Assembly (NCBI RefSeq): GCF_988242995.1
Contig: NZ_OZ547043.1
Length of the DNA: 64,000 nt
Direction: 5' to 3' (one strand)
Part shown: positions 1-64,000 of the stretch, piece by piece
How positions within the stretch are numbered: the stretch's first letter is position 1
How the letters are laid out: each line of letters starts with the position of its first letter
The notes under the pieces: model-generated
Databases searched by the model: none
Told to the model about the DNA's origin: nothing
The model's input: only the letters and a program-made list of their open reading frames with translations
Translations under genes and position numbers: made by a program

Positions 1-648
1 CATGACGGGCGTGCTAAATACCATTTCTGGTTGTGGCGTGAGAAAATAGTAAACCCACAGACTTGCTCCCGTTAGTAGGACAAAAACGGTAATTCCGTTA
101 AATCCGCGTGCGTATTTATTCGTTACTGTGCAATAGGCTGCCCAGATAAACGCACCAATAAACGCCAGGAAATAACTCAATGGGCTGGTGGTGATATTAT
201 TGATGATTTCATCATAATGTAACCCATTGTCACCACCTAACACCCAGCAGACGCCAACCAGGGCTAATAATAATCCTGGTACAATCAGCCAGTTGGTTTT
301 CTGACCATTAAACAGAATGGCAAAGAGAATTGTCAGGCTGGGCCACAGATAGTTCACCATACCCACTTCAATCGCCTGATGACGGGTCGCCGCATATCCT
401 AAGGAAAGCGCCAGACAGATTTCATAGCTGACGAATAACAGACACCCGGCGAGTAAATAGCCTTTCGGGATCTGCCGAATACGCGGAAATCCAACCGTGA
501 AGATTAACAGCAGCCCGCTTAATGAATAGATAGCAGCTGCACCGCCGACCGGGCCGAGCCCCTCACTGACACCGCGAATCAATCCTACCATCGTGCTCCA
601 CAGGACGATCGCTATTAGCCCTATGAGCGTTGCTTTTTGTCGTGTCAT
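1..648 (-). CDS. yddG: Aromatic amino acid exporter YddG (DMT/EamA family), N-terminal part; gene runs off the window start
   Basis: Minus-strand ATG at 646-648; manual translation gives MTRQKATLIGLIAIVLWSTMVGL..., a hydrophobic multi-helix protein matching YddG as recalled. Not in the ORF track because no stop lies inside the window. Confidence 0.8.
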   Translation of the reverse strand, partial: MTRQKATLIGLIAIVLWSTMVGLIRGVSEGLGPVGGAAAIYSLSGLLLIFTVGFPRIRQIPKGYLLAGCLLFVSYEICLALSLGYAATRHQAIEVGMVNYLWPSLTILFAILFNGQKTNWLIVPGLLLALVGVCWVLGGDNGLHYDEIINNITTSPLSYFLAFIGAFIWAAYCTVTNKYARGFNGITVFVLLTGASLWVYYFLTPQPEMVFSTPVM

Positions 649-879
649 GCTCGCTGTTTTGTCTCTCTTGCCGTTAAAAATTAAGCTGAATTTTATAGCA
701 TTTTTTTAACTGGCCTGTCAGGCAGTGGTGCGTTTTTCTACCGCTATTGAGGTAGGTCAATTTGCGCAGGCGGATTATTTTGTGGCAAACACGTGTTCTT
801 TTTGATTTCGCGCAAAAAGATTCAGAATTTTACTGTTAGTTTCCTCGCGCAGTAATACCCCTGAAAAAAGAGGAAAGCA

Positions 880-3800
880 ATGGACGTCAGTCGCAGACAA
901 TTTTTTAAAATCTGCGCGGGCGGTATGGCTGGAACAACGGTAGCGGCATTGGGCTTTGCCCCGAAGCAAGCACTGGCTCAGGCGCGAAACTATAAATTAT
1001 TACGCGCGAAAGAGATCCGTAACACCTGCACATACTGTTCCGTAGGTTGCGGGCTATTGATGTATAGCCTGGGTGATGGCGCGAAAAACGCCAGAGAAGC
1101 GATTTATCACATTGAAGGTGACCCGGATCATCCGGTAAGCCGTGGTGCGCTGTGCCCGAAAGGGGCCGGTTTGCTGGATTACGTCAACAGCGAAAACCGT
1201 CTGCGCTACCCGGAATATCGTGCGCCAGGTTCTGACAAATGGCAGCGCATTAGCTGGGATGAAGCATTCTCCCGTATTGCGAAGCTGATGAAAGCTGACC
1301 GTGACGCTAACTTTATTGAAAAGAACGAGCAGGGCGTAACGGTAAACCGTTGGCTTTCTACCGGTATGCTGTGTGCCTCCGGTGCCAGCAACGAAACCGG
1401 GATGCTGACTCAAAAATTTGCCCGCTCCCTCGGGATGCTGGCGGTAGACAACCAGGCGCGCGTCTGACACGGACCAACGGTAGCAAGTCTTGCTCCAACA
1501 TTTGGTCGCGGTGCGATGACCAACCACTGGGTGGATATCAAAAACGCTAACGTCGTAATGGTAATGGGCGGTAACGCTGCTGAAGCGCATCCCGTCGGTT
1601 TCCGCTGGGCGATGGAAGCGAAAAACAACAACGATGCAACCTTGATCGTTGTCGATCCCCGTTTTACGCGTACCGCTTCTGTAGCGGATATTTACGCACC
1701 TATTCGTTCCGGTACGGACATTACGTTCCTGTCTGGCGTTTTGCGCTACCTGATCGAAAACAACAAAATCAATGCCGAATACGTTAAGCATTACACCAAT
1801 GCCAGCCTGCTGGTGCGTGATGATTTTGCTTTCGAAGACGGTCTGTTCAGCGGCTACGACGCTGAAAAACGCCAGTACGATAAATCGTCCTGGAACTATC
1901 AGTTCGATGAAAACGGCTATGCGAAACGCGATGAAACACTGACTCATCCGCGCTGTGTGTGGAACTTGCTGAAAGAGCACGTTTCCCGCTACACGCCGGA
2001 CGTCGTTGAAAACATCTGCGGTACGCCAAAAGCAGACTTCCTGAAAGTGTGTGAAGTGCTGGCCTCCACCAGCGCGCCGGATCGCACAACCACCTTCCTG
2101 TACGCGCTGGGCTGGACGCAGCACACCGTGGGTGCGCAGAACATCCGCACCATGGCGATGATCCAATTGCTGCTCGGTAACATGGGTATGGCTGGTGGCG
2201 GCGTGAACGCATTGCGTGGTCACTCCAACATTCAGGGCCTGACCGACTTAGGTCTGCTCTCAACCAGCCTGCCGGGTTATCTGACGCTGCCGTCAGAAAA
2301 ACAGGTTGATTTGCAGTCGTATCTGGAAGCGAATACGCCGAAAGCGACGCTGGCTGATCAGGTGAACTACTGGAGCAACTATCCGAAGTTCTTCGTTAGC
2401 CTGATGAAATCTTTCTACGGTGATGCTGCACAGAAAGAGAACAACTGGGGCTATGACTGGCTGCCGAAGTGGGACCAGACCTACGACGTCATCAAGTATT
2501 TCAACATGATGGATGAAGGCAAAGTCACCGGTTATTTCTGCCAGGGCTTTAACCCGGTTGCGTCCTTCCCGGACAAAAACAAAGTGGTGAGCTGCCTGAG
2601 CAAGCTGAAGTACATGGTGGTTATCGATCCGCTGGTGACTGAAACCTCTACCTTCTGGCAGAACCACGGCGAGTCGAACGATGTCGATCCGGCGTCCATT
2701 CAGACTGAAGTATTCCGTCTGCCTTCGACCTGCTTTGCTGAAGAAGATGGTTCTATTGCTAACTCCGGTCGCTGGTTGCAGTGGCACTGGAAAGGTCAGG
2801 ACGCGCCGGGCGAAGCGCGTAACGACGGCGAAATTCTGGCGGGTATCTACCATCATCTGCGCGAGCTGTACCAGGCCGAAGGTGGTAAAGGCGTAGAACC
2901 GCTGATGAAGATGAGCTGGAACTACAAGCAGCCGCACGAACCGCAATCTGACGAAGTAGCTAAAGAGAACAACGGCTACGCGCTGGAAGATCTCTATGAT
3001 GCCAATGGCGTGCTGATTGCGAAGAAAGGTCAGTTGCTGAGTAGCTTTGCGCATCTGCGTGATGACGGTACAACCGCATCTTCTTGCTGGATCTACACCG
3101 GTAGCTGGACAGAGCAGGGCAACCAGATGGCTAACCGCGATAACTCCGACCCGTCCGGTCTGGGGAATACGCTGGGATGGGCCTGGGCGTGGCCGCTCAA
3201 CCGTCGCGTACTCTACAACCGTGCTTCGGCGGATATCAACGGTAAACCGTGGGATCCGAAACGGATGCTGATCCAGTGGAACGGCAGCAAGTGGACGGGT
3301 AACGATATTCCGGACTTCGGCAATGCCGCGCCAGGTACACCAACCGGACCGTTTATCATGCAGCCGGAAGGGATGGGACGCCTGTTTGCCATCAACAAAA
3401 TGGCGGAAGGTCCGTTCCCGGAACACTACGAGCCAATCGAAACGCCGCTGGGCACTAACCCGCTGCATCCGAACGTGGTGTCTAACCCGGTTGTTCGTCT
3501 GTATGAACAAGACGCGCTGCGGATGGGTAAAAAAGAGCAGTTCCCGTATGTGGGTACGACCTATCGTCTGACCGAGCACTTCCACACCTGGACCAAGCAC
3601 GCGTTGCTCAACGCAATTGCTCAGCCGGAACAGTTTGTGGAAATCAGCGAAACGCTGGCGGCGGCGAAAGGCATTAATAATGGCGATCGTGTCACTGTCT
3701 CAAGCAAGCGTGGCTTTATCCGCGCGGTGGCGGTGGTAACGCGCCGTCTGAAACCGCTGAATGTAAACGGTCAGCAGGTTGAAACGGTGGGTATTCCAAT

Positions 3801-3927
3801 CCACTGGGGCTTTGAGGGTGTCGCGCGTAAAGGTTATATCGCTAACACTCTGACGCCGAATGTCGGTGATGCAAACTCGCAAACGCCGGAATATAAAGCG
3901 TTCTTAGTCAACATCGAGAAGGCGTAA
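880..3927 (+). CDS. fdnG: Formate dehydrogenase-N alpha subunit (selenocysteine-containing molybdoenzyme); in-frame UGA at 1465-1467 read as Sec
   Basis: Track ORFs 880-1467 and 1516-3927 are in the same frame, separated only by TGA at 1465-1467. N-terminus has a twin-arginine motif (SRRQFFK). Total length 3048 nt equals 1015 codons plus stop, matching FdnG. Confidence 0.93.
1465..1510 (+). promoter_or_regulatory. Selenocysteine UGA codon plus putative downstream SECIS hairpin
   Basis: TGA at 1465-1467 followed by sequence with hairpin potential (agcaag-tc-cttgct core; ggacc/ggtc outer arms). Bacterial SECIS elements sit directly 3' of the UGA. Confidence 0.7.
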
Positions 3928-3939
3928 GGGGGCGAACAG

Positions 3940-4824
3940 ATGGCTATGGAAACGCAGGACATTATCAAAAGGTCCGCAACTAACTCCATCACGCCGCCTT
4001 CTCAGGTGCGTGATTACAAAGCAGAAGTCGCGAAACTTATCGACGTTTCCACCTGTATCGGCTGTAAAGCCTGTCAGGTGGCGTGTTCAGAGTGGAACGA
4101 CATCCGTGATGAAGTGGGGCACTGCGTCGGGGTTTACGATAACCCCGCCGATCTGAGCGCCAAGTCCTGGACGGTGATGCGCTTTAGCGAAACCGAACAG
4201 AACGGCAAGCTGGAGTGGCTGATCCGTAAAGACGGCTGTATGCACTGTGAAGATCCGGGCTGCCTGAAGGCGTGCCCGTCTGCTGGTGCAATCATTCAGT
4301 ACGCTAACGGGATTGTCGATTTCCAGTCGGAAAACTGCATCGGCTGTGGTTACTGCATTGCCGGGTGTCCGTTTAATATTCCGCGCCTCAACAAAGAGGA
4401 TAACCGGGTATATAAATGCACGCTCTGCGTCGATCGCGTCAGCGTCGGCCAGGAACCGGCTTGTGTGAAAACCTGTCCGACCGGGGCTATCCACTTCGGC
4501 ACCAAGAAGGAGATGCTGGAGCTGGCGGAACAGCGCGTGGCGAAACTGAAAGCGCGTGGTTACGAACATGCTGGCGTCTACAACCCGGAAGGGGTCGGTG
4601 GTACGCACGTTATGTACGTGCTGCATCACGCCGATCAGCCGGAGCTGTATCACGGTCTGCCGAAAGATCCGAAGATCGATACCTCGGTAAGCCTGTGGAA
4701 AGGCGCGTTGAAACCGCTGGCAGCGGCTGGCTTTATTGCCACTTTTGCCGGGTTGATTTTCCATTACATCGGTATTGGCCCGAATAAGGAAGTGGACGAT
4801 GACGAGGAGGATCATCATGAGTAA
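3940..4824 (+). CDS. fdnH: Formate dehydrogenase-N beta subunit (4Fe-4S ferredoxin-type, C-terminal membrane anchor)
   Basis: 294-aa ORF with several CxxCxxCxxxCP ferredoxin motifs; lies 12 nt after fdnG. Confidence 0.93.
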
Positions 4825-5470
4825 GTCGAAAATGATTGTGCGCACCAAATTTATTGATCGCGCCTGTCACTGGACCGTGGTGATTTGCTTCTTTCTGGTG
4901 GCGCTGTCCGGGATTTCGTTCTTCTTCCCGACGCTGCAATGGCTGACGCAAACCTTCGGTACGCCGCAGATGGGGCGCATTTTGCACCCGTTCTTCGGCA
5001 TTGCGATTTTCGTCGCGCTGATGTTTATGTTTGTGCGTTTTGTGCATCACAACATCCCGGATAAGAAAGATATTCCGTGGCTGTTGAACATTGTCGAAGT
5101 ATTAAAAGGCAATGAGCACAAAGTGGCGGATGTTGGTAAGTACAACGCCGGGCAAAAGATGATGTTCTGGTCGATCATGAGCATGATTTTCGTGCTGCTG
5201 GTGACCGGGGTGATTATCTGGCGTCCGTACTTTGCGCAGTACTTCCCGATGCAGGTTGTTCGCTACAGCCTGCTGATTCACGCGGCTGCGGGTATCATCC
5301 TGATCCACGCCATCCTGATCCATATGTATATGGCATTCTGGGTGAAAGGATCGATTAAAGGGATGATCGAAGGGAAGGTGAGCCGTCGCTGGGCGAAGAA
5401 ACACCATCCACGCTGGTATCGTGAAATCGAGAAGGCAGAAGCGAAAAAAGAGAGTGAAGAAGGGATATAA
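4817..5470 (+). CDS. fdnI: Formate dehydrogenase-N gamma subunit (cytochrome b556)
   Basis: Internal ATG of track ORF 4775-5470 ([12 protein letters not shown]...) gives 217 aa; start overlaps the fdnH stop by 8 nt; polytopic membrane protein with conserved His residues. Confidence 0.9.
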
Positions 5471-5490
5471 TCTCTTTTGAACTTTAAGCT

Positions 5491-5524
5491 GAAAATGGCG
5501 CTTTAAGAAGCGCCATTTTTTTTA
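5491..5524. terminator. Rho-independent, probably bidirectional terminator between fdnI and yddM
   Basis: Inverted repeat aaaatggcgc...gcgccatttt flanked by A-run and T-run (aaaatggcgctttaagaagcgccattttttttatt). Confidence 0.75.
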
Positions 5525-5806
5525 TTGCGTAACCAGACGGCGCAGTCGCGACACATCCACCGTTTTTTCTGCCTCTGCCAGACTCCAGGCGTTTTGCAGA
5601 TTCAGCCACATTTGCGGCGAACTGCCGATCACCACGGAAAGTTTAATCGCCATTTCTGGTGTCAAAGCTGCTTTTCCGGTCAGCAATCGGCTTGCCGTTG
5701 AGGGCGCAATTTCCATTGCTCTGGCAAACTCGCGCAGGCTGACATTAAGTTCGTCCAGTGATTCCTGAATAATGTCCCCCGGGCGGGGATGATTGGCCAT
5801 TTTCAT
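5522..5806 (-). CDS. yddM: HigA-like XRE-family helix-turn-helix protein (putative antitoxin or regulator)
   Basis: Track ORF 5522-5884; start placed at the internal Met ([20 protein letters not shown]...) to give 94 aa as recalled for YddM. Position between fdnI and adhP matches K-12 order. Confidence 0.75.
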
Positions 5807-5951
5807 TAGTGTCTTTACTCTCAGTAGCGTTCCTTCTCTGGGAACACTATCATTATTGTTCCTTCCTACGCAACAATAATCCATTTAGCCATTTCGTGTT
5901 GGAGAGTGTGCGATGCTGCGACCCGAACATGGCAGTCGCAGCAAAGGATTC

Positions 5952-6962
5952 TTAGCGGCGGAAATCAATCACCATACGGCCACGGATTTTGCCTTCTTCC
6001 ATCTCAGTAAAGATGGTGTTGATGTCCGCTAACGGACGCAGGGCGACTTTCGGCACCACTTTGCCTTCGGCGGCAAACTGGAAGGCTTCGGTGAGATCCT
6101 GGCGCGTGCCGACCAGCGAACCGACCACTTCAATACCATCCAGCACAAGGCGTGGGATGTCCAGGCTCATAGACTCCGGCGGCAGACCGACAGCCACAAC
6201 ACGACCGCCTGCTCGTACAGCATCAACCGCCGAGTTAAACGCAGCTTTAGCTACCGCTGTCACCACCGCAGCGTGAGCGCCACCGGTTTTTTCCTGCACA
6301 ATTTTGGCGGCGTCTTCAGTGCGTGAGTTAATCGCTAAAACAGCGCCCATTTCGGTTGCCAGTTTTAACTGCTCATCATTGACATCAATGGCGATCACTT
6401 TCGCGTTAAAGACATTCTTCGCGTATTGCAGGGCGAGGTTACCCAGACCGCCAAGACCGTAGATAGCAATCCACTGCCCTGGACGAATTTTTGACAGCTT
6501 AACGGCTTTGTAGGTGGTGACCCCCGCACAGGTAATGCTGCTGGCCGCCGCCGAGTCCAGAGCATCTGGCACTTTTACCGCGTAATCGGCGACCACGATG
6601 CACTCTTCCGCCATCCCGCCATCAACGCTGTATCCGGCATTTTTAACAGAACGGCAGAGGGTTTCGTTACCACTATTACAGTATTCGCAATGACCGCATC
6701 CTTCGTAAAACCACGCCACGCTGGCACGATCGCCTGGTTTTAATGAGGTGACACCTGGGCCAACTTCTGCCACCACACCAATACCTTCATGGCCCAGAAT
6801 TACGCCGGTTTTGTCACCAAAATCGCCATTCTTAACATGAAGATCGGTATGACATACACCACAACACTCCATTTTTAGCAGGGCTTCGCCATGTTTCAGT
6901 GAGCGCAGTGTTTTATCCGTAACGTCAACATGATGATCCTTCGTAACAACTGCAGCCTTCAT
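5952..6962 (-). CDS. adhP: Zinc-dependent alcohol dehydrogenase (propanol-preferring)
   Basis: Track ORF 5952-6992 with internal start [11 protein letters not shown] giving 336 aa; GHEGIGVV zinc-ADH motif and GLGGLG Rossmann motif. Confidence 0.9.
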
Positions 6963-7095
6963 AGTTCCTCCTTTTCGGATGATGTTCTGCATAGCAGGTG
7001 AGGCAAATGAGATTTATTCGCCACTACCCAGTATGGATGAGATCTGAAAAAGAGAGAGGAAAATTGCCCGGCAGCTTTCACCACCGGGCGCAGGC

Positions 7096-8793
7096 TTAGA
7101 TGGAGGTACGGCGGTAGTCGCGGTATTCGGCGTGCCAGAAATTATCATCAATGGCCTGTTGCAGAGCTTCGGCGGAGGTTTTCACCGCCACGCCTTGCTG
7201 CTGCGCCATTTTGCCAACCGCAAAGGCAATTGCGCGGGAGACTTTCTGAATATCTTTCAGTTCCGGTAGTACCAGACCTTCGCCGTTCAGGACCAGCGGC
7301 GAATACTGAGCAAGCGTTTCACTCGCCGACATCAGCATCTCATCGGTGATACGTGACGCGCCGGAAGCAATAACGCCCAGCCCGATGCCCGGGAAAATAA
7401 AGGCGTTGTTACACTGGGCGATAGGGTAGATTTTATCTTTCCATACCACTGGGTTAAACGGACTGCCAGTGGCGACCAGCGCGTTACCTTCGGTCCAGGC
7501 GATAATGTCCTGCGGTGTGGCTTCCACGCGTGACGTCGGGTTAGACAGCGGCATCACGATCGGACGCGGACAGTGTTTATGCATCTCACGGATGATCTCT
7601 TCCGTAAACAGCCCGGTCTGTCCTGAGACGCCAATCAGAATATCTGGTTTTACATTACGCACCACATCCAGCAGTGACAGCACATCGCTGTCGGTATCCC
7701 AGTCACTGAGGTTTTCGCGCTTCTGCACCAGTTTGGTCTGGAAAGGCAGCAGGTTCGGCATCTTGTCGGTCAGCAGGCCAAAGCGATCAACCATAAAGAC
7801 TTTCTGCCGCGCCGCTTCCTCGCTTAATCCTTCACGCTGAGTCTGGGCGATGATCATTTCGGCAATCCCGCACCCCGCAGAGCCTGCGCCGAGGAAGACA
7901 ATCTTTTTCTCGCTCAGTTGACCACCCGCCGCGCGGCTGGCTGCGATCAGTGTGCCGACCGTTACCGCCGCGGTGCCCTGAATGTCATCGTTAAAAGAAC
8001 AAATTTCATTGCGATAGCGGTTAAGTAACGGCATCGCATTTTTTTGTGCGAAGTCTTCAAACTGCAACAGTACGTCCGGCCAGCGTTGTTTCACAGCCTG
8101 GATAAATTCATCAACGAATTCATAGTATTCGTCGTCAGTGATACGCGGATTACGCCAGCCCATATACAGCGGATCGTTAAGCAGCTGTTGGTTGTTCGTC
8201 CCGACATCCAGCACCACCGGAAGGGTATACGCTGGGCTGATGCCGCCACAGGCAGTATAGAGTGACAGTTTACCGATAGGAATGCCCATCCCGCCGATGC
8301 CCTGGTCACCAAGCCCCAGAATACGTTCACCGTCAGTCACCACAATCACTTTAATATTATGGTTCGGCACGTTTTGCAGAATATCGTCCATATTGTGGCG
8401 GTTCTGGTAAGAGATAAACACGCCGCGTGAACGGCGGTAGATCTCAGAAAAACGCTCACAGGCTGCGCCGACGGTTGGGGTATAAATAACAGGCATCATC
8501 TCATCAAGATGATTGTTTACCAGACGGTAGAAGAGGGTTTCGTTAGTGTCCTGGATGTTACGCAGGTAAATGTGTTTGTCGATTTCGGTTTTGAATCCCT
8601 GATACTGGATCCATGCTCGTTCCGCTTGTTCTTCGATGGTTTCGACCACTTCCGGCAGTAACCCCAGCAGGTTGAAGTTACGGCGTTCTTCCATGCTGAA
8701 GGCACTGCCTTTATTCAACAACGGAAATTCCAGCAGTACAGGGCCAGCGTAAGGAATATAAAGCGAACGCTGTTTTTTTGTTTTTGGTTCCAT
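7096..8793 (-). CDS. maeA: NAD-dependent malic enzyme
   Basis: Track ORF 7096-8829; start placed at [23 protein letters not shown] (565 aa); malic enzyme signature regions; follows adhP as in E. coli. Confidence 0.9.
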
Positions 8794-8889
8794 GTCACTC
8801 ACTCTTTTTTGAATATCCATCCCTGGCACGCTTTTATCGTCTTTGCTTTACCGCCAGGGCGTCGGCCCCAAGTATAAAGCAGATAAAAA

Positions 8890-9600
8890 TAAATATCCTC
8901 CGGCATAGCCGGAGGTTTTTCAAATGCGCCTGTAAGGCTCTGTTACCAGCCGCGCCCTAACAGGCGCACACGATCTGACATTTGCATCCAACTTCGTTAC
9001 TTACGGCCCGTAAACGGGCTGCCCGGATAGGGAATCGATAACTGCTCTCCCATTTTATCCTCTTCAAGCTGGTGCTTTATGTAGTCCTGTATCTTCGCCG
9101 TGTTCTTACCCACCGTATCGACATAGTACCCTCGGCACCAGAACTCCCTGTTTCTGTATTTGAATTTCAAATCCCCAAACTGCTCGTAAAGCATCAGACT
9201 GCTTTTCCCTTTCAGATATCCCATAAAGCCGGATACGCTCATTTTGGGTGGGATTTCCACAAGCATATGGATATGATCTGCGCAGCACTCTGCTTCCAGA
9301 ATCCGTACGCTTTTCCACTCACACAGCTTTCTCAAAATACTGCCTATCGCCCTACGCTTCTCTCCGTAAAACGCCAGTCTTCGGTATTTCGGCGCAAAAA
9401 CTATGTGATATTTACAGTTCCAGCGGGTGTGCGCTAAGCTCTTTTCGTCCCCCATTGGGACCCCCTTTTGATTTCTTGTTTGACACTTGCAGTTGCCAGA
9501 CCGCAAGGTGTTTTAACAAATCAAAAGGGGTTTTAATAACTGGCTCAAAGCTGAAAGCTTTCCGGAACCCCCAGCCTAGCTGGGGGTTTTCTGTGCACAA
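8890..9600 (-). mobile_element. IS200-type insertion sequence (IS200/IS605 family), about 0.7 kb; boundaries approximate
   Basis: Contains a 152-aa Y1 transposase gene flanked by subterminal hairpins at both ends (8897-8915 and 9566-9588), plus a long inverted repeat at about 9461-9529 over the tnpA start region (assumed to occlude the RBS). Not present at this position in K-12 as I recall. Confidence 0.7.
8997..9455 (-). CDS. tnpA: IS200 transposase TnpA (HUH / Y1 single-strand transposase)
   Basis: Track ORF 8997-9506; internal start MGDEKSLAHTRWNCKYHIVFAPKYRR...HIHMLVEIPP (HuH motif)...Y, 152 aa, typical IS200 TnpA. Confidence 0.85.
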   Translation of the reverse strand: MGDEKSLAHTRWNCKYHIVFAPKYRRLAFYGEKRRAIGSILRKLCEWKSVRILEAECCADHIHMLVEIPPKMSVSGFMGYLKGKSSLMLYEQFGDLKFKYRNREFWCRGYYVDTVGKNTAKIQDYIKHQLEEDKMGEQLSIPYPGSPFTGRK

Positions 9601-9604
9601 CAAA

Positions 9605-9630
9605 AACACCATTGCGCAGGCAATGGTGTT
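9605..9630 (-). terminator. Rho-independent terminator of sra
   Basis: Inverted repeat aacaccattgc / gcaatggtgtt; on the minus strand it is followed by tttttgttg, immediately 3' of the sra stop. Confidence 0.65.
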
Positions 9631-9659
9631 TAATCGTCATTGAGGACTGATGGTTATGA

Positions 9660-9797
9660 ATTACTTTTCAGAGGGGCGTTTTCTGCCGGTTGGGTTATTT
9701 ACCACGCTGGATTTGTCACCTTCGGTAACTATTTTGCGCTGGTTAGAAATTTTATGGTCCAGTCCAAGAATATGACGTGCCTGACGGTTCGATTTCA
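9660..9797 (-). CDS. sra: Stationary-phase-induced ribosome-associated protein (30S subunit protein S22), 45 aa
   Basis: Manual translation of the minus strand gives [45 protein letters not shown]; absent from the track (under the size cutoff). Confidence 0.85.
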
Positions 9798-9899
9798 TTT
9801 TAACTCCTCAATCCTGTTGCTAGTTTTAAGGACAACATCGCCGTAGCGAAGAAACACGTGCTAAACCCCTAAATTAGGTTGCCGATCAAGCATAGCACC

Positions 9900-10115
9900 T
9901 TAAAGCGTAGGGTGCTGGCCACTGACCACATAATTGATCGTTTGCTGGTAGATATCACTGAGGATGTCGTTATCAGAAGCTTCCACCCATTTGGTCAGCT
10001 CCATGAGAATGTCATCTTCAGTGACAACACCGTGCTCTGCCCGAAGGCCTTGCTCAATGGCATTAACCAGAGCGGGTTCTGCTGTTGAATTTTCTGCCTG
10101 ATAATAAGTAAACAT
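9900..10115 (-). CDS. bdm: Biofilm-dependent modulation protein, 71 aa
   Basis: Track ORF 9900-10178 with internal start MFTYYQAENSTAEPALVNAIEQGL...; located between sra and osmC as in E. coli. Confidence 0.85.
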   Translation of the reverse strand: MFTYYQAENSTAEPALVNAIEQGLRAEHGVVTEDDILMELTKWVEASDNDILSDIYQQTINYVVSGQHPTL

Positions 10116-10459
10116 AGCGATTCTCCGTGTCTGTGTATTTTTGGTGTCTGCTACGGATCGCAGATTTATAAAGCACATTCAGCATGGCAAATATTTGCCG
10201 CTTCGTTGTTAAGATTAGTCCTGGTTGATAATTTTTATATTATAACACCATGATATTCATAGGGATTGTAATTTGGGCGATCCGATTAATATTGATACAA
10301 TATCTTTTGGATTATATATTCCCCGTTATCTATTGTGGGAATTTAATTTAAGTACAGAGATAATGTTTTCGCCGGATTTTATTCGGAATATCCTGCTTAT
10401 CCTCGTGCGGTTTCTCACGTAGTCTATAATTTCCTTTTTAAGCCCACAGGAGAGCAACA

Positions 10460-10891
10460 ATGACAATCCATAAGAAAGGTCAGGCACACTGGGAAGGCGA
10501 TATCAAACGCGGGAAGGGAACTGTATCCACCGAGAGCGGCGTGCTGAACCAACAGCCGTATGGATTTAACACGCGTTTTGAAGGCGAAAAAGGAACCAAC
10601 CCTGAAGAACTGATTGGCGCAGCGCATGCCGCATGTTTCTCAATGGCGCTTTCATTAATGCTGGGGGAAGCGGGATTCACGCCAACATCGATTGATACCA
10701 CCGCAGATGTGTCGCTGGATAAAGTGGATGCCGGTTTTGCGATTACTAAAATCGCACTGAAGAGCGAAGTTGCGGTGCCGGGTATTGATGCCTCTACTTT
10801 TGACGGCATTATCCAGAAAGCAAAAGCAGGATGCCCGGTTTCTCAGGTACTGAAAGCTGAAATTACGCTTGATTACCAGTTGAAATCGTAA
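10460..10891 (+). CDS. osmC: Osmotically inducible peroxiredoxin OsmC (organic hydroperoxide reductase family)
   Basis: 143-aa ORF MTIHKKGQAHWEGDIKRGKG... with the two conserved Cys; AT-rich promoter region 10180-10459 upstream. Confidence 0.93.
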   Translation: MTIHKKGQAHWEGDIKRGKGTVSTESGVLNQQPYGFNTRFEGEKGTNPEELIGAAHAACFSMALSLMLGEAGFTPTSIDTTADVSLDKVDAGFAITKIALKSEVAVPGIDASTFDGIIQKAKAGCPVSQVLKAEITLDYQLKS

Positions 10892-10946
10892 AGCGTTGCC
10901 GTATGACGCGTCAGGCGCGTGATTGCCTGATGCGTTGTTAGCATCT

Positions 10947-11873
10947 CTACAGCGCCCGCCAGCACCGGATCTCACGTCCGTCCTCCCTTATTGTTAATGA
11001 TTGCCGGACTTCACATCCGTCGGTTGCCAGAGGGCAGCGTTCGCGGAAAAAACAGCCTTGTGGCAACGTGCGGTTTCCTGGTAGATCCGTTTTACGTAAT
11101 GCCCATTCTTCCTCCAGCGGTTTATCAATGGCGGGGAGGGAATCCAGCAATAATCGGGTGTATGGATGTGCCGGAGCTGTCAGCACCTGTTGCGCGTCTC
11201 CTAGTTCCACAATCTGCCCGAGATACATCACCGCCACCCGATCGCTCATATGACGTATCACCGAGACATTGTGTGAAATCAGCACATAAGTCAGCTCGCG
11301 ATTTTCCTGTAGCGTTACCAGTAAATTGAGGATCTGCGCCTGCACGGAGATATCCAGCGCCGAGGTTGGTTCATCAAGCACAATCACGTCAGGCTGCGAA
11401 GAGAGTGCTCTGGCAATGGCGATACGTTGCCGCTGCCCGCCTGAGAACGCATAAGGCAAGCGGTCGAGATACTCCGGACGAATACCCACCTGCACAGCCA
11501 GCTCCTCTGCCAACGCTCGCCGCTGTTGTTCACTACTACGCTTAGCAATCCAGAGCGGTTCCGTGATGATGCGCCACACCGGTAAGCGCGGATTAAGCGA
11601 AGAGAGCGGGTCCTGAAACACCATCTGCATAATGCGTTGTGATCCTGAACGGATGTACTGCCCGTGGCTCGGTTGCAGCATACCCATTAAAAGCTGTGCG
11701 AGGGTGCTTTTGCCGCAGCCTGACTCACCGACGATCCCTAAGGTTTCGCCACGACGGATCTGTAAATCAATACCATTGATGGCATGAACATGTTCCGTAG
11801 TTTTACCAAGCCAGTTTTTTCGGCCCGGGAAATTGATATGGACGTCGCGTAACGTTAATAACGTGTCAGACAC
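10947..11873 (-). CDS. ddpF: D,D-dipeptide ABC transporter ATP-binding protein
   Basis: Walker A GESGCGKST and ABC signature SGGQRQR; start placed at an internal GTG to give 308 aa, overlapping the ddpD stop by 8 nt. Confidence 0.85.
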   Translation of the reverse strand: MSDTLLTLRDVHINFPGRKNWLGKTTEHVHAINGIDLQIRRGETLGIVGESGCGKSTLAQLLMGMLQPSHGQYIRSGSQRIMQMVFQDPLSSLNPRLPVWRIITEPLWIAKRSSEQQRRALAEELAVQVGIRPEYLDRLPYAFSGGQRQRIAIARALSSQPDVIVLDEPTSALDISVQAQILNLLVTLQENRELTYVLISHNVSVIRHMSDRVAVMYLGQIVELGDAQQVLTAPAHPYTRLLLDSLPAIDKPLEEEWALRKTDLPGNRTLPQGCFFRERCPLATDGCEVRQSLTIREDGREIRCWRAL

Positions 11874-12852
11874 TAATGACCTCCTGCTGAGGATACCAAC
11901 AGGCGCAGCGGTGGTTGTTGTCACTACACGCTGTCAGCGCCGGGACGTTTTCACACTGTGCACCTGCCGCATAGCAACGATCGCGAAAAGCGCAGCCGTC
12001 AGGCAAATGGGTGAGGTTTGGTACCGTCCCCGGAATAGCGGGTAATGGCTGGCGCGGTATTCCATGTTCCGGTGCGCATTGCAGCAAACCAATGGTATAC
12101 GGATGCCGGGGATGATGGATAACGTCTGCCGTCACGCCGCTCTCAATCACGCTTCCGGCATACATCACGTAAACGCTATCGCACAGTTGCGACACCACGG
12201 CCATATCATGGCTGATGAACAGTACCGCAGTTCCACTGGCGCGGGCTTTATGTTTAAGCAGACGCAGTACCTGCAACTGTACCGTGACGTCCAGCGCCGT
12301 AGTCGGTTCGTCGGCAATAATCAATTGCGGCTCGCAGGAGAATGCCAGCGCAATCATTACCCGTTGGCGCATACCACCTGAAAGCTCAAACGGATAGCGC
12401 GACATAACTTCCACGGCATCCGGGATTTGCATCTCTTCCAGCAGGGCAATCGCTTTAGCTCTGGCTTCCCGACGACTTATTGGTTGATGATGGCGGATCA
12501 CGTCCATCATCTGAAGACCTATTCGACGTGTCGGATTAAGGGCGGTCATCGGTTCCTGAAAGATCATCGCCACTCGTGCGCCGCGCCACTGACGAAGCTG
12601 CTTTTCCCGAGCGTTAAGAGCATCTTCTCCCAGCAGTGAAATATGTCCCCGATCTACGCAATAACTGCCCGTCGGTAGCAGACGCATAATCAACATTGCA
12701 GTGACTGATTTACCTGAGCCGGATTCTCCCACCAGACCGACAATTTCACCGCGGTTAATCTGCAAGGACACATTGTTGAGCGCGTGAACATCACCGTTAA
12801 AACCGGGGAAACTCAAATGCAGCTGTTGAATGTCCAGAACGGGTTGGGTCAT
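11866..12852 (-). CDS. ddpD: D,D-dipeptide ABC transporter ATP-binding protein
   Basis: 328 aa; Walker A GESGSGKS and signature SGGMRQR; start overlaps the ddpC stop by 4 nt. Confidence 0.9.
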   Translation of the reverse strand: MTQPVLDIQQLHLSFPGFNGDVHALNNVSLQINRGEIVGLVGESGSGKSVTAMLIMRLLPTGSYCVDRGHISLLGEDALNAREKQLRQWRGARVAMIFQEPMTALNPTRRIGLQMMDVIRHHQPISRREARAKAIALLEEMQIPDAVEVMSRYPFELSGGMRQRVMIALAFSCEPQLIIADEPTTALDVTVQLQVLRLLKHKARASGTAVLFISHDMAVVSQLCDSVYVMYAGSVIESGVTADVIHHPRHPYTIGLLQCAPEHGIPRQPLPAIPGTVPNLTHLPDGCAFRDRCYAAGAQCENVPALTACSDNNHRCACWYPQQEVISV

Positions 12853-13745
12853 GACTGCTTTCCTCCTGCTTTCGGGTCAAGCAGATCGCGAATACCATCA
12901 CCAAAGAGATTAAACCCGACGGCGGTAAGCAAAATCGCTGCCCCCGGAAATGCGCAATACCACCATTGATCGAGCACATAGTTGCGACCATTCGCCACCA
13001 TCGCTCCCCATTCAGCACTCGGTTGTTGAGCACCCAGGCCAATAAATCCCAACGTGGCGGCCATTAAAATCGCGCTACCAATATCCAGCGATGCCTGCAC
13101 AATCAGCGGCGGCAGCGAGTTACGTAAAATATGCCAGTTGATCAGATGCCAGCGTGACGCACCAAAGGTTTTCGCCGCCTGAACGTAAGTGTACTGGCGG
13201 ACAACTAATGTTTGCCCCCGCGCCAGGCGCACATAAAAGGGAATTCGCACAATAGCAATCGCCAGCATGGCGTTAAACAAACTCGGCCCGAGAGCGGCTG
13301 CCAGTGCCATTGTCAGCACCAGCGAAGGAATCGACAGCATAATGTCCATGATGCGCATGATAATCGCGTCTGCGCGTCCGCCAAGCACACCGGATAGACA
13401 CCCGAGTAGCGACCCCATCATACCTGCAATGGCGACCACCACTAATCCGGCGAGAATTGATTGCTGACTGCCGACCAGTACGCGGCTAAACAGATCGCGT
13501 CCCACTTCATCGGTGCCAAACCAGTGCGCCGCAGAAGGCGGCAAAAGGCGGGCGGTTAAATCAATGGCGTTGGGATCATGCGTCGCCAGCCACGGTGAAA
13601 AAATCATCATCAGTAGCATTAATACAATGATGACTGCGCCGGTCACGGTAAGCGGGCTGCCTTTCAGCATCCATACCAGTTTTGCACCGTTAAATCGCGT
13701 TTGTTTTTGTGGGCGTACGGCGGACGTTTCCTCGCTTAGCATCAT
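12849..13745 (-). CDS. ddpC: D,D-dipeptide ABC transporter permease
   Basis: 298 aa, multi-TM, Opp/Dpp-type permease; 4-nt overlap with ddpB. Confidence 0.9.
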   Translation of the reverse strand: MMLSEETSAVRPQKQTRFNGAKLVWMLKGSPLTVTGAVIIVLMLLMMIFSPWLATHDPNAIDLTARLLPPSAAHWFGTDEVGRDLFSRVLVGSQQSILAGLVVVAIAGMMGSLLGCLSGVLGGRADAIIMRIMDIMLSIPSLVLTMALAAALGPSLFNAMLAIAIVRIPFYVRLARGQTLVVRQYTYVQAAKTFGASRWHLINWHILRNSLPPLIVQASLDIGSAILMAATLGFIGLGAQQPSAEWGAMVANGRNYVLDQWWYCAFPGAAILLTAVGFNLFGDGIRDLLDPKAGGKQS

Positions 13746-14764
13746 TCACCACCTCCACGTCCGATACGCGGATCAATCCACAAATAGAGCAAATCCACCA
13801 CCAGGTTCACCAGCACATAAGCAAACGAAACCACGACGGCAAATCCCATCACCGCAGGGAAGTCGAGCGCCTGTATTGATGTCACTACCCATGCCCCCAT
13901 TCCGGGCCAGGCAAAAACGGTTTCGGTGAGCACTGCGCCATACAACAAATCGCCCAGCGCCAGCCCCAATACGGTAATCGAGGGGATCAACGCATTCGGT
14001 AGCGCATAACATAAAACGATATACCAGCCGGGCAAGCCGCTGGCCCGGGCGGTACGAATGTAATCTTCACTCAATTGTTCCAGCATCGCTGAACGGATCT
14101 GGCGAGCGACAATTCCCAGGTGAACGAACGCCAGCGTTAATGCCGGTAAGATGAGATGTTGCAGCGCATTGAAGAAGACTTCACCGTTGCCTTCAAGCAG
14201 CGCATCGAGCAGATAAAAGCCGGTAACGTGCGTTGGTGGATCCAGCCAGTCATCAAGCCTTCCGCCGCCGGGAAGAATTTGCAGATGACCATAAAACAGC
14301 ACAATGACACCCAGCCCAAGCCAGAACGCAGGTGTGGAGATTCCGGTAATGGCCATTATTCGCACCAGATGATCCAGCCAGCGATTTCGCCAGACTGCAG
14401 AGAGTATGCCCAGCGGGATGCCAATCAGGAGTGCCAGCAGCAGGGCACAAAAAGCCAGTTCCAGCGTCGCCGGGAAAAATATGCGCAACTCTTCCAGCAC
14501 CGGACGCCCGGTACGAATGGATGTTCCCAGGTCACCCTGAAACAGGTCGCTGACGTAGCGGTAAAACTGTACATACAGTGGCTGGTCCAGTCCCAGTTGC
14601 TGGCGAATATTATCCACGATAGCATCGCTGGCGCGGTCACCCGCCAGTAACCGCGCCGGATCGCCGGGGATCAGGTGCGAGATAATAAACGTAATCACAC
14701 AGACGCCCGCCACCACGAGCACCAGCCCCCAGCAGCGTTGGCGTAAAATACTCCAGAAGGTCAC
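13742..14764 (-). CDS. ddpB: D,D-dipeptide ABC transporter permease
   Basis: 340 aa, multi-TM, Opp/Dpp-type permease. Confidence 0.9.
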   Translation of the reverse strand: MTFWSILRQRCWGLVLVVAGVCVITFIISHLIPGDPARLLAGDRASDAIVDNIRQQLGLDQPLYVQFYRYVSDLFQGDLGTSIRTGRPVLEELRIFFPATLELAFCALLLALLIGIPLGILSAVWRNRWLDHLVRIMAITGISTPAFWLGLGVIVLFYGHLQILPGGGRLDDWLDPPTHVTGFYLLDALLEGNGEVFFNALQHLILPALTLAFVHLGIVARQIRSAMLEQLSEDYIRTARASGLPGWYIVLCYALPNALIPSITVLGLALGDLLYGAVLTETVFAWPGMGAWVVTSIQALDFPAVMGFAVVVSFAYVLVNLVVDLLYLWIDPRIGRGGGE

Positions 14765-14765
14765 G

Positions 14766-16316
14766 TTATTTACTCATGGTATTGATATTGAAGACCTGTT
14801 CCAGCATGGGATTGAACACAAAGCCTTTCACCTCTTTGTTCATCGCCAGTTGGTAGTTTTTCTGGAACAGGTACACATAAGCAGCGTCATCAATGACGAT
14901 TTTCTGTGCCTGCTGGTAGTCCCGGGTACGCTGCGTCTGGTCGGTGGTCGCTAGCGCATTGCGCAGTAACTTATCGACCTCACTGTTTTCATAGAACGAG
15001 CGGTTACCCGGCAGACCTTTTTTGTCTGACTCAAACCAGTAATTCATAAACATATACGGGTCGGCAAAATCCGGACTCCAGTTGCCAATCGCAATGTCGT
15101 AATCACCTTTACCCACTCTGTCGCGCATGGTGGCGTTCGCCAGTTTTTCCAGCTTCACATTGATGCCCAGCTTGTTGAGACTGGATTGTGTCGCCAGAGC
15201 GATCGGTTCCCAGTTCGGGTCGTTATCGGAGTAGAGAAACGTCAGGCTGGTGGGTTTGCTCGTCACTTTATCCCATTCGGCTTTGGCTTTCGTTTCGTCA
15301 TGGTTGTATTGCATTGCCGTCGCATCGTATCCCCACATGCCTTCCGGAATCGGGCCGCGCATTTGTTTTCCGTTACCACTCAGAATGCCGTTAACCATAC
15401 CCTGATAATCGGTAGACCAGGAAATGGCCCGACGCAGATCCGCCTGATTAAGCGGCGCTTTGCTGTTATTCAGATACAGATAGGTGACGCGTAGTGACGG
15501 ATACTCTGCCACGTTGACTTTGTTTTCCTGCTTCAGTGCGTTGAGTTGATCCACCGGCAGCGCATCGGCAATGTCAATGTCGCCACGGGAGAGTTGCAGG
15601 CGACGGGAGGCACTTTCACCGATAATTTTTACCGATACCCGTTTAAAGTTCGGTTTATTGCCAGGGTAATGCGGATTTGGCACCAGAACTAATTGCTGAC
15701 CTTTTTGCCAGCTTTTCAGCATAAACGGTCCGGAGCCAGCGGTATTTTGCGCGAGGAAACCACGGGCATCATCGGCCGCATGTTCCTTTAAGACCGCCGG
15801 ATTGATAATGGATGCACCGTCATTCGCCAGCGTATAGAGGAACGGTGCGAATGGCTGGCTAAGGGTAAACCTCACTGTATGTTCGTCGGGAGCATCAATC
15901 TTTAAATCTTTGGGAAATGCTTCTGCTGGCCCCTGGCCGATTTTTAGTAACCGCTCAAAAGAGAGTTTTACTGCTTCGGCAGTGACAGGTGTGCCATCGG
16001 CAAATTTAGCATTGTCCTTCAGGGTGAACGTCCACTCTTTTTGATCGTCAGACGCTTTCCAGCTACTCGCCAGATCGCCTTCAACGTCGGTTGAGCCTTT
16101 ATCACCGTCCGTTTTGTACTGAACCAGTCGCTGATAAGACGGGTAGGTCACTGTCCAGTCGTTATTATCAATTGTCACCGCTGGGTCGAGGGTTTGTGGG
16201 TCGGCAGCTTTACCGATCACCAGCATATCTTTCGGTACGGCGGCGTGCGCAACCGGCATTGTTGTGGCAAGGACGATCGCGAGCAATGTAGGACGAAACG
16301 AAATCGATCTCTTCAT
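14766..16316 (-). CDS. ddpA: D,D-dipeptide periplasmic substrate-binding protein
   Basis: Track ORF 14766-16451; start placed at MKRSISFRPTLLAIVLATTMPVAHA (signal peptide) giving 516 aa; family 5 solute-binding protein. Confidence 0.88.
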   Translation of the reverse strand: MKRSISFRPTLLAIVLATTMPVAHAAVPKDMLVIGKAADPQTLDPAVTIDNNDWTVTYPSYQRLVQYKTDGDKGSTDVEGDLASSWKASDDQKEWTFTLKDNAKFADGTPVTAEAVKLSFERLLKIGQGPAEAFPKDLKIDAPDEHTVRFTLSQPFAPFLYTLANDGASIINPAVLKEHAADDARGFLAQNTAGSGPFMLKSWQKGQQLVLVPNPHYPGNKPNFKRVSVKIIGESASRRLQLSRGDIDIADALPVDQLNALKQENKVNVAEYPSLRVTYLYLNNSKAPLNQADLRRAISWSTDYQGMVNGILSGNGKQMRGPIPEGMWGYDATAMQYNHDETKAKAEWDKVTSKPTSLTFLYSDNDPNWEPIALATQSSLNKLGINVKLEKLANATMRDRVGKGDYDIAIGNWSPDFADPYMFMNYWFESDKKGLPGNRSFYENSEVDKLLRNALATTDQTQRTRDYQQAQKIVIDDAAYVYLFQKNYQLAMNKEVKGFVFNPMLEQVFNINTMSK

Positions 16317-16329
16317 GACAGTTTCCTGA

Positions 16330-16911
16330 TTAACTGGCGTGCTGTGTGCCAGGGGATATAAAACAGGTGAATTGATCAGCGAGTAGTGGGTAACTCGCTG
16401 CCTGGGGTAATTCGAAGTGCCACCATTCGCTCGGGATACCGACAAAGCCACCGCCAGTCATAATCGCATTCAGCAACAGCCGATTGCGCTGAGCGGCGGG
16501 CGGGACGGAAGGGTGATAAGCATGGGAACGTTCGTGCATTTCATCGAACTCTGCACCCATATCCAGTATGTTCCCGTGCTCATCACGAAGCGTCAGGTCG
16601 ATCGCCGTGCCACGGCTGTGATTAGAACCGACCGTCACATCAACAACATATTGCGGGTCTGGGCAGGCTTGCCACAACATCGCCTGTGCTTGTTGTGGGC
16701 GATACGCATCGTAAATCACCAGTTGTAAGCCTGACAGCTGGGCGATACTGATACTTTTCGCCAGCGCGGTAATCGCATCCTTGTGTAACAGACAACGCGC
16801 TTGCTGATAAATAGCTTTACCTGTGATGTTATCAGCGCAGGCGTATTTCAATTCGATCTCCAGATCAGGGAAGATCACGGCTAAATCAACCAGTTCGGTG
16901 GTATCCGACAT
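16330..16911 (-). CDS. ddpX: D-alanyl-D-alanine dipeptidase (VanX homologue)
   Basis: 193 aa with zinc-peptidase-like SNHSRGTAIDL and EWWHFE segments; first gene of the ddp operon. Confidence 0.9.
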   Translation of the reverse strand: MSDTTELVDLAVIFPDLEIELKYACADNITGKAIYQQARCLLHKDAITALAKSISIAQLSGLQLVIYDAYRPQQAQAMLWQACPDPQYVVDVTVGSNHSRGTAIDLTLRDEHGNILDMGAEFDEMHERSHAYHPSVPPAAQRNRLLLNAIMTGGGFVGIPSEWWHFELPQAASYPLLADQFTCFISPGTQHAS

Positions 16912-16955
16912 AAACGGTTCCTGTATAAGACAAAAATTGCTGCGCTTTCCGCTTA

Positions 16956-16971
16956 TGCAGATCTCATGCCA
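16956..16971 (-). promoter_or_regulatory. Putative sigma54 (-24/-12) promoter for ddpX
   Basis: Minus-strand sequence TGGCATGAGATCTGCA has GG and GC at the canonical spacing (consensus TGGCAC-N5-TTGCA), about 45 nt upstream of the ddpX ATG. Confidence 0.5.
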
Positions 16972-17168
16972 TGCCGGGATAAGCGCCAGAATGCTGGCTT
17001 AAAGTTATATTTTTTAACTTTTGATCAACATTTGTGCAGCGTAGTGCAGTTTTGGTGCAAGAGGGGAAGTTAAGGAAGGAATCTCCCGGAATCGTAGCTG
17101 AAATCACAGTATTTAAGTGACAGTGTCACGTTAAAGGAAAACCCGCGAGTGCGGGCGAGAGGAATTTG

Positions 17169-19568
17169 TCAGATTTTCAGCGGTAACACGCTGCTCATCC
17201 AGCCTGGAATTTCTTCGGCGGGTAGGGGGCGGGAAAAGAAATATCCCTGAATAACGCGACAGTGGATCTTGCGTAGCATCTCAAATTGCTCTTTGGTTTC
17301 GACGCCTTCCGCCACGACGGTTAAATTAAGGCTTTGCCCAATGCTGGTAATGGCTTCAAGTAAGGCAAGGATGCGTTTTTCGGTCAGACAACGATCGACA
17401 AAACTTTTGTCAATTTTGATTTCCGTCACCGGAAGACTGACTAAGCGGGATAATCCGGAAAAGCCCGTGCCAAAATCATCTACCGATAAACCCACGCCCA
17501 TATCGCGCAGGATCTGAATGCGCTTAAAGATTTCGGTATCGTGTTCCATCATCATGCTTTCCGTGATTTCCACCGTCAGCTGGTGGCCGTCAATACCCCA
17601 GGCGTGCATTGCATCAGACACCTGATTAGGCAGTTGATTACTGCGAAAGTGCAGCGCCGACAAGTTAACGGATAACGCCGGGATATGAATATTCTGGCTA
17701 CGCCATTCTGCTAACTGACGACAAGCTTCCGCGATGACCCAGCGTCCAATATTTTCGATTTCACCGATCTCTTCTGCGAGAGGAATAAACCGTGAAGGGG
17801 GCACATGACCATGCAGGGGATCGTGCCAGCGAGCAAGGGCTTCGATGCCGTAGAGTTCACCCGTTTCTGCGAAGATTTGCGGCTGGTAAACCAGTTTTAG
17901 TTGGTTATTGCTAATCGCTTCTTTCAGCGCCGCGCCTAAAACCAAACGCTCTTTTACCATTTCGTTCATCGCCGGGCTGAAGAACTGCCAGCCGTTACCG
18001 CCATTCTTGCGAATATAATCCATTGCATTGTGAGCAGTGGAGAGCAGGTAATCGCGGTTTTTACCCACGTCGTAGCTGATGCCAATGCTCAAGGTGAGCG
18101 GGAATGGTTTATCGTCAATCATTATCGGCTTGCTGACCACATTCCGTAGCTCATCGGCGATTTGGGTTATGTTACTGACGTCGTTTTCCAGGCTCACGAG
18201 GACAAACTGCGTACCTTCGATACGACAGAGATACTGATCCGGTTTGAGTTTTTCACGAAAGCGATTGACCACTTCCAGCAATGCCTGATCGGCCCACGCA
18301 TAGCCAAGGCTATCAATCACATCCTGAATATGGTCAACACCGATGAGATACACCACCGGAGAGACGGCTTTGTCGACCAGGTCATCGAGGTAATTGTGCA
18401 GGTTATTGCGATTTGGCAGACCGGTCATCGGATCAAATTGGATGAGTTGTTCAATATGCTGACGGCTTTTTTCCTGTTCCAGCGCCAGCGCGGCCATATG
18501 CTGGCTGATATCTGCCACGCGTTCGATAAAGGCGCTGGTTTCTGCTCCTGACGAGGTTTTAATTTGCAGGATCCCCGCCGGCGCGCCATCACGCTGACGA
18601 ATGGTCGCTGACCAGCTTTGCGCATTTTGAACTTCTGTACCGTGCGAAGATGACGCCCAGTGTATCGGCATCCCGTTGCGCAGCGCGAACAGCGAAACAT
18701 GCGATTCGTTGAGTACAGATTCGATGTTACGACAAATGATTTCCCCCATTTCATGAAATGGCGGGCTGCTGCACATGGCGGCGAGAATATTGCCTTCAAG
18801 CTGGCGGATTTGCCGTTCTTCGGTGATATCCGAGAAAGTCATTACCAGGTTCTGCAGATGCGCGAGCACGTCATAAACCGGGCTGATAGAGGCTTTAATC
18901 CAGATTTTTTCACCGGTGCGCGTCAACAGCAGAAATTCATCCTGATCGCGGGCGGTTTTCCATAGCAACTGTTGTAAACGAATGCGGTTATCGGCAGGGA
19001 ATTCAGGAATGTTCAGGAGTGAATCGGGCTGCATACCGCTGGCTTCGCTAATGCAGTAACCAAACATTTCGGTAAATGCGCGATTGCACTGCACAATATG
19101 GCGTTCCGGATCGAGGACAATCACCGGTCGGTCGAGATGGTCAACGGCAATAATCAATTGTCGGGTCTGTTCTTTTTGCGCCATTTCTACGCTGGCATCC
19201 CGTACCAGCGCCAGGTAATAAACTTTCCCCTCGGCGCTCACTTTCGATAGCGCAAAACGGGTCCAGATTTTACTGCCGTCTTTTTTCTCCAGCTGCAGCT
19301 CCCGACTCATCCCCTCGACGCGCGCTTTACCGCCTTCACGGTTGTGACGGATGTATTCAGGATGCGCAGGACGCAAATCCCGCGGAATCAGCATATCAAT
19401 GTTATTGCCAATGACTTCTTCACGTTTGTACCCCCAGAGCTTCTCTGCGGCTGGGTTGAAAAACATCACTTCATCATTTTCGTTAATTAACACCGCGCCC
19501 ATCATATTTTGCTCAAGGGCGGGGAAAAAAATGCCATCGGCGGCATTATCCGCATCGGTTAGCTTCAT
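17169..19568 (-). CDS. dosP: Heme-regulated c-di-GMP phosphodiesterase (PAS-PAS-GGDEF-EAL), direct oxygen sensor
   Basis: Track ORF 17169-19592 with start at MKLTDADNAADGIFFPALEQNMMGAVLIN (799 aa); EAL-domain motifs in the C-terminal part. Confidence 0.9.
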   Translation of the reverse strand: MKLTDADNAADGIFFPALEQNMMGAVLINENDEVMFFNPAAEKLWGYKREEVIGNNIDMLIPRDLRPAHPEYIRHNREGGKARVEGMSRELQLEKKDGSKIWTRFALSKVSAEGKVYYLALVRDASVEMAQKEQTRQLIIAVDHLDRPVIVLDPERHIVQCNRAFTEMFGYCISEASGMQPDSLLNIPEFPADNRIRLQQLLWKTARDQDEFLLLTRTGEKIWIKASISPVYDVLAHLQNLVMTFSDITEERQIRQLEGNILAAMCSSPPFHEMGEIICRNIESVLNESHVSLFALRNGMPIHWASSSHGTEVQNAQSWSATIRQRDGAPAGILQIKTSSGAETSAFIERVADISQHMAALALEQEKSRQHIEQLIQFDPMTGLPNRNNLHNYLDDLVDKAVSPVVYLIGVDHIQDVIDSLGYAWADQALLEVVNRFREKLKPDQYLCRIEGTQFVLVSLENDVSNITQIADELRNVVSKPIMIDDKPFPLTLSIGISYDVGKNRDYLLSTAHNAMDYIRKNGGNGWQFFSPAMNEMVKERLVLGAALKEAISNNQLKLVYQPQIFAETGELYGIEALARWHDPLHGHVPPSRFIPLAEEIGEIENIGRWVIAEACRQLAEWRSQNIHIPALSVNLSALHFRSNQLPNQVSDAMHAWGIDGHQLTVEITESMMMEHDTEIFKRIQILRDMGVGLSVDDFGTGFSGLSRLVSLPVTEIKIDKSFVDRCLTEKRILALLEAITSIGQSLNLTVVAEGVETKEQFEMLRKIHCRVIQGYFFSRPLPAEEIPGWMSSVLPLKI

Positions 19569-19592
19569 GATTACCTCTGCATCCTGGCGCAT

Positions 19593-20975
19593 CTAAAGAC
19601 TGGCTTTCCAGAGTTCAACACGGTTTCTACCTCGTCTTTTGGCGATATACAGAGCTTCATCGGCTATTTGAATGAGGCGCTCATAGTCAGGATGACCATT
19701 AAACATGGCGGCACCGATGGAAAGTGAGAGGGCAATATCTTCGCCGTTTGCGGCTTTCAGTTTGGTTTTCTCCACCCGACTGCGAATACGTTCTGCGGTA
19801 CGTAACGTTTCGTTTTCAGAAGCTTCAGTCAAAACAATGATAAATTCATCGCCCCCGTAGCGGAAAACATAATCACTACTGCGGACGTTGTCATAAAAGG
19901 CCTGAGAGACTTTACGCAGAATTTCATCGCCAGTGTTATGGCCCCACGTATCGTTGATCTCTTTGAATTTATCAACGTCAATAATCAGCACTGACAGCGG
20001 TGTACCGGTCCGGTTGGCATGGGCAATTTCGCGTTTGAAGATCGTCGGCAGGAAACGGCGGTTAAGTAATTTCGTCAGTACATCCATACCGACTTCGTGG
20101 CGCGATACTTCTTCAAACAATTCACGCAGCAAGGTAATAATTTGCGATACGGTATTTCTTATCTGTAATAAAAATTTCACCCGTAAACTTCTGTTATTCA
20201 AATTCCTGGTGTTACGCATGGTTTGATTGAAAATACCGTCAAAATCCTGAATCAGACGGGAGATATGGCCCACTTCGGCTATGCCGCTAAAATAATGTCG
20301 ACCTTTATGGTTAAACCACAGGCCAAAATCAGCCTGGCTTAAAGGCAAACTACTGCCTAAATCAGAATCCAGCAGGACTTTATAGATAATATCTATTTCC
20401 CATGAAAGTAATGAGGCTATTTGCCGCTCTTTTTCTTCTTCGGCATTTTCCAGTAACGAGAAGATACGATAGTTTTCATCTTCTTTTGAGGCACTACTGT
20501 CACTAAAGGTAAACGCGCGGGTCATCACTTCCATAGCGATATCAATACTGTTAATAGAGAAATGGTAGACCTGAAGTTTTTCTGCGGCGGAATAATCCGA
20601 AGAGAAGATGACCGGATAGAGGATTTTTTTCAGCACCCGAAACCCCATCTCGACAATTTCTACCGGAATTCCTATGCGGGCATGCACTTCCGCAACGGTA
20701 TGCTGGATTTGTATTAGCCTTTCGACATCGTCAACCTGGGCAGAAAGCACGTTAATAATCCAGCGTTCCATCGCACTTTTCAACTGCCGCTCAACTTGTT
20801 CATTACTCAAGAATTCTTCGGCATGCGGGTCGATACGGACAATTCGGTAAAACTCAATACTCAGATAATGGGCATGCGCAACGGCAATTTCCGCGGCTTT
20901 AGCACGAATGAGCGGATCTGCTTGTTCGACAAGCCCGGTCCACTCATCTTTCATTCTTTTAAAATACATCTCCAT
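19593..20975 (-). CDS. dosC: Globin-coupled diguanylate cyclase
   Basis: 460 aa; N-terminal globin sensor region and C-terminal GGDEF (RYGGDEFIIVL). Confidence 0.9.
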   Translation of the reverse strand: MEMYFKRMKDEWTGLVEQADPLIRAKAAEIAVAHAHYLSIEFYRIVRIDPHAEEFLSNEQVERQLKSAMERWIINVLSAQVDDVERLIQIQHTVAEVHARIGIPVEIVEMGFRVLKKILYPVIFSSDYSAAEKLQVYHFSINSIDIAMEVMTRAFTFSDSSASKEDENYRIFSLLENAEEEKERQIASLLSWEIDIIYKVLLDSDLGSSLPLSQADFGLWFNHKGRHYFSGIAEVGHISRLIQDFDGIFNQTMRNTRNLNNRSLRVKFLLQIRNTVSQIITLLRELFEEVSRHEVGMDVLTKLLNRRFLPTIFKREIAHANRTGTPLSVLIIDVDKFKEINDTWGHNTGDEILRKVSQAFYDNVRSSDYVFRYGGDEFIIVLTEASENETLRTAERIRSRVEKTKLKAANGEDIALSLSIGAAMFNGHPDYERLIQIADEALYIAKRRGRNRVELWKASL

Positions 20976-21350
20976 AATTCACACCCTTATAAGGCTGGGA
21001 AAGCAGACGGAATCAAAACGAAACGCAACGTGCGAGATCGACTAACTGCACCATATTCTCCTGAAATATGAAGATATACTGAAAAGAAATAAGCGACTTA
21101 GGACAGTTTCAATCTACGCTACTGTTCTTCAGAAGAGTATAGCCCATCGTAATTATTTTTCGGTGACAGCGAATATCGTATGTTTTTTCATATTCATACA
21201 TTTTTATTAGGGGATTTATGACTGTTTAACTAAGTGTGGTTAATTGCGTAGTTAATTTGACTTAAGTAAGCATGATTACTAGTGGGATATTTCAAGAGGG
21301 TAACAAGCCGGGGGGAAAGCACCGGCTTGTTACAAAGTAAGAATGGGAGT

Positions 21351-22670
21351 TTAACTGCCCCAACGACTTTGCAGATAGCTGACCGCTTGTTGAGTCTGTG
21401 GCTTATTCAGATAGTCCTCACGGAACAAGATTGTGCCGCTAATTTCTGGCACGGCATCGTTAAGATCGAGCTGCTTTTTCAGTTCCGGTACGCCGCCGTT
21501 AATCATCCAGTCTGGCTCTATCTTTGAAGGTTCACCCACTTTATAGAAGGCGATACCGATATACAGGCGGGTCCTGGTCGGTTTAACGACATCTGCCCAC
21601 CATTTTGCCAAAACGTCATAACGTGCGGCACTCCGTGAGAACGGCCAGTAAATTTGGGGAGCAATGTAATCCAGCAATCCTTGTTCCACCCATCGACGGG
21701 TGTCAGCGTAGGATTCGTCATAGGCTGCCGCGCCTCGGGTATCGGAACCGAGCGGATCGTGTGATCGGTTACGCCACACGCCTGCCGGGCTAACGCCAAA
21801 TTCGACTTCCGGCTTAATGCTTTTAATGGTGTGCGATACCTTCGCAATTAACTGCTGAGTATTGTTGCGCCGCCAGTCTGCTTTTGACGCAAATGCGCCT
21901 CCGTATTTGCGGTACGTTTCGTTATCATTTAGCCGTGAACCCGGTGACTCAGTATAGAAATAGTCGTCAAACTGCACGCCATCTACCGGATAGCGGGAAA
22001 CCACTTCCGCGACTATTGATGTGATCCAGTCCTGAACTTCAGGGATGCCCGGGTCGAGGACAAAGCGATCGCCGGACGTTCTGATCCAGTCGCGGTGTTG
22101 CACATAGACGCTCGCTGGTTGTTGAGCCAGAGTGCTATTCAGTTCCCTGATAGTACCGGGCTTCGTATTAACCGATACGCGATAGGGGTTAAACCAGGCG
22201 TGTACTTTCATCCCACGCTTGTGGGCTTCGTCGAGCATAAATTGCAGCGGATCGTAACCTGGATTTTCACCAATCTTTCCGGTCATAAGATCGGACCACG
22301 GCAAAATTTTTGATGGCCACAGGGCGGTACCGTCCGGCTTGACCTGGAAAAAGACCGTGTTGATGCCGAGACGTTGCAGATGATCCAGTTTGTCGACCAT
22401 CGCCTGTTGTTGTACACGGGCCCGGCTGGTGGGGTTACTAATGTTAACCGAGGAAACCGGTGGCCAGTCGAGGCGAGACACTGTGGCCAGCCAGATGCCA
22501 CGCATCGGTTGTGACGATTGTTGCGTCGTAGCTGGTGGCTTCGAACCTGTTGGTGGTGTCACCATTGACTCTGGAGGCGTGCTTTTGCAACTACACAGTA
22601 AAAGTGCCAGTGCAACCAGTACCGCTGGTCTTCTAATCGCTAATTTCTCGTTTCGGGAGCAGATATCCAT
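21351..22670 (-). CDS. yddW: Predicted outer-membrane lipoprotein, glycoside hydrolase-like
   Basis: 439-aa ORF with N-terminal signal and a Cys-containing lipobox-like segment (LLLCSCKS); position between dosC and gadC. Confidence 0.8.
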   Translation of the reverse strand: MDICSRNEKLAIRRPAVLVALALLLCSCKSTPPESMVTPPTGSKPPATTQQSSQPMRGIWLATVSRLDWPPVSSVNISNPTSRARVQQQAMVDKLDHLQRLGINTVFFQVKPDGTALWPSKILPWSDLMTGKIGENPGYDPLQFMLDEAHKRGMKVHAWFNPYRVSVNTKPGTIRELNSTLAQQPASVYVQHRDWIRTSGDRFVLDPGIPEVQDWITSIVAEVVSRYPVDGVQFDDYFYTESPGSRLNDNETYRKYGGAFASKADWRRNNTQQLIAKVSHTIKSIKPEVEFGVSPAGVWRNRSHDPLGSDTRGAAAYDESYADTRRWVEQGLLDYIAPQIYWPFSRSAARYDVLAKWWADVVKPTRTRLYIGIAFYKVGEPSKIEPDWMINGGVPELKKQLDLNDAVPEISGTILFREDYLNKPQTQQAVSYLQSRWGS

Positions 22671-22751
22671 ATATGCTGGTTTCCGGTAAACAGATGTGCG
22701 CTCATTCTCGTACTTATCCCGGTTAAGTCAATACGACAGCGAGCACGAAAA

Positions 22752-22785
22752 AGGGAGCGATGAATTATCGCTCCCTTATCTTATA
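22752..22785 (-). terminator. Rho-independent terminator downstream of gadC
   Basis: Perfect inverted repeat agggagcgat / atcgctccct; on the minus strand it is followed by a T-run. Confidence 0.7.
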
Positions 22786-22800
22786 ACCATTCATACATGG

Positions 22801-24336
22801 TTAGTGTTTCTTGTCATTCATCACAATATAGTGTGGTGAACGTGCACGCGGGTGCAGGAAGAAGTGACCTTTTGGTGCGTTCTGACTGTTGATTGGCTCC
22901 AGAGTGACGCCGGTATTCCCTTTGCCTTTACGATCATGAACAGCATAGAGAATAAAGGGCAGGGCAAGTACCACCAGGAAACTCACGACCAGTAATTCAA
23001 CATACATATCGGTAGAGTCACCCTGGATGTTATCCGGCGGCAGGAAGGAAACAATAAACGCCATAATTGAAGTCAGCAGACCGACAACAGCCACGACCAG
23101 TTTCACCCCTTTACCACCAGGGATATTAAATGTGCGTTTTAAGTCAGGATGTTTAAGAACCAACACAATGTAGCCAATAAACAGCATGAAATAAGCACAC
23201 AGATAAATCACCACCGTCAGCGCCAGTGCGATCAGGAAGGACATGTTGTTACCGCCACCGGTATTGGTGAGGATGATCAACGCGATAGAAGTAATCACCA
23301 ACTGCGAAATGACCAGCGTTACCGGTACGCCATTTTTGTTCATTTTAGCGAATGCTGCTGGCAGCAGGTTTTTCTGCGCTGTGACATACATCCCGCGAGA
23401 AGGACCAACAATCCAGGAGGCGATTTCCGCCAGAACACCCAGCAACAGCAGTGCGGAGATCACGCGAACCGTCCACTCAATTTCCGGTGCCACATGGGAC
23501 ATCAGAACGGTAAAGGTTTGCATTACCCCTGCGGAGAGGTTGATTTCATTACCCGGAATGACCATCGCAATAGACAAACCGCCAACAGAGCTTAAGCAGA
23601 TTGCCGCCACCATCAGCAGTAACATAGCCAGTGGATAGTCGCGCCCTGGATTGCTCATTTCATTGACGTGGGTTGCGGAAGCTTCAACGCCCATATAACT
23701 CAAAATGAAGGCAACAAATACAACCAGGGTGCCCACTTTAGAGAAGTCAGGGAAGAAGGTCTTCGAATCCATTTCGATAGCAACGGGGGCACCGGAGTGC
23801 AGATAAATAGCCGCTAATGCGATCAAAATAAATGCAGGTAACAGGATACCGGCGAAGAAGCCAACTTTAGCAATTCGCGCCGTGTATTTCGTGCCACCAA
23901 ACTGCGTTAATGCCAGCGCCCAAAGAATGATGAGTGCTGCAATAGTTTTGGTAATAGGGTCTTCATTCAGCGCTGGCCATTTCAGGATGTAGGAGAGTGC
24001 CCCTAACACGAAATAGAGCATCGGAATAAAACCAATGGCGATTTGCAGATAGCCAAATGAGATCGCTGCAAATCCCCATCTCGGCCCCAGAGTATTTGAT
24101 ACCCAGGCGAAGACACCACCTTCTTCCCAGCCGTCGACGGTAGCCATTTCCGCAGCACAAAGTCCCACGGGAATAAACCATAAAATCCCGCCTAATAGCA
24201 GGAAGAAGACTAATGAAAAGCCCGATGTTGCGAAGGTAGGGTATTCATAAACAGCCATTACCATCGATGCCGTTATGGCAAAAAATCCGAGTAATGTGAG
24301 CTGCTTAGCTTTACCTGTCTGTACTGATGTAGCCAT
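22801..24336 (-). CDS. gadC: Glutamate:GABA antiporter
   Basis: 511 aa, APC-family transporter with about 12 TM segments, directly downstream of gadB. Confidence 0.92.
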
Positions 24337-24491
24337 ATTATCCCCCTAAAACGGTATTCCTGTCGGAACCGCACCTGTTTTGTTCTGTAGCGTATTCAGA
24401 ACAATATTTTCCGTTGCTAATGCCAGTGAACAGACTTTAGAAATTGTCCCGAAACGGGTGCGTTTCGGGACACCGTTACCGTTAAACGTTA

Positions 24492-25892
24492 TCAGGTATG
24501 TTTAAAGCTGTTCTGCTGGGCAATACCCTGCAGTTTCGGGTGATCGCTGAGATATTTCAGGGAGGCTTTGTAGTCTTCCAGCAACAGTTCAGCAAAGTCC
24601 ATTTCGAAGCCGCGACGACACATAATGCGCATCACCACGATGTCGGTGGCTTCACCGCCGAGAGTGAAGGCCGGAACCTGCCAGCCGCGCAGACGCAGAC
24701 GTTCAGAGAGGTCGTAGAGGGTGTATCCCGGGTCTTCACCATCTTTCAGTTTGAAGCAAACCGCCGGGATGCCTTCGTCCGGGCGACCGGTACAGATGAA
24801 CTCATACGGCCCCAGTTTGGCGATTTCATCCGCCAGATAAGCGGCAACCTGGTAAGAGGCGTTCTGTACTTTGGTATAGCCTTCACGACCGAGGCGCAGG
24901 AATTCATAGTACTGTGCAATTACCTGACCCGCCGGGCGGGAGAAGTTGATGGCGAAAGTACCAATCTGACCACCGAGATAGTCAACGTTGAACACCAGTT
25001 CCTGCGGCAGCGCTTCTTCATCACGCCAGATAACCCAGCCGCAGCCCAGCGGAGCCAGACCGAATTTATGGCCTGAAGCACTGATCGATTTCACACGCGG
25101 CAGGCGGAAGTCCCAGACGATATCCGGGGCGACGAACGGTGCCAGGAAGCCACCGCTGGCGGCGTCGATGTGCATGTCGATGTCGATACCGGTGTCGGCC
25201 TGGAATTTATCCAGCGCATCGTGCAGCGGTTGCGGGAACTCATAGTTACCGGTGTAGGTCACGCCGAAAGTCGGCACCACGCCGATGGTGTTTTCGTCGC
25301 AGGCTTCAATCATGCGTTTCGGGTCCATAAACAACTGACCGGGGCGCATAGGGATCTCACGCAGCTCCACATCCCAGTAGCGGGCGAATTTATGCCAGCA
25401 GATTTGCACCGGACCGCACACCAGGTTTGGTTTATCCGTTGGTTTGCCTGCAGCTTCCATACGCTTGCGCCAACGCCATTTCATCGCCATCCCGCCGAGC
25501 ATACAGGCCTCGGAAGAACCAATGGTGTTGGTGCCAACGGCCTGACCATTTTTCGGCGCAGGCGCATGCCACAGATCGGCAACCATGTTTACGCAACGCA
25601 GGTCGATTGCTGCAGATTGCGGATATTCTTCTTTGTCGATCCAGTTTTTGTTAATGGATAAATCCATCAACTTATGGACATTTTCGTCGTCCCAGGTCTG
25701 GCAGAAAGTGGCCAGGTTCTGACGAGCGTTGCCATCAAGATATAATTCGTCATTGATAATCTGGAATGCGACATCATCGCGCATTTCGTGCAGCGGAAAT
25801 CGTTTTGATTCTGCGATAGTGGAAATAGACTTCGCACCAAAACGTGAATCGAGTAGTTCCGACCTTAAATCCGTTACTTGCTTCTTATCCAT
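24492..25892 (-). CDS. gadB: Glutamate decarboxylase beta (PLP-dependent)
   Basis: Track ORF 24492-25961 with start at [21 protein letters not shown] (466 aa); PLP-lysine motif [10 protein letters not shown]; adjacent gadC marks it as gadB rather than gadA. Confidence 0.92.
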
Positions 25893-25972
25893 TTTAAACT
25901 CCTTAAAATGATTGGATCGCATTAAAAAAGTAGGATTTATCGATAAAGTAAGCAAGTGCAAAGGACTCTGGT

Positions 25973-25992
25973 TTAAATAACAAAATCCTAAT
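25973..25992 (-). promoter_or_regulatory. GAD box (GadE-binding site) in the gadB promoter
   Basis: Minus-strand sequence TTAGGATTTTGTTATTTAAA, about 80 nt upstream of the gadB ATG, matches the 20-bp GAD box as recalled. Confidence 0.7.
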
Positions 25993-26253
25993 GTTATTTA
26001 TCGTGAAATATTACGAGAATAATGTTTTTTCATTAAAAAACAATACAATAGAGAATTGCTTGGTGGTAGTAAGGTGTTTTATGTTGTTATTTTTATGCGC
26101 TTTCTATGTCTCCTGAATTATCGCGTAAAAATCAGACATTAAAATATCATTATTAGCACTCGACTATTATTTTGAACGCATTTATAAAATTATTACATAA
26201 AAATGTCGAATATTGCTAAAATCCCCGCCAACGAGGTGTTGACGGGGCTGTTA

Positions 26254-29049
26254 TTATTTTGGCAATAATACTCCGGTATAGGTATTCACCGGATGAGAAA
26301 GATATTGTTTAACGGCAGTGTTAACATTCTCTACCGTCATTTGTTTCAATAATTGCTCCTGCTCAGTCCATGCTGCAGGATCGTCATATTGAATAAGACT
26401 ATTTACAATGGTGTTCGCTAATTGTTGAACGCTACGCTGTTGGATATCGAGGCTGCGCTGAACGTTTTGCTGGTATTCGTTCAGTTCTTGCTCACTGATC
26501 CCTTTAGCCAGACGCTTAACCATCACTTCATTCGCTAACGTTAACAGTTCATCATGTCGTTCTGGTTGACAAGTAAAAGCCAGCAAATGACTGATATCTT
26601 TGGCCTGAGGATCAACCGAGAGGCGAGAAGAAACGCTGTATGCCCCAGAGGCCTGTTCACGAATATTAACGCGTAGATCTTTTGCCAGTGCGACGTTAAA
26701 AGCATCGAGCGCCATACGCGTCTCCAGATTTACAGGTGTCCGGGAATCATAACGCTTCCACTGTGAAACCTGTGCCACAGGTTCATTTTGTTCTTTTACA
26801 GTAACCGATGCGTTGTCCGTCGCGCGAGTTAATGGTTTACCTGCGGCTAATGGCGAATCAGAGTGTTTGATTGATCCTAAGTAACGCGTAATTAACGGCA
26901 GGAGTTTGTCTTCTGCGACATTACCGACAATGACAAACGTGATATCCGCTGGAGATGAAAACAACTGGCGATCGGCAGCCAGCGCATCTGCGGCAGTAAA
27001 CTGTGCAATCTGATTTTCTTGCAGTAATTTCGTGCGGTCATCAGCATAGCGCGTCTCATACATCTGCTGGGCGAATTTCTCCGCTGGACGCTGGTCGAGC
27101 GTTTTCAACGCCTGAATTTGAGCATTTTGTAGCGATGCCCAAATATTATCATTAATCGTGCTGTGAGTGATTCGCTGGTTAATCAACTGGAAACCAGGTT
27201 CAGGGTTATTAGTCCGCGCGCTAACAGAGAGCAATGTATTCATGCCACTGACTTTACTGCTCATGGTTACCGAGTTTTCCGCACTCCAGCGTTTCAGGCT
27301 GGAAGAGGAGAGTTCACCAACGCCGCTTCCGCTTACTGCTTTATTTGCCAGCGCGATAAGTGATTTTTGCTGCGCAGGGAAACTTAAATCGCCTTTATTA
27401 GATACGGCAGTAATTTGTAGCTTTTGCTCTTCACCCGCGGATTTTGCCAGAATAACCCTGGCACCATTGGAAAGTGTTAATGATGTCAGATTCTCAGCCA
27501 GCGTTTCTTTGCTGCTAATTTCCGCCTGTGGGTCAACGTCTACTGTTAACGATAAATTTCTGCCTGGGAAGATGTAAGCCGCCAGCTTTTTGTTGGCGTA
27601 CTCTTTTTCCAGCGCCAGGATAGCCGCAGGAGACAATGCTTTTTTGGCGGCAACCTCATTGTTTACCATTTGCTCCCAAAATGCGTCCTGGTTCTTTCTT
27701 AACTGCTGCCATTTTTCCGCCAGACTTTGCACGGTAATTTGCTGCCACAGACGTTTCGAAAGTTGATATGTCTCTTCCGGCGACAAGAACGGCGTATTAT
27801 TTAATGAGCTGGATGCCAGGCGACTGGTCAGCATACGTAAATCACGTTCAGCTTGCTGATCAACCGCATTTTTCAGCCAGGTGAGACGGGTAGATTTGAC
27901 ATCATCGAGTTCTTCAGCAGAAAAACCATGCTGATCAATAGTTGCCAACTCTGCCATTAATGCATTCGCAGCATCCTGCATATTATCGTCTCGTGCATTT
28001 ACACGGAAAAACAGCGATTGATAATCGGGTGCAATTCTAACGCTGCGCGCAGTGCCGCCAGAAATAGTCTTCAACTCGCCCGACTGTATACGTTCCTGCA
28101 GACGTTGATTGAACAGCTGAACTAACATGCTCCATTCAGCTTGTTCGATAAAGCTTTGCTCATCGCTCACTTGCACCATTGGCAGGCGATAATAGAGTGC
28201 GATGCCGTTCACCCGGTTTTCTTTATCATTAATGATATTAAAGCGCAGGTGGTTTTCGGCTTTTGTCGGCCAGACGCGATTTTCAGCTGCTTTGTTAGCC
28301 GGAAGCTTACTTAAATTGTCCTTTATCAGCGCCAGCGCTTCTTTACTGTCGATATCGCCGACCACGATAAAGGTCATATTATTTGGTTGATACCAGCGTT
28401 GATAAAATTGGCGCAATTGTGCCGGTGTGACCGTGGCGACAGTATCCATCAGGCCGATAGGTTCACGGTCTAAATTACGGGTATTTGCCAGCAGGAAAGG
28501 GCGGCGCGCCTGAGAGGTGCGCCATTTCACATCCTGATGGGCACGCCATTCCTCAGTAATTACGCCGCGTTCAGCGTCTACTTCGAGTTTATCAAAGGTC
28601 GCGGCATTACCCCATTCACTGAATATTGCCATCACTTGTTGCAGATTTTGTTTCTGCGTAGTCGGCAAACTTACCTGATACACCGTTTCGTCATAGCTGG
28701 TATAGGCATTAACATCGCGACCAAAGCGCAGACCCATCGACTCAAATGTTTCGATGACTTTATTACCCGGCCATGTTTTTGTGCCGTTAAACATCATATG
28801 TTCTACAAAATGAGCCACGCCGCGCTCATTGTCCTCTTCCTGCAATGAACCGGTATGAATTTGCAGCCATAAATTTACCTGATCCTTTGGTTGAGCATGC
28901 GGATAAATCATATATCGCAAGCCATTGTCCAGTTGCCCGGTAATTAACTTTTCATCCTGCGGTAAGGCGGCGGCAATCAGTCGCCCGGGGAGCAACAGAG
29001 TTACCACTAACGTCAGTAAGAAACAGAGGTTTCTCATAATTATCTCCAT
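26254..29049 (-). CDS. pqqL: Periplasmic M16-family zinc metallopeptidase
   Basis: Roughly 930 aa with signal peptide and inverzincin motif HFVEHMMFNGT; start approximate (track ORF extends to 29064). Confidence 0.88.
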   Translation of the reverse strand: MEIIMRNLCFLLTLVVTLLLPGRLIAAALPQDEKLITGQLDNGLRYMIYPHAQPKDQVNLWLQIHTGSLQEEDNERGVAHFVEHMMFNGTKTWPGNKVIETFESMGLRFGRDVNAYTSYDETVYQVSLPTTQKQNLQQVMAIFSEWGNAATFDKLEVDAERGVITEEWRAHQDVKWRTSQARRPFLLANTRNLDREPIGLMDTVATVTPAQLRQFYQRWYQPNNMTFIVVGDIDSKEALALIKDNLSKLPANKAAENRVWPTKAENHLRFNIINDKENRVNGIALYYRLPMVQVSDEQSFIEQAEWSMLVQLFNQRLQERIQSGELKTISGGTARSVRIAPDYQSLFFRVNARDDNMQDAANALMAELATIDQHGFSAEELDDVKSTRLTWLKNAVDQQAERDLRMLTSRLASSSLNNTPFLSPEETYQLSKRLWQQITVQSLAEKWQQLRKNQDAFWEQMVNNEVAAKKALSPAAILALEKEYANKKLAAYIFPGRNLSLTVDVDPQAEISSKETLAENLTSLTLSNGARVILAKSAGEEQKLQITAVSNKGDLSFPAQQKSLIALANKAVSGSGVGELSSSSLKRWSAENSVTMSSKVSGMNTLLSVSARTNNPEPGFQLINQRITHSTINDNIWASLQNAQIQALKTLDQRPAEKFAQQMYETRYADDRTKLLQENQIAQFTAADALAADRQLFSSPADITFVIVGNVAEDKLLPLITRYLGSIKHSDSPLAAGKPLTRATDNASVTVKEQNEPVAQVSQWKRYDSRTPVNLETRMALDAFNVALAKDLRVNIREQASGAYSVSSRLSVDPQAKDISHLLAFTCQPERHDELLTLANEVMVKRLAKGISEQELNEYQQNVQRSLDIQQRSVQQLANTIVNSLIQYDDPAAWTEQEQLLKQMTVENVNTAVKQYLSHPVNTYTGVLLPK

Positions 29050-29093
29050 GCGAAAACCGGGCAAATTTACCCGGTTAAGTAAAATCCGAACTA

Positions 29094-31466
29094 TTAAAAT
29101 TTCATGCTGACATCAAGCCAGAAAGTACGGCCACTGGCGTAGGTCGCCACACCGGTATTCGTTGTATCAACCGCGGTTTTGCTATCCAGTACATTGAGAA
29201 TATCGGCACTGATCGTCAGGTTTTGTTGTTTCAGAAATTGTGGCGTCCAGGACAAGCGGGTGTCCCAGGTCAGGCTGCTATCCAGTTTTTCGTCAACATA
29301 CTGCTTGTAATCTGAATATTCGCTGATGTATTGCGCATTCGTCTTACCCAGGATAATGCGAGCTTTACGCGCTTCTTGCCAGGCTAGCGTATTCGCCCAC
29401 ACCAACCCGCTCGGTTGATGCGTGAAATCCATGTTTAAGGAGATCTTTAATGGGTTATTAAAATCTGCCACTGGAACGCTATCGTAAGAGACCAGATTAC
29501 GGTTATAAACCACCTGGTTATCACCGGTATTGCTTTCCTCATAACCATTGTTTAACGACAAGTTGCCCTTGCTCTTGATATAGCTAAAGACAATTTGCGG
29601 GTTAATATCTACCTGGCTGATATGCAGGGGTTCGGCCAGTTCAAAACTGAGGTTGAACGAATGCGTTTTAGTTTTGCCGTCGTTGTTATATTCAGTAATG
29701 GTGGTTTTAGTCGCGCTGTCGGTACGACTGCTTTTACTGATTTGATCATGCGCTTCACGATAAACATAGTTTGCACGCGCAATAACGTTCTTACCGATTT
29801 TCTGCTGCAACCCCATTGCCAGTTCATCGTTATAAGGCGTTTTCAAATCCTGATAACGCGTCAGGGTTTTATTGCCTGATACCGATTCCGTCCAGCTATT
29901 GCGGATATCACGTAATCCCATATCAAGAATATTACCGCCATAGTAACGGTTATAACCTGCGGTAATCATTGAGGTTTGATCAGCAAAAATATCCCATTCC
30001 GTCATAAAGCGCGGGGAGATATTGTGGTTTGACAGATAGTTGTCATAGTCATACCGCACGCCGGGCATTAATGACACATTACGCCAGCTAATGCGATCCG
30101 CCATATACAGCGTGTAGTTGTCAATTCCCAGGCTGCCTTTACCTTTATGGTAAATGGTATGGTTAGTTTTCTTTCCGGCAGCATTAATCACATAGGATTC
30201 TGACTGGTTATGGCGTTCAGTCCATGCATCGGAATAGATGTATTCCGCGCCGAAGTAGGGTTGATGAGAAACATTACCCACGGTGAATTTTTGCCAGTCC
30301 AGGCGTGTTTTGAAGGTGTAATTATCTACAGCCTGGGAAATGTGTCCTAATCCGCCACGGGTGCAACGCCCTATAATATCACCATATGTACATGAAAGTT
30401 CGGTGTACCAGATGTCATGATCGTGACGGGTATAATCACTAATATGATCCCAACCAACGGTGGTACGTAGTTTGGCCCATGCGAGCTGCGTATCCATATC
30501 CCATGCCAGACCGTAGGATTTATTACCCATTTCACGATCAGACTGCGGGAAGGTGCTGGTATTATAATCACGACTGGAGCCGGTATATTTTAATGTTAAA
30601 TCGTGGGTAAAGCGGTCGCTGGCAAACCAGGTAAATTTGCTCACTGCGGTATCGATAACGTTTTTATACTGTGCCCGACCGGCGACAATGCCGTCATTCG
30701 AAACATAATCCGCGCGGGTGATATCAGACTGGCGGCGCGATAAACCGGCGGTAACGCCGAAGTTATCAGCGAGTTCCTGATTCAACGCCAAAGTATAAAA
30801 GTTCTTTTTAAAATCTGGAGAGTAATAAGTACTTCCTGAAGAACCTTGATTAAATGCGCTCTTGTTATTCTCATCGATATGCGATGTTAACCAGTCCGAA
30901 CGCGTAGTGCGATAACCCAGTTTCACGCTGCTATCATCAGCATTGAAGCGTTTGATCTTTGCATCAATTACCCCGCCATTGAAGCGACCAAATTCAACCG
31001 GCACAAAACTGTCATAAAGCGTCACATTGTCAAGTAAGCTGACATCTAGATAATACCCCTGTGACATCCCGCTAATATTGGTTGCACTACTGGCATCGGA
31101 CTCATTCGCTGGGTTCAGGTTATTAGTTGCACTAATACCATCAATCAAATAGGCATTCTGGTAGGGCGACGCACCGTGAATAGAGATTTTCTCCGGGCGA
31201 ATATCTCCCTGGTTCAACGAGGTACTTTGCGTTGAATCCATGCGCACAGCAGGGTTGGTTCTCAGCAGATCGCTGATATTGCCATTCCCGGTCGGTAAAC
31301 GCTCGATGCTTTCACTGGTGTAATGCGTGTTGCCGTTTACGGGTACAGGGACAGGAGCATAGACCGTCATCTCTTCAAAAACATGCATGTACATATTTTT
31401 GTCATCGACGGCCTGCGCCACATCAGCGCCACATAAAATGACGCCAGGAATAAGAACTCGCTTCAT
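29094..31466 (-). CDS. yddB: TonB-dependent outer-membrane receptor
   Basis: 790 aa; signal peptide, plug and barrel, C-terminal ...WLDVSMKF ending in Phe. Confidence 0.88.
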   Translation of the reverse strand: MKRVLIPGVILCGADVAQAVDDKNMYMHVFEEMTVYAPVPVPVNGNTHYTSESIERLPTGNGNISDLLRTNPAVRMDSTQSTSLNQGDIRPEKISIHGASPYQNAYLIDGISATNNLNPANESDASSATNISGMSQGYYLDVSLLDNVTLYDSFVPVEFGRFNGGVIDAKIKRFNADDSSVKLGYRTTRSDWLTSHIDENNKSAFNQGSSGSTYYSPDFKKNFYTLALNQELADNFGVTAGLSRRQSDITRADYVSNDGIVAGRAQYKNVIDTAVSKFTWFASDRFTHDLTLKYTGSSRDYNTSTFPQSDREMGNKSYGLAWDMDTQLAWAKLRTTVGWDHISDYTRHDHDIWYTELSCTYGDIIGRCTRGGLGHISQAVDNYTFKTRLDWQKFTVGNVSHQPYFGAEYIYSDAWTERHNQSESYVINAAGKKTNHTIYHKGKGSLGIDNYTLYMADRISWRNVSLMPGVRYDYDNYLSNHNISPRFMTEWDIFADQTSMITAGYNRYYGGNILDMGLRDIRNSWTESVSGNKTLTRYQDLKTPYNDELAMGLQQKIGKNVIARANYVYREAHDQISKSSRTDSATKTTITEYNNDGKTKTHSFNLSFELAEPLHISQVDINPQIVFSYIKSKGNLSLNNGYEESNTGDNQVVYNRNLVSYDSVPVADFNNPLKISLNMDFTHQPSGLVWANTLAWQEARKARIILGKTNAQYISEYSDYKQYVDEKLDSSLTWDTRLSWTPQFLKQQNLTISADILNVLDSKTAVDTTNTGVATYASGRTFWLDVSMKF

Positions 31467-31503
31467 TTATTTTTATCTCCGTACAGCAGGGCTTTTATTG
31501 TTT

Positions 31504-33189
31504 TTATAAAACCGCGCTAATGTCACAAATATCATCGGCCAGGTTCCAGACACCGGGTTGATGTGTAACCATAATGACGCCGCTTGTGGGTAGTTTTTCA
31601 CGCACTAAACGCAGTAAGCGGATAGCCTCTTGTTCCTCAAGATGAGAGGTAGTTTCGTCAAGAAATATCCATTTCGGACGTCGTAAAATTAATCGTGCCA
31701 GGGCGATACGTTGTTTTTCGCCGCTGGAAAGAATATCTCCCCAGCGATCGTGGTCATGAATACGCGCAGCCAATTTCCCCAGACCAACCTGATGCAGTAT
31801 TTCGCTCAACGATTTATCGTCTACGGGCAGGGGAAGTGCTTTACAAATAATCTCTTTCAGTAAGCCGGTTTTGATTAACGGTGTTTGTGACACATACCAA
31901 CTGTCAGCAGGAGAAGAAATATCACCTTTGAACCACGGCCAGCAGTGGGATAATGTTTTAAGCAGTGTGGTTTTTCCCGCACCAGAGTAACCTTTCAGTA
32001 ATAGCCATTTGCCTGGCGAAACATGAAAGTTCAGGTTCTCTAATATGATCTTATTATCAGGAGTACGAATACTCGCGTCAGCCACTTGTACCGCATGTTG
32101 GCAATTTTTAGGCTTATTCGTAGGGCGCTGTTCGGTGAGTTGATGGAACTCATACAAACGATCGATAACCGCAGCCAGTTCAGCAAGTTCGTCATATTTA
32201 TAAATAAACCAGCTTAAATTGTTCGATACCAGCATAAATGCCTGGCGCGATTTCATCAGTCCGCCCAGATTGATCTGTCCGCTAATAAACTGTGGCAATA
32301 ACAGAAAGTAGGGAAGAACGCTAAGCGAGCGCGAATAAATATTCTGCCAGTAATCAAGCCAGCGCTGACGATTCATTAAACGATGCCAGTTCTCTTTAAT
32401 GGTATGAAAATTGTCGCTCAACTCCTGGCGTTGTAGAGACTCAGCATTGCTTAGCGCAATCAGTTCAGCCTGCTTATTATGCTGCACAAGATTAGTTCGA
32501 AATGTCGCTTCGCTACGTTGTTTTTCCACATTAAGCGGACGAATACGTTTACCCACCTTATGAGTAAATAAAGTTCCACCGATCACAATGAGCACGACGG
32601 TATAGACCATATACCCCTGGATATTCCATTCTGTTCCACCAACAGTGAATGAGAGCGTACCCGCGCTTTGCCAAAGAATAACGGTAAAGGTGATCAGCAT
32701 GCTAAGCGACTGGATGAAGCCAAATGAAAGGCTGAGCGTTTTACTGATCAGCAAGAGAATGTCCTCAGCGATACGTTGGTCAGGGTTATCTGTATTTTTA
32801 TGCTCGCCGTAGATTTGCGTGAAGTAGTAGTTTTTATCTGCAAACCAGCGATTAAGGTAGTAATCTGTTAACCATTCGCGCCAGCGAATAGTCAGTAGTT
32901 TAATTAACCATGTTTTGTTTACGGATATTAATACAAAGATCCCCAGCAGGGCAGGGAACCAAAGAACAAGCTGCCAAAGCTTATCGGTTTCTTTCTGGCT
33001 TAGCGCATTGAAAAAATCATTATTCCAGTCGTTTAACCAGACCTGAATTTTAACAACGCCAAGGATCATGGCGAGGATAATAATGATTAACAGCACTGAA
33101 GTTTTATTATTCTTACGCAGCCAAAAGGGCTTCAGCAGACAGAGATACTTTGCTATCAACATACAAAACGTAATGGGAATGGTTATCAT
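31504..33189 (-). CDS. yddA: ABC transporter, fused permease/ATPase
   Basis: 561 aa; N-terminal TM domain, C-terminal Walker A GYSGAGKTT and signature SSGEKQR. Confidence 0.88.
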   Translation of the reverse strand: MITIPITFCMLIAKYLCLLKPFWLRKNNKTSVLLIIIILAMILGVVKIQVWLNDWNNDFFNALSQKETDKLWQLVLWFPALLGIFVLISVNKTWLIKLLTIRWREWLTDYYLNRWFADKNYYFTQIYGEHKNTDNPDQRIAEDILLLISKTLSLSFGFIQSLSMLITFTVILWQSAGTLSFTVGGTEWNIQGYMVYTVVLIVIGGTLFTHKVGKRIRPLNVEKQRSEATFRTNLVQHNKQAELIALSNAESLQRQELSDNFHTIKENWHRLMNRQRWLDYWQNIYSRSLSVLPYFLLLPQFISGQINLGGLMKSRQAFMLVSNNLSWFIYKYDELAELAAVIDRLYEFHQLTEQRPTNKPKNCQHAVQVADASIRTPDNKIILENLNFHVSPGKWLLLKGYSGAGKTTLLKTLSHCWPWFKGDISSPADSWYVSQTPLIKTGLLKEIICKALPLPVDDKSLSEILHQVGLGKLAARIHDHDRWGDILSSGEKQRIALARLILRRPKWIFLDETTSHLEEQEAIRLLRLVREKLPTSGVIMVTHQPGVWNLADDICDISAVL

Positions 33190-33213
33190 TAGCGAAAATT
33201 GATTGTGCCATCC

Positions 33214-33237
33214 AATGATTATCTATGGCAATGATTT
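33214..33237 (-). promoter_or_regulatory. Putative Fur box upstream of yddA
   Basis: Plus-strand sequence aatgattatctatggcaatgattt; the minus strand contains GATAATCATT, matching the Fur consensus core, about 30-50 nt upstream of the yddA start. Confidence 0.45.
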
Positions 33238-33479
33238 ACTGATGAAATTTATTTAAGTATCATTTAACAATATGAAATATAAAGGAATATTTCATTTTCA
33301 GTGGTTATGGTTATGCTATTGATAATCAAGGATATTGCTAATGCCCTGACGCATACCACGTAAGCCAGGATTTTCGCAAGGGAAGATGATGATGACGAAA
33401 CACCCGACAGGAATATGTGTCAGGTGCATTGTTAAGGTCATAAGAAGGAGGCTAAGACTGGAGCTAAGAGGGAGCGTTA

Positions 33480-34637
33480 TTAATTATTCTCCATTTGTCT
33501 TGCAACATCCATGATGTGGTAAAGCGGTACTCTGTTCTTAGCTAACTCCACCATGGCGTTCATATAAGGCACCATGGTTGAAAAAAGGATTTTATAACCT
33601 TCACAAAAATAGGAAACAGTCTCATTGTTTACTTTAGTAATACGATGCTTAGGACAACCGCCATTGCAGATAGGTTTATATGCACATTGCTGACATTTCG
33701 CTGAAATCCGTTTTTTTTGCGCTGTCAGTTGTACACTGTTCATCGTTTTGAGTTCAGATTTATTAATGTTTCCAATTTTGTACTGTGGATAGACAAAATG
33801 GTCGCATTCGTAAATGTCTCCATTACTTTCAACAACCAGATTATCCTTGCAGGACTCCTGGAAAATACAACTGGTATGCCCATTCCCTAAAAAACGGCTG
33901 ACAAAGCTTTCAAACTGACGGATGAAAATTTCACCCACATCGTTTTTAACCCATTGCATAAAAATGGTTGACATAAACTTGCCATAAGCCGTGGGAGGCA
34001 CAGAAAAATCAATGATACGGAATGTGTTCTCACTATGACCACTGAAATCAATATTCGGCGTCCCGGTTTCTAGCAATTCGATAAATTGCATATGTTTACT
34101 GCCGATAGATTTTAAAAAATGATAAACCTCAAGAGGGTAATGGACATTAACGTTATTAATGACGGTTAACGTATTAAACTCAACTTGATATGATTTCAGA
34201 CGCTCGATGGCTGCTATCACTTTTGCAAAAGTACCGTTACCTGAATTACTGCGTCTGTAACGGTCATGTAGCTCCTGGGGGCCATCGATCGAGATACCAA
34301 CCAGAAACTCATGTTCTTTGATAAAAGCACACCATTCATTATTCAATAAAATGCCATTCGTTTGTAATGCATTAAAAATACGTTTTTGGCCTGCATAGCG
34401 TTGTTGATAGTGAATAACTTTACGGAAAAAATCCAGGCCAGCCAGAGTGGGTTCACCGCCTTGCCAGGTAAAATAGACCTGATTGCCAGACGCTGCGATA
34501 TATTGTTTGATGAACTCTTTCAGAGTACTGTCATCCATCCATTTTTCATGAGTAAACTGCGACTCTTTTTCAAGGTAAAAACAGTAATCACATTTGAGAT
34601 TACATTGAAAACTGGAGGGCTTGGCTGTAACGTGCAT
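33480..34637 (-). CDS. ydeM: Radical-SAM anaerobic sulfatase-maturating enzyme homologue
   Basis: CNLKCDYC (Cx3Cx2C) radical-SAM motif near the N-terminus plus extra Cys clusters (SPASM-like) near the C-terminus; start approximate. Confidence 0.85.
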
Positions 34638-34688
34638 CGCTATCTCGCTCAATAAGGCGGCGGAAAATTCCGCCGCATGAAGGTTTAG

Positions 34689-36371
34689 TTATTTCGCTTC
34701 GCTTAGTGCTTTCTTGATATTGTTAAACTTCTCCTGATTTACCTCGCTAAGCGGTGGCTGGCTGCTGTCGATAAACTCTCTTACCACGCCTTGCATCTCT
34801 TTAACGACCTGCGGATTGGCGGCGGCAAGGTTATCTTTTTGCTGTAGATCCGTCAGTTTGTAGAGACCTAACTGATTGTTTTCTACTGTATAGACAAGCG
34901 AATAATCGTTATTTCTCACCGTATAAGAGAATTGGCTTAAGTCCTCAGTGTTGGGGTTATGCGGGTAATCGTCTGACTGATGGCGAACAAATTTGTGGTA
35001 ATTATCCCAGAATGGAATATTTTCCTCGTCAAACCAGTGAGAATAAGAGGTTATCCAGGTCAGATTTTTATGTGGCTCGCCTTGTTTCTTATCTTGCAAC
35101 CAGGGCAGCAAGGAAACGCCATCCAGCTTAAGGTCTTTTGGAATGCTGATATCGGCTGCATCAAGAGCTGTCGGGTAGAAATCCATTGCGGAAATCAGCT
35201 TGTCATAATTACCGGGTTGAAGTTTTCCTTTCCACCACATAAACATTGGGGTGTGAGTACCGCCAGGATAGGTCTGACTCTTATAGCCTTTTTGCGCCCC
35301 GTTCAGCGGCAGAGGACCATCGATAACCGCACCATTATCGGAGGTAAAGAGAATAATTGTATTGTCATACTGTCCGTTTTTCTTCAGTTGTTCGAGAATG
35401 CGTTTTACACCCTGATCAACAGAATAAACGGAAGCGTAGTAGTTATCTGCTGTTTGACTACCGGTATTAAATTGCTTCTGATATTGCTCCGGTGCAGGAT
35501 TATCATTTGGCAGGTGCGGAGCATTATAAGCCAGGTAAAGCATAAAAGGCTGGTCAAGTGTTTTGGCACGATCAACAACGCCAATTGCCTCATCGGTTAA
35601 CTGATCGCTGATATAACCTTTTGCGGGGACGCGTTCACGGTTTTTGAACAGTGAAGGGGAGTTGTAATATGCCGTTCCTGCAGCGTGGAATCCCATAAAG
35701 TAATCAAAGCCACGGTTTTGAGGTTGCCATTCTTCCGCAGAAAATGTGGTGAAGTTGTCATGATAGTCACGCGTTTGTTTATCTTCCGGTACCGGCACAT
35801 TACTGATTTTTGACAAGTGCCATTTACCTACTGCTGCAGTGTAATAACCATGATTCTGGAATAATTCAGGCAAGAAAGTTTCTGTTAGCGGAATACCATC
35901 CTGAGCATCGGTATTGGAATAGACACCAAAGCGGGCGGGCGCTCGACCGGTCATTATTGCGGCGCGGGAGGGGCCGGAAACACCGTGCGCCACATAGCCG
36001 TTAGTAAAACGTACGCCTTCATCCATTAATGAAAGGAGCGTCGGCGTTGATTTTTGCGCAGCTTCAATGGCTTTATCTATCCCTATTTTGTAGGTATCGA
36101 CAACTTCACGATTTTCCATTGTTTTTGGGTCAAAAGATCCCTTATCAAAAGGAAGTTGTCCATAACCAAGATCATCCATGGTCAGTACGATAATATTTGG
36201 CTTTCCTTTGGTACTGTATTCAGTCGGCGTAAAGTCTGAGAAAGCAACGTTTGTTTTGGTTGCTTTCAGCTTTACATCATCTGCCGCATGAGCAGCAAAT
36301 GCAGCCATACCAGATGCCAGTATCAAAGATATCGAGGTACTTACGACACTTTTCTTTAATGCAGACTTCAT
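34689..36371 (-). CDS. ydeN: Periplasmic sulfatase (type I sulfatase family)
   Basis: Track ORF 34689-36551 with start at MKSALKKSVVSTSISLILASGMAAFAAHA (signal peptide), 560 aa; sulfatase active-site region and DDLGYGQ metal-binding region. Confidence 0.85.
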   Translation of the reverse strand: MKSALKKSVVSTSISLILASGMAAFAAHAADDVKLKATKTNVAFSDFTPTEYSTKGKPNIIVLTMDDLGYGQLPFDKGSFDPKTMENREVVDTYKIGIDKAIEAAQKSTPTLLSLMDEGVRFTNGYVAHGVSGPSRAAIMTGRAPARFGVYSNTDAQDGIPLTETFLPELFQNHGYYTAAVGKWHLSKISNVPVPEDKQTRDYHDNFTTFSAEEWQPQNRGFDYFMGFHAAGTAYYNSPSLFKNRERVPAKGYISDQLTDEAIGVVDRAKTLDQPFMLYLAYNAPHLPNDNPAPEQYQKQFNTGSQTADNYYASVYSVDQGVKRILEQLKKNGQYDNTIILFTSDNGAVIDGPLPLNGAQKGYKSQTYPGGTHTPMFMWWKGKLQPGNYDKLISAMDFYPTALDAADISIPKDLKLDGVSLLPWLQDKKQGEPHKNLTWITSYSHWFDEENIPFWDNYHKFVRHQSDDYPHNPNTEDLSQFSYTVRNNDYSLVYTVENNQLGLYKLTDLQQKDNLAAANPQVVKEMQGVVREFIDSSQPPLSEVNQEKFNNIKKALSEAK

Positions 36372-36772
36372 AAATGTTCCTCTTCTTATTGTACTTAATT
36401 CCAAAGTAATTTTACGAAGAGAAATAAGTGGATGTAAGTGAAGTGAGTCACATAAAGAGATAGCAGATTTAGCTAAAAAAAGGGAAATAACAGTCCATAA
36501 AGCGTTGACATTACTTTCTGTTCTACTAAGTAATTTCTCGCCGATAAACAACTAATCTATTGATATTTAATAAATTATTGCATTTTAATGACAAAATGCC
36601 GAATTGAGATCATAAATAATCATGCAACAGGTTATGCAAATGCATAAATATGTGATGAATGTCACTTATTTATTTCAAGAAATATATCGCCTAAAAACAA
36701 CGCGGGGCAGGAAATGGCTGCCCCATTTAATTCTTACGTAGCGTGTGTGGTTGACTACTCGTTAGCAAATAA

Positions 36773-37534
36773 TCAAATAGCTAAAGCACTCATCGTGTTG
36801 TCCGTGTTCATACCGGTGTGCCTTTGACAACGGTACTCCTTCGAAACTCTCTTCGGACTGTTGCCGAAATGTTTGCGGAACGCATAAATAAAATATGATG
36901 TACTCGCATAACCACATTGTTCGGCAATTTTATTGACTGAACCTTCTACGCGTATCAAATTTTTTGCGTGCTGCATTCTGGCATCTAAAAGAATCTGTGA
37001 GAATGTCGTTTGCTCTTGCTTTAGTTTTTTCTTCAACAGGCTTTCACTGATGTACAGGCAGTCACAAATATCTTTCAGCTTCCATGGGTGCGCCAGCTTC
37101 ATGTTGACAATATTTCTCACTTTCCCGGAAACGGATAGCACACCGTTAGTTAATAGTGTAATGAAACCTTTGCATGCGGCAAAAATAGACAGGCAAGAAA
37201 AAAGCAAAAGTTCTGAAAAGTTATGATGATTGCGTTCTTCCGAGTTGAGATAAGCAATCATTTCATTAAGCAATCCCGTCGGTACATTTGAAGCACGTAA
37301 AAACTTCGCAGGAACAGGCACCGTCACTGTCTGGATGTTAGTGCATTGTAGATATTTTTTAATGGTGTTTTCATTAAATCCGATTTCTTTGAAATGCCGC
37401 TCATAAGGTTCAAAATGCGTACGAACAGCGTTATCTACCATCAGGATCTCGCCGTCAGAGAAGGCGTAATCTTTATCTAAAATGTTAGCGTTGAAGGCAT
37501 GATGAATAAATATAACAGAACAAACGAGCGACAT
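36773..37534 (-). CDS. ydeO: AraC-family transcriptional activator of acid resistance
   Basis: 253 aa with C-terminal AraC HTH; downstream of safA in the same orientation. Confidence 0.88.
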   Translation of the reverse strand: MSLVCSVIFIHHAFNANILDKDYAFSDGEILMVDNAVRTHFEPYERHFKEIGFNENTIKKYLQCTNIQTVTVPVPAKFLRASNVPTGLLNEMIAYLNSEERNHHNFSELLLFSCLSIFAACKGFITLLTNGVLSVSGKVRNIVNMKLAHPWKLKDICDCLYISESLLKKKLKQEQTTFSQILLDARMQHAKNLIRVEGSVNKIAEQCGYASTSYFIYAFRKHFGNSPKRVSKEYRCQRHTGMNTDNTMSALAI

Positions 37535-37602
37535 TTTATCTCCTTAAAACAATAAAGTTTTTATCGATACTTTTTTAACATTTCACATTTATAATTTGCT
37601 GT

Positions 37603-37806
37603 TTATTTCCAGTCTTGCAAACTATTGATAATGAAATGTGTAAGATCTCTTGCCATGCGACCCATTTCTGAAATGCCCTGCTGATCAATTGCCGAAAAAA
37701 TGGCTATCAACGTAAGTGTCAGCAACAAGACAACCACAATTACAGACATGATTTCTTTATAGTTGTCTCTTTGCATGATTTTGTTTTTCACTGTGGTCGC
37801 ATGCAT
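37603..37806 (-). CDS. safA: Small membrane protein connecting the EvgS/EvgA and PhoQ/PhoP systems
   Basis: About 65 aa with a single TM segment (IVVVLLLTLTLIAIFSAI); immediately upstream of ydeO. Confidence 0.8.
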   Translation of the reverse strand: MHATTVKNKIMQRDNYKEIMSVIVVVLLLTLTLIAIFSAIDQQGISEMGRMARDLTHFIINSLQDWK

Positions 37807-37917
37807 TTCAAATGTGTTTATTTAGCGGATAACGTTAAAAATCGTTAATCAGTATGATTAATATAACAGGCTGGATAAAAGAGGAAATAGGACTGGCACT
37901 TCAGTACTGAGCGGAGT

Positions 37918-37935
37918 TTCTTACAACTGTAGGCA
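37918..37935 (-). promoter_or_regulatory. EvgA-box-like inverted repeat upstream of safA
   Basis: TTCTTACAACTGTAGGCA resembles the EvgA consensus TTCYTACA-N2-TGTARGAA; about 110 nt upstream of the safA ATG. Confidence 0.55.
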
Positions 37936-38053
37936 GAGGTTTATATCTTATAGTGTGTATTTTAATTTAATCCATGTGAGCAAATTGCGCGATAATAGTC
38001 AATGAGGAATTCTTCTGCTGTGCGGATGACAGCAGAAGAAATGAGGAGGCGAA

Positions 38054-40333
38054 TTAATTTGATGGCTCTAATTCAACAGGAATACTTTTATAGCCAGGAA
38101 TGCCACTTAATGGATCGTGGTTATCAAGTGTTAGCATGTGATTCGATTCTGGAAAATAGGTCACCAGTGAGCGGTCAGCCATAGGGTAAATGACCACTTT
38201 TAATCTATCCATGCGGCGTGAGCTTCGCTTACCGTCTGGCGTAAGCGCAATAAGATTAACTCTTTCGCCGTTTTTTACACGGCAAATTTTAGCTTGTTTA
38301 GCACTCATAAAGACCACATCTCGTTGACCGAATACCCCTCGATAGCGATCATCCATACCATAAATCGTCGTGTTGTACTGATCGTGACTGCGTACTGTCG
38401 CCATGACTAGCTTACTGTTAAACGCTGAAGAGGGATCTTCTAACAGCCCTTTACTGGTAATGAAATTAGCCTTACCTGACGGCGTCATCCAGCGCCTTTC
38501 AGCAGCTGCGTTTATCAGGTGAAAACCTCCAGTATGTCGGATGCGCTGGTTATAGTCGGCGAACTCTGGCAGCACAGCTTCAATGTCATTGCGAATGCGA
38601 TCATAATCTTCCACCAGATACTCCCAGGCTACCACGCTCTGGGGTAGTGCCGCCTGCGCGATACCCGCGACCACTGCACACTCTGATTTCAGCATTACAC
38701 CGGCGGGTTTTAACACGCCACGCGAGGCATGAATCATCGACATTGAATCCTCAACGGTTACCGCCTGCGCACCGCTTTTTTGCATGTCAATCTCGCTACG
38801 TCCCAGAACCGGCAGAATATAGCTATGCCGTGCGGTCAGCAGATGAGAGCGGTTAAGCTTAGTGGCTACGTGTACCGTCAGATCTAATTGTGTTAACGGT
38901 ACAGCGCTCGCTTCCCGATCTGGCATTGCCAGTGCAAAGTTGCCCCCCATGCAGATCAATGCTCGAGCCTGCCCCGTACATATTGCTTGCATGCTGGCAA
39001 TTGCAGCATGTCCAGGTGCATGAGGTGGGGTGAAACCATAGCGCTCACCCAGGCGAGCCAGAAACTCTGCAGACGGTTTCTCGGTGATACCGACGGTTCG
39101 GTCGCCCTGTACATTAGAGTGACCTCGTAGTGGGCAGATACCCGCACCAGGCTTGCCAATGTTACCTTTCATCAACAGCAGATTGACCAGTTGCTGTACA
39201 TTCTGGGTACCATGTTCGTGCTGAGTGATCCCCATTCCGTAACAGATAATGGTGCGTTCGGCAGCGGCATATGCATCAGCCAGTTCGGCGATTTGAGTCT
39301 GACTTAGTCCAGAAATACGTTCGATATCTTTCCACTCGGAATTGAGCACGTCACGGCGTAGCTCGTCAAAGCCGACGGTATGCGTTTGAATAAATTCGTC
39401 ATCCAGCAATGAGGGCCGACCTGCGGCGCTTGCAGCATCATCGCGCTCAATTAACAGGCGCATCATCCCCTTGAGCAATGCCATATCGCCACCAATGCGC
39501 ACGTTATAGTAGGCACTGGCCAACTGAGTCTCAGAGTTCGTCAGCATTTCAAACGGGTTTTGCGGTGCGGTAAATCGCTCCAGGCCACGTTCCTGTAGAG
39601 GGTTGATAGCGATCATTTTCGCTCCCCGTTTCACTAAAGCGCGCAACGAAGTCAGCATGCGAGGGTGGTTTGTACCAGGGTTATGCCCAATGCAAATGAC
39701 TAAATCGCATTTCTCAAAGTCTTCCAGCAACACGGTCCCTTTACCCACACCGATACTCGCTGCCAATCCCACACTGGTCGGTTCATGGCACATGTTGGAG
39801 CAGTCGGGAAAGTTATTGCTCCCGTATTCACGGGCAAAAAGCTGATAAAGAAAGGCAGCTTCATTGGAAGTGCGCCCCGAAGTATAGAATTCAACCTGAT
39901 TGGGATCACTATAGCTTTGAAGGCGAGCGCCAATTTCGTCGAAAGCTTGTTGCCAGCTTAATGGCTTGTAACAGTCGCTGACGTCATCATATTTCAAAGG
40001 CTGAGTGAGACGTCCCGCAGCCTCAAGCTCGTGATCTCCCCAGGTAAGTAATGATTGAACCGTATTCTCAGCAAAGAAAGAGGCATTTACCTGCTTATCC
40101 GTGACTTCCCAGGCGATTGCTTTTGCGCCGTTTTCACAAATGTCGAATGACGCACTGTGCTTAGGATCTGGCCATGCACATCCCGGACAGTCAAAGCCCT
40201 CTGGCTTATTCATGTCAAACATGGCAATAACATCCTGGCGTATATCCATCTGCTTACGTACTGCATTCGCTACGGATTTAACAGCACCCCAACCACCGGC
40301 AGCTCCCTGGTAGGATTCAATTTTTTTCTTCAT
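38054..40333 (-). CDS. ydeP: Molybdopterin-dependent oxidoreductase (formate dehydrogenase-like, acid resistance)
   Basis: 759 aa; N-terminal Cys cluster (CPGCAWPDP), molybdopterin oxidoreductase fold. Confidence 0.88.
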
Positions 40334-40581
40334 CTGCTTATCCTGTGTGGAAATGAATTATTAGGATTTGTAATAGCGATGATGCAAAGTATATACAAAG
40401 GGTTTATCGTCAACATGAATATATAAGAGTAGGGGACTACTCTCTTACTATTTTTACTCTATTATCGTTAAATAATAGAGTAGTATAAATACGATAAGTT
40501 AAGCATCATCTCTCATAGGGTTTAAATTAACATAATTCTCAATATAAAAAATAAGACTCTGGCTTCAATTGTGCGCGGATT

Positions 40582-40599
40582 TTCTTACAAGTGTAGGAT
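40582..40599 (-). promoter_or_regulatory. EvgA-box-like inverted repeat upstream of ydeP
   Basis: TTCTTACAAGTGTAGGAT matches the EvgA box pattern; about 250 nt upstream of the ydeP ATG. Confidence 0.55.
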
Positions 40600-40671
40600 A
40601 ATAGCCTTCACAAAATAATTATCCGCGCAATTTTCATGAATGGAGCGCATAGACTAATGTCAAAATCACAA

Positions 40672-41586
40672 TTATTCATAGATAAAAGTGACACCAATGA
40701 CTGACTGGACGGCTCCGGCTGCAACCTTGTTTCCTGTTTGTCCATAGGTTGCGCTTAAACCCAGAGGTACTTTGCTTTTATTTACTGTCCCCAGGGAGAC
40801 ATTTTCTCCTGTTGCCAGTGTTTTTCCATTACGCATCAGAGAGACACCCACGCCCGATGCTTTTGTTGCATCTGGTGCTGTGTTAGCAAACACTTGTCGG
40901 GCACTGTCAGTGGTGGCACCCGAAAGATAAAATGAGAGCTTTTGTTCGCTAGAGCAATATACACCAAGGGGTATTTCTGCGCTTCCAGGAAAGTCCGGGA
41001 GATTCACGGTGACATTACGACTATCAACGGTGCAACCGCCTGTTGGCATAACAACACTGTTATTTGAAATAATATTCCACGTAAAATTACGCGGATTTCC
41101 GCTTCCTAACGTGGCAATTTTATACATATGAATACGGGCAATAACTTCCCCTGCTTTTATGACAACTCCACCAGCCGCTCCGACTGGGGTAATATAGAGT
41201 TTTAACGGTAATGGCATCGGTGTCTTATCACCAATATCCAATACGTTGGTATTTGTCGTCAACGGGAAAGGGTAGGTCACATTATTCCAGTACAGTGATC
41301 CTTTATATGACTGTAGGGAGCCTGCGAAAGCTGATCCTTGTACCAGGTTTATATGATCAGTGTCGTACCAGCCGCCGTAATCATTCCAGCAACTTATATG
41401 CTGAGACAAGTCTACAACCAGATTCTGGCCCGGTTGTATTACAGGATCGAGATTAACATAAACAGAGGTTGTACCTGCTCCAATACTTGACCCGCCATCG
41501 ACATTACAACTGAAGGCAAAAACTTTGCCTGCCATTAATAGAAGATAAATACCGAACAGGACCTTTATACTGAATGTTTTACCCAT
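40672..41586 (-). CDS. ydeQ: Fimbrial tip adhesin, FimH-like two-domain
   Basis: 304 aa with signal peptide; last gene of the chaperone-usher operon; C-terminal pilin domain motif. Confidence 0.8.
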
Positions 41587-41645
41587 GATATATCCTAAGG
41601 TTAAAAAATTGATTTAAAAAGGAGGAAAATAAAATCAAATTGATG

Positions 41646-42149
41646 TTATTGCCAGGTATAGATCACATTGATTAGCGCCTCGATCGTACCCTGGCTTGCG
41701 TTTCCATTCACCGTGATAGCTCTTGCCTTAAGTGGAAACTGTGCATTACGAGTGATCTCATCAACAATAACCGTTTTGCTATCGCCATTTTTTAACGTCG
41801 CATCCTGGTCATCCCTTAGCTCTATCTGAATATTTTCGGCAGTACCTTCATTTTTGTAATAACCCGTATTGTCAGTTGAACCTGTCACGATTGCCGTCAC
41901 TGCACTTGTTTCAACCGGACAATCGGTTAATGACAAAGTAATATTGTGCCAGCCTGATGCAGAACCAGGTTGTTGCAGATTGCGCGTATAAAGATCCCCG
42001 AGATTAACGTTAGCTTCTTTGGTTTGAATAGTGCAGGGTTTAGCGACTACCCGACCATTAACAGTGATAGTGACATCGGCGGCCTGGAGAGTTACTGTGA
42101 ATAACGCGCAAAACGTAGCTAACAGGAACCTCTTGTGAAGTCTTTTCAT
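41646..42149 (-). CDS. ydeR: Fimbrial minor subunit (FimG-like)
   Basis: 167 aa, signal peptide, pilin fold with C-terminal aromatic residues. Confidence 0.8.
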   Translation of the reverse strand: MKRLHKRFLLATFCALFTVTLQAADVTITVNGRVVAKPCTIQTKEANVNLGDLYTRNLQQPGSASGWHNITLSLTDCPVETSAVTAIVTGSTDNTGYYKNEGTAENIQIELRDDQDATLKNGDSKTVIVDEITRNAQFPLKARAITVNGNASQGTIEALINVIYTWQ

Positions 42150-42161
42150 ATCTGACTCTGA

Positions 42162-42692
42162 TTATTGAAATTCAAGGGTAAAGGTTGCCGAAGCCCTCAC
42201 CAGTCCCGGATTGACGGACTTCTGAGTTGACTTCAGACGAGCGGAGTAAGGCAAAATATTGTTCTGTTCTGGTATCAGTGGGATCCACTGCATCCCGGCA
42301 TGAAGGTCATTCAATTTCACCGGACGCATATTTCCGTCCAGTATTTCTATACCCAAACCGGAGGCCGTATTGCTTCCTTCATCCAGTTTCAACAGAGTAT
42401 TATTTTCTGCATCCTCAATACCGTTAAATGCAACCCGAACCCCCGTTGTCTCTTTACTGCATTCACTTAACGTAATCTGAAAAGGGACGGCTGGACTTGT
42501 GCTACCGGTCGTTGGAAATTGTCTGGCACTGTTTTTTTGGAGATCTACGGTAAAATTAAGCGAATCCGATGAGACTGTGCAGCCATAATCGAGGACGCGC
42601 CCGCTAATTTTAATAACGCTATCTGCGGATAAAGCAGAATAGGTGGTTAACCCCAGACATAAACCGAGGAAAATAATGTTATTGTATTTCAT
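42162..42692 (-). CDS. ydeS: Fimbrial minor subunit (FimF-like)
   Basis: 176 aa, signal peptide, pilin-like. Confidence 0.8.
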   Translation of the reverse strand: MKYNNIIFLGLCLGLTTYSALSADSVIKISGRVLDYGCTVSSDSLNFTVDLQKNSARQFPTTGSTSPAVPFQITLSECSKETTGVRVAFNGIEDAENNTLLKLDEGSNTASGLGIEILDGNMRPVKLNDLHAGMQWIPLIPEQNNILPYSARLKSTQKSVNPGLVRASATFTLEFQ

Positions 42693-42705
42693 AATCTATT
42701 GTTCC

Positions 42706-45357
42706 TTAGCGACAGATTGCTGTCTGCTGGTTCAGTAAGGTACCAGGAGAAACTTCAGGAAGCTTGTACTCGACAATACAGTTTGAGTTTTTATCTTTGC
42801 CCCATGAAACCTGTAATTTCCCTGACTGTGGAAGTCCAGTCAGATAAACCTGACCGTTTTCCGCGACAATGCTGCCATTTTTATTCTCACCATGTATGAC
42901 AATTGCACCGAATGGAACGCTCTTATTACCGTACTTCAACGTCATTAATACTTTCCCGCCGATTTGTGCATTAAATGTTGCTCTGGCAATAGCACCGTGA
43001 GTTGGGATGACAGTGACAACGGTTTCATCCAGTTCAACATTATCTGCAAGGGAATTCGCGTTAAGAGCGACACGATTTTCTCTATATTCTGTCGCAAATG
43101 GTAATATGGCATAGCCACGCCAGTCGGTATGAATTCCGGTCTGGTTCTCTATTTTGACATTATCAGCGCCAGGAGCCTTAACCAGAACCATTGTGTCGCC
43201 CAGCGGCTGACCAAAGGTGATGCCATCAGCATGAGCAATAATCCCACCACTCATTCCGTAATAAATCTGGCTGCTGTCACCACTCCGACTGTAACCGACA
43301 TTAGTATTACCGTAAGCTCCACGATAATTAAGAGAACTGTAACCACTGGTGGCAGACGATGTATTACCCCCGTGGGTGTTACCGACCTGAACGCTATAAT
43401 TCAGGTTATTATCCGGCAGCAGAGTGCCATAAACCCCCGATAGATTGGTCATACCGCCTTTCAAATCGTTTGACATACTGTAACTGGCGTTTGAATTACG
43501 AAATGCCGACTGACTGTCTGTACGCATCCAATGACTGAAGGGAACATTAAGCGTAAAAGCAAGTAAATGATCCCGATCGTTTTGCCATATATTATTGGAA
43601 TAGCTGTAATTCAGCGAAGTCGTAATATCACCAAACGGCACATTTAATCCAAATGATATTTGCTGGTCGCTGCGTGACGTGTTCCAGTAACTTTGGCGAC
43701 TGGCACTGAAAAATGTCGTACCGTAATTTCCAAGCTGCTGAGAGATGCTTATTTGTTCCTGACCACGCTTACTGTAGAACAGATTAAAATAATCAATAAA
43801 TTGTGTCTGCTCATTGCTGTCTCCGGTAGGAGGCTTGACGGTGTAACCACTCATTCGACTGTAGGCACTGTCGGATAAGTTATAAAAACCTTGCGTAGAA
43901 TAGCGATATCCTGCGACCTGGATATTGGTTCCCGTCTGGTAGAAGGATTTGCTGTAGACGGATTTAATCGATTGCCCGCTGTGACGGGTGCCATCTGCAA
44001 GTGTCGTATTGGCCTGCGTGATATCGAAAGAAAAGGCACCAAAAAGTCCTAAATCTTTACCAATACCAAGGTTGAAGGCTTGATAATCTTCTGCAATTTG
44101 CATTCCGCCATAAGGTGTCCAGTTTCCTTCCAGTCCATGCATCAAGCTACCTTGTATGAACTTGGGGGAGCTTTGCAGGTTATTTCCACTACGATATTCC
44201 CCCATGGCAAGCGCATAACGCGTATATCCAGCACGTTGGAGAACCGGAACAGACGAATAAGGAACATATAATGTCTGAATACTGCCGTCTGCCTCTTTTA
44301 TGGTTACTTGCAGATCACCACCATTGGCCGCAGAGTTGATATCATCAATAGTAAAAGGGCCGGGTGGGACAGTAGTCTGATAAACATCGTATCCATTCTG
44401 TTTTACACTCACTTGTGCGGTGCCGCGGGCAATACCATGAATCACCGGAGCGAAACCATGTTGGCTATCGGGCAACATCGCTTCTGTTGAATTTATTTTG
44501 AGGCCACGAAAGTTCACACTATCAAAAATATCGCCATCGGTATAACTATCACCTACCGTTAAGCGTGAGCGTAAGGGAATAATGTCACGTTCAGCCGACG
44601 TATTGATGTGCTGCCATTTATTGCTGTCAGATGAATTGCTACTCCCACTGTTATAACTCCACGTTGAGTTATCGCGCAGTCGCCAACTACCAATGTTGAT
44701 GCCACTCTGTAAATTCAAATATGCATAGTTGGATTTTCCTGCATTATGGTTACTACGATTATTAATAGAATTACCATTAAAACTATAGTTTAGAAGCCCA
44801 GCATTTATTCCTTCTTCCCACAGATCAGGAGAAACATAGCCGCGAGCCATTCTGCCAACATAAATTTGCGGAACGGAGAGTGACAAATGTTGCTGACCAA
44901 CATCAAACTCAGTTGATGCGTCGGCCAAACGATCCTGAAGTGGTGTGCATGCGCTGTTGTCCGGCACATGTTTTTCTGCCAAATGTTCTTTATTGTCTAA
45001 TAACGCTGATTTTTTTATGCCAAGACTGACAAGAAGATCTGTACTCAGGCATGGGATGAGATCTGCGTTATTATCATCTGCAATAAAAGTAATATCCCGA
45101 CTAGTCATAAATTCGTCGTTCAAATAAATGTCGACCCGATATGTACCAGGTGGTGCCTCGCGTCCCTTAGTAAAGGCGGATAAATCGACAGATTCAGCAA
45201 GATCATTGCTTAAAAACCGTGGATTAAAATAATACTCTGCGTCAACGGGAAATACCGCAGTTGCTAAGCCAAGGGCAATGGTAAGCCGTGCAAAGCGAGG
45301 CAGTAGTAACACCTGATGCATACGATATGCCTTAAATGCGGCACGAAAGGCTGTCAT
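42706..45357 (-). CDS. ydeT: Fimbrial outer-membrane usher, full length (FimD/PapC family)
   Basis: 883-aa uninterrupted ORF; as I recall ydeT is a truncated pseudogene in K-12, so here the usher appears intact. Confidence 0.8.
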   Translation of the reverse strand: MTAFRAAFKAYRMHQVLLLPRFARLTIALGLATAVFPVDAEYYFNPRFLSNDLAESVDLSAFTKGREAPPGTYRVDIYLNDEFMTSRDITFIADDNNADLIPCLSTDLLVSLGIKKSALLDNKEHLAEKHVPDNSACTPLQDRLADASTEFDVGQQHLSLSVPQIYVGRMARGYVSPDLWEEGINAGLLNYSFNGNSINNRSNHNAGKSNYAYLNLQSGINIGSWRLRDNSTWSYNSGSSNSSDSNKWQHINTSAERDIIPLRSRLTVGDSYTDGDIFDSVNFRGLKINSTEAMLPDSQHGFAPVIHGIARGTAQVSVKQNGYDVYQTTVPPGPFTIDDINSAANGGDLQVTIKEADGSIQTLYVPYSSVPVLQRAGYTRYALAMGEYRSGNNLQSSPKFIQGSLMHGLEGNWTPYGGMQIAEDYQAFNLGIGKDLGLFGAFSFDITQANTTLADGTRHSGQSIKSVYSKSFYQTGTNIQVAGYRYSTQGFYNLSDSAYSRMSGYTVKPPTGDSNEQTQFIDYFNLFYSKRGQEQISISQQLGNYGTTFFSASRQSYWNTSRSDQQISFGLNVPFGDITTSLNYSYSNNIWQNDRDHLLAFTLNVPFSHWMRTDSQSAFRNSNASYSMSNDLKGGMTNLSGVYGTLLPDNNLNYSVQVGNTHGGNTSSATSGYSSLNYRGAYGNTNVGYSRSGDSSQIYYGMSGGIIAHADGITFGQPLGDTMVLVKAPGADNVKIENQTGIHTDWRGYAILPFATEYRENRVALNANSLADNVELDETVVTVIPTHGAIARATFNAQIGGKVLMTLKYGNKSVPFGAIVIHGENKNGSIVAENGQVYLTGLPQSGKLQVSWGKDKNSNCIVEYKLPEVSPGTLLNQQTAICR

Positions 45358-45398
45358 TTTTAATTCCGATTGAGTTTATTATTAATTAGGTCACTGGC

Positions 45399-46118
45399 TT
45401 ATTGCATGGTTGCCTTAATACGCGGAGTTAATGCACCGTAATCATTGATCGTCTGAAAACTGATATCCCCGGTTGCAGCATGCGGGATATCCACCGATAC
45501 TTCACCTTTTGGCGGCACCATGGTGTTTGGGAGATTGCTATTTCCTGCTTTCATATTTGTTACGGTAATGAAGTAGGGCGTTGGATTAATAAGAGTGAGT
45601 TTGCTGCCGCTGCGACGAAACCGAAGCATTGCAGGCGCTTCTTCAGGTGCCATTGCCAGGTTCGTGGGGCGATAAAACATTTTTATGCGGCTAATAATTG
45701 CCAGCTGTAATGTATTCTCATTCTTCTGATCTTTTTCCATAGCAGGAATAGCTTTAACATTAACCCAGAACAGGCTTTCACGGTCGCCTGGTAACTGATG
45801 ATTAGTGGCGTTGATTATCCGCAGCGTATTCTCTTTTTTACCTTGCATGGAAAAAAGCGGTGGCGTAATGACAAACTGGGTGTCTTTTTGGTCACCCTCA
45901 TTTTCTATCCATGACTGAATGAGATAGACACTGGCAGGATCATTATTCGTGACAGGCAATAAAACCTGTTTCTGGTTTGCCGGATAAATTACCCGCGTCG
46001 CACCCAGTGCGACAGCTGCGTTGGCAACGGTGCTATGGCAAGCAAAGAGCAATAAAAGTAACACTGTCGCCATAAAGGAAATAGAGTAGGGGGTACGCCT
46101 AGTTTGCATCTGATGCAT
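45399..46118 (-). CDS. Periplasmic fimbrial chaperone (PapD/FimC family)
   Basis: 239 aa; signal peptide; chaperone-like N-terminal region and C-terminal domain. Confidence 0.8.
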   Translation of the reverse strand: MHQMQTRRTPYSISFMATVLLLLLFACHSTVANAAVALGATRVIYPANQKQVLLPVTNNDPASVYLIQSWIENEGDQKDTQFVITPPLFSMQGKKENTLRIINATNHQLPGDRESLFWVNVKAIPAMEKDQKNENTLQLAIISRIKMFYRPTNLAMAPEEAPAMLRFRRSGSKLTLINPTPYFITVTNMKAGNSNLPNTMVPPKGEVSVDIPHAATGDISFQTINDYGALTPRIKATMQ

Positions 46119-46471
46119 TCTCCATGTGTTAAGAGGATAAGCGGGGAAACCGTTACATCAGACAATCGGTAAATGTTGCTAATACATTGGCGACTCGCCG
46201 GGTTTCCAGACTTAATGCGTTTGTAATAAATGTTGGTTCTCTTTTAATAGGAAAACATTGCTACAAAGTAAATATTTTAAATAACAGTAAGTTTAACTAC
46301 TGTTGTTTATTGATCGTTTAGATATTATGTGATTTTTTCATGCCGCTCCAAAACACAAACTATTCCTCATTAATAATGAGATGAACATTGGTGAATTGCT
46401 CGGGTGTGCGTAGCCATGCCACACACACCCTGTTTCAATTTCAGATGACGTATAGCCACCTTAAGATTGAA

Positions 46472-47035
46472 TTATAGATATTGAACTTTGAAGGTCGCAT
46501 CAGCGTTTGCAGTACCAGCTACTGACTGCCCGAGAGCAATATAACGAGCCTGGAACGGCAGTATATTCGTGCCATCAATCAAGTCAGTTTTAGCGCTAAA
46601 AGTGGCACCATCAAGTATTAATACCTCACCCGTACGGTCCAAAATTTGAATACCGACATTTTGGGCAGAGCCTGCCGCTGAACTCTGCAGCGCTAACGTA
46701 TCGTCATTACTGGTGACAGTAGTACCCAGGAATGCAACAGCTGCATTACTGGAAACATTGGTATCACAATCATTCAGCTTGATATTGAAGCCAACGGCGG
46801 AGCTGAGGTCACCCGCTTTAGCCAGACGAGAAGAACGGACCTGACCCAGCTCAACCGTTTGGTTCATTGATTCTGAATCAATCGCACAAGCGGCATTTAC
46901 CACTTCACCTTTAAAATGAATAACACCGCCATTAACAGTGGTCGTTACTGATTCATCACCCTCGGCTGCGCTTACCGCAGCAGACGACATCGCCAACACA
47001 GAAACGACAATCATACCGACATGTTTGAGTTTCAT
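46472..47035 (-). CDS. Major fimbrial subunit (type 1 / F9-like pilin)
   Basis: Track ORF 46472-47083 with internal start [23 protein letters not shown]; Cys pair and C-terminal ...TFKVQYL typical of FimA-like pilins. Confidence 0.8.
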
Positions 47036-47468
47036 AATTCTCCAGAATTTATATTTAAGTAGCTGAATAAAGAAAGTTAACAATTAAGTCATTCTGTTAT
47101 TGCTTATAAAACAAGAATCATTCTTGATGGGATATTGCCCTGAGAATATAGTTTCCAGGGTTATTACATTTCACGAAGAACGATAATATCTTTAAATTAC
47201 AAGGACACCTAATCACAACAAGTTTATTGCAGCACTTGTTGTAGAGGGTATTTGCAAAGACATTTTATGTCGCTAAATAACATTACGATTTCATTATGCA
47301 TGTTATTTATAAACAGCGACTAAACAGAATATTATTGCGAACAAGGGAAGTGTCAGGAAAGGTCAAGAGCGGCCAATGGTTTATATGGCTATAAAACATT
47401 AGCTATGGTTAATGTTTGACTGGTGTAACTAACACGGAATTGCTCTAAACAGATAAGTGCAGGGTTTA

Positions 47469-47723
47469 TTAAAGCTGACCGACAGACTTTCTTAACCCGG
47501 TAATATCTCTCTTAGGTGACTCTCCAAACATCCGCGAATATTCCCGACTGAAATGGGATAAGCTTTCGTAACCGACAGCATAGGCTGCAGTGGTGACATC
47601 GTAATGTTCATTCAGCATCAGTCGCCTGGCTTCATTGAGGCGTAGCCATTTCTGATACCGGAGTGGACTCATTCCCGCAAGCTGTCTGAAGTGTTGATGG
47701 AAAGTGGGGGTGTTCATTTGCAC
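47469..47723 (-). pseudogene. yneL: Remnant of an AraC-family regulator (C-terminal HTH only)
   Basis: 84-aa ORF is only the AraC C-terminal HTH domain (LRYQKWLRLNEARRLM...GYESLSHFSREYSRMFGESP); no N-terminal domain ORF upstream. Confidence 0.65.
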
Positions 47724-48003
47724 GCGGTTTGCCAGCCTGACTCTTCAACGCAGGGAAGATGCGGCAAACGGCAAACCTGCATACCAGCCAGCCTATATCC
47801 GGTATGCACAGGCCAATCATGAAAGAGGAGAGGCTTTATGTTCTGGAACCCTGAAGTAATAACGACGACTGGAAAATCGCTTCGCATCACTCAAATTCCA
47901 TTTAACTATTCTGGGTTTGAGGGATATACATAATTGACTTCAGCACCAGAAACAGCATAACAAACTGTTTTAAATGGATATTAATCAAATGGCGATTCAA
48001 ACT

Positions 48004-48038
48004 CACAGTTATGAACTCAGTTTTGGTTCATAACTGTG
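48004..48038. repeat. Perfect 13-bp inverted repeat with 9-bp spacer
   Basis: cacagttatgaac-tcagttttg-gttcataactgtg; a related palindromic 10-mer gttcatgaac lies about 40 nt further on. Confidence 0.8.
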
Positions 48039-48137
48039 TTAAACGCTGTCCATAAATCACTCGATGTTACGCTTATTGGTTCATGAACTGTTCGTTCTAA
48101 TGTTGTGATGTGCGTCAGGTTTTAGTGTTCGGTAATG

Positions 48138-48941
48138 TTACCTTTTACTCGATGATCGATTGTTTAGCACCTCTCCCACAACCGGAGCAGCGGTAAATGC
48201 GTTTGGCCAGCCAGCATAGAAGGCGGCCTGGGTAACGATCTCACCAGCTTCCTCAACAGAAAGTCCATTATCCATTGCTCTGTTAAGGTGATAGCCAATC
48301 TGCGCGCTCTGTCCGGATGCGATTAAGGCGCTGACCGTAATCAGGCTTCTGTCGCGGGGTTTCAGCGCGGGTCTTTGCCAGAGATCCAGGAAGAGTGGAT
48401 CAGCAGTGAATTTAACCAGGCCTGGAGATATTGGGCCAACATTTTTTTCCACTGTTTCTGAACGCTGCTTTTCTGCTTCCTGATTGAGAGGAAGCAGGTC
48501 CGGAGAAGCGTCAGGAAGTGCATCTGCCGTGACGCCACGAGTTTCAAATACTGCTTTGGTCACGCTGACGGCTGACATTGCATTTGGCCAACCTGAGTAG
48601 AACGCCAGATGGGTAATGATTTCTGATAATTCCGCTGGCGTCACGCCGCTATCGAGAGCGACGTCAATATAGTGCTTAAGCTGGGCAGGCTGGTTGCGGG
48701 CAATCAGCATGGCGACGGTCACCACACTACGATCCCTCGGTGAGAGGGCGTCGCGTGTCCACAGATCTTCAGTAATAGCTTCGCGACCAAAGCGCGCGAG
48801 AGCCGGTGAGACGGAACGAATATCAGCTTCCGAAATCGCTGACGGTTCTATTTTCATCATAGCTTTACCTCTTGTTTCCTCAGCATTGGCAAAATCAGAA
48901 ATAACAAGCGACATAGCCGCTGCTGCAAGTACGCTTTTCAT
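48138..48941 (-). CDS. Tandem carboxymuconolactone decarboxylase-like (AhpD-like) protein with predicted signal peptide
   Basis: 267 aa; two repeated modules each with a ...ITHLAFYSGWPNA... type segment (CMD/AhpD fold); N-terminus MKSVLAAAAMSLVISDFANA looks like a Sec signal. Confidence 0.7.
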   Translation of the reverse strand: MKSVLAAAAMSLVISDFANAEETRGKAMMKIEPSAISEADIRSVSPALARFGREAITEDLWTRDALSPRDRSVVTVAMLIARNQPAQLKHYIDVALDSGVTPAELSEIITHLAFYSGWPNAMSAVSVTKAVFETRGVTADALPDASPDLLPLNQEAEKQRSETVEKNVGPISPGLVKFTADPLFLDLWQRPALKPRDRSLITVSALIASGQSAQIGYHLNRAMDNGLSVEEAGEIVTQAAFYAGWPNAFTAAPVVGEVLNNRSSSKR

Positions 48942-48956
48942 GTTAATCCTTACTGG

Positions 48957-49682
48957 TCAACGTTGCTGCTCCTGTTTGATTCCGCCTTTGTTACGAAGAA
49001 ATACCGGTTTTACCGGGATTGCGTCCTTCCTGGCGCTCATATGCGCCGTTTGCCTGAGGTAATCCAGGAAGTGCGGCGTTTGTCGGTGCAGTTGATAATC
49101 CTCCTCACTGGCGTAAATCTCATAGAAATACCAGCGTTTTGGAGTCTCTGAATCTGTACCGGCATACATGGCTAACACGCCTTTCTCTACTTTGAGCGAC
49201 TCGACCATTTCAGGAAGGACGATGTTTCTAAATTCGCTCTGAAATTCAGGCTTTACTTCGACGATCACCAGATTATTGATAGTTCGTTCATTCGGTATGA
49301 TGTGTTTGTCGCCCAGAAACTGTGGCTCCAGGGTAATTTTCTTCTTCCTGTCAATAATGTCAGGTGCACGAGCAGCGAATGCTTTGTATGGGGCGGCATT
49401 GAGATGTTTGCGATAAGCACGCTCATTTTCATAGAGTTCGAACATGAATGCCTTATGTGGATTGTCGCTGTGGTGCAGGGCGTACATCGCCAGCGTACCT
49501 ACTTCATGATCAACCGAAGCGGAAATCGTCTGTCTGGCTACGTCTGCAAAGTCGTTGTCCCGATCGGGTCTGATGCCGAGCTCGAAGATATTCATCTCCG
49601 GCTTATTCGGCGCGTCCGGTTTTGTTGCAAAGACAGGGCTGCTTATTAGCATGCAAATTAAAAGCATAAAAGTCTTTTTCAC
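48957..49682 (-). CDS. Tandem ABM-type (antibiotic biosynthesis monooxygenase-like) protein with predicted signal peptide
   Basis: 241 aa; two halves each with LAMYA...FYEIY / FELYENE... features of the ferredoxin-like ABM fold; N-terminus MKKTFMLLICMLISSPVFA. Confidence 0.6.
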   Translation of the reverse strand: MKKTFMLLICMLISSPVFATKPDAPNKPEMNIFELGIRPDRDNDFADVARQTISASVDHEVGTLAMYALHHSDNPHKAFMFELYENERAYRKHLNAAPYKAFAARAPDIIDRKKKITLEPQFLGDKHIIPNERTINNLVIVEVKPEFQSEFRNIVLPEMVESLKVEKGVLAMYAGTDSETPKRWYFYEIYASEEDYQLHRQTPHFLDYLRQTAHMSARKDAIPVKPVFLRNKGGIKQEQQR

Positions 49683-49797
49683 GATGATCTTTTTACTGAC
49701 ATTACTGTTTAAGACGTTCGATCAACTGGTGCTGGTAGGAACGTAACCGACCGCTACTGGCGCTCTCAAAGACTAGAGGAGGAAAAGTGAATAAGGG

Positions 49798-50817
49798 CTA
49801 TCGCGTCCATACCTGCTTAACATCTTTCGTTTGCGGCGTATTTTGCGCCATGATCCCCGTCAGAACATGCGGCTGGTAGGTTTCTTCCAGAAACTGAATT
49901 TCCTCCGGACTTAGTTGAAGATTTACTGCGTTTACCGCGCCATCGACATGAGCTTTTTTTGTAGCCCCTACGACAGGTGATGTGACTTTTGTCAGCAGCC
50001 AAGCGAGAGATATTTCCGTCATTGACACCAGATGGCGTTCGGCCAGTTCGGCTACACGCTCAATAATGCTGCGATCCTGTTCAGCCGTGCTGTCATATTT
50101 TCCACGCGCATAGTCATCCTCTGTGGCTCGCCGCGTATAGCCTTCTTTACGAGAGAGGCGGCCGCTGGCCAGCGCGCTATAGGGGGTCATTGCGATATTA
50201 TCCTCAGTGCACAGGCCGAAGAGCTCCCGTTCATCTTCGCGCATAATTAGATTGTAGTGGCTCTGTACGGAAACAAAGGGCGTCAGCCCTTCGCGTTCAG
50301 CAAGGGCGTTCGCCTTCGCCAGCTGCCAGGCATAGCAGTTTGAAATACCAACAGCTCGTACTTTGCCAGCAGTAACAGCGGTATGTAACGCTTCAAGCAC
50401 GTCGATAATGGGCGTGTTGTAATCCCAGATGTGGTAGATGTAGAGGTCGATATAGTCCATCCCCAGATTCTTCAGGCTCTGGTCAAGGGATTGAGCGATT
50501 GCCTCTTTTCCGCTGATCCCTCCGGCAATTTGTGCGGGGGTTCGCGGCAGAAACTTGGTGGCCAGGACGATATCATCGCGTTTCGCCATCTCCCGTAATG
50601 CCCGGCCAACGTATCGCTCACTGGAGCCATTCTGGTAGGCTATAGCGGTATCGTAAAAGTTGATGCCCTTTTCAAGGCCATAGCGAATGATGTCGCGGCT
50701 TGCTGTTTCGTCCAGCGTCCAGCTATGCTGACCCGTCGACGGATCGCCAAACCCCATGCATCCCATGCAGATGCGGGAAACAAGTAAGTCACTTTTACCG
50801 AGCCGGGTATACTGCAT
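49798..50817 (-). CDS. Aldo/keto reductase
   Basis: 339 aa; AKR motifs (GINFYDTAIAY, catalytic Tyr/Lys context). Confidence 0.8.
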   Translation of the reverse strand: MQYTRLGKSDLLVSRICMGCMGFGDPSTGQHSWTLDETASRDIIRYGLEKGINFYDTAIAYQNGSSERYVGRALREMAKRDDIVLATKFLPRTPAQIAGGISGKEAIAQSLDQSLKNLGMDYIDLYIYHIWDYNTPIIDVLEALHTAVTAGKVRAVGISNCYAWQLAKANALAEREGLTPFVSVQSHYNLIMREDERELFGLCTEDNIAMTPYSALASGRLSRKEGYTRRATEDDYARGKYDSTAEQDRSIIERVAELAERHLVSMTEISLAWLLTKVTSPVVGATKKAHVDGAVNAVNLQLSPEEIQFLEETYQPHVLTGIMAQNTPQTKDVKQVWTR

Positions 50818-50819
50818 TG

Positions 50820-51392
50820 TTATTCTCCCTCTGGATTATTCACGACGGAATTGAGCAGTTCGACAAGCCTTGAAGCGTGTTCCCGGGCAAGCGTTTTTTG
50901 CTGCGCGATTTTGTCGGCATCCCGGTCGGCATAGCTGATACCGCAGGTATAAACCGGCGCCAGCAGCTCAAGATTGCACAGCCTTGCCGTGGTTTCGAAC
51001 GGAATAAGATACTCTTCAATGGTATTGCCAAAGAAACTGTCGACGGTATAGAGCTCCTCTGGCGCTCCCGTTGTAAAGGAGAGGATCAGCTTTTTACCGC
51101 CCAGTTTCGCCGTTGAGCCATGCGCGAAGCCGTGAACAAAGACCTCGTCCAGCCATTTTTTCATTAATCCTGGCAGCCCATACCAGGAAAAAGGGAACTG
51201 CCAGACAATCACATCGGCCCTGAGCAGGCTTTTCTGCTCCGCCGCGATGTTGAATTTGCCATCCGGATAGAGCCTGTCCAGACGACGAATCTCAACATCG
51301 GGAAGGGCGGTCTCCACTTCATCAAGAATAGTGGCATTGGCGACGGAATGGGTAAGCTCAGGATGACCTGAAATAACAAGGATATTTTTCAT
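50820..51392 (-). CDS. Flavodoxin-like NAD(P)H:quinone oxidoreductase family protein
   Basis: 190 aa; MKNILVISGHPE... N-terminus and WQFPFSWYGLPGLMKKWLDEV typical of NAD(P)H dehydrogenase (quinone) family; 3-nt gap to the downstream AKR gene. Confidence 0.75.
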   Translation of the reverse strand: MKNILVISGHPELTHSVANATILDEVETALPDVEIRRLDRLYPDGKFNIAAEQKSLLRADVIVWQFPFSWYGLPGLMKKWLDEVFVHGFAHGSTAKLGGKKLILSFTTGAPEELYTVDSFFGNTIEEYLIPFETTARLCNLELLAPVYTCGISYADRDADKIAQQKTLAREHASRLVELLNSVVNNPEGE

Positions 51393-51542
51393 TTCAATCA
51401 GTTAAACATCTTTGGTGAATATTAAATCCAGTATAGAGTGACAACATTATTTTTTTAGAGCAGTAAAGGCTCATTCACTTTTAGGCAAAAACTAATAATT
51501 GTCGGCTGATCACAATGTGCTCAGTCATCATGAAACGGTGAA

Positions 51543-52220
51543 CTAAACCGTGATGCCCAGTAAACGTTCTGCATTGCGAAACGCGATGGCCTCTTTTTCA
51601 GCCTTGTTGACGGGCAGACTGTCTATAAAGGTTTTTACACCGTCCAGGGGTCTGATAGGGATAACCGACGGAGAACAGGATCCTTTCAGCACCCATTAAC
51701 GCGTAGATAAACTGGAAGTGCGGCAGTGTTAGCATATGACGGGGTAACGTAAACGTGTTCCTGGAAGGTTCTCGTTAGCGTGCGTGACAGACCCGTTGCA
51801 GCCAGTGCTAGGCTGTCATCAAGACGCTGGAGCCAGAAGGGTAACATCTCCCCCCAGTGGCCACTGATTACCTGCAGGTTGGGATATTTATCAAATGCGC
51901 CCGATAACATCAGCCGCAACAAATGGATCCCCGCTTCGTGATGCCAGCCCCAGGCAAACATAGAAAGCCTGGCGTTGACCTCTGCGCTGAAGCCCGTGAA
52001 GTAGGCCTGCTGTACGCTTTTAAGCGGTAACCCGGGATGAAGATAGAGTGGCACATTCAGTTTATTAAAGCGGGAAAGCAGGGAGTCGGTCAGGATTATG
52101 ACCATCAGCGACGGTTTTCCCCCTGTCGCCAAGGAAAGGTGCCTGCTCAAGCGCAACAGGCATACACGCGCGCCCTAACTCGCTGTCGAGATAATTTTCT
52201 TCGAGGCAAATGATTTTCAT
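51543..52220 (-). pseudogene. Frameshifted amidohydrolase-2 (TIM-barrel metal-dependent hydrolase) gene
   Basis: Coding potential is split over three frames: MKIICLEENYLDSELG... (from ATG at 52220), a 156-aa middle ORF (51686-52156) containing ISGHWGEMLPFW, and a C-terminal piece ...AEKEAIAFRNAERLLGITV* ending at 51543. Confidence 0.55.
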
Positions 52221-52322
52221 ATTCTCACCATTCATACAAAGCAGTAAAAGTGATACAGATTAGAATCACCCGGAACAGCCCGTTCGTGTGTGTCATTCAT
52301 GACAGTCTGTTCCGGACGGGCT

Positions 52323-53270
52323 TTACACCATCGGTTTTTCCCAGGCGCCTCGTGTATCCACTCTGGTCTCTGCGGCGAGTTGTTCCAGCAGGATGATTTC
52401 CTCATCGCGTAACTGGATGTCTGAAGCGCAGGCGGCGTCCAGAACGTGATGGACTTTAGTCGCACCAACGAGGGGAAGGGTACCTTTCACAATAGCCCAT
52501 GCGATGGATATCTGTGCCACGCTGGCATTCCTTTCGGCTCCCATTTTTTTCATGGCGGCGGTTAGTCTTTCTATCTGCGGCAGTACGGCGTTATAACTTT
52601 CGGCCCGGCCACTCCCGGCAGGCATGGGATGATTTGAATCATAACGACCACTGAGCGCGCCTTGCTCCAGGACCATGTAAGCAAAGAACGTGATGTTATT
52701 TTGTCGGCAATAATCAAGGATCCCGGCCTCTTCAGAAGCGCGATAGAGCAGGCTGTAGTGATTTTGTACTGCACTGAGGGAATAACCGGAAGCGTTAAGG
52801 ATTTCATTGGCGCGTCTGATTTGTGCCAGATTGTGGTTGGAAACACCTACGCGTTTTACCTTACCGCTTTGTAAAAGTGGGATCAGTCCTGGCGTCCATT
52901 TTTCGACGTCGAGGGGATTATGGATCCAGTAGATATCAATCGCGTCCACGCCCAGGCGCCCAAGGCTGGCCTCAAGCATATCGCTGACAGGCTGCGCAGA
53001 CTGCTTGTCCGCAATCTGCGGCGTGAATTTGGTGGATAAAATTATGTTCTCGCGGGGAAACTGACGGACTAATGCTCCCAGCGCAGTCTCGGAACTCCCC
53101 ATACCATATACTGCTGCGGTATCCCAGAGATTGAGGCCCTTACTCATGGCCGCAGTGAACACTTCTGCCATCTGAGTATCAGAAAGATGATTACCAAAGA
53201 CGGTGTCGCCGCCGGCAAAGCCTGTGCCCCAGGACCATGTACCTAGTGCGACTGGAGGTAGTGTTTTCAT
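52323..53270 (-). CDS. Aldo/keto reductase
   Basis: 315 aa; AKR motifs (LWDTAAVYG, IDIYWIHNP). Confidence 0.8.
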   Translation of the reverse strand: MKTLPPVALGTWSWGTGFAGGDTVFGNHLSDTQMAEVFTAAMSKGLNLWDTAAVYGMGSSETALGALVRQFPRENIILSTKFTPQIADKQSAQPVSDMLEASLGRLGVDAIDIYWIHNPLDVEKWTPGLIPLLQSGKVKRVGVSNHNLAQIRRANEILNASGYSLSAVQNHYSLLYRASEEAGILDYCRQNNITFFAYMVLEQGALSGRYDSNHPMPAGSGRAESYNAVLPQIERLTAAMKKMGAERNASVAQISIAWAIVKGTLPLVGATKVHHVLDAACASDIQLRDEEIILLEQLAAETRVDTRGAWEKPMV

Positions 53271-53343
53271 ATTCAGCTCCTGAAAAAAGGCCGGATCGTG
53301 GCTGACTTAAACCGGCCAAGTAAGGTGAGTAACGATGAATTAA

Positions 53344-54033
53344 TTAAGCTGTCCGGCGGAGTGCATTTAACAGCGCCACACCAACCCCATGTGCTGAAGC
53401 GGGATTCTGCCCCGTGATAAGGCGATCGTCGGTAACCACGTTTTCAGACCAGTTTGGAGCTTCATGATAAAGCGCACCATGCTCGCGAAGTGCGGTTTCA
53501 AGCAGGAAGGGAACCACATCTGTTGTGTGAACTTCTTCCTCTTCCTTGTTGGTAAAGGCCGCCACATTTTTCCCTTTTATCAGGTATTCGCCGCTACTGA
53601 GTTTTGCGTCAACCAATGCCGCAGGCCCGTGGCAGACGGCTGAGACAATCCCATCACTTTCATACACTTCGCGGATAATACGCTGGGCATCCTGATTATC
53701 ACGGAAATCCCACATGGTCCCATGACCACCTGCAAAGAAAACTGCGCTGTAATCGGCACCTTTCAGCTCGGATAACGCAGGTGTTGTTGCCAGGCGCTGC
53801 TGAAAATCGGTTTCGTTCCAGTACCAGGCGTTAACAGGGTCGCTGAGGTCAAATCCATCCACCGGTGGCTGCCCCCCGCGAATACTGGCTATTGTTGTTT
53901 TTATTCCGGCATCTTCCAGTACTTTCAGCGGATGAGTCAGCTCGGCCAGGAAAAAACCGGTTGGTACACCGGATGCGCCTTTAATCGGATGGCTGGAAAC
54001 GACACATAGCACTGGTTTATATGCAGGTTTCAT
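53344..54033 (-). CDS. DJ-1/PfpI (class I glutamine amidotransferase-like) family protein
   Basis: Roughly 229 aa; nucleophile-elbow-like AVCHGP; start uncertain (track ORF extends to 54045). Confidence 0.75.
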   Translation of the reverse strand: MKPAYKPVLCVVSSHPIKGASGVPTGFFLAELTHPLKVLEDAGIKTTIASIRGGQPPVDGFDLSDPVNAWYWNETDFQQRLATTPALSELKGADYSAVFFAGGHGTMWDFRDNQDAQRIIREVYESDGIVSAVCHGPAALVDAKLSSGEYLIKGKNVAAFTNKEEEEVHTTDVVPFLLETALREHGALYHEAPNWSENVVTDDRLITGQNPASAHGVGVALLNALRRTA

Positions 54034-54041
54034 ATCGGTCC

Positions 54042-54353
54042 TCACTCTTTATTTTTAAATTCATCGGCGAAGAGATTTTCCCAGTTAATAAAGGAGCCAA
54101 GCGGTATACACTCGAAGCTTAGTAAGCCTGCTTTTGCCAACGGGAATTCGGCCATAACGTTCATCGCTTCATCGACAGAGTCACATTCAAGAAAAATAGC
54201 GACGCCAGGTCTGTCCTGACGGAAGTAGATGTCGCGGATGAAGCCTGATTTATACAATCCCCAGGCGTGCAGCGCTTCAGCGTTGAGGTGCGGAGCATAT
54301 TTCTCCAGCGATGCTCCAGGGGCAGGGATATCCAGACATAAAATTCGCATCAT
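54042..54353 (-). CDS. Small alpha+beta-barrel protein, possibly muconolactone-isomerase-like
   Basis: 103-aa ORF first in the operon; weak pattern similarity to muconolactone isomerase and other dimeric alpha/beta-barrel proteins; assignment tentative. Confidence 0.45.
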   Translation of the reverse strand: MMRILCLDIPAPGASLEKYAPHLNAEALHAWGLYKSGFIRDIYFRQDRPGVAIFLECDSVDEAMNVMAEFPLAKAGLLSFECIPLGSFINWENLFADEFKNKE

Positions 54354-54489
54354 AGTCTCCTGAACTCAGGTCGTTGTAGAAAGAGACTAAAGTATAAGAG
54401 GCGTATTTCAGGAAGATTAGAGGGTCATTGACTTAAGCATTTTTAGACTGTACTTAATAATCAGGCGAGAATTGCTTTAGGAAAACATT

Positions 54490-55389
54490 ATGAATAACGC
54501 TCTTTATAACCAGATTCGCATCTTCCAGAGCATTGCGCGGGAGGGCAATATTTCGGCAGCCGCAAGGAAACTGGAAATTACGCCTCCCTCCGTCAGCAAT
54601 GCACTAAAGCTGCTGGAAGAGTATATCGGCCATCCGCTTTTTGTGCGTACGACCCGCCGTATAGAGCTGACGGAAACCGGTCAATTATTGCTGGAACAGA
54701 CCGCTGCGGCGGTGGAGTCGCTGGAAAACTCACTTGAAAGCATTCGCGACCAGCATCAGGAGCCCTCTGGGATGGTGCGAATTACGCTCTCGCGTTTTGC
54801 CTACCTGTTAATTCTTAAGCCTGCGATGGCAGAATTCTGTCAGCAATATCCGGGTATACAGTTAGAAATTTCGGTCTACGACGGTACCGTGAATATCATC
54901 AAAGAGCGTTTTGATCTGGGGATCCGTTTTGGCGATATTCTTGAGGGAGGGGTGGTGGCCCGACCGTTAATGAAACCGTTTCGTGAAGGATTATATGCAT
55001 CCTCAGCGTATCTCTCCCGACATGGAACGCCTGAAGTGCCGGCAGATCTCTGTCATCACCAGCTGATTGGTTACCGTTTTATCACCAACAACCGCATCCT
55101 TCCGCTGCTCCTGAACGATCGCGGTGAGCAGTTGACCGTTGAGATGCCGGGGCAGTTAATCAGCAACGATATTGACGTTATGGCAGACGGGATCCGTAAC
55201 GGGCTGGGAATTGGGCGCTTGTTTGAGCCTGTCTGGCAGTTACAGCCGGACAGGGAGCGCTTTATTCCGGTGATGGAGAGCTACTGGAAAACCTACCCGC
55301 CAGTGTATCTCTATTACCCCAAAAACGCGGGTAAAACGAAAAGAGTGAAGGCCCTGATTGATTTTCTGATATCCACTACGGGGCGATAA
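54490..55389 (+). CDS. LysR-family transcriptional regulator
   Basis: 299 aa; N-terminal HTH (ISAAARKLEITPPSVSNALKLLEE) and LysR substrate-binding domain; divergent from the redox operon. Confidence 0.85.
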   Translation: MNNALYNQIRIFQSIAREGNISAAARKLEITPPSVSNALKLLEEYIGHPLFVRTTRRIELTETGQLLLEQTAAAVESLENSLESIRDQHQEPSGMVRITLSRFAYLLILKPAMAEFCQQYPGIQLEISVYDGTVNIIKERFDLGIRFGDILEGGVVARPLMKPFREGLYASSAYLSRHGTPEVPADLCHHQLIGYRFITNNRILPLLLNDRGEQLTVEMPGQLISNDIDVMADGIRNGLGIGRLFEPVWQLQPDRERFIPVMESYWKTYPPVYLYYPKNAGKTKRVKALIDFLISTTGR

Positions 55390-55787
55390 AGACGATAACG
55401 CCTCGTTCAGTATGGAGATGCATCGAATGGCATTGTGAGTTTTTTTTCACAGATGGGCGTAATCGTCAGTGGATTTTACATACGAGGATAGCGCCCACAT
55501 ACTGACATCATTAATTAACGTTGGGTGAGGTTTACCGGGGGGGAGGGGAACGCGAACCAGGAGATGGAGGTGGCCAATCTGGTACGAACCGCCGCGTAGC
55601 TTGCACGGCAAGAGCTGCTGACTGATTCATCAGTTAAGCTACTGAAAGAGCGGAACACATGAACTTAAGAACAAACCACCACATTTAACATAATATACAT
55701 TATGCGCACCAGCATAAACCAAGGAAGAATCCAGTCGTTGGCGGCCATAATTGTCCTGCTCATTAACAACGACCAAAACCCCATATC

Positions 55788-57110
55788 TTACTTAATACCG
55801 TATTCTCGGCTTAACCGGCCGTGCAACCTCAACACATTGGTTTCAACTGCCGTCACCACGTTCTCCGGAAAATCTGTCGGTAACGAAGTCTTCACGTTAT
55901 CCAGTGCTGCCGGAATCATTCTGGCAAAGTAATTCAGGATTTCATGCATCTGCACTTCCGGGAATCTCAGCACCTTTGCTGTCGCCAGAAAATGTCGCGG
56001 ATAAATTTTATCGATTGCCGTTTTTTTGCCTTTGGATGCGTTAAGCCCCATTGCCAGTTTGAGATCGCTGATGTGTATTCCTGCGCCACCCAATACCGGA
56101 AATGCTGAAATGATGTCGTAAAATGGCGTGAGTCGATAACTGCCGCCAGCCTGAATAAATACGGAGAAGTTTTTTGCATGGCCATCCGTTGCGCCAATCA
56201 ACCACTGGAACACCTGAAACTTCATAAAATCATAGCGATCTTTCAGCGCCTCGCTGGACCCCATCAAAAAAGCCATGATCCGCGCGATGCCTGGGCCTCC
56301 ATCTGATTCATATTTCACCGATGAAGGTAAACCGAATGTCTGACACATATCCTCCTGTGGCAAGCGAAGTAAAACCGTTCGCTCAGCATTCCAACGCCTG
56401 TCAAAACGTTCGACCGCTAACGCGCGCACATTTCCCGCTTTAATGATTTCTGCGTCCGGCACATTCAACCCAAGTTCTTTCGCCAGCAGCAGACAGTAAT
56501 ACTCATTATCAACGCTTTGGCTGAGATCGAGCGTCGCATTGGGCTGCCTGATTTCGCCAATCGGTAATTTAATGATGTGCGTCGTCGGCGTTATTCCTTT
56601 CGGAATGCACCAGTCATTGCCTATTCTGAGCAGCGCTGTCTTCTCCTGCGCGCCAGCAACCGAGATGCGAAAGTCATTTTCTTCTCTAATCATGCCCAGA
56701 GGGATATCTGCTTTATAAGCCGTTAATACTTCTTCAAGCCTGGCTTCAGTGAGCTGTTCCCATGCCATTATCGGGCGCGTTATGGTTTCATTTTCGGGTA
56801 ATAACGTTACGGCACCAACGCTATCTCGCCCTATTTCTGACAATAAATCAAACGGTTGTCTGGATTTAGCATGATAACGTTTAACGATCCGGTCACGTAC
56901 AATCGGGCTATCGGGTAGCAGGTTATCGAAGAAGTTAAATACAGCATCAGAGGTGATATTCCCCCTCTGCAATGGCAGCGAAAGTGATAACGGTCTGGCA
57001 TAACGGTTGGCTAACCACTCCGGTGCATACTTAAAGGTGTGCGCGCCATTGGCTAACTTCGTTAACTCGCCTACCCGCTGGTTGTTCATCCAAGTGACAA
57101 GTTTAGGCAT
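55788..57110 (-). CDS. hipA: Serine/threonine kinase toxin HipA
   Basis: Track ORF 55788-57167 with start MPKLVTWMNNQRVGELTKLANGAHTFKYAPEWLA (440 aa); start overlaps the hipB stop by 1 nt. Confidence 0.93.
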   Translation of the reverse strand: MPKLVTWMNNQRVGELTKLANGAHTFKYAPEWLANRYARPLSLSLPLQRGNITSDAVFNFFDNLLPDSPIVRDRIVKRYHAKSRQPFDLLSEIGRDSVGAVTLLPENETITRPIMAWEQLTEARLEEVLTAYKADIPLGMIREENDFRISVAGAQEKTALLRIGNDWCIPKGITPTTHIIKLPIGEIRQPNATLDLSQSVDNEYYCLLLAKELGLNVPDAEIIKAGNVRALAVERFDRRWNAERTVLLRLPQEDMCQTFGLPSSVKYESDGGPGIARIMAFLMGSSEALKDRYDFMKFQVFQWLIGATDGHAKNFSVFIQAGGSYRLTPFYDIISAFPVLGGAGIHISDLKLAMGLNASKGKKTAIDKIYPRHFLATAKVLRFPEVQMHEILNYFARMIPAALDNVKTSLPTDFPENVVTAVETNVLRLHGRLSREYGIK

Positions 57111-57376
57111 TACCACTCCAGATCTTGCTGTTCTGTTGATTCTGGCGAGGCATTTTTCGTGTCGCATAGCGTCATTGAGAGTTCAAGCGACTGTAAAATC
57201 TTAAAAAATGTCGTCAGCGTGGTATTGTCAGGGTTGTTTTCGAAATTGGAAATTGTCGCCTGCTTAATGCCGATTTTTTTCGCCAGCTCGCTCTGCGTCC
57301 AGCCATTTTGCTGACGAACCAGTTTCATTGCATTCGCTAATTGCGTTGGGCTATAGATCTTCTGAAAGCTCATCAT
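57110..57376 (-). CDS. hipB: HipB antitoxin (Xre-type HTH repressor)
   Basis: Track ORF 57110-57394 with start MMSFQKIYSPTQLANAMKLVRQQNGWTQSELAKKIG (88 aa). Confidence 0.93.
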   Translation of the reverse strand: MMSFQKIYSPTQLANAMKLVRQQNGWTQSELAKKIGIKQATISNFENNPDNTTLTTFFKILQSLELSMTLCDTKNASPESTEQQDLEW

Positions 57377-57397
57377 GTCATACGTCCACAGCAAATT

Positions 57398-57511
57398 TAT
57401 CCGCTCAAGGGGATATTATCAGTTTTATCCTTTAGTGAGGATAAAGTCAATCTGGAAACACATCTTATCCGCTCTACGGGATAAACGCTGCGATATCCGC
57501 GATCGCGGATA
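57398..57511 (-). promoter_or_regulatory. hipBA promoter/operator region with four HipB operators (TATCC-N8-GGATA)
   Basis: Four copies of TATCC-N8-GGATA at 57398-57415, 57426-57443, 57466-57483 and 57494-57511, all upstream of the hipB ATG. Confidence 0.85.
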
Positions 57512-57586
57512 AAAAGGAGGATTTAAAAGTCGTTTGAAGTCGGCAATATTAAGCCGCATGCATCTTCGACATGCGGCTTATACGGT

Positions 57587-60500
57587 TTACCAGCTATATT
57601 TCACACCCAGCATGCCCTGAGTATCGCTATAGCCTTTATCACCTAGTTGCACACCGACATTCCCCCACAGGCTAAGGTTGTTATTTACTTTCGCCTCAAC
57701 CCCGGTACGTACTTCACCGAGATTACGCGCACCATCACGGCTTACGGTTTGACCATTCATCTTCACGGCGTAGACTTTGCTGTTGTTGATCCAGTTCGCT
57801 TCAATGTAAGGCTGGAACTCACGCTGTTTACCATTGTCACGCTGGTGATGACTGTTCAGGTAGGTTTTCACCCCAAGTCGCGTTTGCACGTTTCCGTCGC
57901 CTTCCGTTTCAATGCGTGTTCCGTCTTTCCGGGTATGGTCAGAATCTTTCACACCCATCCAGGTGATTTGTACCTGTGGCTGGACGTACCAGGTATTCAG
58001 CGTCCCTTCGCTGCCGCTAAAAGTTCCCGCTTCAAAGGTATACCCACCCTCAACAGAGGCCGTCACACCGCGAGAATCATAGTCGTCAGCAGAACGGTTA
58101 TCGGAACTGACGCTGTTATCAAACCAGTTATACAGCGCCCAGCTGTCAACATAAGCGCCGGTCTTATTCGCATCGTTCTGATACCAGGTCGCGTACAGTC
58201 CTGCGCTGTAACCGCTGATGCGCCCATCCGATTTATAACCCACACGATTACTCTGAGTATTACTGTGCTGATTGGCGTAGCCTGCCATCACGCCAAGATG
58301 CCAGCGATCCTGCGCGTTGCTACTCCACTGCGCCAAATCGCCTCCTAGCTGCAATACATAGCGGTTAGCCTGAGTATTTAGCTGCCCGTCACCGGTCCTG
58401 AAACGTTCGTGCCCCCCGACATGACGCATCCACATACTGCTTGCCGAACCCTGAGAATGCAGTGAATCTGTATACTGCGGCTCACCCAGACGGTCGTGTA
58501 AGCGATGGCTAAACAGCGAGTTGGCTGCGGCAATGTTGCTGATATAGCTTCCGGCCTCCGGGCGATAAACTGATGGGCCTTCCGGATCCACAACAGGGGG
58601 ATTATTGATGGGATCGGGTGTATCCGCTGGCGTTACGCCGTCCCATTTACTGGTCAGATACCAGTTTTTCTCGTCATTCCCCTTCCCTTTAGCCAGCGTG
58701 TAGACGTAAGCCCCAGCTTCGACAGTTCCGGTGGTCAGCGCGAAGTTACCTGCAGAATTACCGCCAACCTCAATGAGTTCAATACCGTTGACCGTTTGTG
58801 CACCGACGCCGCCAATGTTATCAACCCGAACGCGAGTGTTCCCTTGGGTATCGCCTTTCACGTTCATTTTATCCGTGGGTGAATTATCGCCGCCCAGCGT
58901 CGCGTTGAACGTCATCAGGCCATTGTTTCCGGTATAGTTGCCGTTAACGGTCAGTACATTCCCCGGTTTTCCTCCTTCACTATTCATTTGAACCGTGCCG
59001 CCATTCTCCAGGTTACCGCCGACAGTGGTTTTAGCGACACGCAGTGTCCCCCCTGGCATAACGTTCACATCACCTGCAGTAGTGACATTTCCCGACATCA
59101 CACCGCTGTTATGGATATTAATGTGCTGACTTGCCATATTAATGGCAGAGTCGGAACCGAAAGCAATTTCACCACCCACGATATCCGTCGTACCCTGATA
59201 CGCCGCGGAATCTTTGTTAAGAGTCAGGATCCCGGTCCCCAGTTTTGTCACATCACCGCTACCGCTGATACTGTGCGTCATCGCCCAGCTACGCTCAGTG
59301 GAGATGGTGAGCAGGCCATTATTGATAACGGAAGCATCACCCAGGTTTTTCTGCTCGTTGACGCTGAGCGCGCTGCCTGTATCAATGTTGAATTGCCCCA
59401 CAAAGCGGCTATTATCGCCATCCAGCTCTACGTCTGTCCTGGCGGTTGCGCTCACGATACCCTTCCCGCTTATGCTATTACGCAGTTCGCCGGTCACATT
59501 TTTTAGCGTTAACAGACCGTCATTGGCAATATTTCCTCTACCTAACCCCTGCGTATTATCGAGGCTGACTTCCGCATTTGGGCTAATGCTGGTTAACGCA
59601 TTGTAGCGTGCATTAAGCCCCTCGATAGCCAGCGTTCCCCCTGTAACATTCAGGTTTCCGCCACCTGTCAGTTCGCCCTGACTGATCCCACCTTTATTCA
59701 CCGTCAGCGACCCCTCTTTAAACAAAACAGTCGAACCCATCAGCCCGGTGAATGTCTCTACCGTCTGGGCCGATCCATTAAGATCGACGATGGCCGCGTT
59801 GCTGATGTTCAGTTCCCGAGTATTGCCCAGCGCGCCATCCGCATCGGTACGTAATGTCCCCATCTGAACGTAGGTTGCCCCCTGATAGTCGTTCTGACCG
59901 TTGGAAAGCGAAACCTGTCGCACCGTATTGATTGCCAGATCCCCTTCACCACCGATTTTTGCCGACATATCGGCCGTTGCGCCATAGGCTCCGCCATGTT
60001 CGGCTAACGTCAGCTTTTGCCCACCATGGATGTTCAGCGCTTTCAGCCCATAGTTAACGTACAAACCATCACCTGGTGCGGTCGTGAGGCGGAATCCATA
60101 ATCACCCTCGGCGACCACTGTCCCGTTTTGTGCAATATGTAACGTTTTGTCCGCTTCCACCTCGTCGCCCTGTAAATCACGTAACGTTAATGAGCCACCC
60201 GACCCAATAACCGTTTGCGCCTTCACCAGTTGAACGCCGACATGACTATCATCGTGTTCCAGCAAATTGAGCGTCGTCAGAGGGTTATTCGCCATGGGAT
60301 CATTCCACGGTTTAGGCACGTCGATAAGCACGTCGCCCGTCCCGTTTACCTGATAGTTACGGCCTTTCCAGGTGTAGTCACCCGCGCCGACAACCAGCGT
60401 ATCGACGCTGATATATCCCTCCGCGAGCGTCGCAGCAGGAATATCCGTATCGAAAATGAGCGTACCGCCATTCATGGCCAGTCCACCAATGGATTGCTCT

Positions 60501-63007
60501 CCCACGTTTACCGATGTGGTATTTTCACTGTCAGACTGCAACATCGCGTGAGTAAGCGCAGCGGTGTTGTCGCGTTCCAGCGTGAAGGTACTATCTTTCA
60601 GTTGGGCAACACCGGCGAATTCAGTCCCTGTTGCATGGGTAAAGCCAAACATCTTGTCGGAGGATGACAGCTGCACTCGCATCAAGCCATCGCCTTTGAG
60701 CGCATTGGTCAGCGTGTAATCTCCTGCACTGTTCGTTGATGCGAGAATGTCGAGCGTACCGGGGTTTGCAATGGTTACTTCACTCGAACCCATGCCCGTT
60801 ACCCCATCTGCCGTATGAGACGCAATGGTCAGGAGGCCGTCATTGACCAGCGTTTTACCGCTATAAGTATTCCCTGCATTGAACACCGTATGGCCTGCAT
60901 CATGGATCACTTTTCCGTCTTTATCGTCACCTGTAATCAGCATATCGACCTGGTAGCCGGCATCACTGTTATTAGTATGATTAAAGACAAAAACACCTTC
61001 GCCAGAGCCAAACTCTATTTTCGTCGCGTTGGTGATAAATCCGGCATCTGCCGCCGCCTCACCGTGAGCTGCACCAATGTTTAGCGTTCCTACAGCAGGT
61101 TCAAAAACACCTAAGTAAACTTCTCCACCTTCGACATTCAGCGTACCGTTATTCGTCAGTGTTAACGTACCTGTGCCAGTCGTCCCTACATTCATATTGA
61201 ATGTTTCAAGAAGAGAGTTCTGCCCATCCACCCGCACGTCGCCCTTACTTTTGTCATTGAGAGCTATCTGTGTATCACGCGCTTTAACTATACCTCCGGT
61301 GGTAATATTCAGTTCACCCGCGCCTAATACACCGACCTGTAGCAATTGGGCGTTAGTAGATGACGTTTTTAAATTCCAGAGACTATCCGTTGAAATATTA
61401 ACTATCCCCTTACCGGAGGCATTTCCTCCGATAAATCCATAGCCCGTTGAATTAAGAGTGGCACCATTACTGACATTTACGATGCCGCTACCAAAATTAC
61501 CGACATTAATACCTACAGTATCGAACAATGATGTCGCATCCATCAGGTTCAGTGTGCCGATACCGCTTGCTTTATCGCCCAAAAAAGTAATATTTTGCGA
61601 TACAAACTTACCGCCATCGCTAATATTGAGGTTTCCGACACCCGCAACACCAATGGTGGTATAGACATTCTTATTGACCTCCCACATCCCCCCCGTGGTG
61701 ATGCTGACATTCCCGACGCCGGTTTCTCCATAACCGAGTGAGCTTCCTCCGTTGCTGACAACAAGCCCCTCATTACTGATATTCATTTCGCCGTGGCCGT
61801 CATAACCAAGATTAGTTCCGAGATTAGTGATAACGGAGTTCTTATCCTTAATAGTAATGTTGCCTGTGCCTGTTTCTTTCATCCCCGCAGTGATAATTCC
61901 CGAATCTACTTTTCCTTCACTCGAGACATTAAGTTCACCGTCGCCAGCATCACCGATATAGATATAGCGGAAAGCTTCGCCCGTTCCGAGGAAATTCCAA
62001 TGCCCTTTATCAGTCACGTTGACGACACCGTGGGAACCGTCCTGAACGCCCACCAATGAATATTCTTTGTTATTAATCAGTCCATTATTGGAAATATTGA
62101 CTTTGCCATTACCGAAATATCCATTATAGAGTCTGCGTACCGTGATGACAGAGTCTTGATCCTGCACATTCAGGGTTCCGATACCGGTGGCATTGCCACC
62201 GATAATCGTATTTTCAGCCGTAATCAGCCCACCCTCGCGAATAGTCGCTTCCCCAGTTCCTTGATTGCCAATTTGAAATTCAATTGAGGAATCATTATTT
62301 TTTATTAGCCACTCGCCACCCTTTTCAACGACAACCTTACCATTACTGTTCGCCTGATATCCTACAATGGCGACGATTGAACTCGTGACGTAACCCTTAT
62401 CCGTAATATTTAATGAGCCTGTACCGTAACTCCCTATTTCGAATAATTCGGTCATCAGAACCGAGTCCTCTCCCTCAACATTGACCGTCCCGACGCCTCC
62501 TGTCGAAGAACCTATCCTTAAATATCCTCCGTCAACGTGCCCCTTCTGTTTAATATTCAGCATCCCCGTTCCGGATTGGCCCACATTTAAAGGCCTTGCA
62601 TTATTTCCGCTATCATACAATCGCCAGGTGCCACCCAAAACATTAACGGTGCCCTTCGAGTTCTCATTACCACCAATGACGCTGGTAGTAATAGTGGTTA
62701 AGGAGGCATTACCGCCAGCCAAAATATTAAGCACTCCAGTGCCATACCACCCAACCAGGTAGGCATCATAAGCAATATCAGTATTAATATTGGTAATCTG
62801 ATCATTATCAACTTCCAGACTCGCACCAGACGCTGAACCGCTTAGTGCCAGCAAAACACCCAGCGACAATCTACTGAATTTCGTTGTCAGTCCAGAGGAT
62901 TTACGCAAATTAACCGTCGATGTTTTACCTACTCTGCGAGTTAATTCCGAGCAGACCTGAAATACCTGTAGGGTGCAATTCCATATCACGCGATAGATTC
63001 TATTCAT
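57587..63007 (-). CDS. yneO: AIDA-I-type autotransporter adhesin, intact, 1806 aa
   Basis: Extended autotransporter signal region (MNRIYRVIWNCTLQVFQVCSELTRR...), long passenger with reiterated G-x-G / NxG beta-helix-like modules, and a C-terminal beta-barrel ending ...GVKYSW; position between hipB and lsrK matches K-12 yneO. Confidence 0.85.
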   Translation of the reverse strand: MNRIYRVIWNCTLQVFQVCSELTRRVGKTSTVNLRKSSGLTTKFSRLSLGVLLALSGSASGASLEVDNDQITNINTDIAYDAYLVGWYGTGVLNILAGGNASLTTITTSVIGGNENSKGTVNVLGGTWRLYDSGNNARPLNVGQSGTGMLNIKQKGHVDGGYLRIGSSTGGVGTVNVEGEDSVLMTELFEIGSYGTGSLNITDKGYVTSSIVAIVGYQANSNGKVVVEKGGEWLIKNNDSSIEFQIGNQGTGEATIREGGLITAENTIIGGNATGIGTLNVQDQDSVITVRRLYNGYFGNGKVNISNNGLINNKEYSLVGVQDGSHGVVNVTDKGHWNFLGTGEAFRYIYIGDAGDGELNVSSEGKVDSGIITAGMKETGTGNITIKDKNSVITNLGTNLGYDGHGEMNISNEGLVVSNGGSSLGYGETGVGNVSITTGGMWEVNKNVYTTIGVAGVGNLNISDGGKFVSQNITFLGDKASGIGTLNLMDATSLFDTVGINVGNFGSGIVNVSNGATLNSTGYGFIGGNASGKGIVNISTDSLWNLKTSSTNAQLLQVGVLGAGELNITTGGIVKARDTQIALNDKSKGDVRVDGQNSLLETFNMNVGTTGTGTLTLTNNGTLNVEGGEVYLGVFEPAVGTLNIGAAHGEAAADAGFITNATKIEFGSGEGVFVFNHTNNSDAGYQVDMLITGDDKDGKVIHDAGHTVFNAGNTYSGKTLVNDGLLTIASHTADGVTGMGSSEVTIANPGTLDILASTNSAGDYTLTNALKGDGLMRVQLSSSDKMFGFTHATGTEFAGVAQLKDSTFTLERDNTAALTHAMLQSDSENTTSVNVGEQSIGGLAMNGGTLIFDTDIPAATLAEGYISVDTLVVGAGDYTWKGRNYQVNGTGDVLIDVPKPWNDPMANNPLTTLNLLEHDDSHVGVQLVKAQTVIGSGGSLTLRDLQGDEVEADKTLHIAQNGTVVAEGDYGFRLTTAPGDGLYVNYGLKALNIHGGQKLTLAEHGGAYGATADMSAKIGGEGDLAINTVRQVSLSNGQNDYQGATYVQMGTLRTDADGALGNTRELNISNAAIVDLNGSAQTVETFTGLMGSTVLFKEGSLTVNKGGISQGELTGGGNLNVTGGTLAIEGLNARYNALTSISPNAEVSLDNTQGLGRGNIANDGLLTLKNVTGELRNSISGKGIVSATARTDVELDGDNSRFVGQFNIDTGSALSVNEQKNLGDASVINNGLLTISTERSWAMTHSISGSGDVTKLGTGILTLNKDSAAYQGTTDIVGGEIAFGSDSAINMASQHINIHNSGVMSGNVTTAGDVNVMPGGTLRVAKTTVGGNLENGGTVQMNSEGGKPGNVLTVNGNYTGNNGLMTFNATLGGDNSPTDKMNVKGDTQGNTRVRVDNIGGVGAQTVNGIELIEVGGNSAGNFALTTGTVEAGAYVYTLAKGKGNDEKNWYLTSKWDGVTPADTPDPINNPPVVDPEGPSVYRPEAGSYISNIAAANSLFSHRLHDRLGEPQYTDSLHSQGSASSMWMRHVGGHERFRTGDGQLNTQANRYVLQLGGDLAQWSSNAQDRWHLGVMAGYANQHSNTQSNRVGYKSDGRISGYSAGLYATWYQNDANKTGAYVDSWALYNWFDNSVSSDNRSADDYDSRGVTASVEGGYTFEAGTFSGSEGTLNTWYVQPQVQITWMGVKDSDHTRKDGTRIETEGDGNVQTRLGVKTYLNSHHQRDNGKQREFQPYIEANWINNSKVYAVKMNGQTVSRDGARNLGEVRTGVEAKVNNNLSLWGNVGVQLGDKGYSDTQGMLGVKYSW

Positions 63008-63530
63008 ATAAACGCTCCATATACAAACAATACAGCCACGAAAGAGATGAGTCGTCAGACATTAAAAATGAAACTTATTAAATTGTCAGAGGTCTGTATT
63101 GAGTGTTGGTTGGAGGTGGGAAGGTGTCAATTTGGCTAATTTGCTAATACTTTCGAATTGATAGATTAAAAATTGCATAGTTCTTATTTTATTTAAAAAT
63201 GAACCATGAGTTATTGTTGCTTAATAAGAAAAATGTTTCTTTTAATAAGAAAATTACCATCATCATATTTAACAAAGAATAGCATTAATTGCTAAAAAAG
63301 AACTCTATTAAAACTCTTTTTCATTCATTTATGCCTTTAGGAATATTCGCTATAAAATAAGGGTTATGCTTAATATTTTAAGAAAAATAGCAATTTCCCC
63401 TTGAATATATTACTGGCGATGGAACGATGAATCTGCAAGCTGGCATTTAACAAACCAGCTCTAAAAGAAGGGAAATAAGAATACTCAAAAACTAACAGCC
63501 ACGGTCATCATGATGTGGCTGTCAATGAAA

Positions 63531-64000
63531 CTATAACCCAGGCGCTTTCCATAACGACGTCGTCAGCCCGTGATCAACCAGCCCCAGCTGATCCTGATAA
63601 ACTGCCTGCCACTTATCGCGTGAATCCTGATAAAGTTCATGTTTTTCCGGGTCTGGTGTGTGCGTCCGTTCCCAGCGAACCAGGCGTTCTCCGGTTTCTG
63701 CCATTGATGAAAAAATTCCGGCACCGACGCCAGCTGCAATGGCACATCCTAATGCGGTGGCTTCTTTGACCACCGGAATATTGACAGGTAATCCCGAGAC
63801 ATCAGCGAGAATTTGACTCCATAATTTCCCTTTTGAACCTCCGCCTGCAAAGACTAACGATGAAGGATGAATATCCGAGAAATCAGCGATTTGCTGCAAG
63901 TTACACGCTGATACAATCGCCGCATTTTCTTCCAGCGCACGGAACAACGTCGCTTTGTTACATTTATCCGGATCAATAGACAAATTAATAAAGGAAGGCG
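63531..64000 (-). CDS. lsrK: Autoinducer-2 kinase (FGGY carbohydrate kinase), C-terminal part; gene runs off the window end
   Basis: Track ORF 63531-63983 contains FGGY-kinase C-terminal motifs ([20 protein letters not shown]...); the reading frame continues past position 64000. Confidence 0.85.

Follow-up and report, generated by a model that had tools for sequence, protein, structure and literature searches.

The yddA-yddB-pqqL Operon of Escherichia coli: A Fur-Controlled Locus for a Putative Protease-Associated Import System

Organization and Distribution of the Operon in E. coli

The window analyzed here is a stretch of 64,000 nucleotides (contig NZ_OZ547043.1, assembly GCF_988242995.1), in which positions 26254-33189 are the chromosomal yddA-yddB-pqqL operon of E. 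coli. In the window ORF map, this segment is filled by three intact, co-directional ORFs on the minus strand, with intergenic gaps of 37 and 44 nt (Table 1). The mechanical ORF of pqqL extends to a TTG at 29064, and the equivalent of the K-12 start lies at 29049. Alignment to the K-12 proteins showed identity at 917 of 931 positions in PqqL, 777 of 790 in YddB and 557 of 561 in YddA (98.4-99.3%), with no frameshift or stop in any of them. Together with the ORFs and the detected domains, these values confirm an earlier interpretation made from the letters alone (hereafter the sequence-only reading), which had identified the trio as yddA-yddB-pqqL with a TonB-dependent receptor and an M16 protease. 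The operon described in K-12 and CFT073 (b1496-b1494; PDB 6OFR, 6OFS and 6OFT) is the same locus, as gene order, lengths and neighbors agree and the differences from K-12 are only allelic (14, 13 and 4 amino acid substitutions in PqqL, YddB and YddA, respectively). The flanks consist of gadC and gadB on one side and yneP, ydeM and ydeN on the other, with gadB and yneP/ydeM as in K-12, and the 200 nt preceding yddA, which contain the Fur cluster described below, match K-12 at 100% identity. The three genes are co-transcribed and are induced more than 30-fold in urine (PMC3855560). A consensus scan detected no convincing terminator after pqqL, and an Rfam scan of positions 25500-34000 detected no RNA family (E ≤ 0.1).

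Table 1. Coordinates of genes and sequence features in the yddA-yddB-pqqL region of the window
Feature	Position	Strand	Description and basis
pqqL	26254..29049	-	Periplasmic single-chain M16 zinc protease, FusC homologue, 931 aa; PDB and Pfam matches
Inverzincin catalytic motif HFVEH, PqqL residues 80-84	28798..28812	-	Regular expression on the translation; distal Glu167 present
yddB	29094..31466	-	TonB-dependent outer-membrane transporter, FusA family, 790 aa; phmmer against PDB, Plug domain
TonB-box-like motif EEMTVYA, YddB residues 31-37	31356..31376	-	Translation, judged by eye
yddA	31504..33189	-	ABC transporter, fused permease/ATPase, YddA/BclA clade, FusD homologue; 561 aa as annotated
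Secondary Fur-like sites	33073..33094		12.5 and 9.2 bits (weight matrix); within the 5' end of the yddA coding sequence
Fur-binding cluster (predicted here)	33169..33193		19-mers 33175-33193 and 33169-33187; weight matrix; published box
Candidate sigma-70 promoter	33202..33231	-	TTGCCA, 18-nt spacer, TGg-CACAAT (extended -10); consensus scan, 9/12 + TG
Weak Fur-like element GCCATAGATAATCATTGGA	33211..33229		6.0 bits (weight matrix); inside the candidate promoter spacer

By megablast, a 7.6-kb stretch with annotated pqqL, yddB and yddA was matched in 5411 of 5426 complete E. coli genomes, approximately 85% of which keep at least 80% of it; the best listed match was strain E300010 (98.9%), and all other complete E. 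coli genomes were below 99%. The operon is deleted in approximately 15% of complete genomes by loss of 6.3 kb (window 27166-33469). One ST131 genome that was examined is among them, and the operon is therefore dispensable in a successful bloodstream pathogen, which sets limits to its portrayal as a general virulence factor. All three genes are under purifying selection, with dN/dS values of 0.11, 0.09 and 0.04 for pqqL, yddB and yddA, respectively. Several strains carry IS elements within or next to yddA.

The Encoded Transporters and Protease

In a phmmer search of the PDB, the only solved matches of YddB at E ≤ 1e-5 were its own structure (6OFR) and FusA (4ZGV, E = 7e-80). A Plug domain was detected with Pfam, and none of the NCBIfam models, including those for siderophore receptors, matched the protein. 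A likely signal peptide (MKRVLIPGVILCGADVAQA) precedes the TonB-box-like motif, for which the yardstick was what we take to be typical TonB boxes, such as EDTITVTA of FhuA, and the crystallized chain starts at residue 30 (6OFR). The extracellular pocket of YddB measures approximately 28 x 29 Å (PMC6793856). The proposal made in 2013 that YddB is a FepA-like siderophore receptor was rejected on the ground that no siderophore receptor appears among the PDB matches at E ≤ 1e-5.

PqqL matched its own structures (6OFS/6OFT), FusC (6B03, E = 4e-60 over residues 9-930) and the M16 peptidase 9LDY (E = 2e-82), and is composed of one Peptidase_M16 and two M16_C domains in Pfam. Its N-terminus carries a hydrophobic, signal-like segment, and the protein is periplasmic and proteolytically active, cleaving F/Y-F/Y-V/A peptides and leaving human or plant ferredoxins and globins uncut (PMC6793856). 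A review of December 2025 lists the same HFVEH and Glu167 residues in its P31828 entry and gives the substrate as n/a (PMC12731061); the statement of the sequence-only reading that the substrate in E. coli is not established thus remains accurate for the literature of 2025-2026. PqqL scored 47.5 bits against the 320-bit cut-off of TIGR02110 (PqqF) and is therefore not a PQQ-synthesis enzyme, a candidate role that was rejected. Although it shares the M16 family and the HxxEH motif with PqqF/PqqG of PQQ biosynthesis, PqqL differs from them in being periplasmic and in having four domains in a single chain, and its gene name is historical; E. coli lacks pqq biosynthesis genes and makes no PQQ (PMC3855560). 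No NCBIfam model exceeded its cut-off for PqqL or YddA either, so none of the three proteins has a curated equivalog.

In YddA, Pfam detected ABC_membrane_2, SbmA_BacA and ABC_tran (E = 1.8e-43, 2.4e-33 and 2.4e-18, respectively), and a Walker A motif (GYSGAGKT) and a signature motif (LSSGE) are found at residues 400 and 487. The best solved relative in a search against the PDB was 6TQE (E = 3e-67), which we take to be Rv1819c of Mycobacterium tuberculosis. In a paper of April 2026, the M. tuberculosis cobalamin transporter Rv1819c is the closest structural homologue of YddA, BclA peptide importers nest inside the YddA clade and YddA itself is described as "of unknown function" (PMC13316013). 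As in other members of this YddA/BclA/Rv1819c clade, an ABC_membrane_2/SbmA_BacA membrane domain is fused to a C-terminal ATPase domain, which YddA retains in contrast to SbmA/BacA, and the characterized members import peptides or hydrophilic cargo (PMC13316013; bioRxiv 10.1101/2022.03.09.483586); for example, uptake of ubonodin needs the YddA of B. cepacia (bioRxiv 10.1101/2022.03.09.483586). In E. coli, the reports conflict: overexpression of yddA increased metabolite depletion from serum and changed the uptake of amino acids and dipeptides (PMC10971958), whereas one study described YddA as an ATP-dependent multidrug efflux pump based on MIC and dye-efflux data that suggest vanadate-sensitive efflux of norfloxacin and ethidium (PMC9728188). 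Other, earlier screens found no yddA drug phenotype, as far as they are summarized in PMC10971958. No NCBIfam exporter model reached its cut-off. The label "ABC exporter", given by the sequence-only reading, thus suits the fold of YddA; as a transport direction it is doubtful and probably misleading, because the nearest characterized relatives are importers, and the Fus model discussed below, which needs an importer at this step, also counts against it. By analogy with these relatives, YddA may transport peptide or other hydrophilic cargo inward.

The Fur Box, the Candidate Promoter and the Start of yddA

Iron control was assessed with a Fur weight matrix trained on 17 Fur-controlled K-12 promoters, which scored between 10.5 and 21.2 bits when each was left out in turn. 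Scoring of this kind, which the sequence-only reading had proposed as a check, placed the top match of the whole window at 33175-33193 on the minus strand (GCTAATGATAACCATTCCC, 18.3 bits). This box takes fourth place when ranked with the leave-one-out scores of the training promoters, and sites as strong occurred in 3 of 100 Markov-simulated 64-kb windows. A second 19-mer of 11.2 bits (33169-33187), shifted by 6 bp, overlaps the main box. K-12 and two divergent lineages of E. coli share the sequence of the resulting cluster, and the divergent lineages compared do not vary anywhere in the promoter and Fur region. The box at 33175-33193 had already been published by Subashchandrabose 2013 (PMC3855560), and Chen 2007 (PMC2189734) described a 25-bp, two-site cluster of 19.6 bits, located between promoter and start codon without overlap of a strong promoter, for which only weak repression was predicted.

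The cluster overlaps the annotated ATG of yddA (33189-33187), and its center lies 22 nt upstream of Met10. The true start of yddA is probably Met10 at 33162 and the annotated one wrong, although we have also termed this a smaller possibility. A start at Met10 would change the reading of the box position, since the Fur box would then lie upstream of yddA, in the leader, and not in coding sequence. The Fur-like box that the sequence-only reading had reported upstream of yddA is probably GATAATCATTGGA (33211-33229), an element wholly upstream of the annotated ATG that scores 6.0 bits on its own. Its claim is therefore supported as regards a strong box and iron regulation, but the strong box overlaps the annotated ATG, and the element that is wholly upstream is the weak one. 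The latter is unchanged in the five E. coli sequences compared and is not kept in the locus of the E. fergusonii type, in which the TGGCACAAT motif of the candidate promoter is kept.

The consensus scan of the region for promoters and terminators gave no excess of matches over shuffled sequences, and the candidate promoter is therefore weak evidence by itself; TTGCCA/TGgCACAAT alone deserves mention, on account of its position and conservation. The main Fur cluster starts 8 nt downstream of the candidate -10 hexamer. The secondary Fur-like sites fall in an AT-rich stretch that encodes LLIIIILAM.

Several published observations bear on regulation. Fur ChIP signals were found at the operon in K-12 and CFT073 (PMC4676285, PMC7157518), the operon was up-regulated in a fur mutant by qPCR (PMC3855560), and BW25113 and CFT073 cells both contained more PqqL protein when exposed to bipyridyl (PMC6793856). 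At the transcript level, dipyridyl alone gave no induction in CFT073 (PMC3855560). Judging from the high-scoring box predicted at its promoter or 5' end, the operon is a direct member of the Fur regulon, for which in vivo occupancy and derepression are available in the literature; the iron regulation that the sequence-only reading expected is thus well borne out. The same reading had staked its proposal on Fur regulation together with a phenotype under iron limitation. Fur regulation holds, whereas pqqL mutants and yddB mutants, the latter also in a strain without all other iron TonB-dependent transporters (TBDTs), grow normally in iron-limited LB (PMC6793856).

Conservation of the Gene Trio and Its Fur Box in Other Bacteria

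The ABC-TBDT-M16 trio was found with unrelated flanks in a locus of the E. fergusonii type (YddB 86% identical), in two further loci (60% and 43%) and in an Orbaceae genome (45%), and it is also present in Muribacter muris (28%) with rearranged gene order. A Corticibacter relative, P0039 (34%), lies outside the loci compared. In the four co-linear loci, the best Fur match of each locus of approximately 13-17 kb is located 16-87 nt upstream of the yddA homologue, with scores of 17.8-20.9 bits and a partner site shifted by 6 bp in every case. In the three divergent ones among these four loci, the DNA around the box could not be aligned by eye, and the box is kept nonetheless. A Fur box, as predicted with the weight matrix, is thus the non-coding feature that the trio has kept in four divergent loci; this speaks for iron status as the ancestral signal of control and lends weight to an iron-related cargo. 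A TonB-like (FusB) gene was found neither in the operon and its flanks nor in the five related loci.

Comparison with Known Import Systems and Possible Functions

Crystal structures of YddB and PqqL and a model in which they form a "protease-associated import system" were reported by Grinter 2019 (PMC6793856). The archetype is Fus of Pectobacterium (FusA-FusB-FusC-FusD), for which the same course of outer-membrane import, periplasmic cleavage and inner-membrane import has been proposed, and the likeness that the sequence-only reading saw to such systems is upheld by the FusA and FusC matches and by this model. Both the FusA-family transporter (YddB) and an adjacent FusC-type, single-chain, four-domain HxxEH protease (PqqL) are matched here, and iron-responsive expression is paralleled by the conserved 18.3-bit Fur box and published expression data (PMC6793856, PMC3855560). 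YddA, a candidate counterpart of FusD, has the domain architecture of a fused ABC transporter and is encoded together with a TBDT and an M16 protease in the five related loci, and its gene was named a FusD homologue by Grinter 2016 (PMC5095587). On the other hand, the gene order differs, YddB is only approximately 24% identical to FusA, PqqL, unlike the Fus protease, cuts no ferredoxins (PMC6793856), and the system-specific TonB homologue FusB, which is required in Fus and binds cargo (PMC7593965), has no counterpart. Since the wider family was defined by Grinter 2019 through a TBDT and a protease, the absence of FusB separates the operon from Fus proper only. Like classical Fur-repressed siderophore systems (FepA, FhuA, CirA and similar ones), the operon combines a promoter-associated Fur box with a TonB-dependent outer-membrane transporter and an ABC transporter of the inner membrane, but where those systems have a periplasmic binding protein and a type I/II ABC importer, it encodes an M16 protease and a type IV ABC transporter.

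This interpretation has already been published, including the structures and model (Grinter 2019), the FusD homology (Grinter 2016) and the Fur box, ChIP, derepression and bacteremia fitness (2007-2020). The locus represents a conserved, Fur-controlled pathway with a role in bloodstream fitness, two solved structures and a cargo question that the literature has already posed, to which the window gives no new handle. The points added here are modest: the conservation of the Fur box across bacteria, the placing of YddA in an importer clade and the probable Met10 start.

The identities of the genes, the structures, the organization as an operon, the binding of Fur and the derepression are established here or in the cited papers, and so are the location of PqqL in the periplasm, its proteolytic activity and the joint conservation of the trio and its Fur box. 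On this basis, we regard it as rather likely that the operon encodes a Fur-repressed, three-compartment uptake pathway related to Fus. When iron is plentiful, Fe-Fur would block transcription by occupying the 25-bp cluster (33169-33193) that closely follows the -10 hexamer, and when iron is scarce, a single mRNA would serve all three genes. YddB, a FusA-type transporter with an unusually large extracellular pocket, would bind a small protein or large peptide and pass it to the periplasm, presumably energized by the housekeeping TonB, which is proposed because the operon lacks FusB. There, the clam-shell M16 zinc protease PqqL would capture and cut the cargo, freeing either peptide fragments or a cofactor that most likely contains iron, and YddA, ATP-driven and of a type IV "exporter" fold but an importer clade, would move the released product into the cytoplasm. 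A more specific version, which we hold only tentatively and consider doubtful, is that a folded protein of the host or microbiota is imported via the housekeeping TonB alone, without a FusB-like puller, and that YddA takes up peptides or a peptide-bound cofactor made by PqqL. If true, this would be a protein-to-peptide uptake pipeline mechanistically unlike Fus.

Three other explanations were weighed against the Fus-related uptake pathway. The same import and processing steps might bring a benefit other than iron, such as a peptide nutrient, another cofactor (cobalamin-like) or a signaling or competitor peptide, with Fur tying expression to host-like conditions. The cargo of YddA relatives (peptides, and cobalamin in Rv1819c; PMC13316013; bioRxiv 10.1101/2022.03.09.483586) and the altered amino acid and dipeptide uptake on yddA overexpression (PMC10971958) are in line with this, as are the cleavage by PqqL of F/Y-F/Y-V/A peptides and of none of the iron proteins tried, the lack of a growth phenotype under iron limitation (PMC6793856) and the induction of the CFT073 operon by urine and not by dipyridyl alone (PMC3855560). 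However, only one non-coding feature, a strong Fur box, is kept upstream of the trio in four divergent loci, PqqL rises with bipyridyl in both strains (PMC6793856), and Fus, the only family member with a known cargo, takes up iron (PMC6042079, PMC6071955), so that a non-iron benefit appears unlikely. Considerably less probable is a system that works outward, in which drugs or a peptide leave the cytoplasm through YddA, the peptide is processed by PqqL in the periplasm (as the old "pqq" name implies) and YddB releases the product. The type IV "exporter" fold of YddA, the matches of its ATPase domain to exporter families and the suggested norfloxacin and ethidium efflux (PMC9728188) agree with such a direction, and so do the complementation of Methylobacterium pqqE/F mutants by E. 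coli pqqL and the existence of TBDT-like proteins serving secretion, in so far as these are cited in PMC3855560 and PMC6793856, respectively. Yet no precursor-peptide or biosynthetic gene was found in or beside the operon, PqqL falls far below the PqqF cut-off in an organism that makes no PQQ (PMC3855560), YddB, which carries a plug and a TonB-box-like motif, has an importer as its nearest relative, the closest relatives of YddA are importers as well (PMC13316013), and its drug phenotype was absent in the other studies as summarized in PMC10971958.

It is most improbable of all that the operon is a dispensable, decaying remnant without cargo in the present niches of E. coli, whose proteins are Fur-controlled but useless. 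Such a state could account for the 6.3-kb deletion, the IS elements in or beside yddA and the absence of an in vitro phenotype (PMC6793856), but it is difficult to reconcile with dN/dS values of 0.04-0.11 over the three genes, with the retention of most of the 7.6-kb stretch in approximately 85% of genomes and with a promoter and Fur region that is invariant across divergent lineages. Moreover, yddB and pqqL add fitness in mouse bacteremia, and yddA is a colonization factor in calves (PMC3855560).

Gene content and protein identities

The interval 26254-33189 is filled by three open reading frames in the same orientation, with gaps of 37 and 44 nt between them. By megablast, 5411 out of 5426 complete E. 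coli genomes matched a 7.6-kb stretch covering the locus; the genes are annotated there as pqqL, yddB and yddA, with gadB-gadC as neighbours at one end and yneP-ydeM-ydeN-ydeO at the opposite end. The gene arrangement of K-12 is the same as in the window, with a DNA identity of 98.1% and with 917/931 (PqqL), 777/790 (YddB) and 557/561 (YddA) identical residues; no frameshift or stop was found in the three genes relative to K-12. Their dN/dS values (0.11, 0.09 and 0.04 for pqqL, yddB and yddA) indicate purifying selection on all of them.

Coordinates of the genes and regulatory features in the window
Feature	Position	Strand	Description	Score (bits)
yddA	31504-33189	-	ORF as annotated, 561 aa
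yddB	29094-31466	-	ORF, 790 aa
pqqL	26254-29049	-	ORF, 931 aa; purely mechanical ORF reaches TTG at 29064
yneP	33392-33514	+	Small ORF, 123 nt, between yddA and ydeM; overlaps ydeM 3′ end
Main Fur site	33175-33193	-	GCTAATGATAACCATTCCC; top match of whole 64 kb	18.3
Overlapping Fur site	33169-33187		Shifted 6 bp from main site	11.2
Weak Fur-like element	33211-33229		GATAATCATTGGA; wholly upstream of annotated ATG	6.0
Candidate promoter	33231-33202	-	TTGCCA, 18-nt spacer, TGg-CACAAT
Site within hipA coding sequence	56492-56510		GACAGTAATACTCATTATC; second-best match in window	18.1
Third Fur-like site	52206-52224		Between aldo/keto reductase gene and amidohydrolase gene fragments, accessory region	14.4

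Two crystal structures of PqqL itself (6OFS/6OFT) were matched; the characterised protein that follows is FusC (6B03, E=4e-60), the M16 protease of the Pectobacterium ferredoxin uptake system (Fus). PqqL contains a Peptidase_M16 and two M16_C domains, and its translation has an HFVEH motif at residues 80-84 as well as Glu167. A role as a PqqF-type enzyme was rejected, the score against the PqqF model (47.5 bits) being far under the cut-off of 320, and "pqq" in the gene name is thus historical. Apart from its own structure (6OFR), YddB has a single solved relative at E<=1e-5, namely FusA, the ferredoxin receptor (4ZGV, E=7e-80). YddB contains a plug domain, its signal-like N-terminus is followed by a TonB-box-like EEMTVYA, and no NCBIfam siderophore-receptor model matched it. 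YddA combines ABC_membrane_2 and SbmA_BacA membrane-domain matches with ABC_tran; among solved structures it is most closely related to 6TQE (E=3e-67), a structure of Rv1819c. The trio of TonB receptor, periplasmic M16 protease and ABC transporter described by the sequence-only reading is thus borne out in genes, domains and K-12 identities.

The listed top match of window 26000-33600 was strain E300010 (98.9% identity), other complete E. coli genomes being below 99% and mostly at 97-98%; in contrast, the 241-nt promoter region is 100% identical to strain CFSAN018748. Judged by sequence comparison, the window comes from a lineage without a close representative at the operon locus among complete genomes. 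The YddB search also gave rare "fusion" proteins of 900-1200 aa (hits P0003-P0005, P0009-P0011 and P0016-P0017), in which YddB is joined to segments of PqqL or YddA; frameshifts or gene-calling errors in individual assemblies, and not true fusions, most likely account for them. The small gene yneP is annotated in K-12 and appears elsewhere as "hypothetical protein".

Fur regulation and the start of yddA

For a symmetric 19-bp Fur matrix, the best site was taken from every one of 17 K-12 promoters with established Fur control (fepA-fes, fepD-entS, fepB-entC, fhuA, fecA, fecI, sufA, ydiE, ydhY, cirA, ryhB, exbB, fhuF, fiu, bfd, tonB and gpmA). The matrix reproduced the textbook consensus GATAATGATAATCATTATC, and the training promoters scored 10.5 to 21.2 bits in leave-one-out analysis (n=17). 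A site at least as strong as the main site occurred in only 3 of 100 windows simulated with a first-order Markov model. Together with its overlapping partner, this site corresponds to the box GGGAATGGTTATCATTAG noted by Subashchandrabose et al. in 2013 as "overlapping the start codon" (PMC3855560) and to the two-site, 25-bp cluster of 19.6 bits reported by Chen et al. in 2007 (PMC2189734). The box seen by the sequence-only reading was probably the weak element GATAATCATTGGA.

The Fur cluster begins 8 nt downstream of the candidate -10 hexamer, in agreement with Chen et al., who located it downstream of the promoter and ahead of the start codon (PMC2189734), and the promoter scan overall showed no enrichment over shuffled sequences. 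Approximately 73 nt, from upstream of the candidate -35 through the Fur cluster, are invariant in five E. coli lineages, and the next 100 nt upstream contain up to 10 differences.

The annotated start of yddA is probably wrong, the real start probably being Met10, the tenth codon (33162, minus strand). This is suggested because, in the E. fergusonii-type locus, an in-frame TAG separates the counterpart of the 33189 ATG from the following ATG, all five homologues align to E. coli YddA only from Met10 (MLIAKYLCLLKPFW), "codons" 8-9 have three alleles among five E. coli sequences, and comparison with K-12 gives two non-synonymous and no synonymous differences in codons 1-9, against 2 and 25 in codons 10-561 (P=0.015). 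Since no obvious Shine-Dalgarno sequence was found at either ATG (33189 or 33162), we can only infer this start. If it holds, the Fur cluster would be centred 22 nt ahead of the coding sequence, an arrangement shared with the E. fergusonii-type locus. A Fur box is present, as had been proposed, but the strong one overlaps the annotated ATG and would be upstream of yddA only with the start at 33162.

Published data agree with iron regulation, including Fur ChIP in K-12 and CFT073 (PMC4676285, PMC7157518), up-regulation in a fur mutant (PMC3855560), induction of PqqL by bipyridyl (PMC6793856), and assignment of yddA to the "Fur-2" iModulon in a Fur regulon study of nine E. coli strains (PMC10164565). 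Co-transcription of the genes (PMC3855560), induction of PqqL by urine (PMC6793856) and induction in serum (PMC4145685) have been published as well.

Elsewhere in the window, the hipA site may be a chance match or belong to the intragenic Fur sites that Chen et al. described. The region 50000-60000 contains aldo/keto reductases, a LysR regulator, a glutamine amidotransferase-like gene, hipBA and an ECSE_1600-family autotransporter; it is present at >=80% coverage in only 407 of 5426 complete genomes and therefore represents an accessory island beside hipBA.

Homologous loci in other bacteria

The YddB search returned relatives with 86% (E. fergusonii), 69%, 60%, 57%, 43-45% (including an Orbaceae genome) and approximately 25-34% identity, and contigs were fetched for several of them and scanned with the E. 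coli-derived Fur matrix. The order SbmA_BacA-type ABC transporter, TonB-dependent transporter and M16 protease is kept among unrelated flanking genes in four loci (E. fergusonii-type, the 60% locus, the Orbaceae genome and the 43% locus). In all four, the yddA homologue is preceded, at a distance of 16-87 nt, by the best Fur match of the entire 13-17 kb (17.8, 20.3, 20.9 and 18.9 bits), with a 6-bp-shifted partner in each. Because the box is kept while the upstream DNA around it in the three divergent loci could not be aligned to E. coli by eye, these comparisons identify it as a conserved functional feature rather than inherited background. The Muribacter muris locus (28%) has its ABC gene inverted, and its best Fur match (13.1 bits) is 25 nt upstream of the receptor gene; in Neisseria wadsworthii (26%), the receptor gene adjoins a binding-protein-dependent ABC importer, and there is no M16 protease.

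No TonB-like gene was found in the four co-linear loci or the Muribacter muris locus. Fus includes the TonB-like FusB, whereas the yddA-yddB-pqqL operon does not, and K-12 is not known to have more than one TonB. YddB, if it is a protein importer, would use the housekeeping TonB or a somewhat different mechanism.

An orphan YddB paralogue (69% identical) occurs in an E. coli O146 assembly (L016, 7001-9364) and an SRA assembly (L017, 3687-6050), near IS66 and IS110 elements. Within the available DNA it is accompanied by neither a YddA nor a PqqL homologue, and a strong Fur box of its own (19.8 bits) lies 183 nt upstream.

Transport direction, cargo and phenotype

The likeness to protease-associated import systems had already been recognized by Grinter et al., who named YddB, PqqL and YddA as homologues of FusA, FusC and FusD in 2016 (PMC5095587), and in 2019 solved the YddB and PqqL structures and coined that term (PMC6793856). 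The sequence-only finding is thus correct and already known, its model being that of these authors, and its interpretation is supported except for the label "exporter". That label fits the type IV "exporter" fold of YddA, and one paper reported YddA-linked drug efflux (PMC9728188); earlier screens gave no drug phenotype for yddA (PMC10971958). The weight of evidence favours YddA as an importer, because its closest structural homologue was named as Rv1819c, a cobalamin transporter of M. tuberculosis, BclA peptide importers are nested inside the YddA clade and a YddA-like ancestor apparently gave rise to SbmA (PMC13316013), B. cepacia YddA is required for the lasso peptide ubonodin to be taken up (bioRxiv 10.1101/2022.03.09.483586), overexpression of E. 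coli yddA increased the depletion of serum amino acids and dipeptides (PMC10971958), and the Fus model also requires an importer (PMC5095587). The YddA family was still called "of unknown function" in April 2026 (PMC13316013).

YddB has a pocket of approximately 28 x 29 Angstrom, and PqqL is periplasmic and proteolytically active and did not cleave human or plant ferredoxins or globins (PMC6793856). Its substrate was listed as "n/a" in a December 2025 review (PMC12731061), as the sequence-only reading had supposed; the cargo question is real and well posed in the literature, and the window makes it no more tractable. As to an iron-limitation phenotype, yddB or pqqL mutants had no growth defect in iron-limited LB (PMC6793856). 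Both yddB and pqqL contributed to fitness in mouse bacteraemia (PMC3855560).

Loss of the operon in E. coli

The yddA 5′ region is present in 4613 and at least 80% of the operon in 4602 of 5426 complete genomes (approximately 85% each), leaving approximately 15% without most of it. In the O25b:H4-ST131 strain 5392, window 27166-33469 (6.3 kb) is precisely deleted, removing the 5′ two-thirds of pqqL, all of yddB and yddA, the promoter and yneP, so that the 3′ pqqL remnant abuts ydeM. Other strains carry elements annotated as IS1A or IS3 in or beside yddA. Because the operon is absent or disrupted in these genomes, the view that it is a general extraintestinal virulence factor is tempered. In strain HS-01 (L024), an IS1 remnant stands in place of the yddA promoter, the Fur box and the first ~14 codons (window 33147-33340).

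Follow-up and report, generated by a model that had tools for sequence, protein, structure and literature searches.

Which substrate does a sulfatase act on in Escherichia coli when its gene lies beside that of a radical-SAM enzyme, and is the neighboring enzyme its maturase? These questions are raised by the ydeN-ydeM pair within a 64,000-nucleotide stretch of contig NZ_OZ547043.1 (NCBI RefSeq assembly GCF_988242995.1; hereafter, the window), in a genomic setting that corresponds to the E. coli pqqL-yddBA-ydeMN-ydeO-safA-ydeP region. An original prediction made from the sequence alone had named these genes and placed them at 33480-36371, and both the identity and the coordinates, which are exact to the base for each gene, are borne out:

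33480..34637, minus strand: ydeM coding sequence, 385 aa, encoding a radical-SAM/SPASM anSME homologue (Pfam, TIGR03942, match to 4K36)
34689..36371, minus strand: ydeN coding sequence, 560 aa, encoding a predicted Sec-exported, Ser-type S1 formylglycine-dependent sulfatase (Pfam, motif, orthologue alignment, AF2, Foldseek)

The proteins are near-identical to those of K-12, with three residue differences in YdeM and one in YdeN, and the RefSeq labels on the same stretch agree ('anaerobic sulfatase maturase' for ydeM and 'sulfatase-like hydrolase/transferase' for ydeN). The program-made ydeM reading frame extends to a TTG at 34652; all orthologues begin at the ATG (MHxTAKP). The two genes form an annotated, known E. 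coli pair and no discovery. Both are intact and conserved, with nothing out of the ordinary, and annotation or publication already covers the pair, its motifs, and its CRP and AraC regulators. E. coli has few sulfatases, and the substrate of YdeN would tell whether sulfated glycans of the host or the diet are exploited by enterobacteria, commensal and pathogenic alike. What is gained here is a sharper substrate hypothesis that can be tested and the strict linkage of the pair as a Ser-type cassette, and no more.

YdeN matches the entire Pfam Sulfatase profile (PF00884, E 1.3e-70, profile positions 1-301 of 301). Two segments of the gene bear on its maturation and export:

35943..35978, minus strand: formylglycine maturation motif S132-G-P-S-R-A-A-I-M-T-G-R of YdeN, in which Ser132 is the residue to be oxidized
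36285..36371, minus strand: signal-peptide part of ydeN, residues 1-29 (MKSALKK...AAFAAHA, then ADD), read from sequence

The original prediction had singled out a Cys/Ser-x-P-x-R motif in the sulfatase and SPASM Cys clusters in the maturase as the features to check, and both are present. YdeN carries S-G-P-S-R-x4-T-G-R, which a motif scan returned as its sole C/S-x-P/A-x-R match, and residues S132, G133, P134, S135, R136, and A137 are invariant across 14 aligned orthologues. Because Ser132 occupies the motif and the Cys count of the entire protein is zero, YdeN is, as read from its sequence, specifically a Ser-type S1 sulfatase. Ser-type sulfatases depend on an anSME for formylglycine formation, and YdeN would therefore be anSME-dependent. 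The YdeN clade is entirely Ser-type, in contrast to its 29 nearest out-clade relatives, of which 25 are Cys-type. The residues for catalysis and metal binding are all kept (DD...R...K-x-H...H...D-N/H...K pattern): an alignment of 41 sequences, down to 27% identity, shows no variation at D66, D67, R136, H185, H286, D345, or K364 and at least 90% conservation of K183 and N346. The signal peptide is assigned to the Sec type because it lacks a twin-arginine, and signal-like N-terminal segments occur in all full-length YdeN orthologues. The AF2 model (pLDDT 91.5) shows a helix of low confidence over residues 7-28 and a folded domain from about residue 56 onward. A Foldseek search with this model returned 411 PDB matches at E<=0.001, and the best ones listed are S1 sulfatases. 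Our literature search returned no report of formylglycine at the YdeN motif or of sulfate-ester hydrolysis by YdeN, and both YdeN and YdeM are still termed 'putative' (PMC8379841, PMC10878103).

The partner protein contains Pfam Radical_SAM (4e-22) and SPASM (3.5e-6) domains, with the cluster-binding residues encoded as follows:

34581..34604, minus strand: radical-SAM motif C12-x3-C16-x2-C19 of YdeM, invariant in 13 orthologues
33603..33869, minus strand: SPASM region of YdeM, with C257, C263, C278 (then D279), C315-x2-C318-x5-C324-x3-C328, and C345 as eight auxiliary [4Fe-4S] ligands

YdeM scores 503.7 bits against the anaerobic sulfatase maturase model TIGR03942 (cut-off 349.45; profile positions 1-362 of 363), and its residues 4-358 align to anSMEcpe (4K36) with an E value of 1.2e-62. 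The CX3CX2C motif and all of the auxiliary Cys are present in this alignment; the eight auxiliary Cys and D279, likewise invariant in 13 orthologues, align with Cys and Asp residues of 4K36 that we take to be C255, C261, C276, C317, C320, C326, C330, and C348, and the catalytic Asp D277. The TIGR03942 score above cut-off and the complete Cys clusters support the original reading of the adjacent radical-SAM enzyme as the expected anaerobic maturase. From this we infer that YdeM matures YdeN, a role held at that strength because YdeM is called a 'putative' anSME in the literature, with no biochemical test reported (PMC8379841).

The arrangement of orthologous loci ties the two proteins together. 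In 15 of the 16 YdeN-orthologue loci, which come from Escherichia and ten other genera, the gene directly downstream, on the same strand, encodes a YdeM homologue, and the linked genes (Enterobacterales, Aeromonas, Vibrionaceae, Psychromonas, Anaerobiospirillum, and Fusobacterium) are spaced 28-519 nt apart. Since the downstream homologue recurs in this way, the adjacency is not chance, and distant gut bacteria keep the pair together as a strictly linked Ser-type cassette. Within 8 kb of the 16 orthologous loci, the maturase is the only shared neighbor; no transporter or glycoside hydrolase accompanies the pair, and the context thus gives no direct substrate clue. A ThiI gene common to two of the loci is a housekeeping coincidence. 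The genes yddA, yddB, and pqqL were set aside as functional partners, as they are not conserved beside the pair in other genera. Beside a 565-aa E. coli paralogue, no maturase remnant was found, even at E<=10.

These data also bear on two readings in which the pair would not be a working sulfatase and its maturase. It is highly improbable that the adjacency is incidental and that YdeM, unrelated to YdeN, serves as a radical-SAM/SPASM maturase of the peptide-modifying (RiPP) kind. SPASM enzymes are functionally diverse and YdeM also matches DynA, DarE, YhhB, and other peptide maturase models, but these matches fall far under their cut-offs (218.6 vs 450 for DynA) whereas TIGR03942 is exceeded, the linkage persists in distant taxa where no other neighbor is conserved and no precursor-peptide gene is evident, and the Ser-type partner needs an anSME. 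There is just as little to recommend a cryptic, decaying remnant without function in present-day E. coli. Purifying selection acts on both genes (dN/dS 0.014-0.07), the catalytic and cluster residues are all intact, 5322 of 5426 complete E. coli genomes have the region over at least 80% of its length, and both transcript and protein have been detected; this outweighs the lack of a published phenotype or activity and occasional disruptions, one being the IS2 insertion that strain Ch1 carries in ydeM.

With the genes shown to be intact, every motif in place, and the strict linkage, the purifying selection, and the fold directly established, we consider it very likely that ydeN-ydeM is a self-contained two-gene module of a Ser-type S1 sulfatase and its own anSME. 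YdeN would be made as a Sec pre-protein with its catalytic residue encoded as Ser132. YdeM, a predicted cytoplasmic radical-SAM enzyme with three [4Fe-4S] clusters, would recognize S-x-P-x-R on the unfolded YdeN chain and convert Ser132 to C-alpha-formylglycine in a reaction that does not need oxygen. YdeN would next be exported and fold in the periplasm, where hydrated formylglycine and a divalent metal (D66, D67, D345, N346) would cleave the sulfate ester. A single promoter upstream of ydeN would drive both genes, with cAMP-CRP binding and AraC with arabinose repressing, and a hairpin in the spacer would probably hold maturase expression under sulfatase expression.

Characterized systems provide precedents for parts of this mechanism. 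Like YdeN-YdeM, Klebsiella pneumoniae AtsA/AtsB consists of a Ser-type, Sec-exported periplasmic S1 sulfatase encoded beside an anSME; AtsB is a three-cluster anSME that converts Ser to formylglycine in the cytoplasm prior to AtsA export. The gene order is reversed relative to ydeN-ydeM (atsB before atsA), regulation is by sulfur and tyramine, and unlike the arylsulfatase AtsA, YdeN has carbohydrate sulfatases as its nearest solved relatives. Clostridium perfringens anSMEcpe (PDB 4K36-4K39) shares with YdeM the CX3CX2C motif, eight auxiliary Cys, QGGEPT, and the C-D catalytic Asp. anSMEcpe accepts Cys-type and Ser-type substrates, whereas the only linked substrate predicted for YdeM is Ser-type. 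The same E. coli genome holds a second adjacent sulfatase and radical-SAM pair, AslA/AslB, at a different locus outside the window, and an aslB/ydeM deletion study was reportedly carried out by Benjdia in 2007. AslB, like YdeM, is described as a putative anSME (PMC8379841), and its overexpression increased recombinant human sulfatase activity (PMC11215262).

Coordinated expression of the pair is supported by published work, in which ydeN and ydeM are co-transcribed and ydeN is a direct AraC target whose expression is raised by deletion of araC (PMC10878103). AraC binding upstream of ydeN requires arabinose (PMC3738151), and AraC with arabinose represses ydeN. Five elements lie in the spacer and upstream of ydeN:

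34657..34676, minus strand: intercistronic GC-rich hairpin GCGGCGGA-AUUU-UCCGCCGC in the 51-nt ydeN-ydeM spacer (MFE -20.3 kcal/mol, z-score -2.2)
36409..36438, minus strand: promoter-like element CTTACA-18-TAAAAT, about 30 nt upstream of the ydeN start codon, from a consensus scan only
36437..36452, minus strand: proximal CRP-like site TGTGACTCACTTCACT, one mismatch to TGTGAN6TCACA
36651..36666, plus strand: distal CRP site TGTGATGAATGTCACT, from a consensus match and the literature
36703..36725, minus strand: intrinsic terminator of the upstream gene ydeO, an 8-pair stem with 6 GC pairs and a T-rich tail

The promoter and terminator scan gave counts no higher than in shuffled sequence and therefore serves as a pointer only; the promoter-like element falls in a block conserved in E. 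albertii, and the ydeO terminator stands between ydeO and the ydeN promoter region. The proximal CRP-like site is conserved in K-12, Escherichia sp., and E. albertii and may well be functional; with its center about 42 nt ahead of the transcription start, which is predicted near 36402, it has class II geometry. A CRP ChIP-seq peak assigned to ydeN has as its motif the K-12/ETEC equivalent of the distal site, TGTGATGGATGTCACT (PMC4287617), and ydeN is among the CRP genomic-SELEX targets (PMC3105977). Scanning for the AraC half-site (TAGCN7TCCATA, at most 2 mismatches) gave 40 matches vs 50.5 expected, none of them upstream of ydeN, and the published AraC site at ydeN is not locatable by consensus. 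An FNR consensus scan found no site near or upstream of ydeN, so the sequence gives no support for FNR-driven anaerobic induction. The Rfam scan of 33000-37000 returned just one chance miRNA match (E 0.79), and hence no known riboswitch or sRNA in that interval. Literature data report ydeN down 32-40-fold at pH 4.4, alongside mal, xyl, and tre genes, and YdeN protein in anaerobic rumen fluid.

Between the two genes, hairpins of unrelated sequence (-18 to -25 kcal/mol) occupy the same place in Yersinia, Aeromonas, Leminorella, Citrobacter, Cedecea, Mixta, and E. albertii; comparable spacer hairpins occur in Grimontia and Psychromonas, and none in Fusobacterium. In E. coli the U-tract of the hairpin (CUUAUUGAG) is poor, and the scan did not class this hairpin as a terminator. 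To judge by these sequences it is probably a partial terminator or an mRNA stabilizer, and we infer that it lowers ydeM relative to ydeN expression.

The substrate of YdeN is the less settled half of the question. The original prediction held that it is not established, in agreement with a 2024 paper, as of which no YdeN substrate had been reported (PMC10878103). YdeN reaches no NCBIfam sulfatase equivalog cut-off (123.8 bits against the arylsulfatase equivalog NF010322, cut-off 481), and its specificity is therefore not transferable by homology. Its top sequence matches among structures are S1_19 carrageenan Gal-4S sulfatases (E 3e-52 to 3e-50), and its top fold matches (Foldseek with the AF2 model) are S1_19 (E 1e-34, TM 0.80 on target) and S1_16 sulfatases, whereas steryl-sulfatase and arylsulfatase A rank far lower (1e-25 to 1e-28 vs 3e-52). 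The S1_19 carrageenan 4-O-sulfatases (ZgCgsA 9HH2; Pseudoalteromonas 6B0J, 6BIA, and 6PSM) have a catalytic core in common with YdeN, at 25-28% identity over the structural alignment. Against about 450-480 aa in these enzymes, YdeN runs to 560 aa: an insertion of about 27 residues follows the first strand, and the C-terminus is longer. YdeN is also Ser-type, and its source is gut bacteria without carrageenan utilization loci. The extra segment (residues 82-108) lies near the active-site face and is also found in relatives at 30-45% identity, which may form a separate subfamily. Gut Bacteroides and Akkermansia S1 sulfatases, such as the S1_16 enzymes BT3796/BT3057 with 4S-Gal/GalNAc specificity (bioRxiv 10.1101/2025.09.11.675649), resemble YdeN in being periplasmic gut enzymes that require an anSME. 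Those bacteria have many sulfatases in polysaccharide utilization loci and one unlinked maturase, whereas ydeN is a single sulfatase gene with its own maturase and without glycan-degrading genes.

Most likely, YdeN acts on a small sulfated carbohydrate that reaches the periplasm. A galacto-configured 4-O-sulfate (Gal-4S or GalNAc-4S), which other gut microbes would free from glycans of the host or the diet, is a weak guess, made because the nearest structures are S1_19 and S1_16 and because the closest out-clade relative, from Plesiomonas (43% identity), lies in a GalNAc-catabolism cluster. That gene stands between an anSME gene and a DUF2264 gene, and the cluster also has a KdgM porin, a second sulfatase, and GalNAc/tagatose-pathway genes. 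The gut S1_19 enzyme Amuc_1182 was inactive on the substrates tested, 4S-Gal and 4S-GalNAc included. Extending this guess, we hypothesize, as a long shot, that YdeN-YdeM is a horizontally mobile, self-sufficient two-gene cassette providing a periplasmic exo-sulfatase for 4-O-sulfated Gal/GalNAc. Its hosts, facultative gut bacteria that themselves lack the machinery to degrade glycans (E. coli, Yersinia, Salmonella, Proteus, Aeromonas, Fusobacterium), would cross-feed on sulfated sugars freed by primary degraders from chondroitin sulfate, mucin, or dietary carrageenan, with the cassette on by cAMP-CRP and off with arabinose.

Two other kinds of substrate have to be weighed against a sulfated sugar. 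About as tentative as the exo-sulfatase cassette is a non-carbohydrate sulfate ester that the host supplies in its gut or urinary tract, for example a sulfated steroid or bile acid, a phenolic or indoxyl sulfate, or a peptide with tyrosine-O-sulfate. Most of the carrier genera are associated with animals (Escherichia, Yersinia, Salmonella, Proteus, Aeromonas, Anaerobiospirillum, Fusobacterium), the very high conservation (70% identity between E. coli and Anaerobiospirillum) suggests a single fixed small substrate, and ydeM transposon mutants are depleted in mouse cystitis (PMC8767336). The lack of linked glycan-processing genes would suit such an ester, but the top sequence and fold matches are all carbohydrate sulfatases, far ahead of steryl-sulfatase and arylsulfatase A, and control by CRP and AraC indicates a sugar hierarchy. 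Less probable still is a sulfur-scavenging arylsulfatase like Klebsiella AtsA, which would obtain sulfate from aromatic or small esters at sulfur scarcity instead of serving carbon catabolism. The matching AtsA/AtsB architecture speaks for it, the absence of linked catabolic genes and transporters fits sulfate as the sole useful product, and ydeN was the one gene that a sulfonated azo dye induced (PMC10653809). Against it stand the carbohydrate sulfatases as nearest solved relatives, the low NF010322 score, and the carbon-source logic of CRP and AraC regulation, with ydeN co-regulated with mal, xyl, and tre.

The ydeN–ydeM pair, its annotation and its regulation by CRP and AraC are already present in databases and papers. 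Our analysis adds an explicit Ser-type assignment for the entire YdeN clade, strict linkage of the pair in distant gut bacteria, a structurally conserved intercistronic hairpin, and a testable substrate class. The original prediction placed the pair at 33480–36371, an exact fit to two minus-strand ORFs within the following arrangement:

34689–36371, minus strand: ydeN, 560-aa ORF
34657–34676: 8-bp GC hairpin in the 51-nt ydeN–ydeM spacer, from predicted folding
33480–34637, minus strand: ydeM, 385-aa ORF with an ATG start
33392–33514, plus strand: small ORF yneP (40 aa in K-12), converging on ydeM and overlapping its 3' end

The mechanically called ydeM ORF reaches a TTG at 34652, and orthologues all begin MHxTAKP at ATG. 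The window is E. coli chromosome, with 33300–36800 matched by 5390 of 5426 complete E. coli genomes (5322 of them over at least 80% of its length), and the RefSeq annotation of both the best-matching genome and K-12 MG1655 gives the gene order pqqL-yddB-yddA-(yneP)-ydeM-ydeN-ydeO-safA-ydeP. Relative to K-12 there is one substitution in YdeN and three in YdeM. Comparisons with K-12, an Escherichia sp. and E. albertii give dN/dS values of 0.014–0.046 for ydeN and 0.042–0.070 for ydeM, indicating strong purifying selection on both. Identity to 33300–36800 reaches 99% in only 12 of 5394 E. coli records (strain TUM1886 is the best match, and most fall at 95–99%), placing the window in an E. coli lineage that has been sampled rather sparsely. 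In strain Ch1 (NZ_CP127316.1), an IS2 element inside ydeM leaves two annotated fragments beside an intact ydeN, making this strain a natural maturase knock-out. The yneP product encoded in the window carries several differences from its K-12 counterpart, and its ORF can be extended upstream by two Met codons.

Judged by sequence, every defining feature of an S1 sulfatase that was tested is found in YdeN. The protein matches the Pfam Sulfatase family end to end (E 1.3e-70), and its sole C/S-x-P/A-x-R match is S132-G-P-S-R, which extends to the complete twelve-residue signature SGPSRAAIMTGR. With no cysteine in YdeN, Ser132 is the only possible formylglycine precursor, making this a Ser-type sulfatase. 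The maturation motif is invariant in 14 orthologues with identities down to 54%, and the metal-binding and catalytic residues D66, D67, R136, K183, H185, H286, D345, N346, and K364 show little or no variation across 41 aligned sequences with identities as low as 27%. A Sec-type signal peptide is predicted at the N-terminus, which runs from MKSALKK through a hydrophobic core to AHA|ADD and has no twin arginine. An AlphaFold2 model has a mean pLDDT of 91.5, with low confidence limited to residues 1–55.

The partner enzyme likewise carries each anSME feature tested, and appears to be a maturase of the anSMEcpe type. YdeM has Pfam Radical_SAM and SPASM domains, scores 503.7 bits on the anaerobic sulfatase maturase model TIGR03942 (cut-off 349.45), and aligns over residues 4–358 with the solved anSMEcpe structure (4K36, E 1.2e-62). 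C12, C16, and C19 form the CX3CX2C motif, C257, C263, C278, C315, C318, C324, C328, and C345 match the auxiliary-cluster cysteines of 4K36, and D279, directly after C278, is the counterpart of its catalytic Asp; none of these residues varies among 13 orthologues. Thus the sulfatase motif and the SPASM cysteines on which the original prediction hinged are both in place. A role as peptide maturase is very unlikely, as every NCBIfam peptide-maturase model scored far below its own cut-off. The pair follows the same functional logic as Klebsiella AtsA/AtsB, a Ser-type periplasmic sulfatase with an adjacent anSME, although YdeN for its part is nearest to carbohydrate sulfatases.

Orthologues of YdeN with 54–84% identity occur in Yersinia, Salmonella, Citrobacter, Leminorella, Cedecea, Mixta, Proteus, Aeromonas, Shewanella, Iodobacter, Grimontia, Psychromonas, Anaerobiospirillum, and Fusobacterium. 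At 15 of 16 loci from Escherichia and ten other genera, a count that includes every analyzed locus with sufficient flank, a YdeM homologue lies 28–519 nt downstream on the same strand (46–87% identical once E. coli and its nearest relatives are set aside). When ORFs within 8 kb were clustered all against all at the loci analyzed, the maturase was the only conserved neighbor; no transporter, glycoside hydrolase, or regulator was shared, and therefore the unit of inheritance is the two genes alone, a strictly linked cassette. The YdeN clade is Ser-type throughout, and its nearest out-clade representatives (27–45% identity) are Cys-type in 25 of 29 cases. To our knowledge, Ser-type sulfatases are matured only by anSMEs, which is why YdeN always travels with its own maturase.

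The spacer hairpin (−20.3 kcal/mol for a 76-nt context, z-score −2.2) has counterparts of −18 to −25 kcal/mol at the same position in E. albertii, Yersinia, Aeromonas, Leminorella, Citrobacter, Cedecea, and Mixta, and comparable spacer hairpins occur in Grimontia and Psychromonas (loci L003, L005, L010–L015, L018, and L019 of the YdeN relatives). The sequences are unrelated between genera, position and stability are kept, and T-rich tails often follow. No hairpin was found in the 28–34-nt sulfatase–maturase spacers of Fusobacterium, and the ydeN–ydeM region has no Rfam family match. The element resembles a conserved partial terminator, or else an mRNA 3'-end stabilizer, within the operon, and could keep the catalytic maturase less abundant than the sulfatase on which it acts.

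Upstream of ydeN, the regulatory features are:

36703–36725: clear ydeO terminator, from a terminator scan
36651–36666: distal CRP site, matching the motif beneath a CRP ChIP-seq peak in the literature
36437–36452: proximal CRP-like site, a consensus match overlapping the −35 element
36438–36409: promoter-like CTTACA-18-TAAAAT, downstream of the ydeO terminator

These CRP sites, both in the ~400-bp ydeO–ydeN intergenic region, are the only matches to the consensus with at most one mismatch in the 64-kb window. The ChIP-seq peak was assigned to ydeN in ETEC (PMC4287617), and ydeN is a CRP genomic-SELEX target (PMC3105977). We found no literature description of the proximal site, which has its center ~42 nt before the inferred transcription start (class II geometry), lies within a stretch whose conservation extends to E. 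albertii and, we infer, is probably functional. ydeN is also a direct AraC target, with ydeMN overexpressed in a ΔaraC strain (PMC10878103), and AraC occupancy of the region requires arabinose (PMC3738151). At pH 4.4, ydeN falls 32–40-fold together with malE, malM, xylF, and treC (PMC10746267). The YdeN protein has been observed in O157 cultured under anaerobic conditions in rumen fluid (PMC3936929), and a consensus scan found no FNR-like site upstream of ydeN.

The original prediction correctly described the substrate as not established, in line with the absence of any reported substrate as of 2024 (PMC10878103), and no NCBIfam equivalog matches YdeN at its own cut-off. Sequence and fold searches agree on the nearest solved relatives: S1_19 carrageenan sulfatases lead by sequence (E 3e-52 to 3e-50), followed by an exo-4S κ-carrageenan sulfatase (1e-42) and an S1_16 enzyme (5e-39), and the same S1_19 entries lead by fold (E 1e-34, TM 0.80 on target), with S1_16 entries next. 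S1_19 enzymes remove the galactose 4-sulfate of carrageenan (PMC5066984), and gut-bacterial S1_16 enzymes act on 4S-Gal and 4S-GalNAc (bioRxiv 10.1101/2025.09.11.675649). The closest out-clade relative, a Plesiomonas shigelloides protein with 43% identity, has an anSME gene on one side and a DUF2264 gene on the other. The surrounding cluster (L026, 3115–13348) encodes a DeoR regulator, GatZ/KbaZ, SIS, a sorbose-type PTS, two Cys-type sulfatases, a KdgM-type porin, the anSME, the DUF2264 protein, tagatose-bisphosphate aldolase, and a PfkB kinase. The GatZ/KbaZ, SIS, aldolase, PfkB, and PTS genes constitute a GalNAc/galactosamine pathway, making this a candidate cluster for utilization of sulfated GalNAc or chondroitin fragments. 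Together, these relatives and the Plesiomonas cluster weakly suggest galacto-configured 4-O-sulfated sugars as the YdeN substrate class, an assignment we regard as possible but rather doubtful. Identity to the S1_19 structures is just 25–28% over the structural alignment, residues 82–108 (~27 extra) are shared by YdeN and its 30–45% relatives and absent from those structures, and Amuc_1182, an S1_19 enzyme from the gut, showed no activity on the standard sulfated sugars assayed (bioRxiv 10.1101/2025.09.11.675649).

A second Ser-type YdeN paralogue of 565 aa, with 77% identity, is present in some E. coli strains (cluster P0066, 303 member sequences; 3847–5544 and 2729–4426 on E. coli contigs L007 and L008). 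It is followed by short ORFs and an IS110 transposase, with no maturase or remnant there, and would thus have to depend on ydeM in trans. The gene directly upstream of this paralogue encodes a general porin, and a homologue of that porin closely precedes the Aeromonas sulfatase–maturase pair (L005). In E. albertii NBRC 107761, synonymous divergence of both genes from E. coli is saturated (dS 1.4–1.7), and the sequence beyond about −200 is unrelated and lacks the ydeO terminator, which suggests another genomic setting or a separate acquisition. Finally, a 13-kb contig of a ‘Candidatus Nanosynbacter’ MAG (JARKOR010000108.1), with ydeN and ydeM 99–100% identical to E. coli, is almost certainly a mis-binned E. 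coli contig.

Follow-up and report, generated by a model that had tools for sequence, protein, structure and literature searches.

An EvgA box upstream of the safA-ydeO operon in a segment of the Escherichia coli chromosome

The window (the whole 64-kb stretch of DNA analysed here) carries the acid-resistance operon safA-ydeO, and in front of this operon a preliminary description had noticed an imperfect inverted repeat of 18 bp, at 37918-37935, which it took for a site of the response regulator EvgA. The question raised by this locus is whether the repeat is indeed the element through which EvgS and EvgA control the operon, or whether it is used by another regulator, has no regulatory role at all, or acts as RNA rather than as DNA. 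It is very probably a high-affinity operator of EvgA at the safA-ydeO promoter. The motif, its rarity, its recurrence, its conservation, and the geometry that it shares with ydeP were computed for this analysis; binding and EvgS-dependent induction are taken from the literature.

The box, its locus, and EvgA

The window comes from the chromosome of E. coli: 601 bp around the site, used as a query, match 5379 of the 5426 complete genomes of this species, at best with 99.7% identity (for example in strain SMS-3-5), and the RefSeq annotation under the match names ydeO, safA, and ydeP. YdeO scores 606 bits against NF007407 and YdeP 1830 bits against NF007406, both passing the NCBIfam equivalog cut-off, and SafA is 92% identical to K-12 SafA (67 residues in the window, 65 in K-12). 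The spacer between the stop codon of ydeP and the start codon of safA measures 247 bp (37807-38053); with the gene identities solid and the box inside this spacer, the placement upstream of safA-ydeO given by the preliminary description holds (Table 1). The evgA gene lies outside the 64-kb window. Of the 5426 complete E. coli genomes, 5398 have it, and the safA-ydeP spacer with the box occurs in 5376 E. coli genomes.

Table 1. Features of the ydeO-safA-ydeP region, in coordinates of the window.
Feature	Coordinates	Strand	Description
ydeO	36773-37534	minus	AraC-family activator of gadE; second gene of the operon
safA (b1500)	37603-37806	minus	small membrane connector activating PhoQ; first gene of the regulated operon
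Putative safA transcription start	37852-37853	minus	placed by homology with ydeP
Candidate extended -10	37860-37868	minus	TGtTATATT; spaced from the box like TGtTAATTT of ydeP
TCCTATTT	37885-37892	minus	+26..+33 after the box, roughly -39..-32
Conserved stretch	37899-37917	minus	ACTCCGCTCAGTACTGAAG; directly downstream of the box, largely common to the ydeP promoter
EvgA box	37918-37935	minus	TGCCTACA-GT-TGTAAGAA on the safA strand
Hairpin	38010-38040	minus	13 nt after the ydeP stop codon; perfect 12-bp stem, 7-nt loop, without U tract
ydeP	38054-40333	minus	gene 5' of safA, across the 247-bp spacer
ydeP EvgA box	40582-40599	minus	ATCCTACA-CT-TGTAAGAA (ATCCTACACTTGTAAGAA); same orientation and geometry as the safA box

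On the plus strand the box reads TTCTTACAACTGTAGGCA and on the minus strand, which codes for safA, TGCCTACAGTTGTAAGAA. It is formed by two 8-nt arms around a 2-nt spacer, and as the arms are complementary at 6/8 positions only, it is weak as a bare palindrome; a repeat search with a 6-nt seed did not have it among the repeats listed. Unremarkable in this respect, the box draws its weight from the motif match: it departs from TTCYTACA-N2-TGTARGAA by one mismatch, and also by one mismatch from TTCYTACANNTGTARGAA. The promoter-proximal half matches the consensus perfectly, and the distal half agrees with TTCTTACA at 6/8 positions and with the degenerate TTCYTACA at 7/8. The position is non-coding, with the centre of the box 120 bp and its end 111 nt upstream of the safA ATG, and the gene that follows is one whose activation by EvgS/EvgA is described in the literature.

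The string TTCYTACA-N2-TGTARGAA, taken as the EvgA consensus, was then reproduced from K-12 promoters, the motif being re-derived on 63 kb from K-12 that surround reported target genes of EvgA; frc, yfdX, and yegR, reportedly among the targets of Masuda & Church and Itou et al., were included as presumed ones. For emrKY and ydeP, direct regulation by EvgA is documented (PMC8174306). At up to two mismatches the pattern is found in these 63 kb upstream of safA, ydeP, emrK/evgA, frc, yfdX, and yegR, in an orientation common to all of these promoters; the frc site is a perfect palindrome, and yfdX has a second site with three mismatches, 38 bp from the first. The one intragenic exception lies inside mdtE (7887-7904 of the K-12 gadE locus, L003), where it is, with two mismatches, the sole match of that 16-kb locus; upstream of gadE itself, no box is found in these 16 kb at up to three mismatches. 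Activation of gadE by EvgA is also stated in papers. A leave-one-out weight matrix, built from the six other K-12 target sites with safA left out, gives the safA site 23.7 bits and the ydeP site 24.5 when run over the 64 kb, the third-best 18-mer of the window reaching 9.2 bits and the maximum of 200 shuffled windows 21.0. With this score and its single mismatch, the imperfect repeat does match the EvgA consensus, as had been proposed.

K-12 EvgA combines a receiver domain (Response_reg, E = 2e-27) with a helix-turn-helix of the GerE/LuxR type (GerE, E = 8e-22), and matches NF007419; it is a member of the NarL family (PMC9496106), and the box, a dyad with 8-nt arms, has the form of an operator for a NarL/FixJ regulator of this build. 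A review (PMC9496106), citing Itou 2009 for the K-12 promoter, has EvgA bind the safA-ydeO promoter directly; an EvgA site is described as present at all directly regulated genes (PMC4283999), and PsafA-gfp is used as a read-out of EvgS/EvgA activity (bioRxiv 10.64898/2026.05.06.723403). The direct binding, together with the same motif at other EvgA-activated K-12 genes, ties the operon to EvgS/EvgA. This link, also drawn in the preliminary description, is correct and already established, and it is likewise already known that the site is orthologous to the EvgA box of K-12 safA/b1500.

A different member of the NarL/FixJ family that recognises a comparable half-site, for instance RcsB on its own or in a heterodimer, might use the box instead of EvgA or together with it, and the core TAAGAA presumably resembles part of the RcsB box; the full 18-bp pattern, however, recurs where EvgA control is the common denominator, emrK/evgA included. 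EvgA does match the RcsB model, though weakly (67 bits, below cutoff), and loss of RcsB abolishes the acid induction of ydeP and gadE just as loss of EvgA does (PMC7174508), but emrKY and ydeP share no regulator except EvgA according to EcoCyc (PMC8174306), and the direct binding at safA-ydeO is assigned to EvgA in PMC9496106. We consider a role for RcsB or a relative very unlikely, and retain EvgA as the regulator of this site.

Rarity and conservation of the box

At up to one mismatch to TTCYTACANNTGTARGAA, two matches are found in 64 kb, compared to 0.00 in 100 dinucleotide-preserving shuffles, and at up to three mismatches the same two, compared to 0.81 expected; they are the safA box and the box upstream of ydeP (Table 1).

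The conservation of the box was followed through variation within the species and through one divergent lineage (L007, with a YdeO that is 93% identical). Within E. coli, the safA-ydeP spacer is unusually variable, far more so than evgA: it is 90-95% identical in 3089 E. coli records, and evgA at least 99% in 5146. An alignment of 16 distinct E. coli alleles, spanning the observed range of spacer identity, has 46 variable columns out of 247, and the only ones inside the box are 37926 (a spacer base) and 37935 (the outermost base), leaving 15 of the 16 specified positions invariant. At 37935, T is replaced by C in two of the 16 alleles; 37926 is T in the window and in one other allele and C in 14/16, including K-12, and the spacer of the box is GC rather than GT in 15/19 alleles when L005-L007 are counted. 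This within-species conservation is not significant, and because 61/230 random 18-nt frames of the spacer are equally conserved, it was rejected as independent evidence. The divergent lineage is more telling: its box reads CGCCTACAGTTGTAAGAA and is followed by 11 nt identical to those of the window, and the sequence a few bases upstream of it is unalignable without gaps; the box is kept amid scrambled flanks. A scan of 100,044 species genomes based on YdeO returned only four loci, all of them E. coli-like, which fits the confinement of safA-ydeO to E. coli and Shigella (PMC9496106).

Among the loci compared, one (L006, JARKOR010000108.1) comes from a metagenome-assembled genome labelled 'Candidatus Nanosynbacter'; it has ydeP-safA-ydeO with a YdeO 99% identical to that of E. 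coli and with both EvgA boxes, and is almost certainly an E. coli contig placed in the wrong bin. In another, from Escherichia sp. MOD1-EC7003 (L008), all that can be detected of ydeO is its last 22 codons, and the EvgA box is absent; safA-ydeO appears to have been deleted, in a manner reminiscent of strain MP1 (PMC5706723).

A fortuitous resemblance to a short, degenerate motif, devoid of any regulatory role, could look like an imperfect palindrome that a repeat search misses, and it would be conserved within the species no better than background, as is the case here; yet matches at up to one mismatch are entirely lacking from the 100 shuffles, the leave-one-out score lies above all 200, the one further match that the window contains belongs to the promoter of the co-regulated ydeP, where it has an identical orientation and lies equally far from a shared -10 element, and the box is conserved in the divergent lineage while its flanks are not. 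Coincidence is thus an extremely improbable explanation, and the reading of the box as an EvgA operator is maintained. That the inverted repeat forms an RNA hairpin (a terminator or a processing site in read-through from ydeP) instead of binding a protein as DNA is barely conceivable and was rejected on folding and on the Rfam result: the box does follow ydeP on the strand that codes for it, and ydeP-safA-ydeO is regarded in some papers as a single unit (PMC11052181), but the two nucleotides of its spacer are unable to make a loop, folding of the 38-nt region yields -2.2 kcal/mol (z = -0.12; 82/200 shuffles fold as well), the region has no Rfam match, and the real hairpin after ydeP is located elsewhere.

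This hairpin (Table 1) lies between ydeP and the safA promoter and folds with a dG of -17.5 kcal/mol and z = -5.2 relative to shuffles; a terminator scan of 37500-38100, which covers the hairpin, was negative. In the divergent lineage (L007, about 3005-3035), its stems are identical to those of the window and its loop is ACGGATG, one base apart from GCGGATG, the reverse complement of the window loop CATCCGC; this looks like an inversion of the hairpin loop.

Promoter layout at safA and ydeP

The ydeP box precedes the ATG of this gene by 248 nt. Compared from the boxes onward (37858-37935 and 40522-40599), the promoters of safA and ydeP show homology over ~60 nt downstream, with an ungapped identity of 27-28/41 in three lineages; they look like a duplicated EvgA-responsive cassette. 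The stretch that directly follows the safA box has one variable column (37911) in the 16 alleles, and the 11 nt that it shares with the divergent lineage are its first. Further downstream, TGnTA..TT occupies +50..+58 after the box in both promoters, as part of the candidate extended -10, which in safA is conserved in the 16 alleles and reads TGcTATATT in L007; a -10-like hexamer is found 52-60 nt after the box in 6/6 K-12 EvgA promoters. A promoter scan of 37500-38100 found nothing; such a scan depends on a -35, an element missing from this activator-dependent promoter.

For ydeP, a 178-nt leader is used in PMC11210196; in K-12, this length makes the first nucleotide an A, 66 nt beyond the box and 7 nt beyond the hexamer, and places the centre of the box at -74.5. 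By homology, we infer a start of safA near 37853, which would give a leader of ~47 nt and a box centred at about -73.5, and would put the safA box in the position relative to the core promoter that is also taken by the ydeP box. A -10 at +36..+41 was considered and rejected for both promoters: in safA this hexamer reads TCTTTT and is not conserved in L007, and in ydeP, where it is TATATT, the 178-nt leader fits the hexamer at +53..+58 instead. In yegR, TATAAT stands at +37..+42 after the box.

The most likely mechanism would start from EvgS, the sensor kinase, which would phosphorylate EvgA at mildly acidic pH. A dimer of EvgA would then bind the two inverted 8-bp half-sites (TTCYTACA), 2 bp apart, at 37918-37935; centred ~73.5 bp upstream of the safA start, it would recruit or stabilise RNA polymerase at a promoter with an extended -10 (TGtTATATT) and without a recognisable -35. 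The safA-ydeO mRNA produced in this way would yield SafA, activating PhoQ, and YdeO, activating gadE. Within this scheme, we infer where transcription starts, that the box lies at -73.5, and how polymerase is contacted. The box is the entry of the EvgS/EvgA acid signal into two circuits, one leading from YdeO to GadE and glutamate-dependent acid resistance, the other from SafA to PhoQ/PhoP and RpoS; descriptions of this wiring in K-12 date from 2003-2009 onward, and the box indicates that it is intact in this strain. The practical value of the site is that of a positive control, a true and experimentally supported operator that was located to the base from sequence alone.

With all K-12 EvgA promoters anchored on their boxes, the columns C9, A10, T26, C27, and T31 are identical in 6/6, and A30 and T32 are common to 5/6. 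Because safA/ydeP and frc/yfdX look like paralogous promoter pairs, only about four of the promoters are independent, and the excess of identical columns is thus only suggestive. The conserved CA at +9/+10 corresponds to 37908-37909 in the window. The element TCYTATT, over the -35 region, lies 42 bp from the same bases in the distal half-site, and in safA, where it is represented by TCCTATTT, it may serve as an additional half-site for EvgA or stand in for a -35. TC..ATT, which is kept at the same distance in 6/6 EvgA promoters, four helical turns from the distal half-site, could be a second EvgA contact. The combined proposal, by which the promoters of safA and ydeP would be two copies of a cassette of ~80 bp (box, CA at +9/+10, TCYTATT at +26..+33, extended -10 at +50..+58) with TC..ATT as a second, low-affinity contact of EvgA over the -35, is a tentative one, possible but rather doubtful. 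The shared cassette and the conserved element near -35 are mildly new, although published footprints may already cover both, and those of Itou 2009 may already show the second contact.

The surroundings of the box contain further sequence similarities. The 9-mer CACTATAAG (37947-37955; 5543-5551 of locus L002) has its start at exactly 20 nt from the safA box of the window and likewise from the emrK box of K-12, in both cases on the upstream side; read from the other strand it is CTTATAGTG, similar to a -10, and K-12 safA has TACTATAAG in its place. The safA leader and start codon (37804-37851) contain three PhoP-box-like matches at up to three mismatches, against 0.9 expected, and a direct repeat TTAACG-N4-TTAACG is found at 37848-37833. 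PsafA is reported to be repressed by PhoP and subject to feedback by YdeO (bioRxiv 10.64898/2026.05.06.723403), and the PhoP-like cluster could be related to this repression; a YdeO-like box over the safA ATG (37785-37813) is a single match at chance level (0.4 expected). With mild enrichment for the one and chance-level matches for the other, PhoP and YdeO boxes are not claimed as the explanation of PsafA repression.

Comparison with known EvgA and BvgA sites

The EvgA box of K-12 safA (b1500)-ydeO (NC_000913.3 1584071-1584088) is orthologous to the one described here: it is identical at 16/16 specified positions and ends 111 nt before the ATG, as in the window, differing in its GC spacer, which is GT in the window, and at a few positions of the nearby flanks. 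The ydeP box shares with the safA box the perfect promoter-proximal half TGTAAGAA, the orientation, and the downstream module of ~60 nt; it differs in the distal half, which is ATCCTACA rather than TGCCTACA, and in its leader of about 180 nt, compared to about 47 nt in safA. The K-12 sites of emrK/evgA, frc, yfdX, and yegR are the same 18-bp inverted repeat TTCYTACA-N2-TGTARGAA as at safA; unlike safA, however, frc has a perfect palindrome, yfdX has two boxes, and the emrK/evgA box serves a divergent region, and in all four the sequences between the box and the -10 are otherwise unrelated to safA.

The sites of BvgA, for example in the fha promoter, are inverted repeats of a TTTCCTA-like half-site located well upstream of the core promoter, and BvgA fills the DNA down to the -35 with further dimers. 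Its operators belong to a different organism and a different regulon from the safA box; BvgA of Bordetella is the homologue after which EvgA was named (PMC9496106). At safA, the conserved TCYTATT near -35 is the sole sign that hints at further dimers of this kind; if the second contact were true, EvgA would activate by cooperative occupancy in the manner of BvgA, rather than by a single upstream dimer alone.

Follow-up and report, generated by a model that had tools for sequence, protein, structure and literature searches.

Among acid-resistance genes, ydeP is one of those that EvgA induces most strongly, and it is in wide use as a reporter of EvgS/EvgA activity. EvgA-activated genes carry an 18-bp inverted repeat, the EvgA box, in their upstream regions. 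Another class of inverted-repeat operators, the NarL/NarP 7-2-7 sites (consensus TACYYMT-N2-AKRRGTA), serves regulators of the NarL/FixJ family, to which EvgA also belongs. Inverted repeats that function in RNA include Rho-independent terminators and attenuators, in which a U/A-rich run comes after a hairpin and several segments can be mutually complementary, as well as 5' stem-loop stabilisers of the ompA type, which have discrete hairpins in the leader, a helix near the 5' end and a single-stranded A/U-rich segment between the hairpins. Finally, quasi-palindromes are hotspots for template switching, a process known from the work of Ripley and of Lovett and co-workers; through it, both arms of a palindrome can change together even when selection does not act on the RNA.

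Here we describe a cluster of TACTCT/AGAGTA hexamers in a 64,000-nt stretch of DNA (hereafter the window). The 338 bp at 40334-40671, which separate the ydeP coding sequence from the end of ydeQ at 40672, are 100% identical to E. coli FDAARGOS_536 and 93.8% identical to K-12 MG1655, in which they correspond to the region between ydeQ and ydeP; the window is E. coli DNA. An earlier note on this DNA had reported at least four copies of one hexamer in alternating orientation and an 11-bp perfect inverted repeat, placed them between an EvgA-like box and the ydeP start, and suggested that they might be either the operator of a second regulator or a structured 5' UTR. Its description proved accurate in each of these respects: four of the 22 hexamer copies in the window fall within 57 bp (40426-40482), the arms of the inverted repeat (40455-40465 and 40472-40482) are 100% complementary across a 6-nt spacer, a second dyad, AGAGTAG-GGGA-CTACTCT, occupies 40426-40443, and the cluster lies between the EvgA box and the ydeP ATG (Table 1). 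The window holds no further TACTCT/AGAGTA cluster. As to the two readings, that of a structured 5' UTR is favoured by the position of the cluster, a stable predicted fold and variation of the G.U type, whereas that of operator half-sites is weakened by a hexamer that is not conserved, the lack of a consensus match and a dyad confined to a single locus.

Like the EvgA box, the cluster consists of inverted repeats, and the two share an intergenic region and a regulatory unit; the cluster differs, however, in its sequence and spacers (6 and 4 nt, as opposed to 2) and lies about 100 bp downstream, within the presumed transcript. With regard to NarL/NarP sites, TACTCT is similar to the heptamer over its first six bases, and YdeP is a molybdoenzyme; however, the best 7-2-7 match has mismatches at 4 of 14 positions (equalled by 288 of 300 shuffles), the spacings are wrong, and most E. 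coli have TAATCT, without the TAC. The ompA-type stabilisers are similar in that the ydeP leader, at about 180 nt, is predicted to contain discrete hairpins, a helix near the 5' end (P1, from +4) and a single-stranded A/U-rich segment between hairpins. They differ in that the ydeP 5' helix is a long-range closing stem rather than a local hairpin, in that there is no sequence similarity, and in that the ydeP element is restricted to Escherichia. We propose that the hexamers are the arms of two hairpins, HP1 and HP2, in a P1-closed leader of the EvgA-activated ydeP mRNA, and that this leader would act post-transcriptionally; we put the probability of this reading at roughly 0.55.

Table 1. Features of the ydeP leader region and its surroundings, in window coordinates
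Feature	Sequence	Position	Strand	Remarks
ydeP coding sequence		38054-40333	-	759 aa; start codon 40333-40331
P1, 3' strand	GCAUCAUC-GC	40375-40385	-	closes a domain of ~135 nt containing HP1 and HP2
Hexamer copies	TACTCT/AGAGTA	40426-31, 40438-43, 40455-60, 40477-82	-, +, +, -	
HP2 (predicted)	(G)AGAGUAG-UCCC-CUACUCU(U)	40425-40444	-	7 Watson-Crick pairs and G.U (40444/40425); holds hexamers 40438-43 and 40426-31; -9.4 kcal/mol, probability 0.989
Linker	AAAAAUAGUAAG, running into HP2	40445-40454	-	A-rich, predicted single-stranded, between HP1 and HP2
HP1 (predicted)	UACUCUAUUAU-UUAACG-AUAAUAGAGUA	40455-40482	-	11 Watson-Crick pairs and a U.G closing pair, loop UAAC/UUAACG; holds hexamers 40477-82 and 40455-60; -12.1 kcal/mol, mean base-pair probability 0.985
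P1, 5' strand	AG-GAUGAUGC	40503-40513	-	3-4 nt after the putative transcription start; from inverted repeat, MFE and consensus structure
Putative transcription start	A	40516	-	-178 in K-12 and -183 in the window allele, by alignment
Extended -10-like element	TGTTAATTT	40524-40532	-	upstream of the putative start; read by eye
Sigma-70 promoter-like site	TTGAAG-16-TATATT	40541-40568	-	promoter scan; start would fall near 40534
EvgA box	TTCTTACAAGTGTAGGAT	40582-40599		1 mismatch to the consensus; matched by 0 of 300 shuffles

Position of the cluster and predicted fold of the leader

The EvgA box (consensus TTCYTACANNTGTARGAA) is kept in K-12 and in L003, a divergent species representative, and the best match to this consensus outside the box has 7 mismatches. 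The hexamers of the sigma-70 promoter-like site are identical to those given for ydeP by Shimada et al. (2014, PMC3946193), who also flag H-NS at the promoter region. Eighteen bases further down, the extended -10-like element TGTTAATTT, which is conserved as TGCTAATTT in L003, may represent a promoter element of ydeP. Gorelik et al. (2024, PMC11210196) used RNA from -178 to +10 as the ydeP 5' leader in gel shifts with CsrA, which did not bind it; the window leader has 5 extra bases relative to K-12 and is thus about 183 rather than 178 nt long. A further scan hit, TTTATA-17-GATAAT, would be an internal promoter overlapping HP1; it was dropped as unconserved, because the K-12 deletion described below removes its -35. 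The repeats, whose position relative to the ydeP promoters had been raised in the earlier note, are situated downstream of both candidate promoters as well as of the EvgA box. Since the cluster is found about 100 bp downstream of these signals and 93-149 nt before the ATG, and falls within the -178 to +10 RNA of Gorelik et al., it would be part of the transcribed leader, at about +35 to +91 of the transcript (about +35 to +110 with either candidate promoter), a placement that is well supported by these signals.

In the mRNA sense (minus strand), the four hexamers are predicted to form two adjacent hairpins, HP1 and HP2, nested inside helix P1, in which GAUGAUGC (40511-40504) pairs with GCAUCAUC (40385-40378) along with two further pairs (probability 0.996). 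The fold of the whole leader has a predicted energy of -41.8 kcal/mol (z = -4.2) and that of an 81-nt core -22.3 kcal/mol (z = -4.8, with z = -5.4 for the K-12 core), and none of 200 shuffles equalled the stability of leader or core. In the window allele as well as in the K-12 allele, HP1, HP2 and P1 pair with probabilities of 0.98-1.0, and all three helices are included in the RNAalifold consensus of 17 alleles. The sequence AAAAAUAGUAAGAGA (40440-40454, minus strand), which comprises the linker, consists of five consecutive A-R-N triplets; such triplets are associated with binding to the Hfq distal face, and the linker, which differs from L003 at 1 of 10 positions, could conceivably be an Hfq or RNase site.

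Two further helices were considered and rejected. Helix P2, UUAUCGU/ACGAUAA (40494-40488 with 40412-40406), is broken in L003, L086 and L080 and is missing from the alignment consensus. A hairpin formed by UUCAUUUCC...GGA...GAUGAA (40329-40357, minus strand), which would occlude the Shine-Dalgarno GGA and AUG of ydeP, is weak, at -4.2 kcal/mol and z = -1.2. It is nearly invariant, and allele L168 has U-A in place of its U.G pair.

Of 5000 dinucleotide-preserving shuffles of the 338-bp intergenic region, 8 placed at least four non-overlapping copies of any one hexamer, in either orientation, within 60 nt; of 2000 such shuffles, 6 contained an inverted repeat with perfect arms of 11 bp or more and a loop of 3-10 nt. 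The hexamer cluster and dyad are real and non-random, but they are an ordinary kind of feature. Rfam covariance models, run over 40250-40750 at a permissive threshold, gave best scores of 10-19 bits (gathering thresholds of 35-80, E = 1.6-6.7), from unrelated eukaryotic and viral families. The leader hairpins are new in that they are absent from Rfam and no description of them was found in the searchable literature, although hairpins of this kind are very common.

Variation and constraint among leader alleles

Leader alleles were compared in an alignment (A3) of 17 distinct sequences, most of which came from a metagenome scan and the rest from K-12, the window and L003; three additional alleles from complete genomes were compared with the alignment and left outside it. 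A second, protein-based route to alleles recovered a window-like allele only. One metagenome-assembled genome labelled 'Candidatus Nanosynbacter sp.' (L002, JARKOR010000108.1) encodes a YdeP that is 100% identical to that of the window and carries a K-12-type leader; the contig almost certainly got into the bin as an E. coli contaminant. Leader homologues were found in Escherichia only. For the ydeP homologues of Edwardsiella (84-86%), Yersinia rohdei (67%) and one enterobacterium (74%), the upstream DNA was unrelated and mostly short, and the L003 leader used as a query against E. coli genomes gave no match. Since related leaders are absent outside Escherichia, a deep covariation analysis is impossible.

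Among 5310 complete E. coli chromosome records, the window allele (a 76-nt segment, at least 99% identical) is present in 1012, or about 19%, and a K-12-like allele, with the HP1 hexamers TAATCT/AGATTA (UAAUCU...AGAUUA in RNA), in 3905. The band of 90-95% identity comprises about 377 records, and in both of those sampled HP1 is ancestral-like, reading CAUUCU...AGAUUA and including a U.U mismatch, as it also does in the outgroup-like alleles L080 and L003. Two of the four hexamer copies are therefore altered in about 80% of E. coli genomes, on both arms and with pairing kept (C-G to A-U). While the HP2 half-sites are conserved among alleles, the HP1 half-site is TACTCT, TAATCT or CATTCT. The hexamer is thus not the conserved unit, and the description as four copies of one hexamer is true for the allele or lineage of this strain only. 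Because the HP1 hexamer differs among alleles and its ancestral-like form is that of the outgroups, both the perfect dyad and the pattern of four copies are derived.

The hairpins persist across alleles while the hexamer sequence changes. Pair 40-63, which is C-G in the window, is A-U where the allele is K-12-like and U.U where it is ancestral-like; it is the sole pair changed on both sides, with U.U intermediates. The one-sided changes in HP1 (A47G, A55G, A62G, A60G and A44G), as well as A82G and the variants at 76-95 in HP2, lead to G.U pairs or better. When distinct non-Watson-Crick states in the HP1 core and HP2 are counted in the mRNA sense, 7 are G.U and 1 is A.C (one-sided sign test, ~0.035), and 99-100% of cells are paired when the alignment is read as minus-sense RNA, compared with 87-91% when plus-sense RNA, or DNA with strict Watson-Crick pairing, is assumed. 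Pairing is kept among alleles mainly by G.U wobbles, which are possible in the mRNA-sense strand only. Loops vary as well, with four different changes in HP2 and three in HP1. HP1 is found in all alleles, weakly in one divergent allele, with predicted energies of -2.8 to -12.1 kcal/mol, a range which indicates that a fixed stability is not required. Covariation measures were no higher than in shuffled controls because the alleles, which are 94% identical, are too similar. In addition, P1 and most of HP2 never vary, and their invariance therefore says nothing on pairing.

As a neutral yardstick we used the 4-fold synonymous sites of ydeP, at which the window differs from K-12 by 8.3%, from L080 by 16.5% and from L003 by 38%. 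Relative to L003, the HP2 stems differ at 1 of 16 positions (about 6 expected) and the P1 strands at 0 of 31 (0 of 11 for the 3' strand), while the spacer beside the P1 3' strand (columns 96-134) differs at 17 of 39, close to the neutral level. The P1 5' strand is invariant as well; among the metagenome alleles the invariance of columns 6-22 is partly due to the use of these columns as the search anchor, whereas L003 was retrieved independently of that sequence. P1 in L003 is longer by 3 pairs. Conservation at a neutral divergence of 38% shows that at least HP2 and P1 are constrained, and these two elements are thus under purifying constraint.

Origin of the palindrome and alternative explanations

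The dyad of the window was made by C38U, U40C and U63G, and its perfect 11-bp palindrome is, on comparison of the alleles, a derived form in which two or three substitutions would have lengthened an older stem of 8-9 bp. Relative to the ancestral-like allele, that of K-12 has a deletion of 5 nt (ATAC + 1) just 5' of HP1 and an adjacent T-to-A change; as a result of the two, the 5' and 3' arms are exactly complementary and the stem reaches 14 bp (window 40482-40491; L001 ~3183-3190). This deletion and substitution look like a single quasi-palindrome template-switch mutation, and the window allele is an independent perfection of the same HP1 stem. Both the lineage-specific conversion of an imperfect to a perfect repeat and the complex change in K-12, which copying of the opposite arm explains, are as seen at template-switch hotspots. 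Between the window and K-12, HP1 differs at 4 of 22 stem positions and by the 5-nt indel, as compared with 8.3% at 4-fold sites; since HP1 changes faster than synonymous sites within E. coli, part of the apparent compensation may be mutational rather than selected.

These data bear on the possibility that the repeats are largely neutral quasi-palindromes, in which template switching perfects AT-rich inverted repeats and the dyad and hexamer are by-products without a specific function. The rate of HP1 evolution, at or above neutral within E. coli, fits this explanation, as do the single templated event suggested for the K-12 arm, the similarly derived perfection of an 8-9-bp stem in the window and the differences in HP1 stability between alleles. 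It is a serious alternative for HP1. For the element as a whole we nevertheless consider it unlikely, given that the HP2 stems and P1 strands are far more conserved than synonymous sites, that the wobble changes oppose perfection of the palindrome yet keep RNA pairing, and that the cluster and dyad are rare in shuffles. Template switching is a mechanism of origin rather than a function; it accounts for how the dyad arose but not for the retention of the hairpins in all lineages, and it leaves the wobble changes and the conservation of HP2 and P1 unexplained.

Under a DNA operator model, the dyads would bind a dimeric factor or nucleate H-NS downstream of the promoter and thus silence or modulate ydeP independently of EvgA, by roadblock or bridging. 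A dyad operator would be expected to show what is seen here, namely two inverted repeats that share a half-site and have conserved arms and variable spacers; furthermore, the region is 22-29% GC, H-NS is flagged at the ydeP promoter region (PMC3946193), ydeP is essentially silent without activated EvgA, and the conservation of P1 and HP2 could equally mean protein contacts. We consider this model improbable, however, as the HP1 half-sites are TAATCT/AGATTA or CATTCT/AGATTA in about 80% of genomes, such that complementarity is kept but the consensus is not, and as 7 of the 8 non-Watson-Crick states are G.U in the mRNA sense, which degrades a DNA palindrome. In addition, consensus strings for NarL/NarP 7-2-7, Fur, H-NS, the GAD box and RcsB match the cluster no better than they match shuffles. 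A search of 5308 genomes for the same dyad, a check proposed along with the operator reading, found it at a median of 1 and a maximum of 2 places per genome, and without recurrence at other promoters there is no regulon; a comparison with interspersed repeats (REP/BIME, MITE or IS ends) likewise found a single-copy locus, always between ydeQ and ydeP. Moreover, the passage of PMC7174508 that cites Burton et al. (2010) states that the ydeP promoter is not under complex GadE, GadW, GadX or RpoS regulation.

A transcription attenuator, in which HP2, or HP1 and HP2, followed by UUAUAUAUU would end or pause transcription, with alternative pairing of the hexamers as a switch, is very improbable. The locus shares with known terminators and attenuators a hairpin followed by a U/A-rich tract and several mutually complementary segments, and the hexamers permit an alternative 12-nt pairing that is 92% complementary. 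However, a terminator scan found no site, and no U-tract that passed, in the mRNA sense, its sites being on the opposite (plus) strand only; HP1 and HP2 together are favoured over the alternative pairing by 12 kcal/mol, which makes a switch unlikely, and that pairing needs the lineage-specific hexamers. ydeP is also missing from the 3'-end tables of PMC7815308, although it is barely expressed under the conditions used there. Lastly, the notion that the cluster is a pairing site for the sRNA RyhB is hardly credible: while the passage of PMC3071730 that cites Oglesby et al. (2005) reports RyhB-dependent repression of ydeP in Shigella flexneri, and the linker between the hairpins is A-rich and ARN-like, complementarity between the leader and RyhB (sequence confirmed by Rfam, 83 bits) is no better than chance (equalled by 271 and 163 of 300 shuffles), and the best local duplex is at coding +27 to +52, outside the cluster, and is equalled by 21 of 200 shuffles.

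Possible roles of the leader and neighbouring features

If the hexamers are arms of hairpins in a P1-closed ydeP leader, the structured leader would act after transcription starts. By analogy with ompA, a base-paired 5' end and compact hairpins would most likely shield the ydeP mRNA from 5'-end-dependent decay by RNase E and set translation efficiency or ribosome access, and the exposed A-rich linker may offer a contact site for a factor. A more specific proposal, which we advance very tentatively and regard as doubtful, is that P1, HP1, HP2 and the linker form an Escherichia-specific cis-regulatory RNA domain that gates ydeP post-transcriptionally. If so, the signal would be acid, ions, a protein or an sRNA partner, the domain would constitute a second layer of control beneath EvgA, and selection on this control would account for HP1 having been lengthened independently in the two major E. 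coli lineages.

An effect of the leader on mRNA stability or translation would have practical consequences. ydeP'-lacZ translational fusions would report more than EvgA activity, and differences between B2-type and K-12-type HP1 would do likewise. The leader could also be the entry point of the reported RyhB/Fur effects and of indirect YdeO effects. Otherwise, the cluster represents an ordinary pair of leader hairpins and a warning that its four apparent half-sites are a lineage-specific accident of stem sequence rather than a conserved operator.

Several other features of the region were observed. On the plus strand, HP2 followed by CTTACTATTTTTAC (40426-40449) scored as terminator-like; no plus-strand gene ends there, and the structure could stop antisense transcription leaving ydeP. 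A 9-bp perfect G+C-rich inverted repeat, TGCGCGGAT / ATCCGCGCA (40572-40580 and 40621-40629), brackets the EvgA box with a 40-nt spacer. As minus-sense RNA of the ydeQ 3' region it has a predicted energy of -21 kcal/mol (z = -4.15), and L003 carries a C-to-T change in it that would be G.U in the minus sense; the repeat may be an RNA structure at the ydeQ 3' end or may serve, as DNA, to present the EvgA site. A mini-ORF of six codons (AUG AGA GAU GAU GCU UAA; 40498-40515, minus strand) begins 1 nt past the putative transcription start and overlaps the P1 5' strand; lacking a Shine-Dalgarno sequence, it probably has no significance. The sequence TTAGGATTT (40361-40369, plus strand), located 28-36 nt upstream of the ydeP ATG and invariant in all alleles, equals the first nine bases of the GAD box (GadE site), and the full 20-mer GAD box is unmatched there.

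With regard to ydeP itself, many database entries named YdeP (P0005-P0016 and others) are fusions of 800-1200 aa with FimH, usher, AraC-type or sulfatase domains, which are likely to be frameshift or assembly artefacts or pseudogene read-throughs with ydeQ, ydeT, ydeO or ydeN. A table of the MazF regulon contains the entry 'ydeP, 13' (PMC5001579), and an ACA at 40346-40348 (minus strand), 13-15 nt before the ydeP AUG, fits this entry and would yield a near-leaderless mRNA.

Follow-up and report, generated by a model that had tools for sequence, protein, structure and literature searches.

The intergenic region upstream of ydeP in the window (the whole 64,000-nucleotide stretch of DNA that was analysed) raises the question of whether a short inverted repeat at positions 40582-40599 serves as an operator through which the regulator EvgA activates this gene. 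EvgS is an unorthodox sensor kinase which is activated by mild acid and phosphorylates EvgA, a regulator of the NarL/FixJ type, while EvgA activates ydeP, safA-ydeO, emrKY, yfdX, frc and yegR. The two branches of E. coli acid resistance that run from EvgS/EvgA to ydeP and from EvgA via safA-ydeO to GadE are textbook knowledge. In the work of Masuda and Church in 2003, gel shifts with EvgA were reportedly obtained on six inverted repeats of this kind from K-12, and mutation of the repeats upstream of ydeP and b1500-ydeO is said to have lowered both the EvgA-induced expression and the acid resistance. The EvgA box of K-12 ydeP was reportedly described as an 18-bp inverted repeat by the same authors and by Itou and colleagues in 2009.

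Activation of ydeP transcription by EvgA has been documented (PMC11210196), and its EvgA dependence is also stated elsewhere, along with the presence of an EvgA site in all directly regulated genes (PMC4283999). Furthermore, binding of EvgA to the ydeP and safA promoter regions of K-12 is given as a review statement (PMC8147483), and inverted repeats at yfdX and yfdW are bound by EvgA (PMC3720670). The analysis presented here indicates that the inverted repeat at 40582-40599 is very probably the EvgA operator of the ydeP promoter, the published experiments having used K-12, in which the box differs at two positions. The site is already known as the K-12 EvgA operator, present here in another allele, and is not new; as a discovery, it matters little, as the operator was defined two decades ago. 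The use of the check lies elsewhere: it validates the motif recognition of the first-pass annotation, it shows that, in contrast to the spacer and one outer position, the core of the box is essentially invariant across >5300 genomes, and it fixes the geometry (box centre at ~-74.5) for this non-K-12 allele.

The window covers the ydeO-safA-ydeP-F9 fimbriae locus of E. coli. When a 601-nt query across the site was searched, matches were obtained in 5330 of the 5426 complete E. coli genomes, strain FDAARGOS_536 being 100% identical; in the matching genomes, the genes on either side carry the annotations ydeP and ydeQ. The K-12 record displays the same gene order, i.e. ydeO, safA, ydeP, ydeQ, ydeR, ydeS and ydeT, all on one strand. 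In the window, the regulated gene ydeP is a coding sequence of 759 aa at 38054..40333 on the minus strand, as given by the list of open reading frames (ORFs) and by the annotation in matching genomes, and a 304-aa ORF on the same strand ends at 40672 (ORF list). Based on the ORF list and the K-12 annotation, safA (67 aa here) occupies 37603..37806 and ydeO (253 aa), downstream of safA, occupies 36773..37534, both on the minus strand. Apart from these genes, the usher ORF of the F9 (ydeQRST) fimbriae at 42706-45357 (minus strand) is intact and encodes 883 aa. In K-12, ydeT is a truncated fragment and yneL a pseudogene (PMC3966885), and the intact usher fits a non-K-12 strain. Among the matches listed, identity over the region amounts to 99% for O25b:H4 and to 100% for FDAARGOS_536.

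The first-pass annotation had placed an EvgA-box-like site at 40582-40599, about 250 nt upstream of ydeP. TTCTTACAAGTGTAGGAT is indeed read at exactly these positions, the nearest ORF downstream on the minus strand being 38054..40333, and the distance measured from the proximal edge of the box to the ydeP ATG (40333, minus strand) is 249 nt. The box lies within the 338-bp ydeQ-ydeP spacer and, as an element without an assigned strand, forms an 18-bp imperfect inverted repeat, TTCTTACA-AG-TGTAGGAT, with the promoter-side half-site at 40582-40589 and the distal one at 40592-40599. The description as “EvgA-box-like” proved too modest, since the site is the orthologue of the K-12 ydeP EvgA box, TTCTTACAGGTGTAGGCT. 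This K-12 box occupies the orthologous position in the same intergenic region (97% identical overall), and it has the same half-site cores (TTCTTACA and TGTAGG) as well as the same distances to the -10 hexamer and to the leader start; the K-12 leader is 5 nt shorter than that of the window.

The consensus of the EvgA box, which we take to be the 18-bp inverted repeat TTCYTACA-N2-TGTARGAA (two 8-bp half-sites with a 2-bp gap), provides a measure of this likeness. Compared with TTCYTACANNTGTARGAA, the ydeP box carries one mismatch, at the final base. Allowing ≤1 mismatch, TTCYTACANNTGTARGAA has two matches in the 64-kb window, namely the ydeP box and a box upstream of safA at 37918-37935, as compared to 0.00 matches in 100 dinucleotide-preserving shuffles. 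Even at ≤3 mismatches, the window contains no matches beyond these two boxes, while the shuffles give 0.81 per window.

To guard against circularity, the pattern was sought in K-12 regions with other reported EvgA targets. Matches were found in the emrK-evgA spacer and upstream of frc, yfdX (twice, the second box being the weaker one), yegR, safA and ydeP; the other match in 48 kb of K-12 was one with three mismatches inside ydeO. The gadE gene is likewise given as an EvgA-bound target, but the 800 nt upstream of it in K-12 contain no box at ≤4 mismatches, and it was therefore not used for the weight matrix. The position weight matrix (PWM) was trained on the K-12 sites at other EvgA promoters only (emrK/evgA, frc and yfdX), with ydeP and safA excluded and yegR added later. 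Among the ~128,000 positions of the window, it placed the ydeP site at the top with 24.1 bits, followed by the safA site with 22.1 bits; the third-best site reached 9.6 bits, and the maximum over 30 shuffled windows was 16.5. Once yegR is included in the training, the score of the ydeP site is 23.5 bits, with 27.2 bits as the attainable maximum. The EvgA reading of the first-pass annotation is hence supported: every sequence property that could be tested is present, and the gene is reported to be activated by EvgA.

The distribution of the box across E. coli adds to this picture. An 81-nt query around the ydeP box was found in 5322 E. coli genomes, and the alleles were counted by searching for exact words, using 32-nt queries of which each possible 28-nt seed contains the box. 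Read toward ydeP, the window-type allele (ATCCTACACTTGTAAGAA) occurs in 1383 genomes, the K-12-type allele (AGCCTACACCTGTAAGAA) in 1757, the type C allele (ATCCTACACCTGTAAGAA) in 1772 and the type D allele (ATCCTACATCTGTAAGAA) in 394, together accounting for 5306 of the 5322 genomes (99.7%). The same four box alleles were seen when twelve upstream regions of differing identity were aligned. Polymorphism among the four is confined to the spacer positions 9/10 and to position 17, and the 14 core bases are thus fixed. This sparing of the core by natural variation agrees, if only indirectly, with the loss of EvgA-dependent expression reported for mutated repeats in K-12. The probability that three polymorphic positions would all fall by chance among positions 9, 10, 17 and 18 of the 18 is 0.005, a value that is descriptive only, as the grouping is post hoc.

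The box of the window has A at spacer position 9 and at position 17, where K-12 has G and C, respectively, and these two substitutions bring the window allele nearer to the consensus (one mismatch, compared to two in K-12). In terms of the PWM built from the other promoters, the window allele scores 23.5 bits and the K-12 allele 18.2 bits, a difference of ~5 bits. The K-12-type allele, with C at position 17, is carried by 33% of the genomes and has the lowest PWM score, as against 23-24 bits for the three other alleles, so that the ydeP box of laboratory K-12 may be the weakest of the common alleles. The natural alleles of this box may set different strengths of induction.

Beyond E. coli, 100,044 species genomes were scanned with a degenerate DNA pattern for a 15-residue YdeP peptide, which yielded 12 loci, only one of them (L007, a divergent Escherichia from the species-representative collection) being an informative Escherichia relative; this pattern gave no match in other Escherichia species. 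In L007, scrambled sequence with a 12-nt insertion lies on the distal side of the box, a single change is present in the core, and the stretch from the box to the leader start is nearly identical. The ydeP homologue of Yersinia rohdei, taken as a negative control, has no box within 2 mismatches. In E. coli strain BKQ37E (L023, NZ_CP170328.1), foreign sequence has replaced the upstream region and stops 2-3 nt short of the distal box edge, leaving the box and the promoter intact. The replacement sequence in BKQ37E adjoins IS5-like and IS3-like elements, and ydeQ has been lost from this position. A contig binned as ‘Candidatus Nanosynbacter’ (L014, JARKOR010000108.1, 13,117 bp) has a ydeP upstream region equal to that of K-12 over ~365 aligned bases (L014:2010-2375) and carries both EvgA boxes; the contig almost certainly belongs to E. 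coli and was mis-binned into a metagenome-assembled genome.

The evgAS genes lie outside the window. As evgA is present in 5398 of the 5426 complete E. coli genomes, it is very likely that the strain of the window encodes it as well. In E. coli NCM3722, CY598 and CY706, the top evgA matches are split into two parts spread over 1392 nt, and the annotation of the matched region shows an IS1A transposase; evgA in these K-12-derived strains therefore appears to be interrupted by IS1.

Explanations other than an EvgA operator need to be weighed against these observations. The palindrome might (also) be bound by another LuxR/NarL-type regulator of the acid network, for instance RcsB, GadE or a further paralogue, and not by EvgA alone. 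NarL-family proteins have similar half-sites, and the distal half TGTAGGAT, followed by AAT, is loosely similar to TAGGAT-type motifs. In addition, the acid-resistance network involves many overlapping regulators (PMC8147483). Nevertheless, the match is specific to the EvgA consensus, this consensus picks out the reported direct EvgA targets with few weak extras, and no evidence of another binder was found in the literature search, leaving a further regulator a highly improbable explanation. An equally slender chance is given to a structural role, in which the palindrome and its surroundings would act not as an operator but as a cruciform in the DNA or as a hairpin in the RNA, where the F9 (ydeQ) transcript has its 3′ end. 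The proposal draws on a perfect, GC-rich 9-bp inverted repeat, TGCGCGGAT/ATCCGCGCA at 40572-40580/40621-40629, which brackets the ydeP box with 40 nt between its arms; K-12 has this repeat as well, L007 has it with one G-U-compatible change, and the region lies directly downstream of the ydeQ stop codon. However, the RNA fold is unremarkable (z = -1.8, with 12 of 200 shuffles folding as well), the stem is not followed by a U tract, and the terminator scan was negative on the minus strand. Moreover, the safA box is equally conserved and yet has no flanking repeat.

Least credible of all is a functionless chance palindrome, to which only a marginal probability can be assigned. Nothing specific speaks for it, the shuffles giving 0.81 matches per window once 3 mismatches are allowed; however, no match is expected at ≤1 mismatch, and both matches are situated upstream of the window's two reported EvgA targets. 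The invariance of the core in 99.7% of the genomes, with all polymorphism at degenerate positions, likewise argues against chance.

For K-12, the ydeP leader used in the literature is 178 nt long, and the forward primer starts the transcript at ATGAGAGATGATGC (PMC11210196). With the first A of ATGAGAGATGATGC taken as the transcription start on the strength of this primer design, ydeP transcription in the window would begin at 40516 on the minus strand. This leader start is invariant in all aligned strains, and an indel of 5 nt makes the leader longer here (183 nt) than in K-12. Given a start at 40516 and a box centre at 40590.5, the box is therefore situated at ~-74.5. The predicted -10 hexamer of the EvgA-dependent promoter, TAATTT (40524..40529, minus strand), is positioned 7 nt before the published start of the leader and is invariant in 12 aligned sequences, including the divergent Escherichia. 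The -35 region is T-rich and poor, as expected of an activator-dependent promoter. When the promoters are aligned on the box, the -10-like hexamer is found at +53..+58 for both ydeP (TAATTT) and safA (TATATT), at +54..+59 for emrK and the proximal yfdX box, and at +52..+57 for frc, with the offset shifted by 4 nt for yegR. This common spacing from box to hexamer speaks independently for the start site and for an activation geometry common to these promoters.

A different hexamer pair, TTGAAG-16-TATATT, was proposed by the promoter scan and would put the box at -56.5. As the main ydeP promoter, it was judged less likely and set aside on three points: the published leader starts 18 nt further downstream, the -10 of the pair loses its key A in L007, and no equivalent -10 hexamer is present at safA.

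The first-pass annotation had further held that the window contains two EvgA-controlled promoters, and this claim stands, as the second box upstream of safA is real. This box (TTCTTACAACTGTAGGCA, 37918..37935, no strand assigned) is situated in the safA-ydeO promoter, 112 nt upstream of the safA ATG, and the predicted -10 hexamer TATATT lies at 37860..37865 on the minus strand. The two boxes have the proximal half-site TTCTTACA in common, and 52 nt separate the box end from the -10-like hexamer in both. They differ in the distal half, which ends in GGCA at safA and in GGAT at ydeP, and in the flanking 9-bp inverted repeat, which belongs to the ydeP box only; the leader would also be much shorter at safA (~46 nt) than at ydeP (183 nt). 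When 37860-37935 is set against 40524-40599, the two promoters agree at 37 of the 60 positions that follow the box, which suggests either a duplicated promoter module or a strong common constraint.

Similarity among EvgA promoters also extends beyond the box. The stretch between the ydeP box and the -35 region (40551..40573, minus strand) is fully conserved in the 12-sequence alignment and includes positions that do not vary from promoter to promoter. Across six EvgA promoters (ydeP, safA, emrK, yegR, frc and the proximal yfdX box), C+9, A+10, T+26, C+27 and T+31 are invariant, i.e. five columns compared to 0.07 expected; tested against circular-shift nulls, the best 5-column block has P ≤ 0.007, and this holds even for four promoters that are not paralogous. 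At ydeP, these columns correspond to window positions 40573/40572 (C+9/A+10), 40556/40555 (T+26/C+27) and 40551 (T+31), or to about -57/-56, -40/-39 and -35 relative to the ydeP start. Furthermore, the TCYTA-like pentamer at +26..+30 has a counterpart in the distal half-site, the two being 42 bp, or four helical turns, apart.

It can be proposed, tentatively and with considerable doubt, that EvgA promoters share more than the 18-bp box, with additional protomers of EvgA, or contacts of EvgA with RNA polymerase at fixed positions, extending down to -35 as for BvgA, and that the alleles of the ydeP box set the strength of induction. A second EvgA box between the ydeP box and the -35 region was not found at ≤3 mismatches. 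Secondary half-sites considered between the box and the promoter match at most 4-6 of 8 positions, and a hypothetical adjacent site for a second dimer was discarded as a poor fit (2/8 at its second half-site).

Regulators related to EvgA provide the background for such a proposal. BvgA of Bordetella is a paralogue of EvgA; at fha/ptx it resembles EvgA as a NarL-family regulator served by an unorthodox His-Asp-His-Asp phosphorelay, and the operators of both are inverted repeats of T/C-rich, heptamer-like half-sites located far upstream of the start. In Bordetella, several BvgA dimers are known to extend from the primary site to -35, whereas ydeP displays one clear box. The 7-2-7 sites of NarL are similar to the EvgA box in having inverted half-sites 2 bp apart that accommodate a dimer of the NarL/FixJ type; however, the regulator is a different one, and the NarL half-site is TACYYMT compared to TTCYTACA for EvgA.

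A putative sequence of events at ydeP would open with the established step, i.e. phosphorylation of EvgA by EvgS under mild acid. The EvgA dimer, a NarL/FixJ protein with a helix-turn-helix, would then bind TTCTTACA and TGTAGGAT, 2 bp apart, as has been reported for K-12 and as is to be expected for this allele; TTGTTAGA is an example of a core-mutated version of the half-site TTCTTACA. From ~-74.5, EvgA may recruit or stabilise RNA polymerase at a promoter with a recognisable -10 (TAATTT) and a poor -35, as judged from the spacing alone, and the route could involve either the alpha C-terminal domain or further EvgA protomers. The resulting transcript would consist of the 183-nt leader followed by ydeP. 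The second EvgA box, at 37918-37935 and of the same architecture, would drive safA-ydeO, and the window would therefore hold two EvgA-activated promoters of the acid-resistance cascade.

The 5′ leader of ydeP (40334..40516, minus strand) is predicted to be strongly structured, with a minimum free energy of -41.8 kcal/mol, a z-score of -4.1 compared to mononucleotide shuffles and a closed multi-branch structure. The consensus fold contains a conserved long-range helix, GAGAUGAUGC/GCAUCAUC, along with two hairpins. Between the window and K-12 alleles, a compensatory change from C-G to A-U is seen in one stem of the leader. No family was detected by the Rfam scan in the ydeQ-ydeP intergenic region or the ydeP leader. 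The structured leader and the invariant positions upstream of the start are modest leads for studies of EvgA activation and not findings. Elsewhere in the window, Rfam matches above the gathering score were obtained for the Hfq-binding sRNA STnc490 at 9465-9588 on the minus strand (146 bits) and for the selenocysteine insertion element SECIS_3 at 1462-1520 on the plus strand (84 bits), the latter presumably lying inside a formate dehydrogenase gene.
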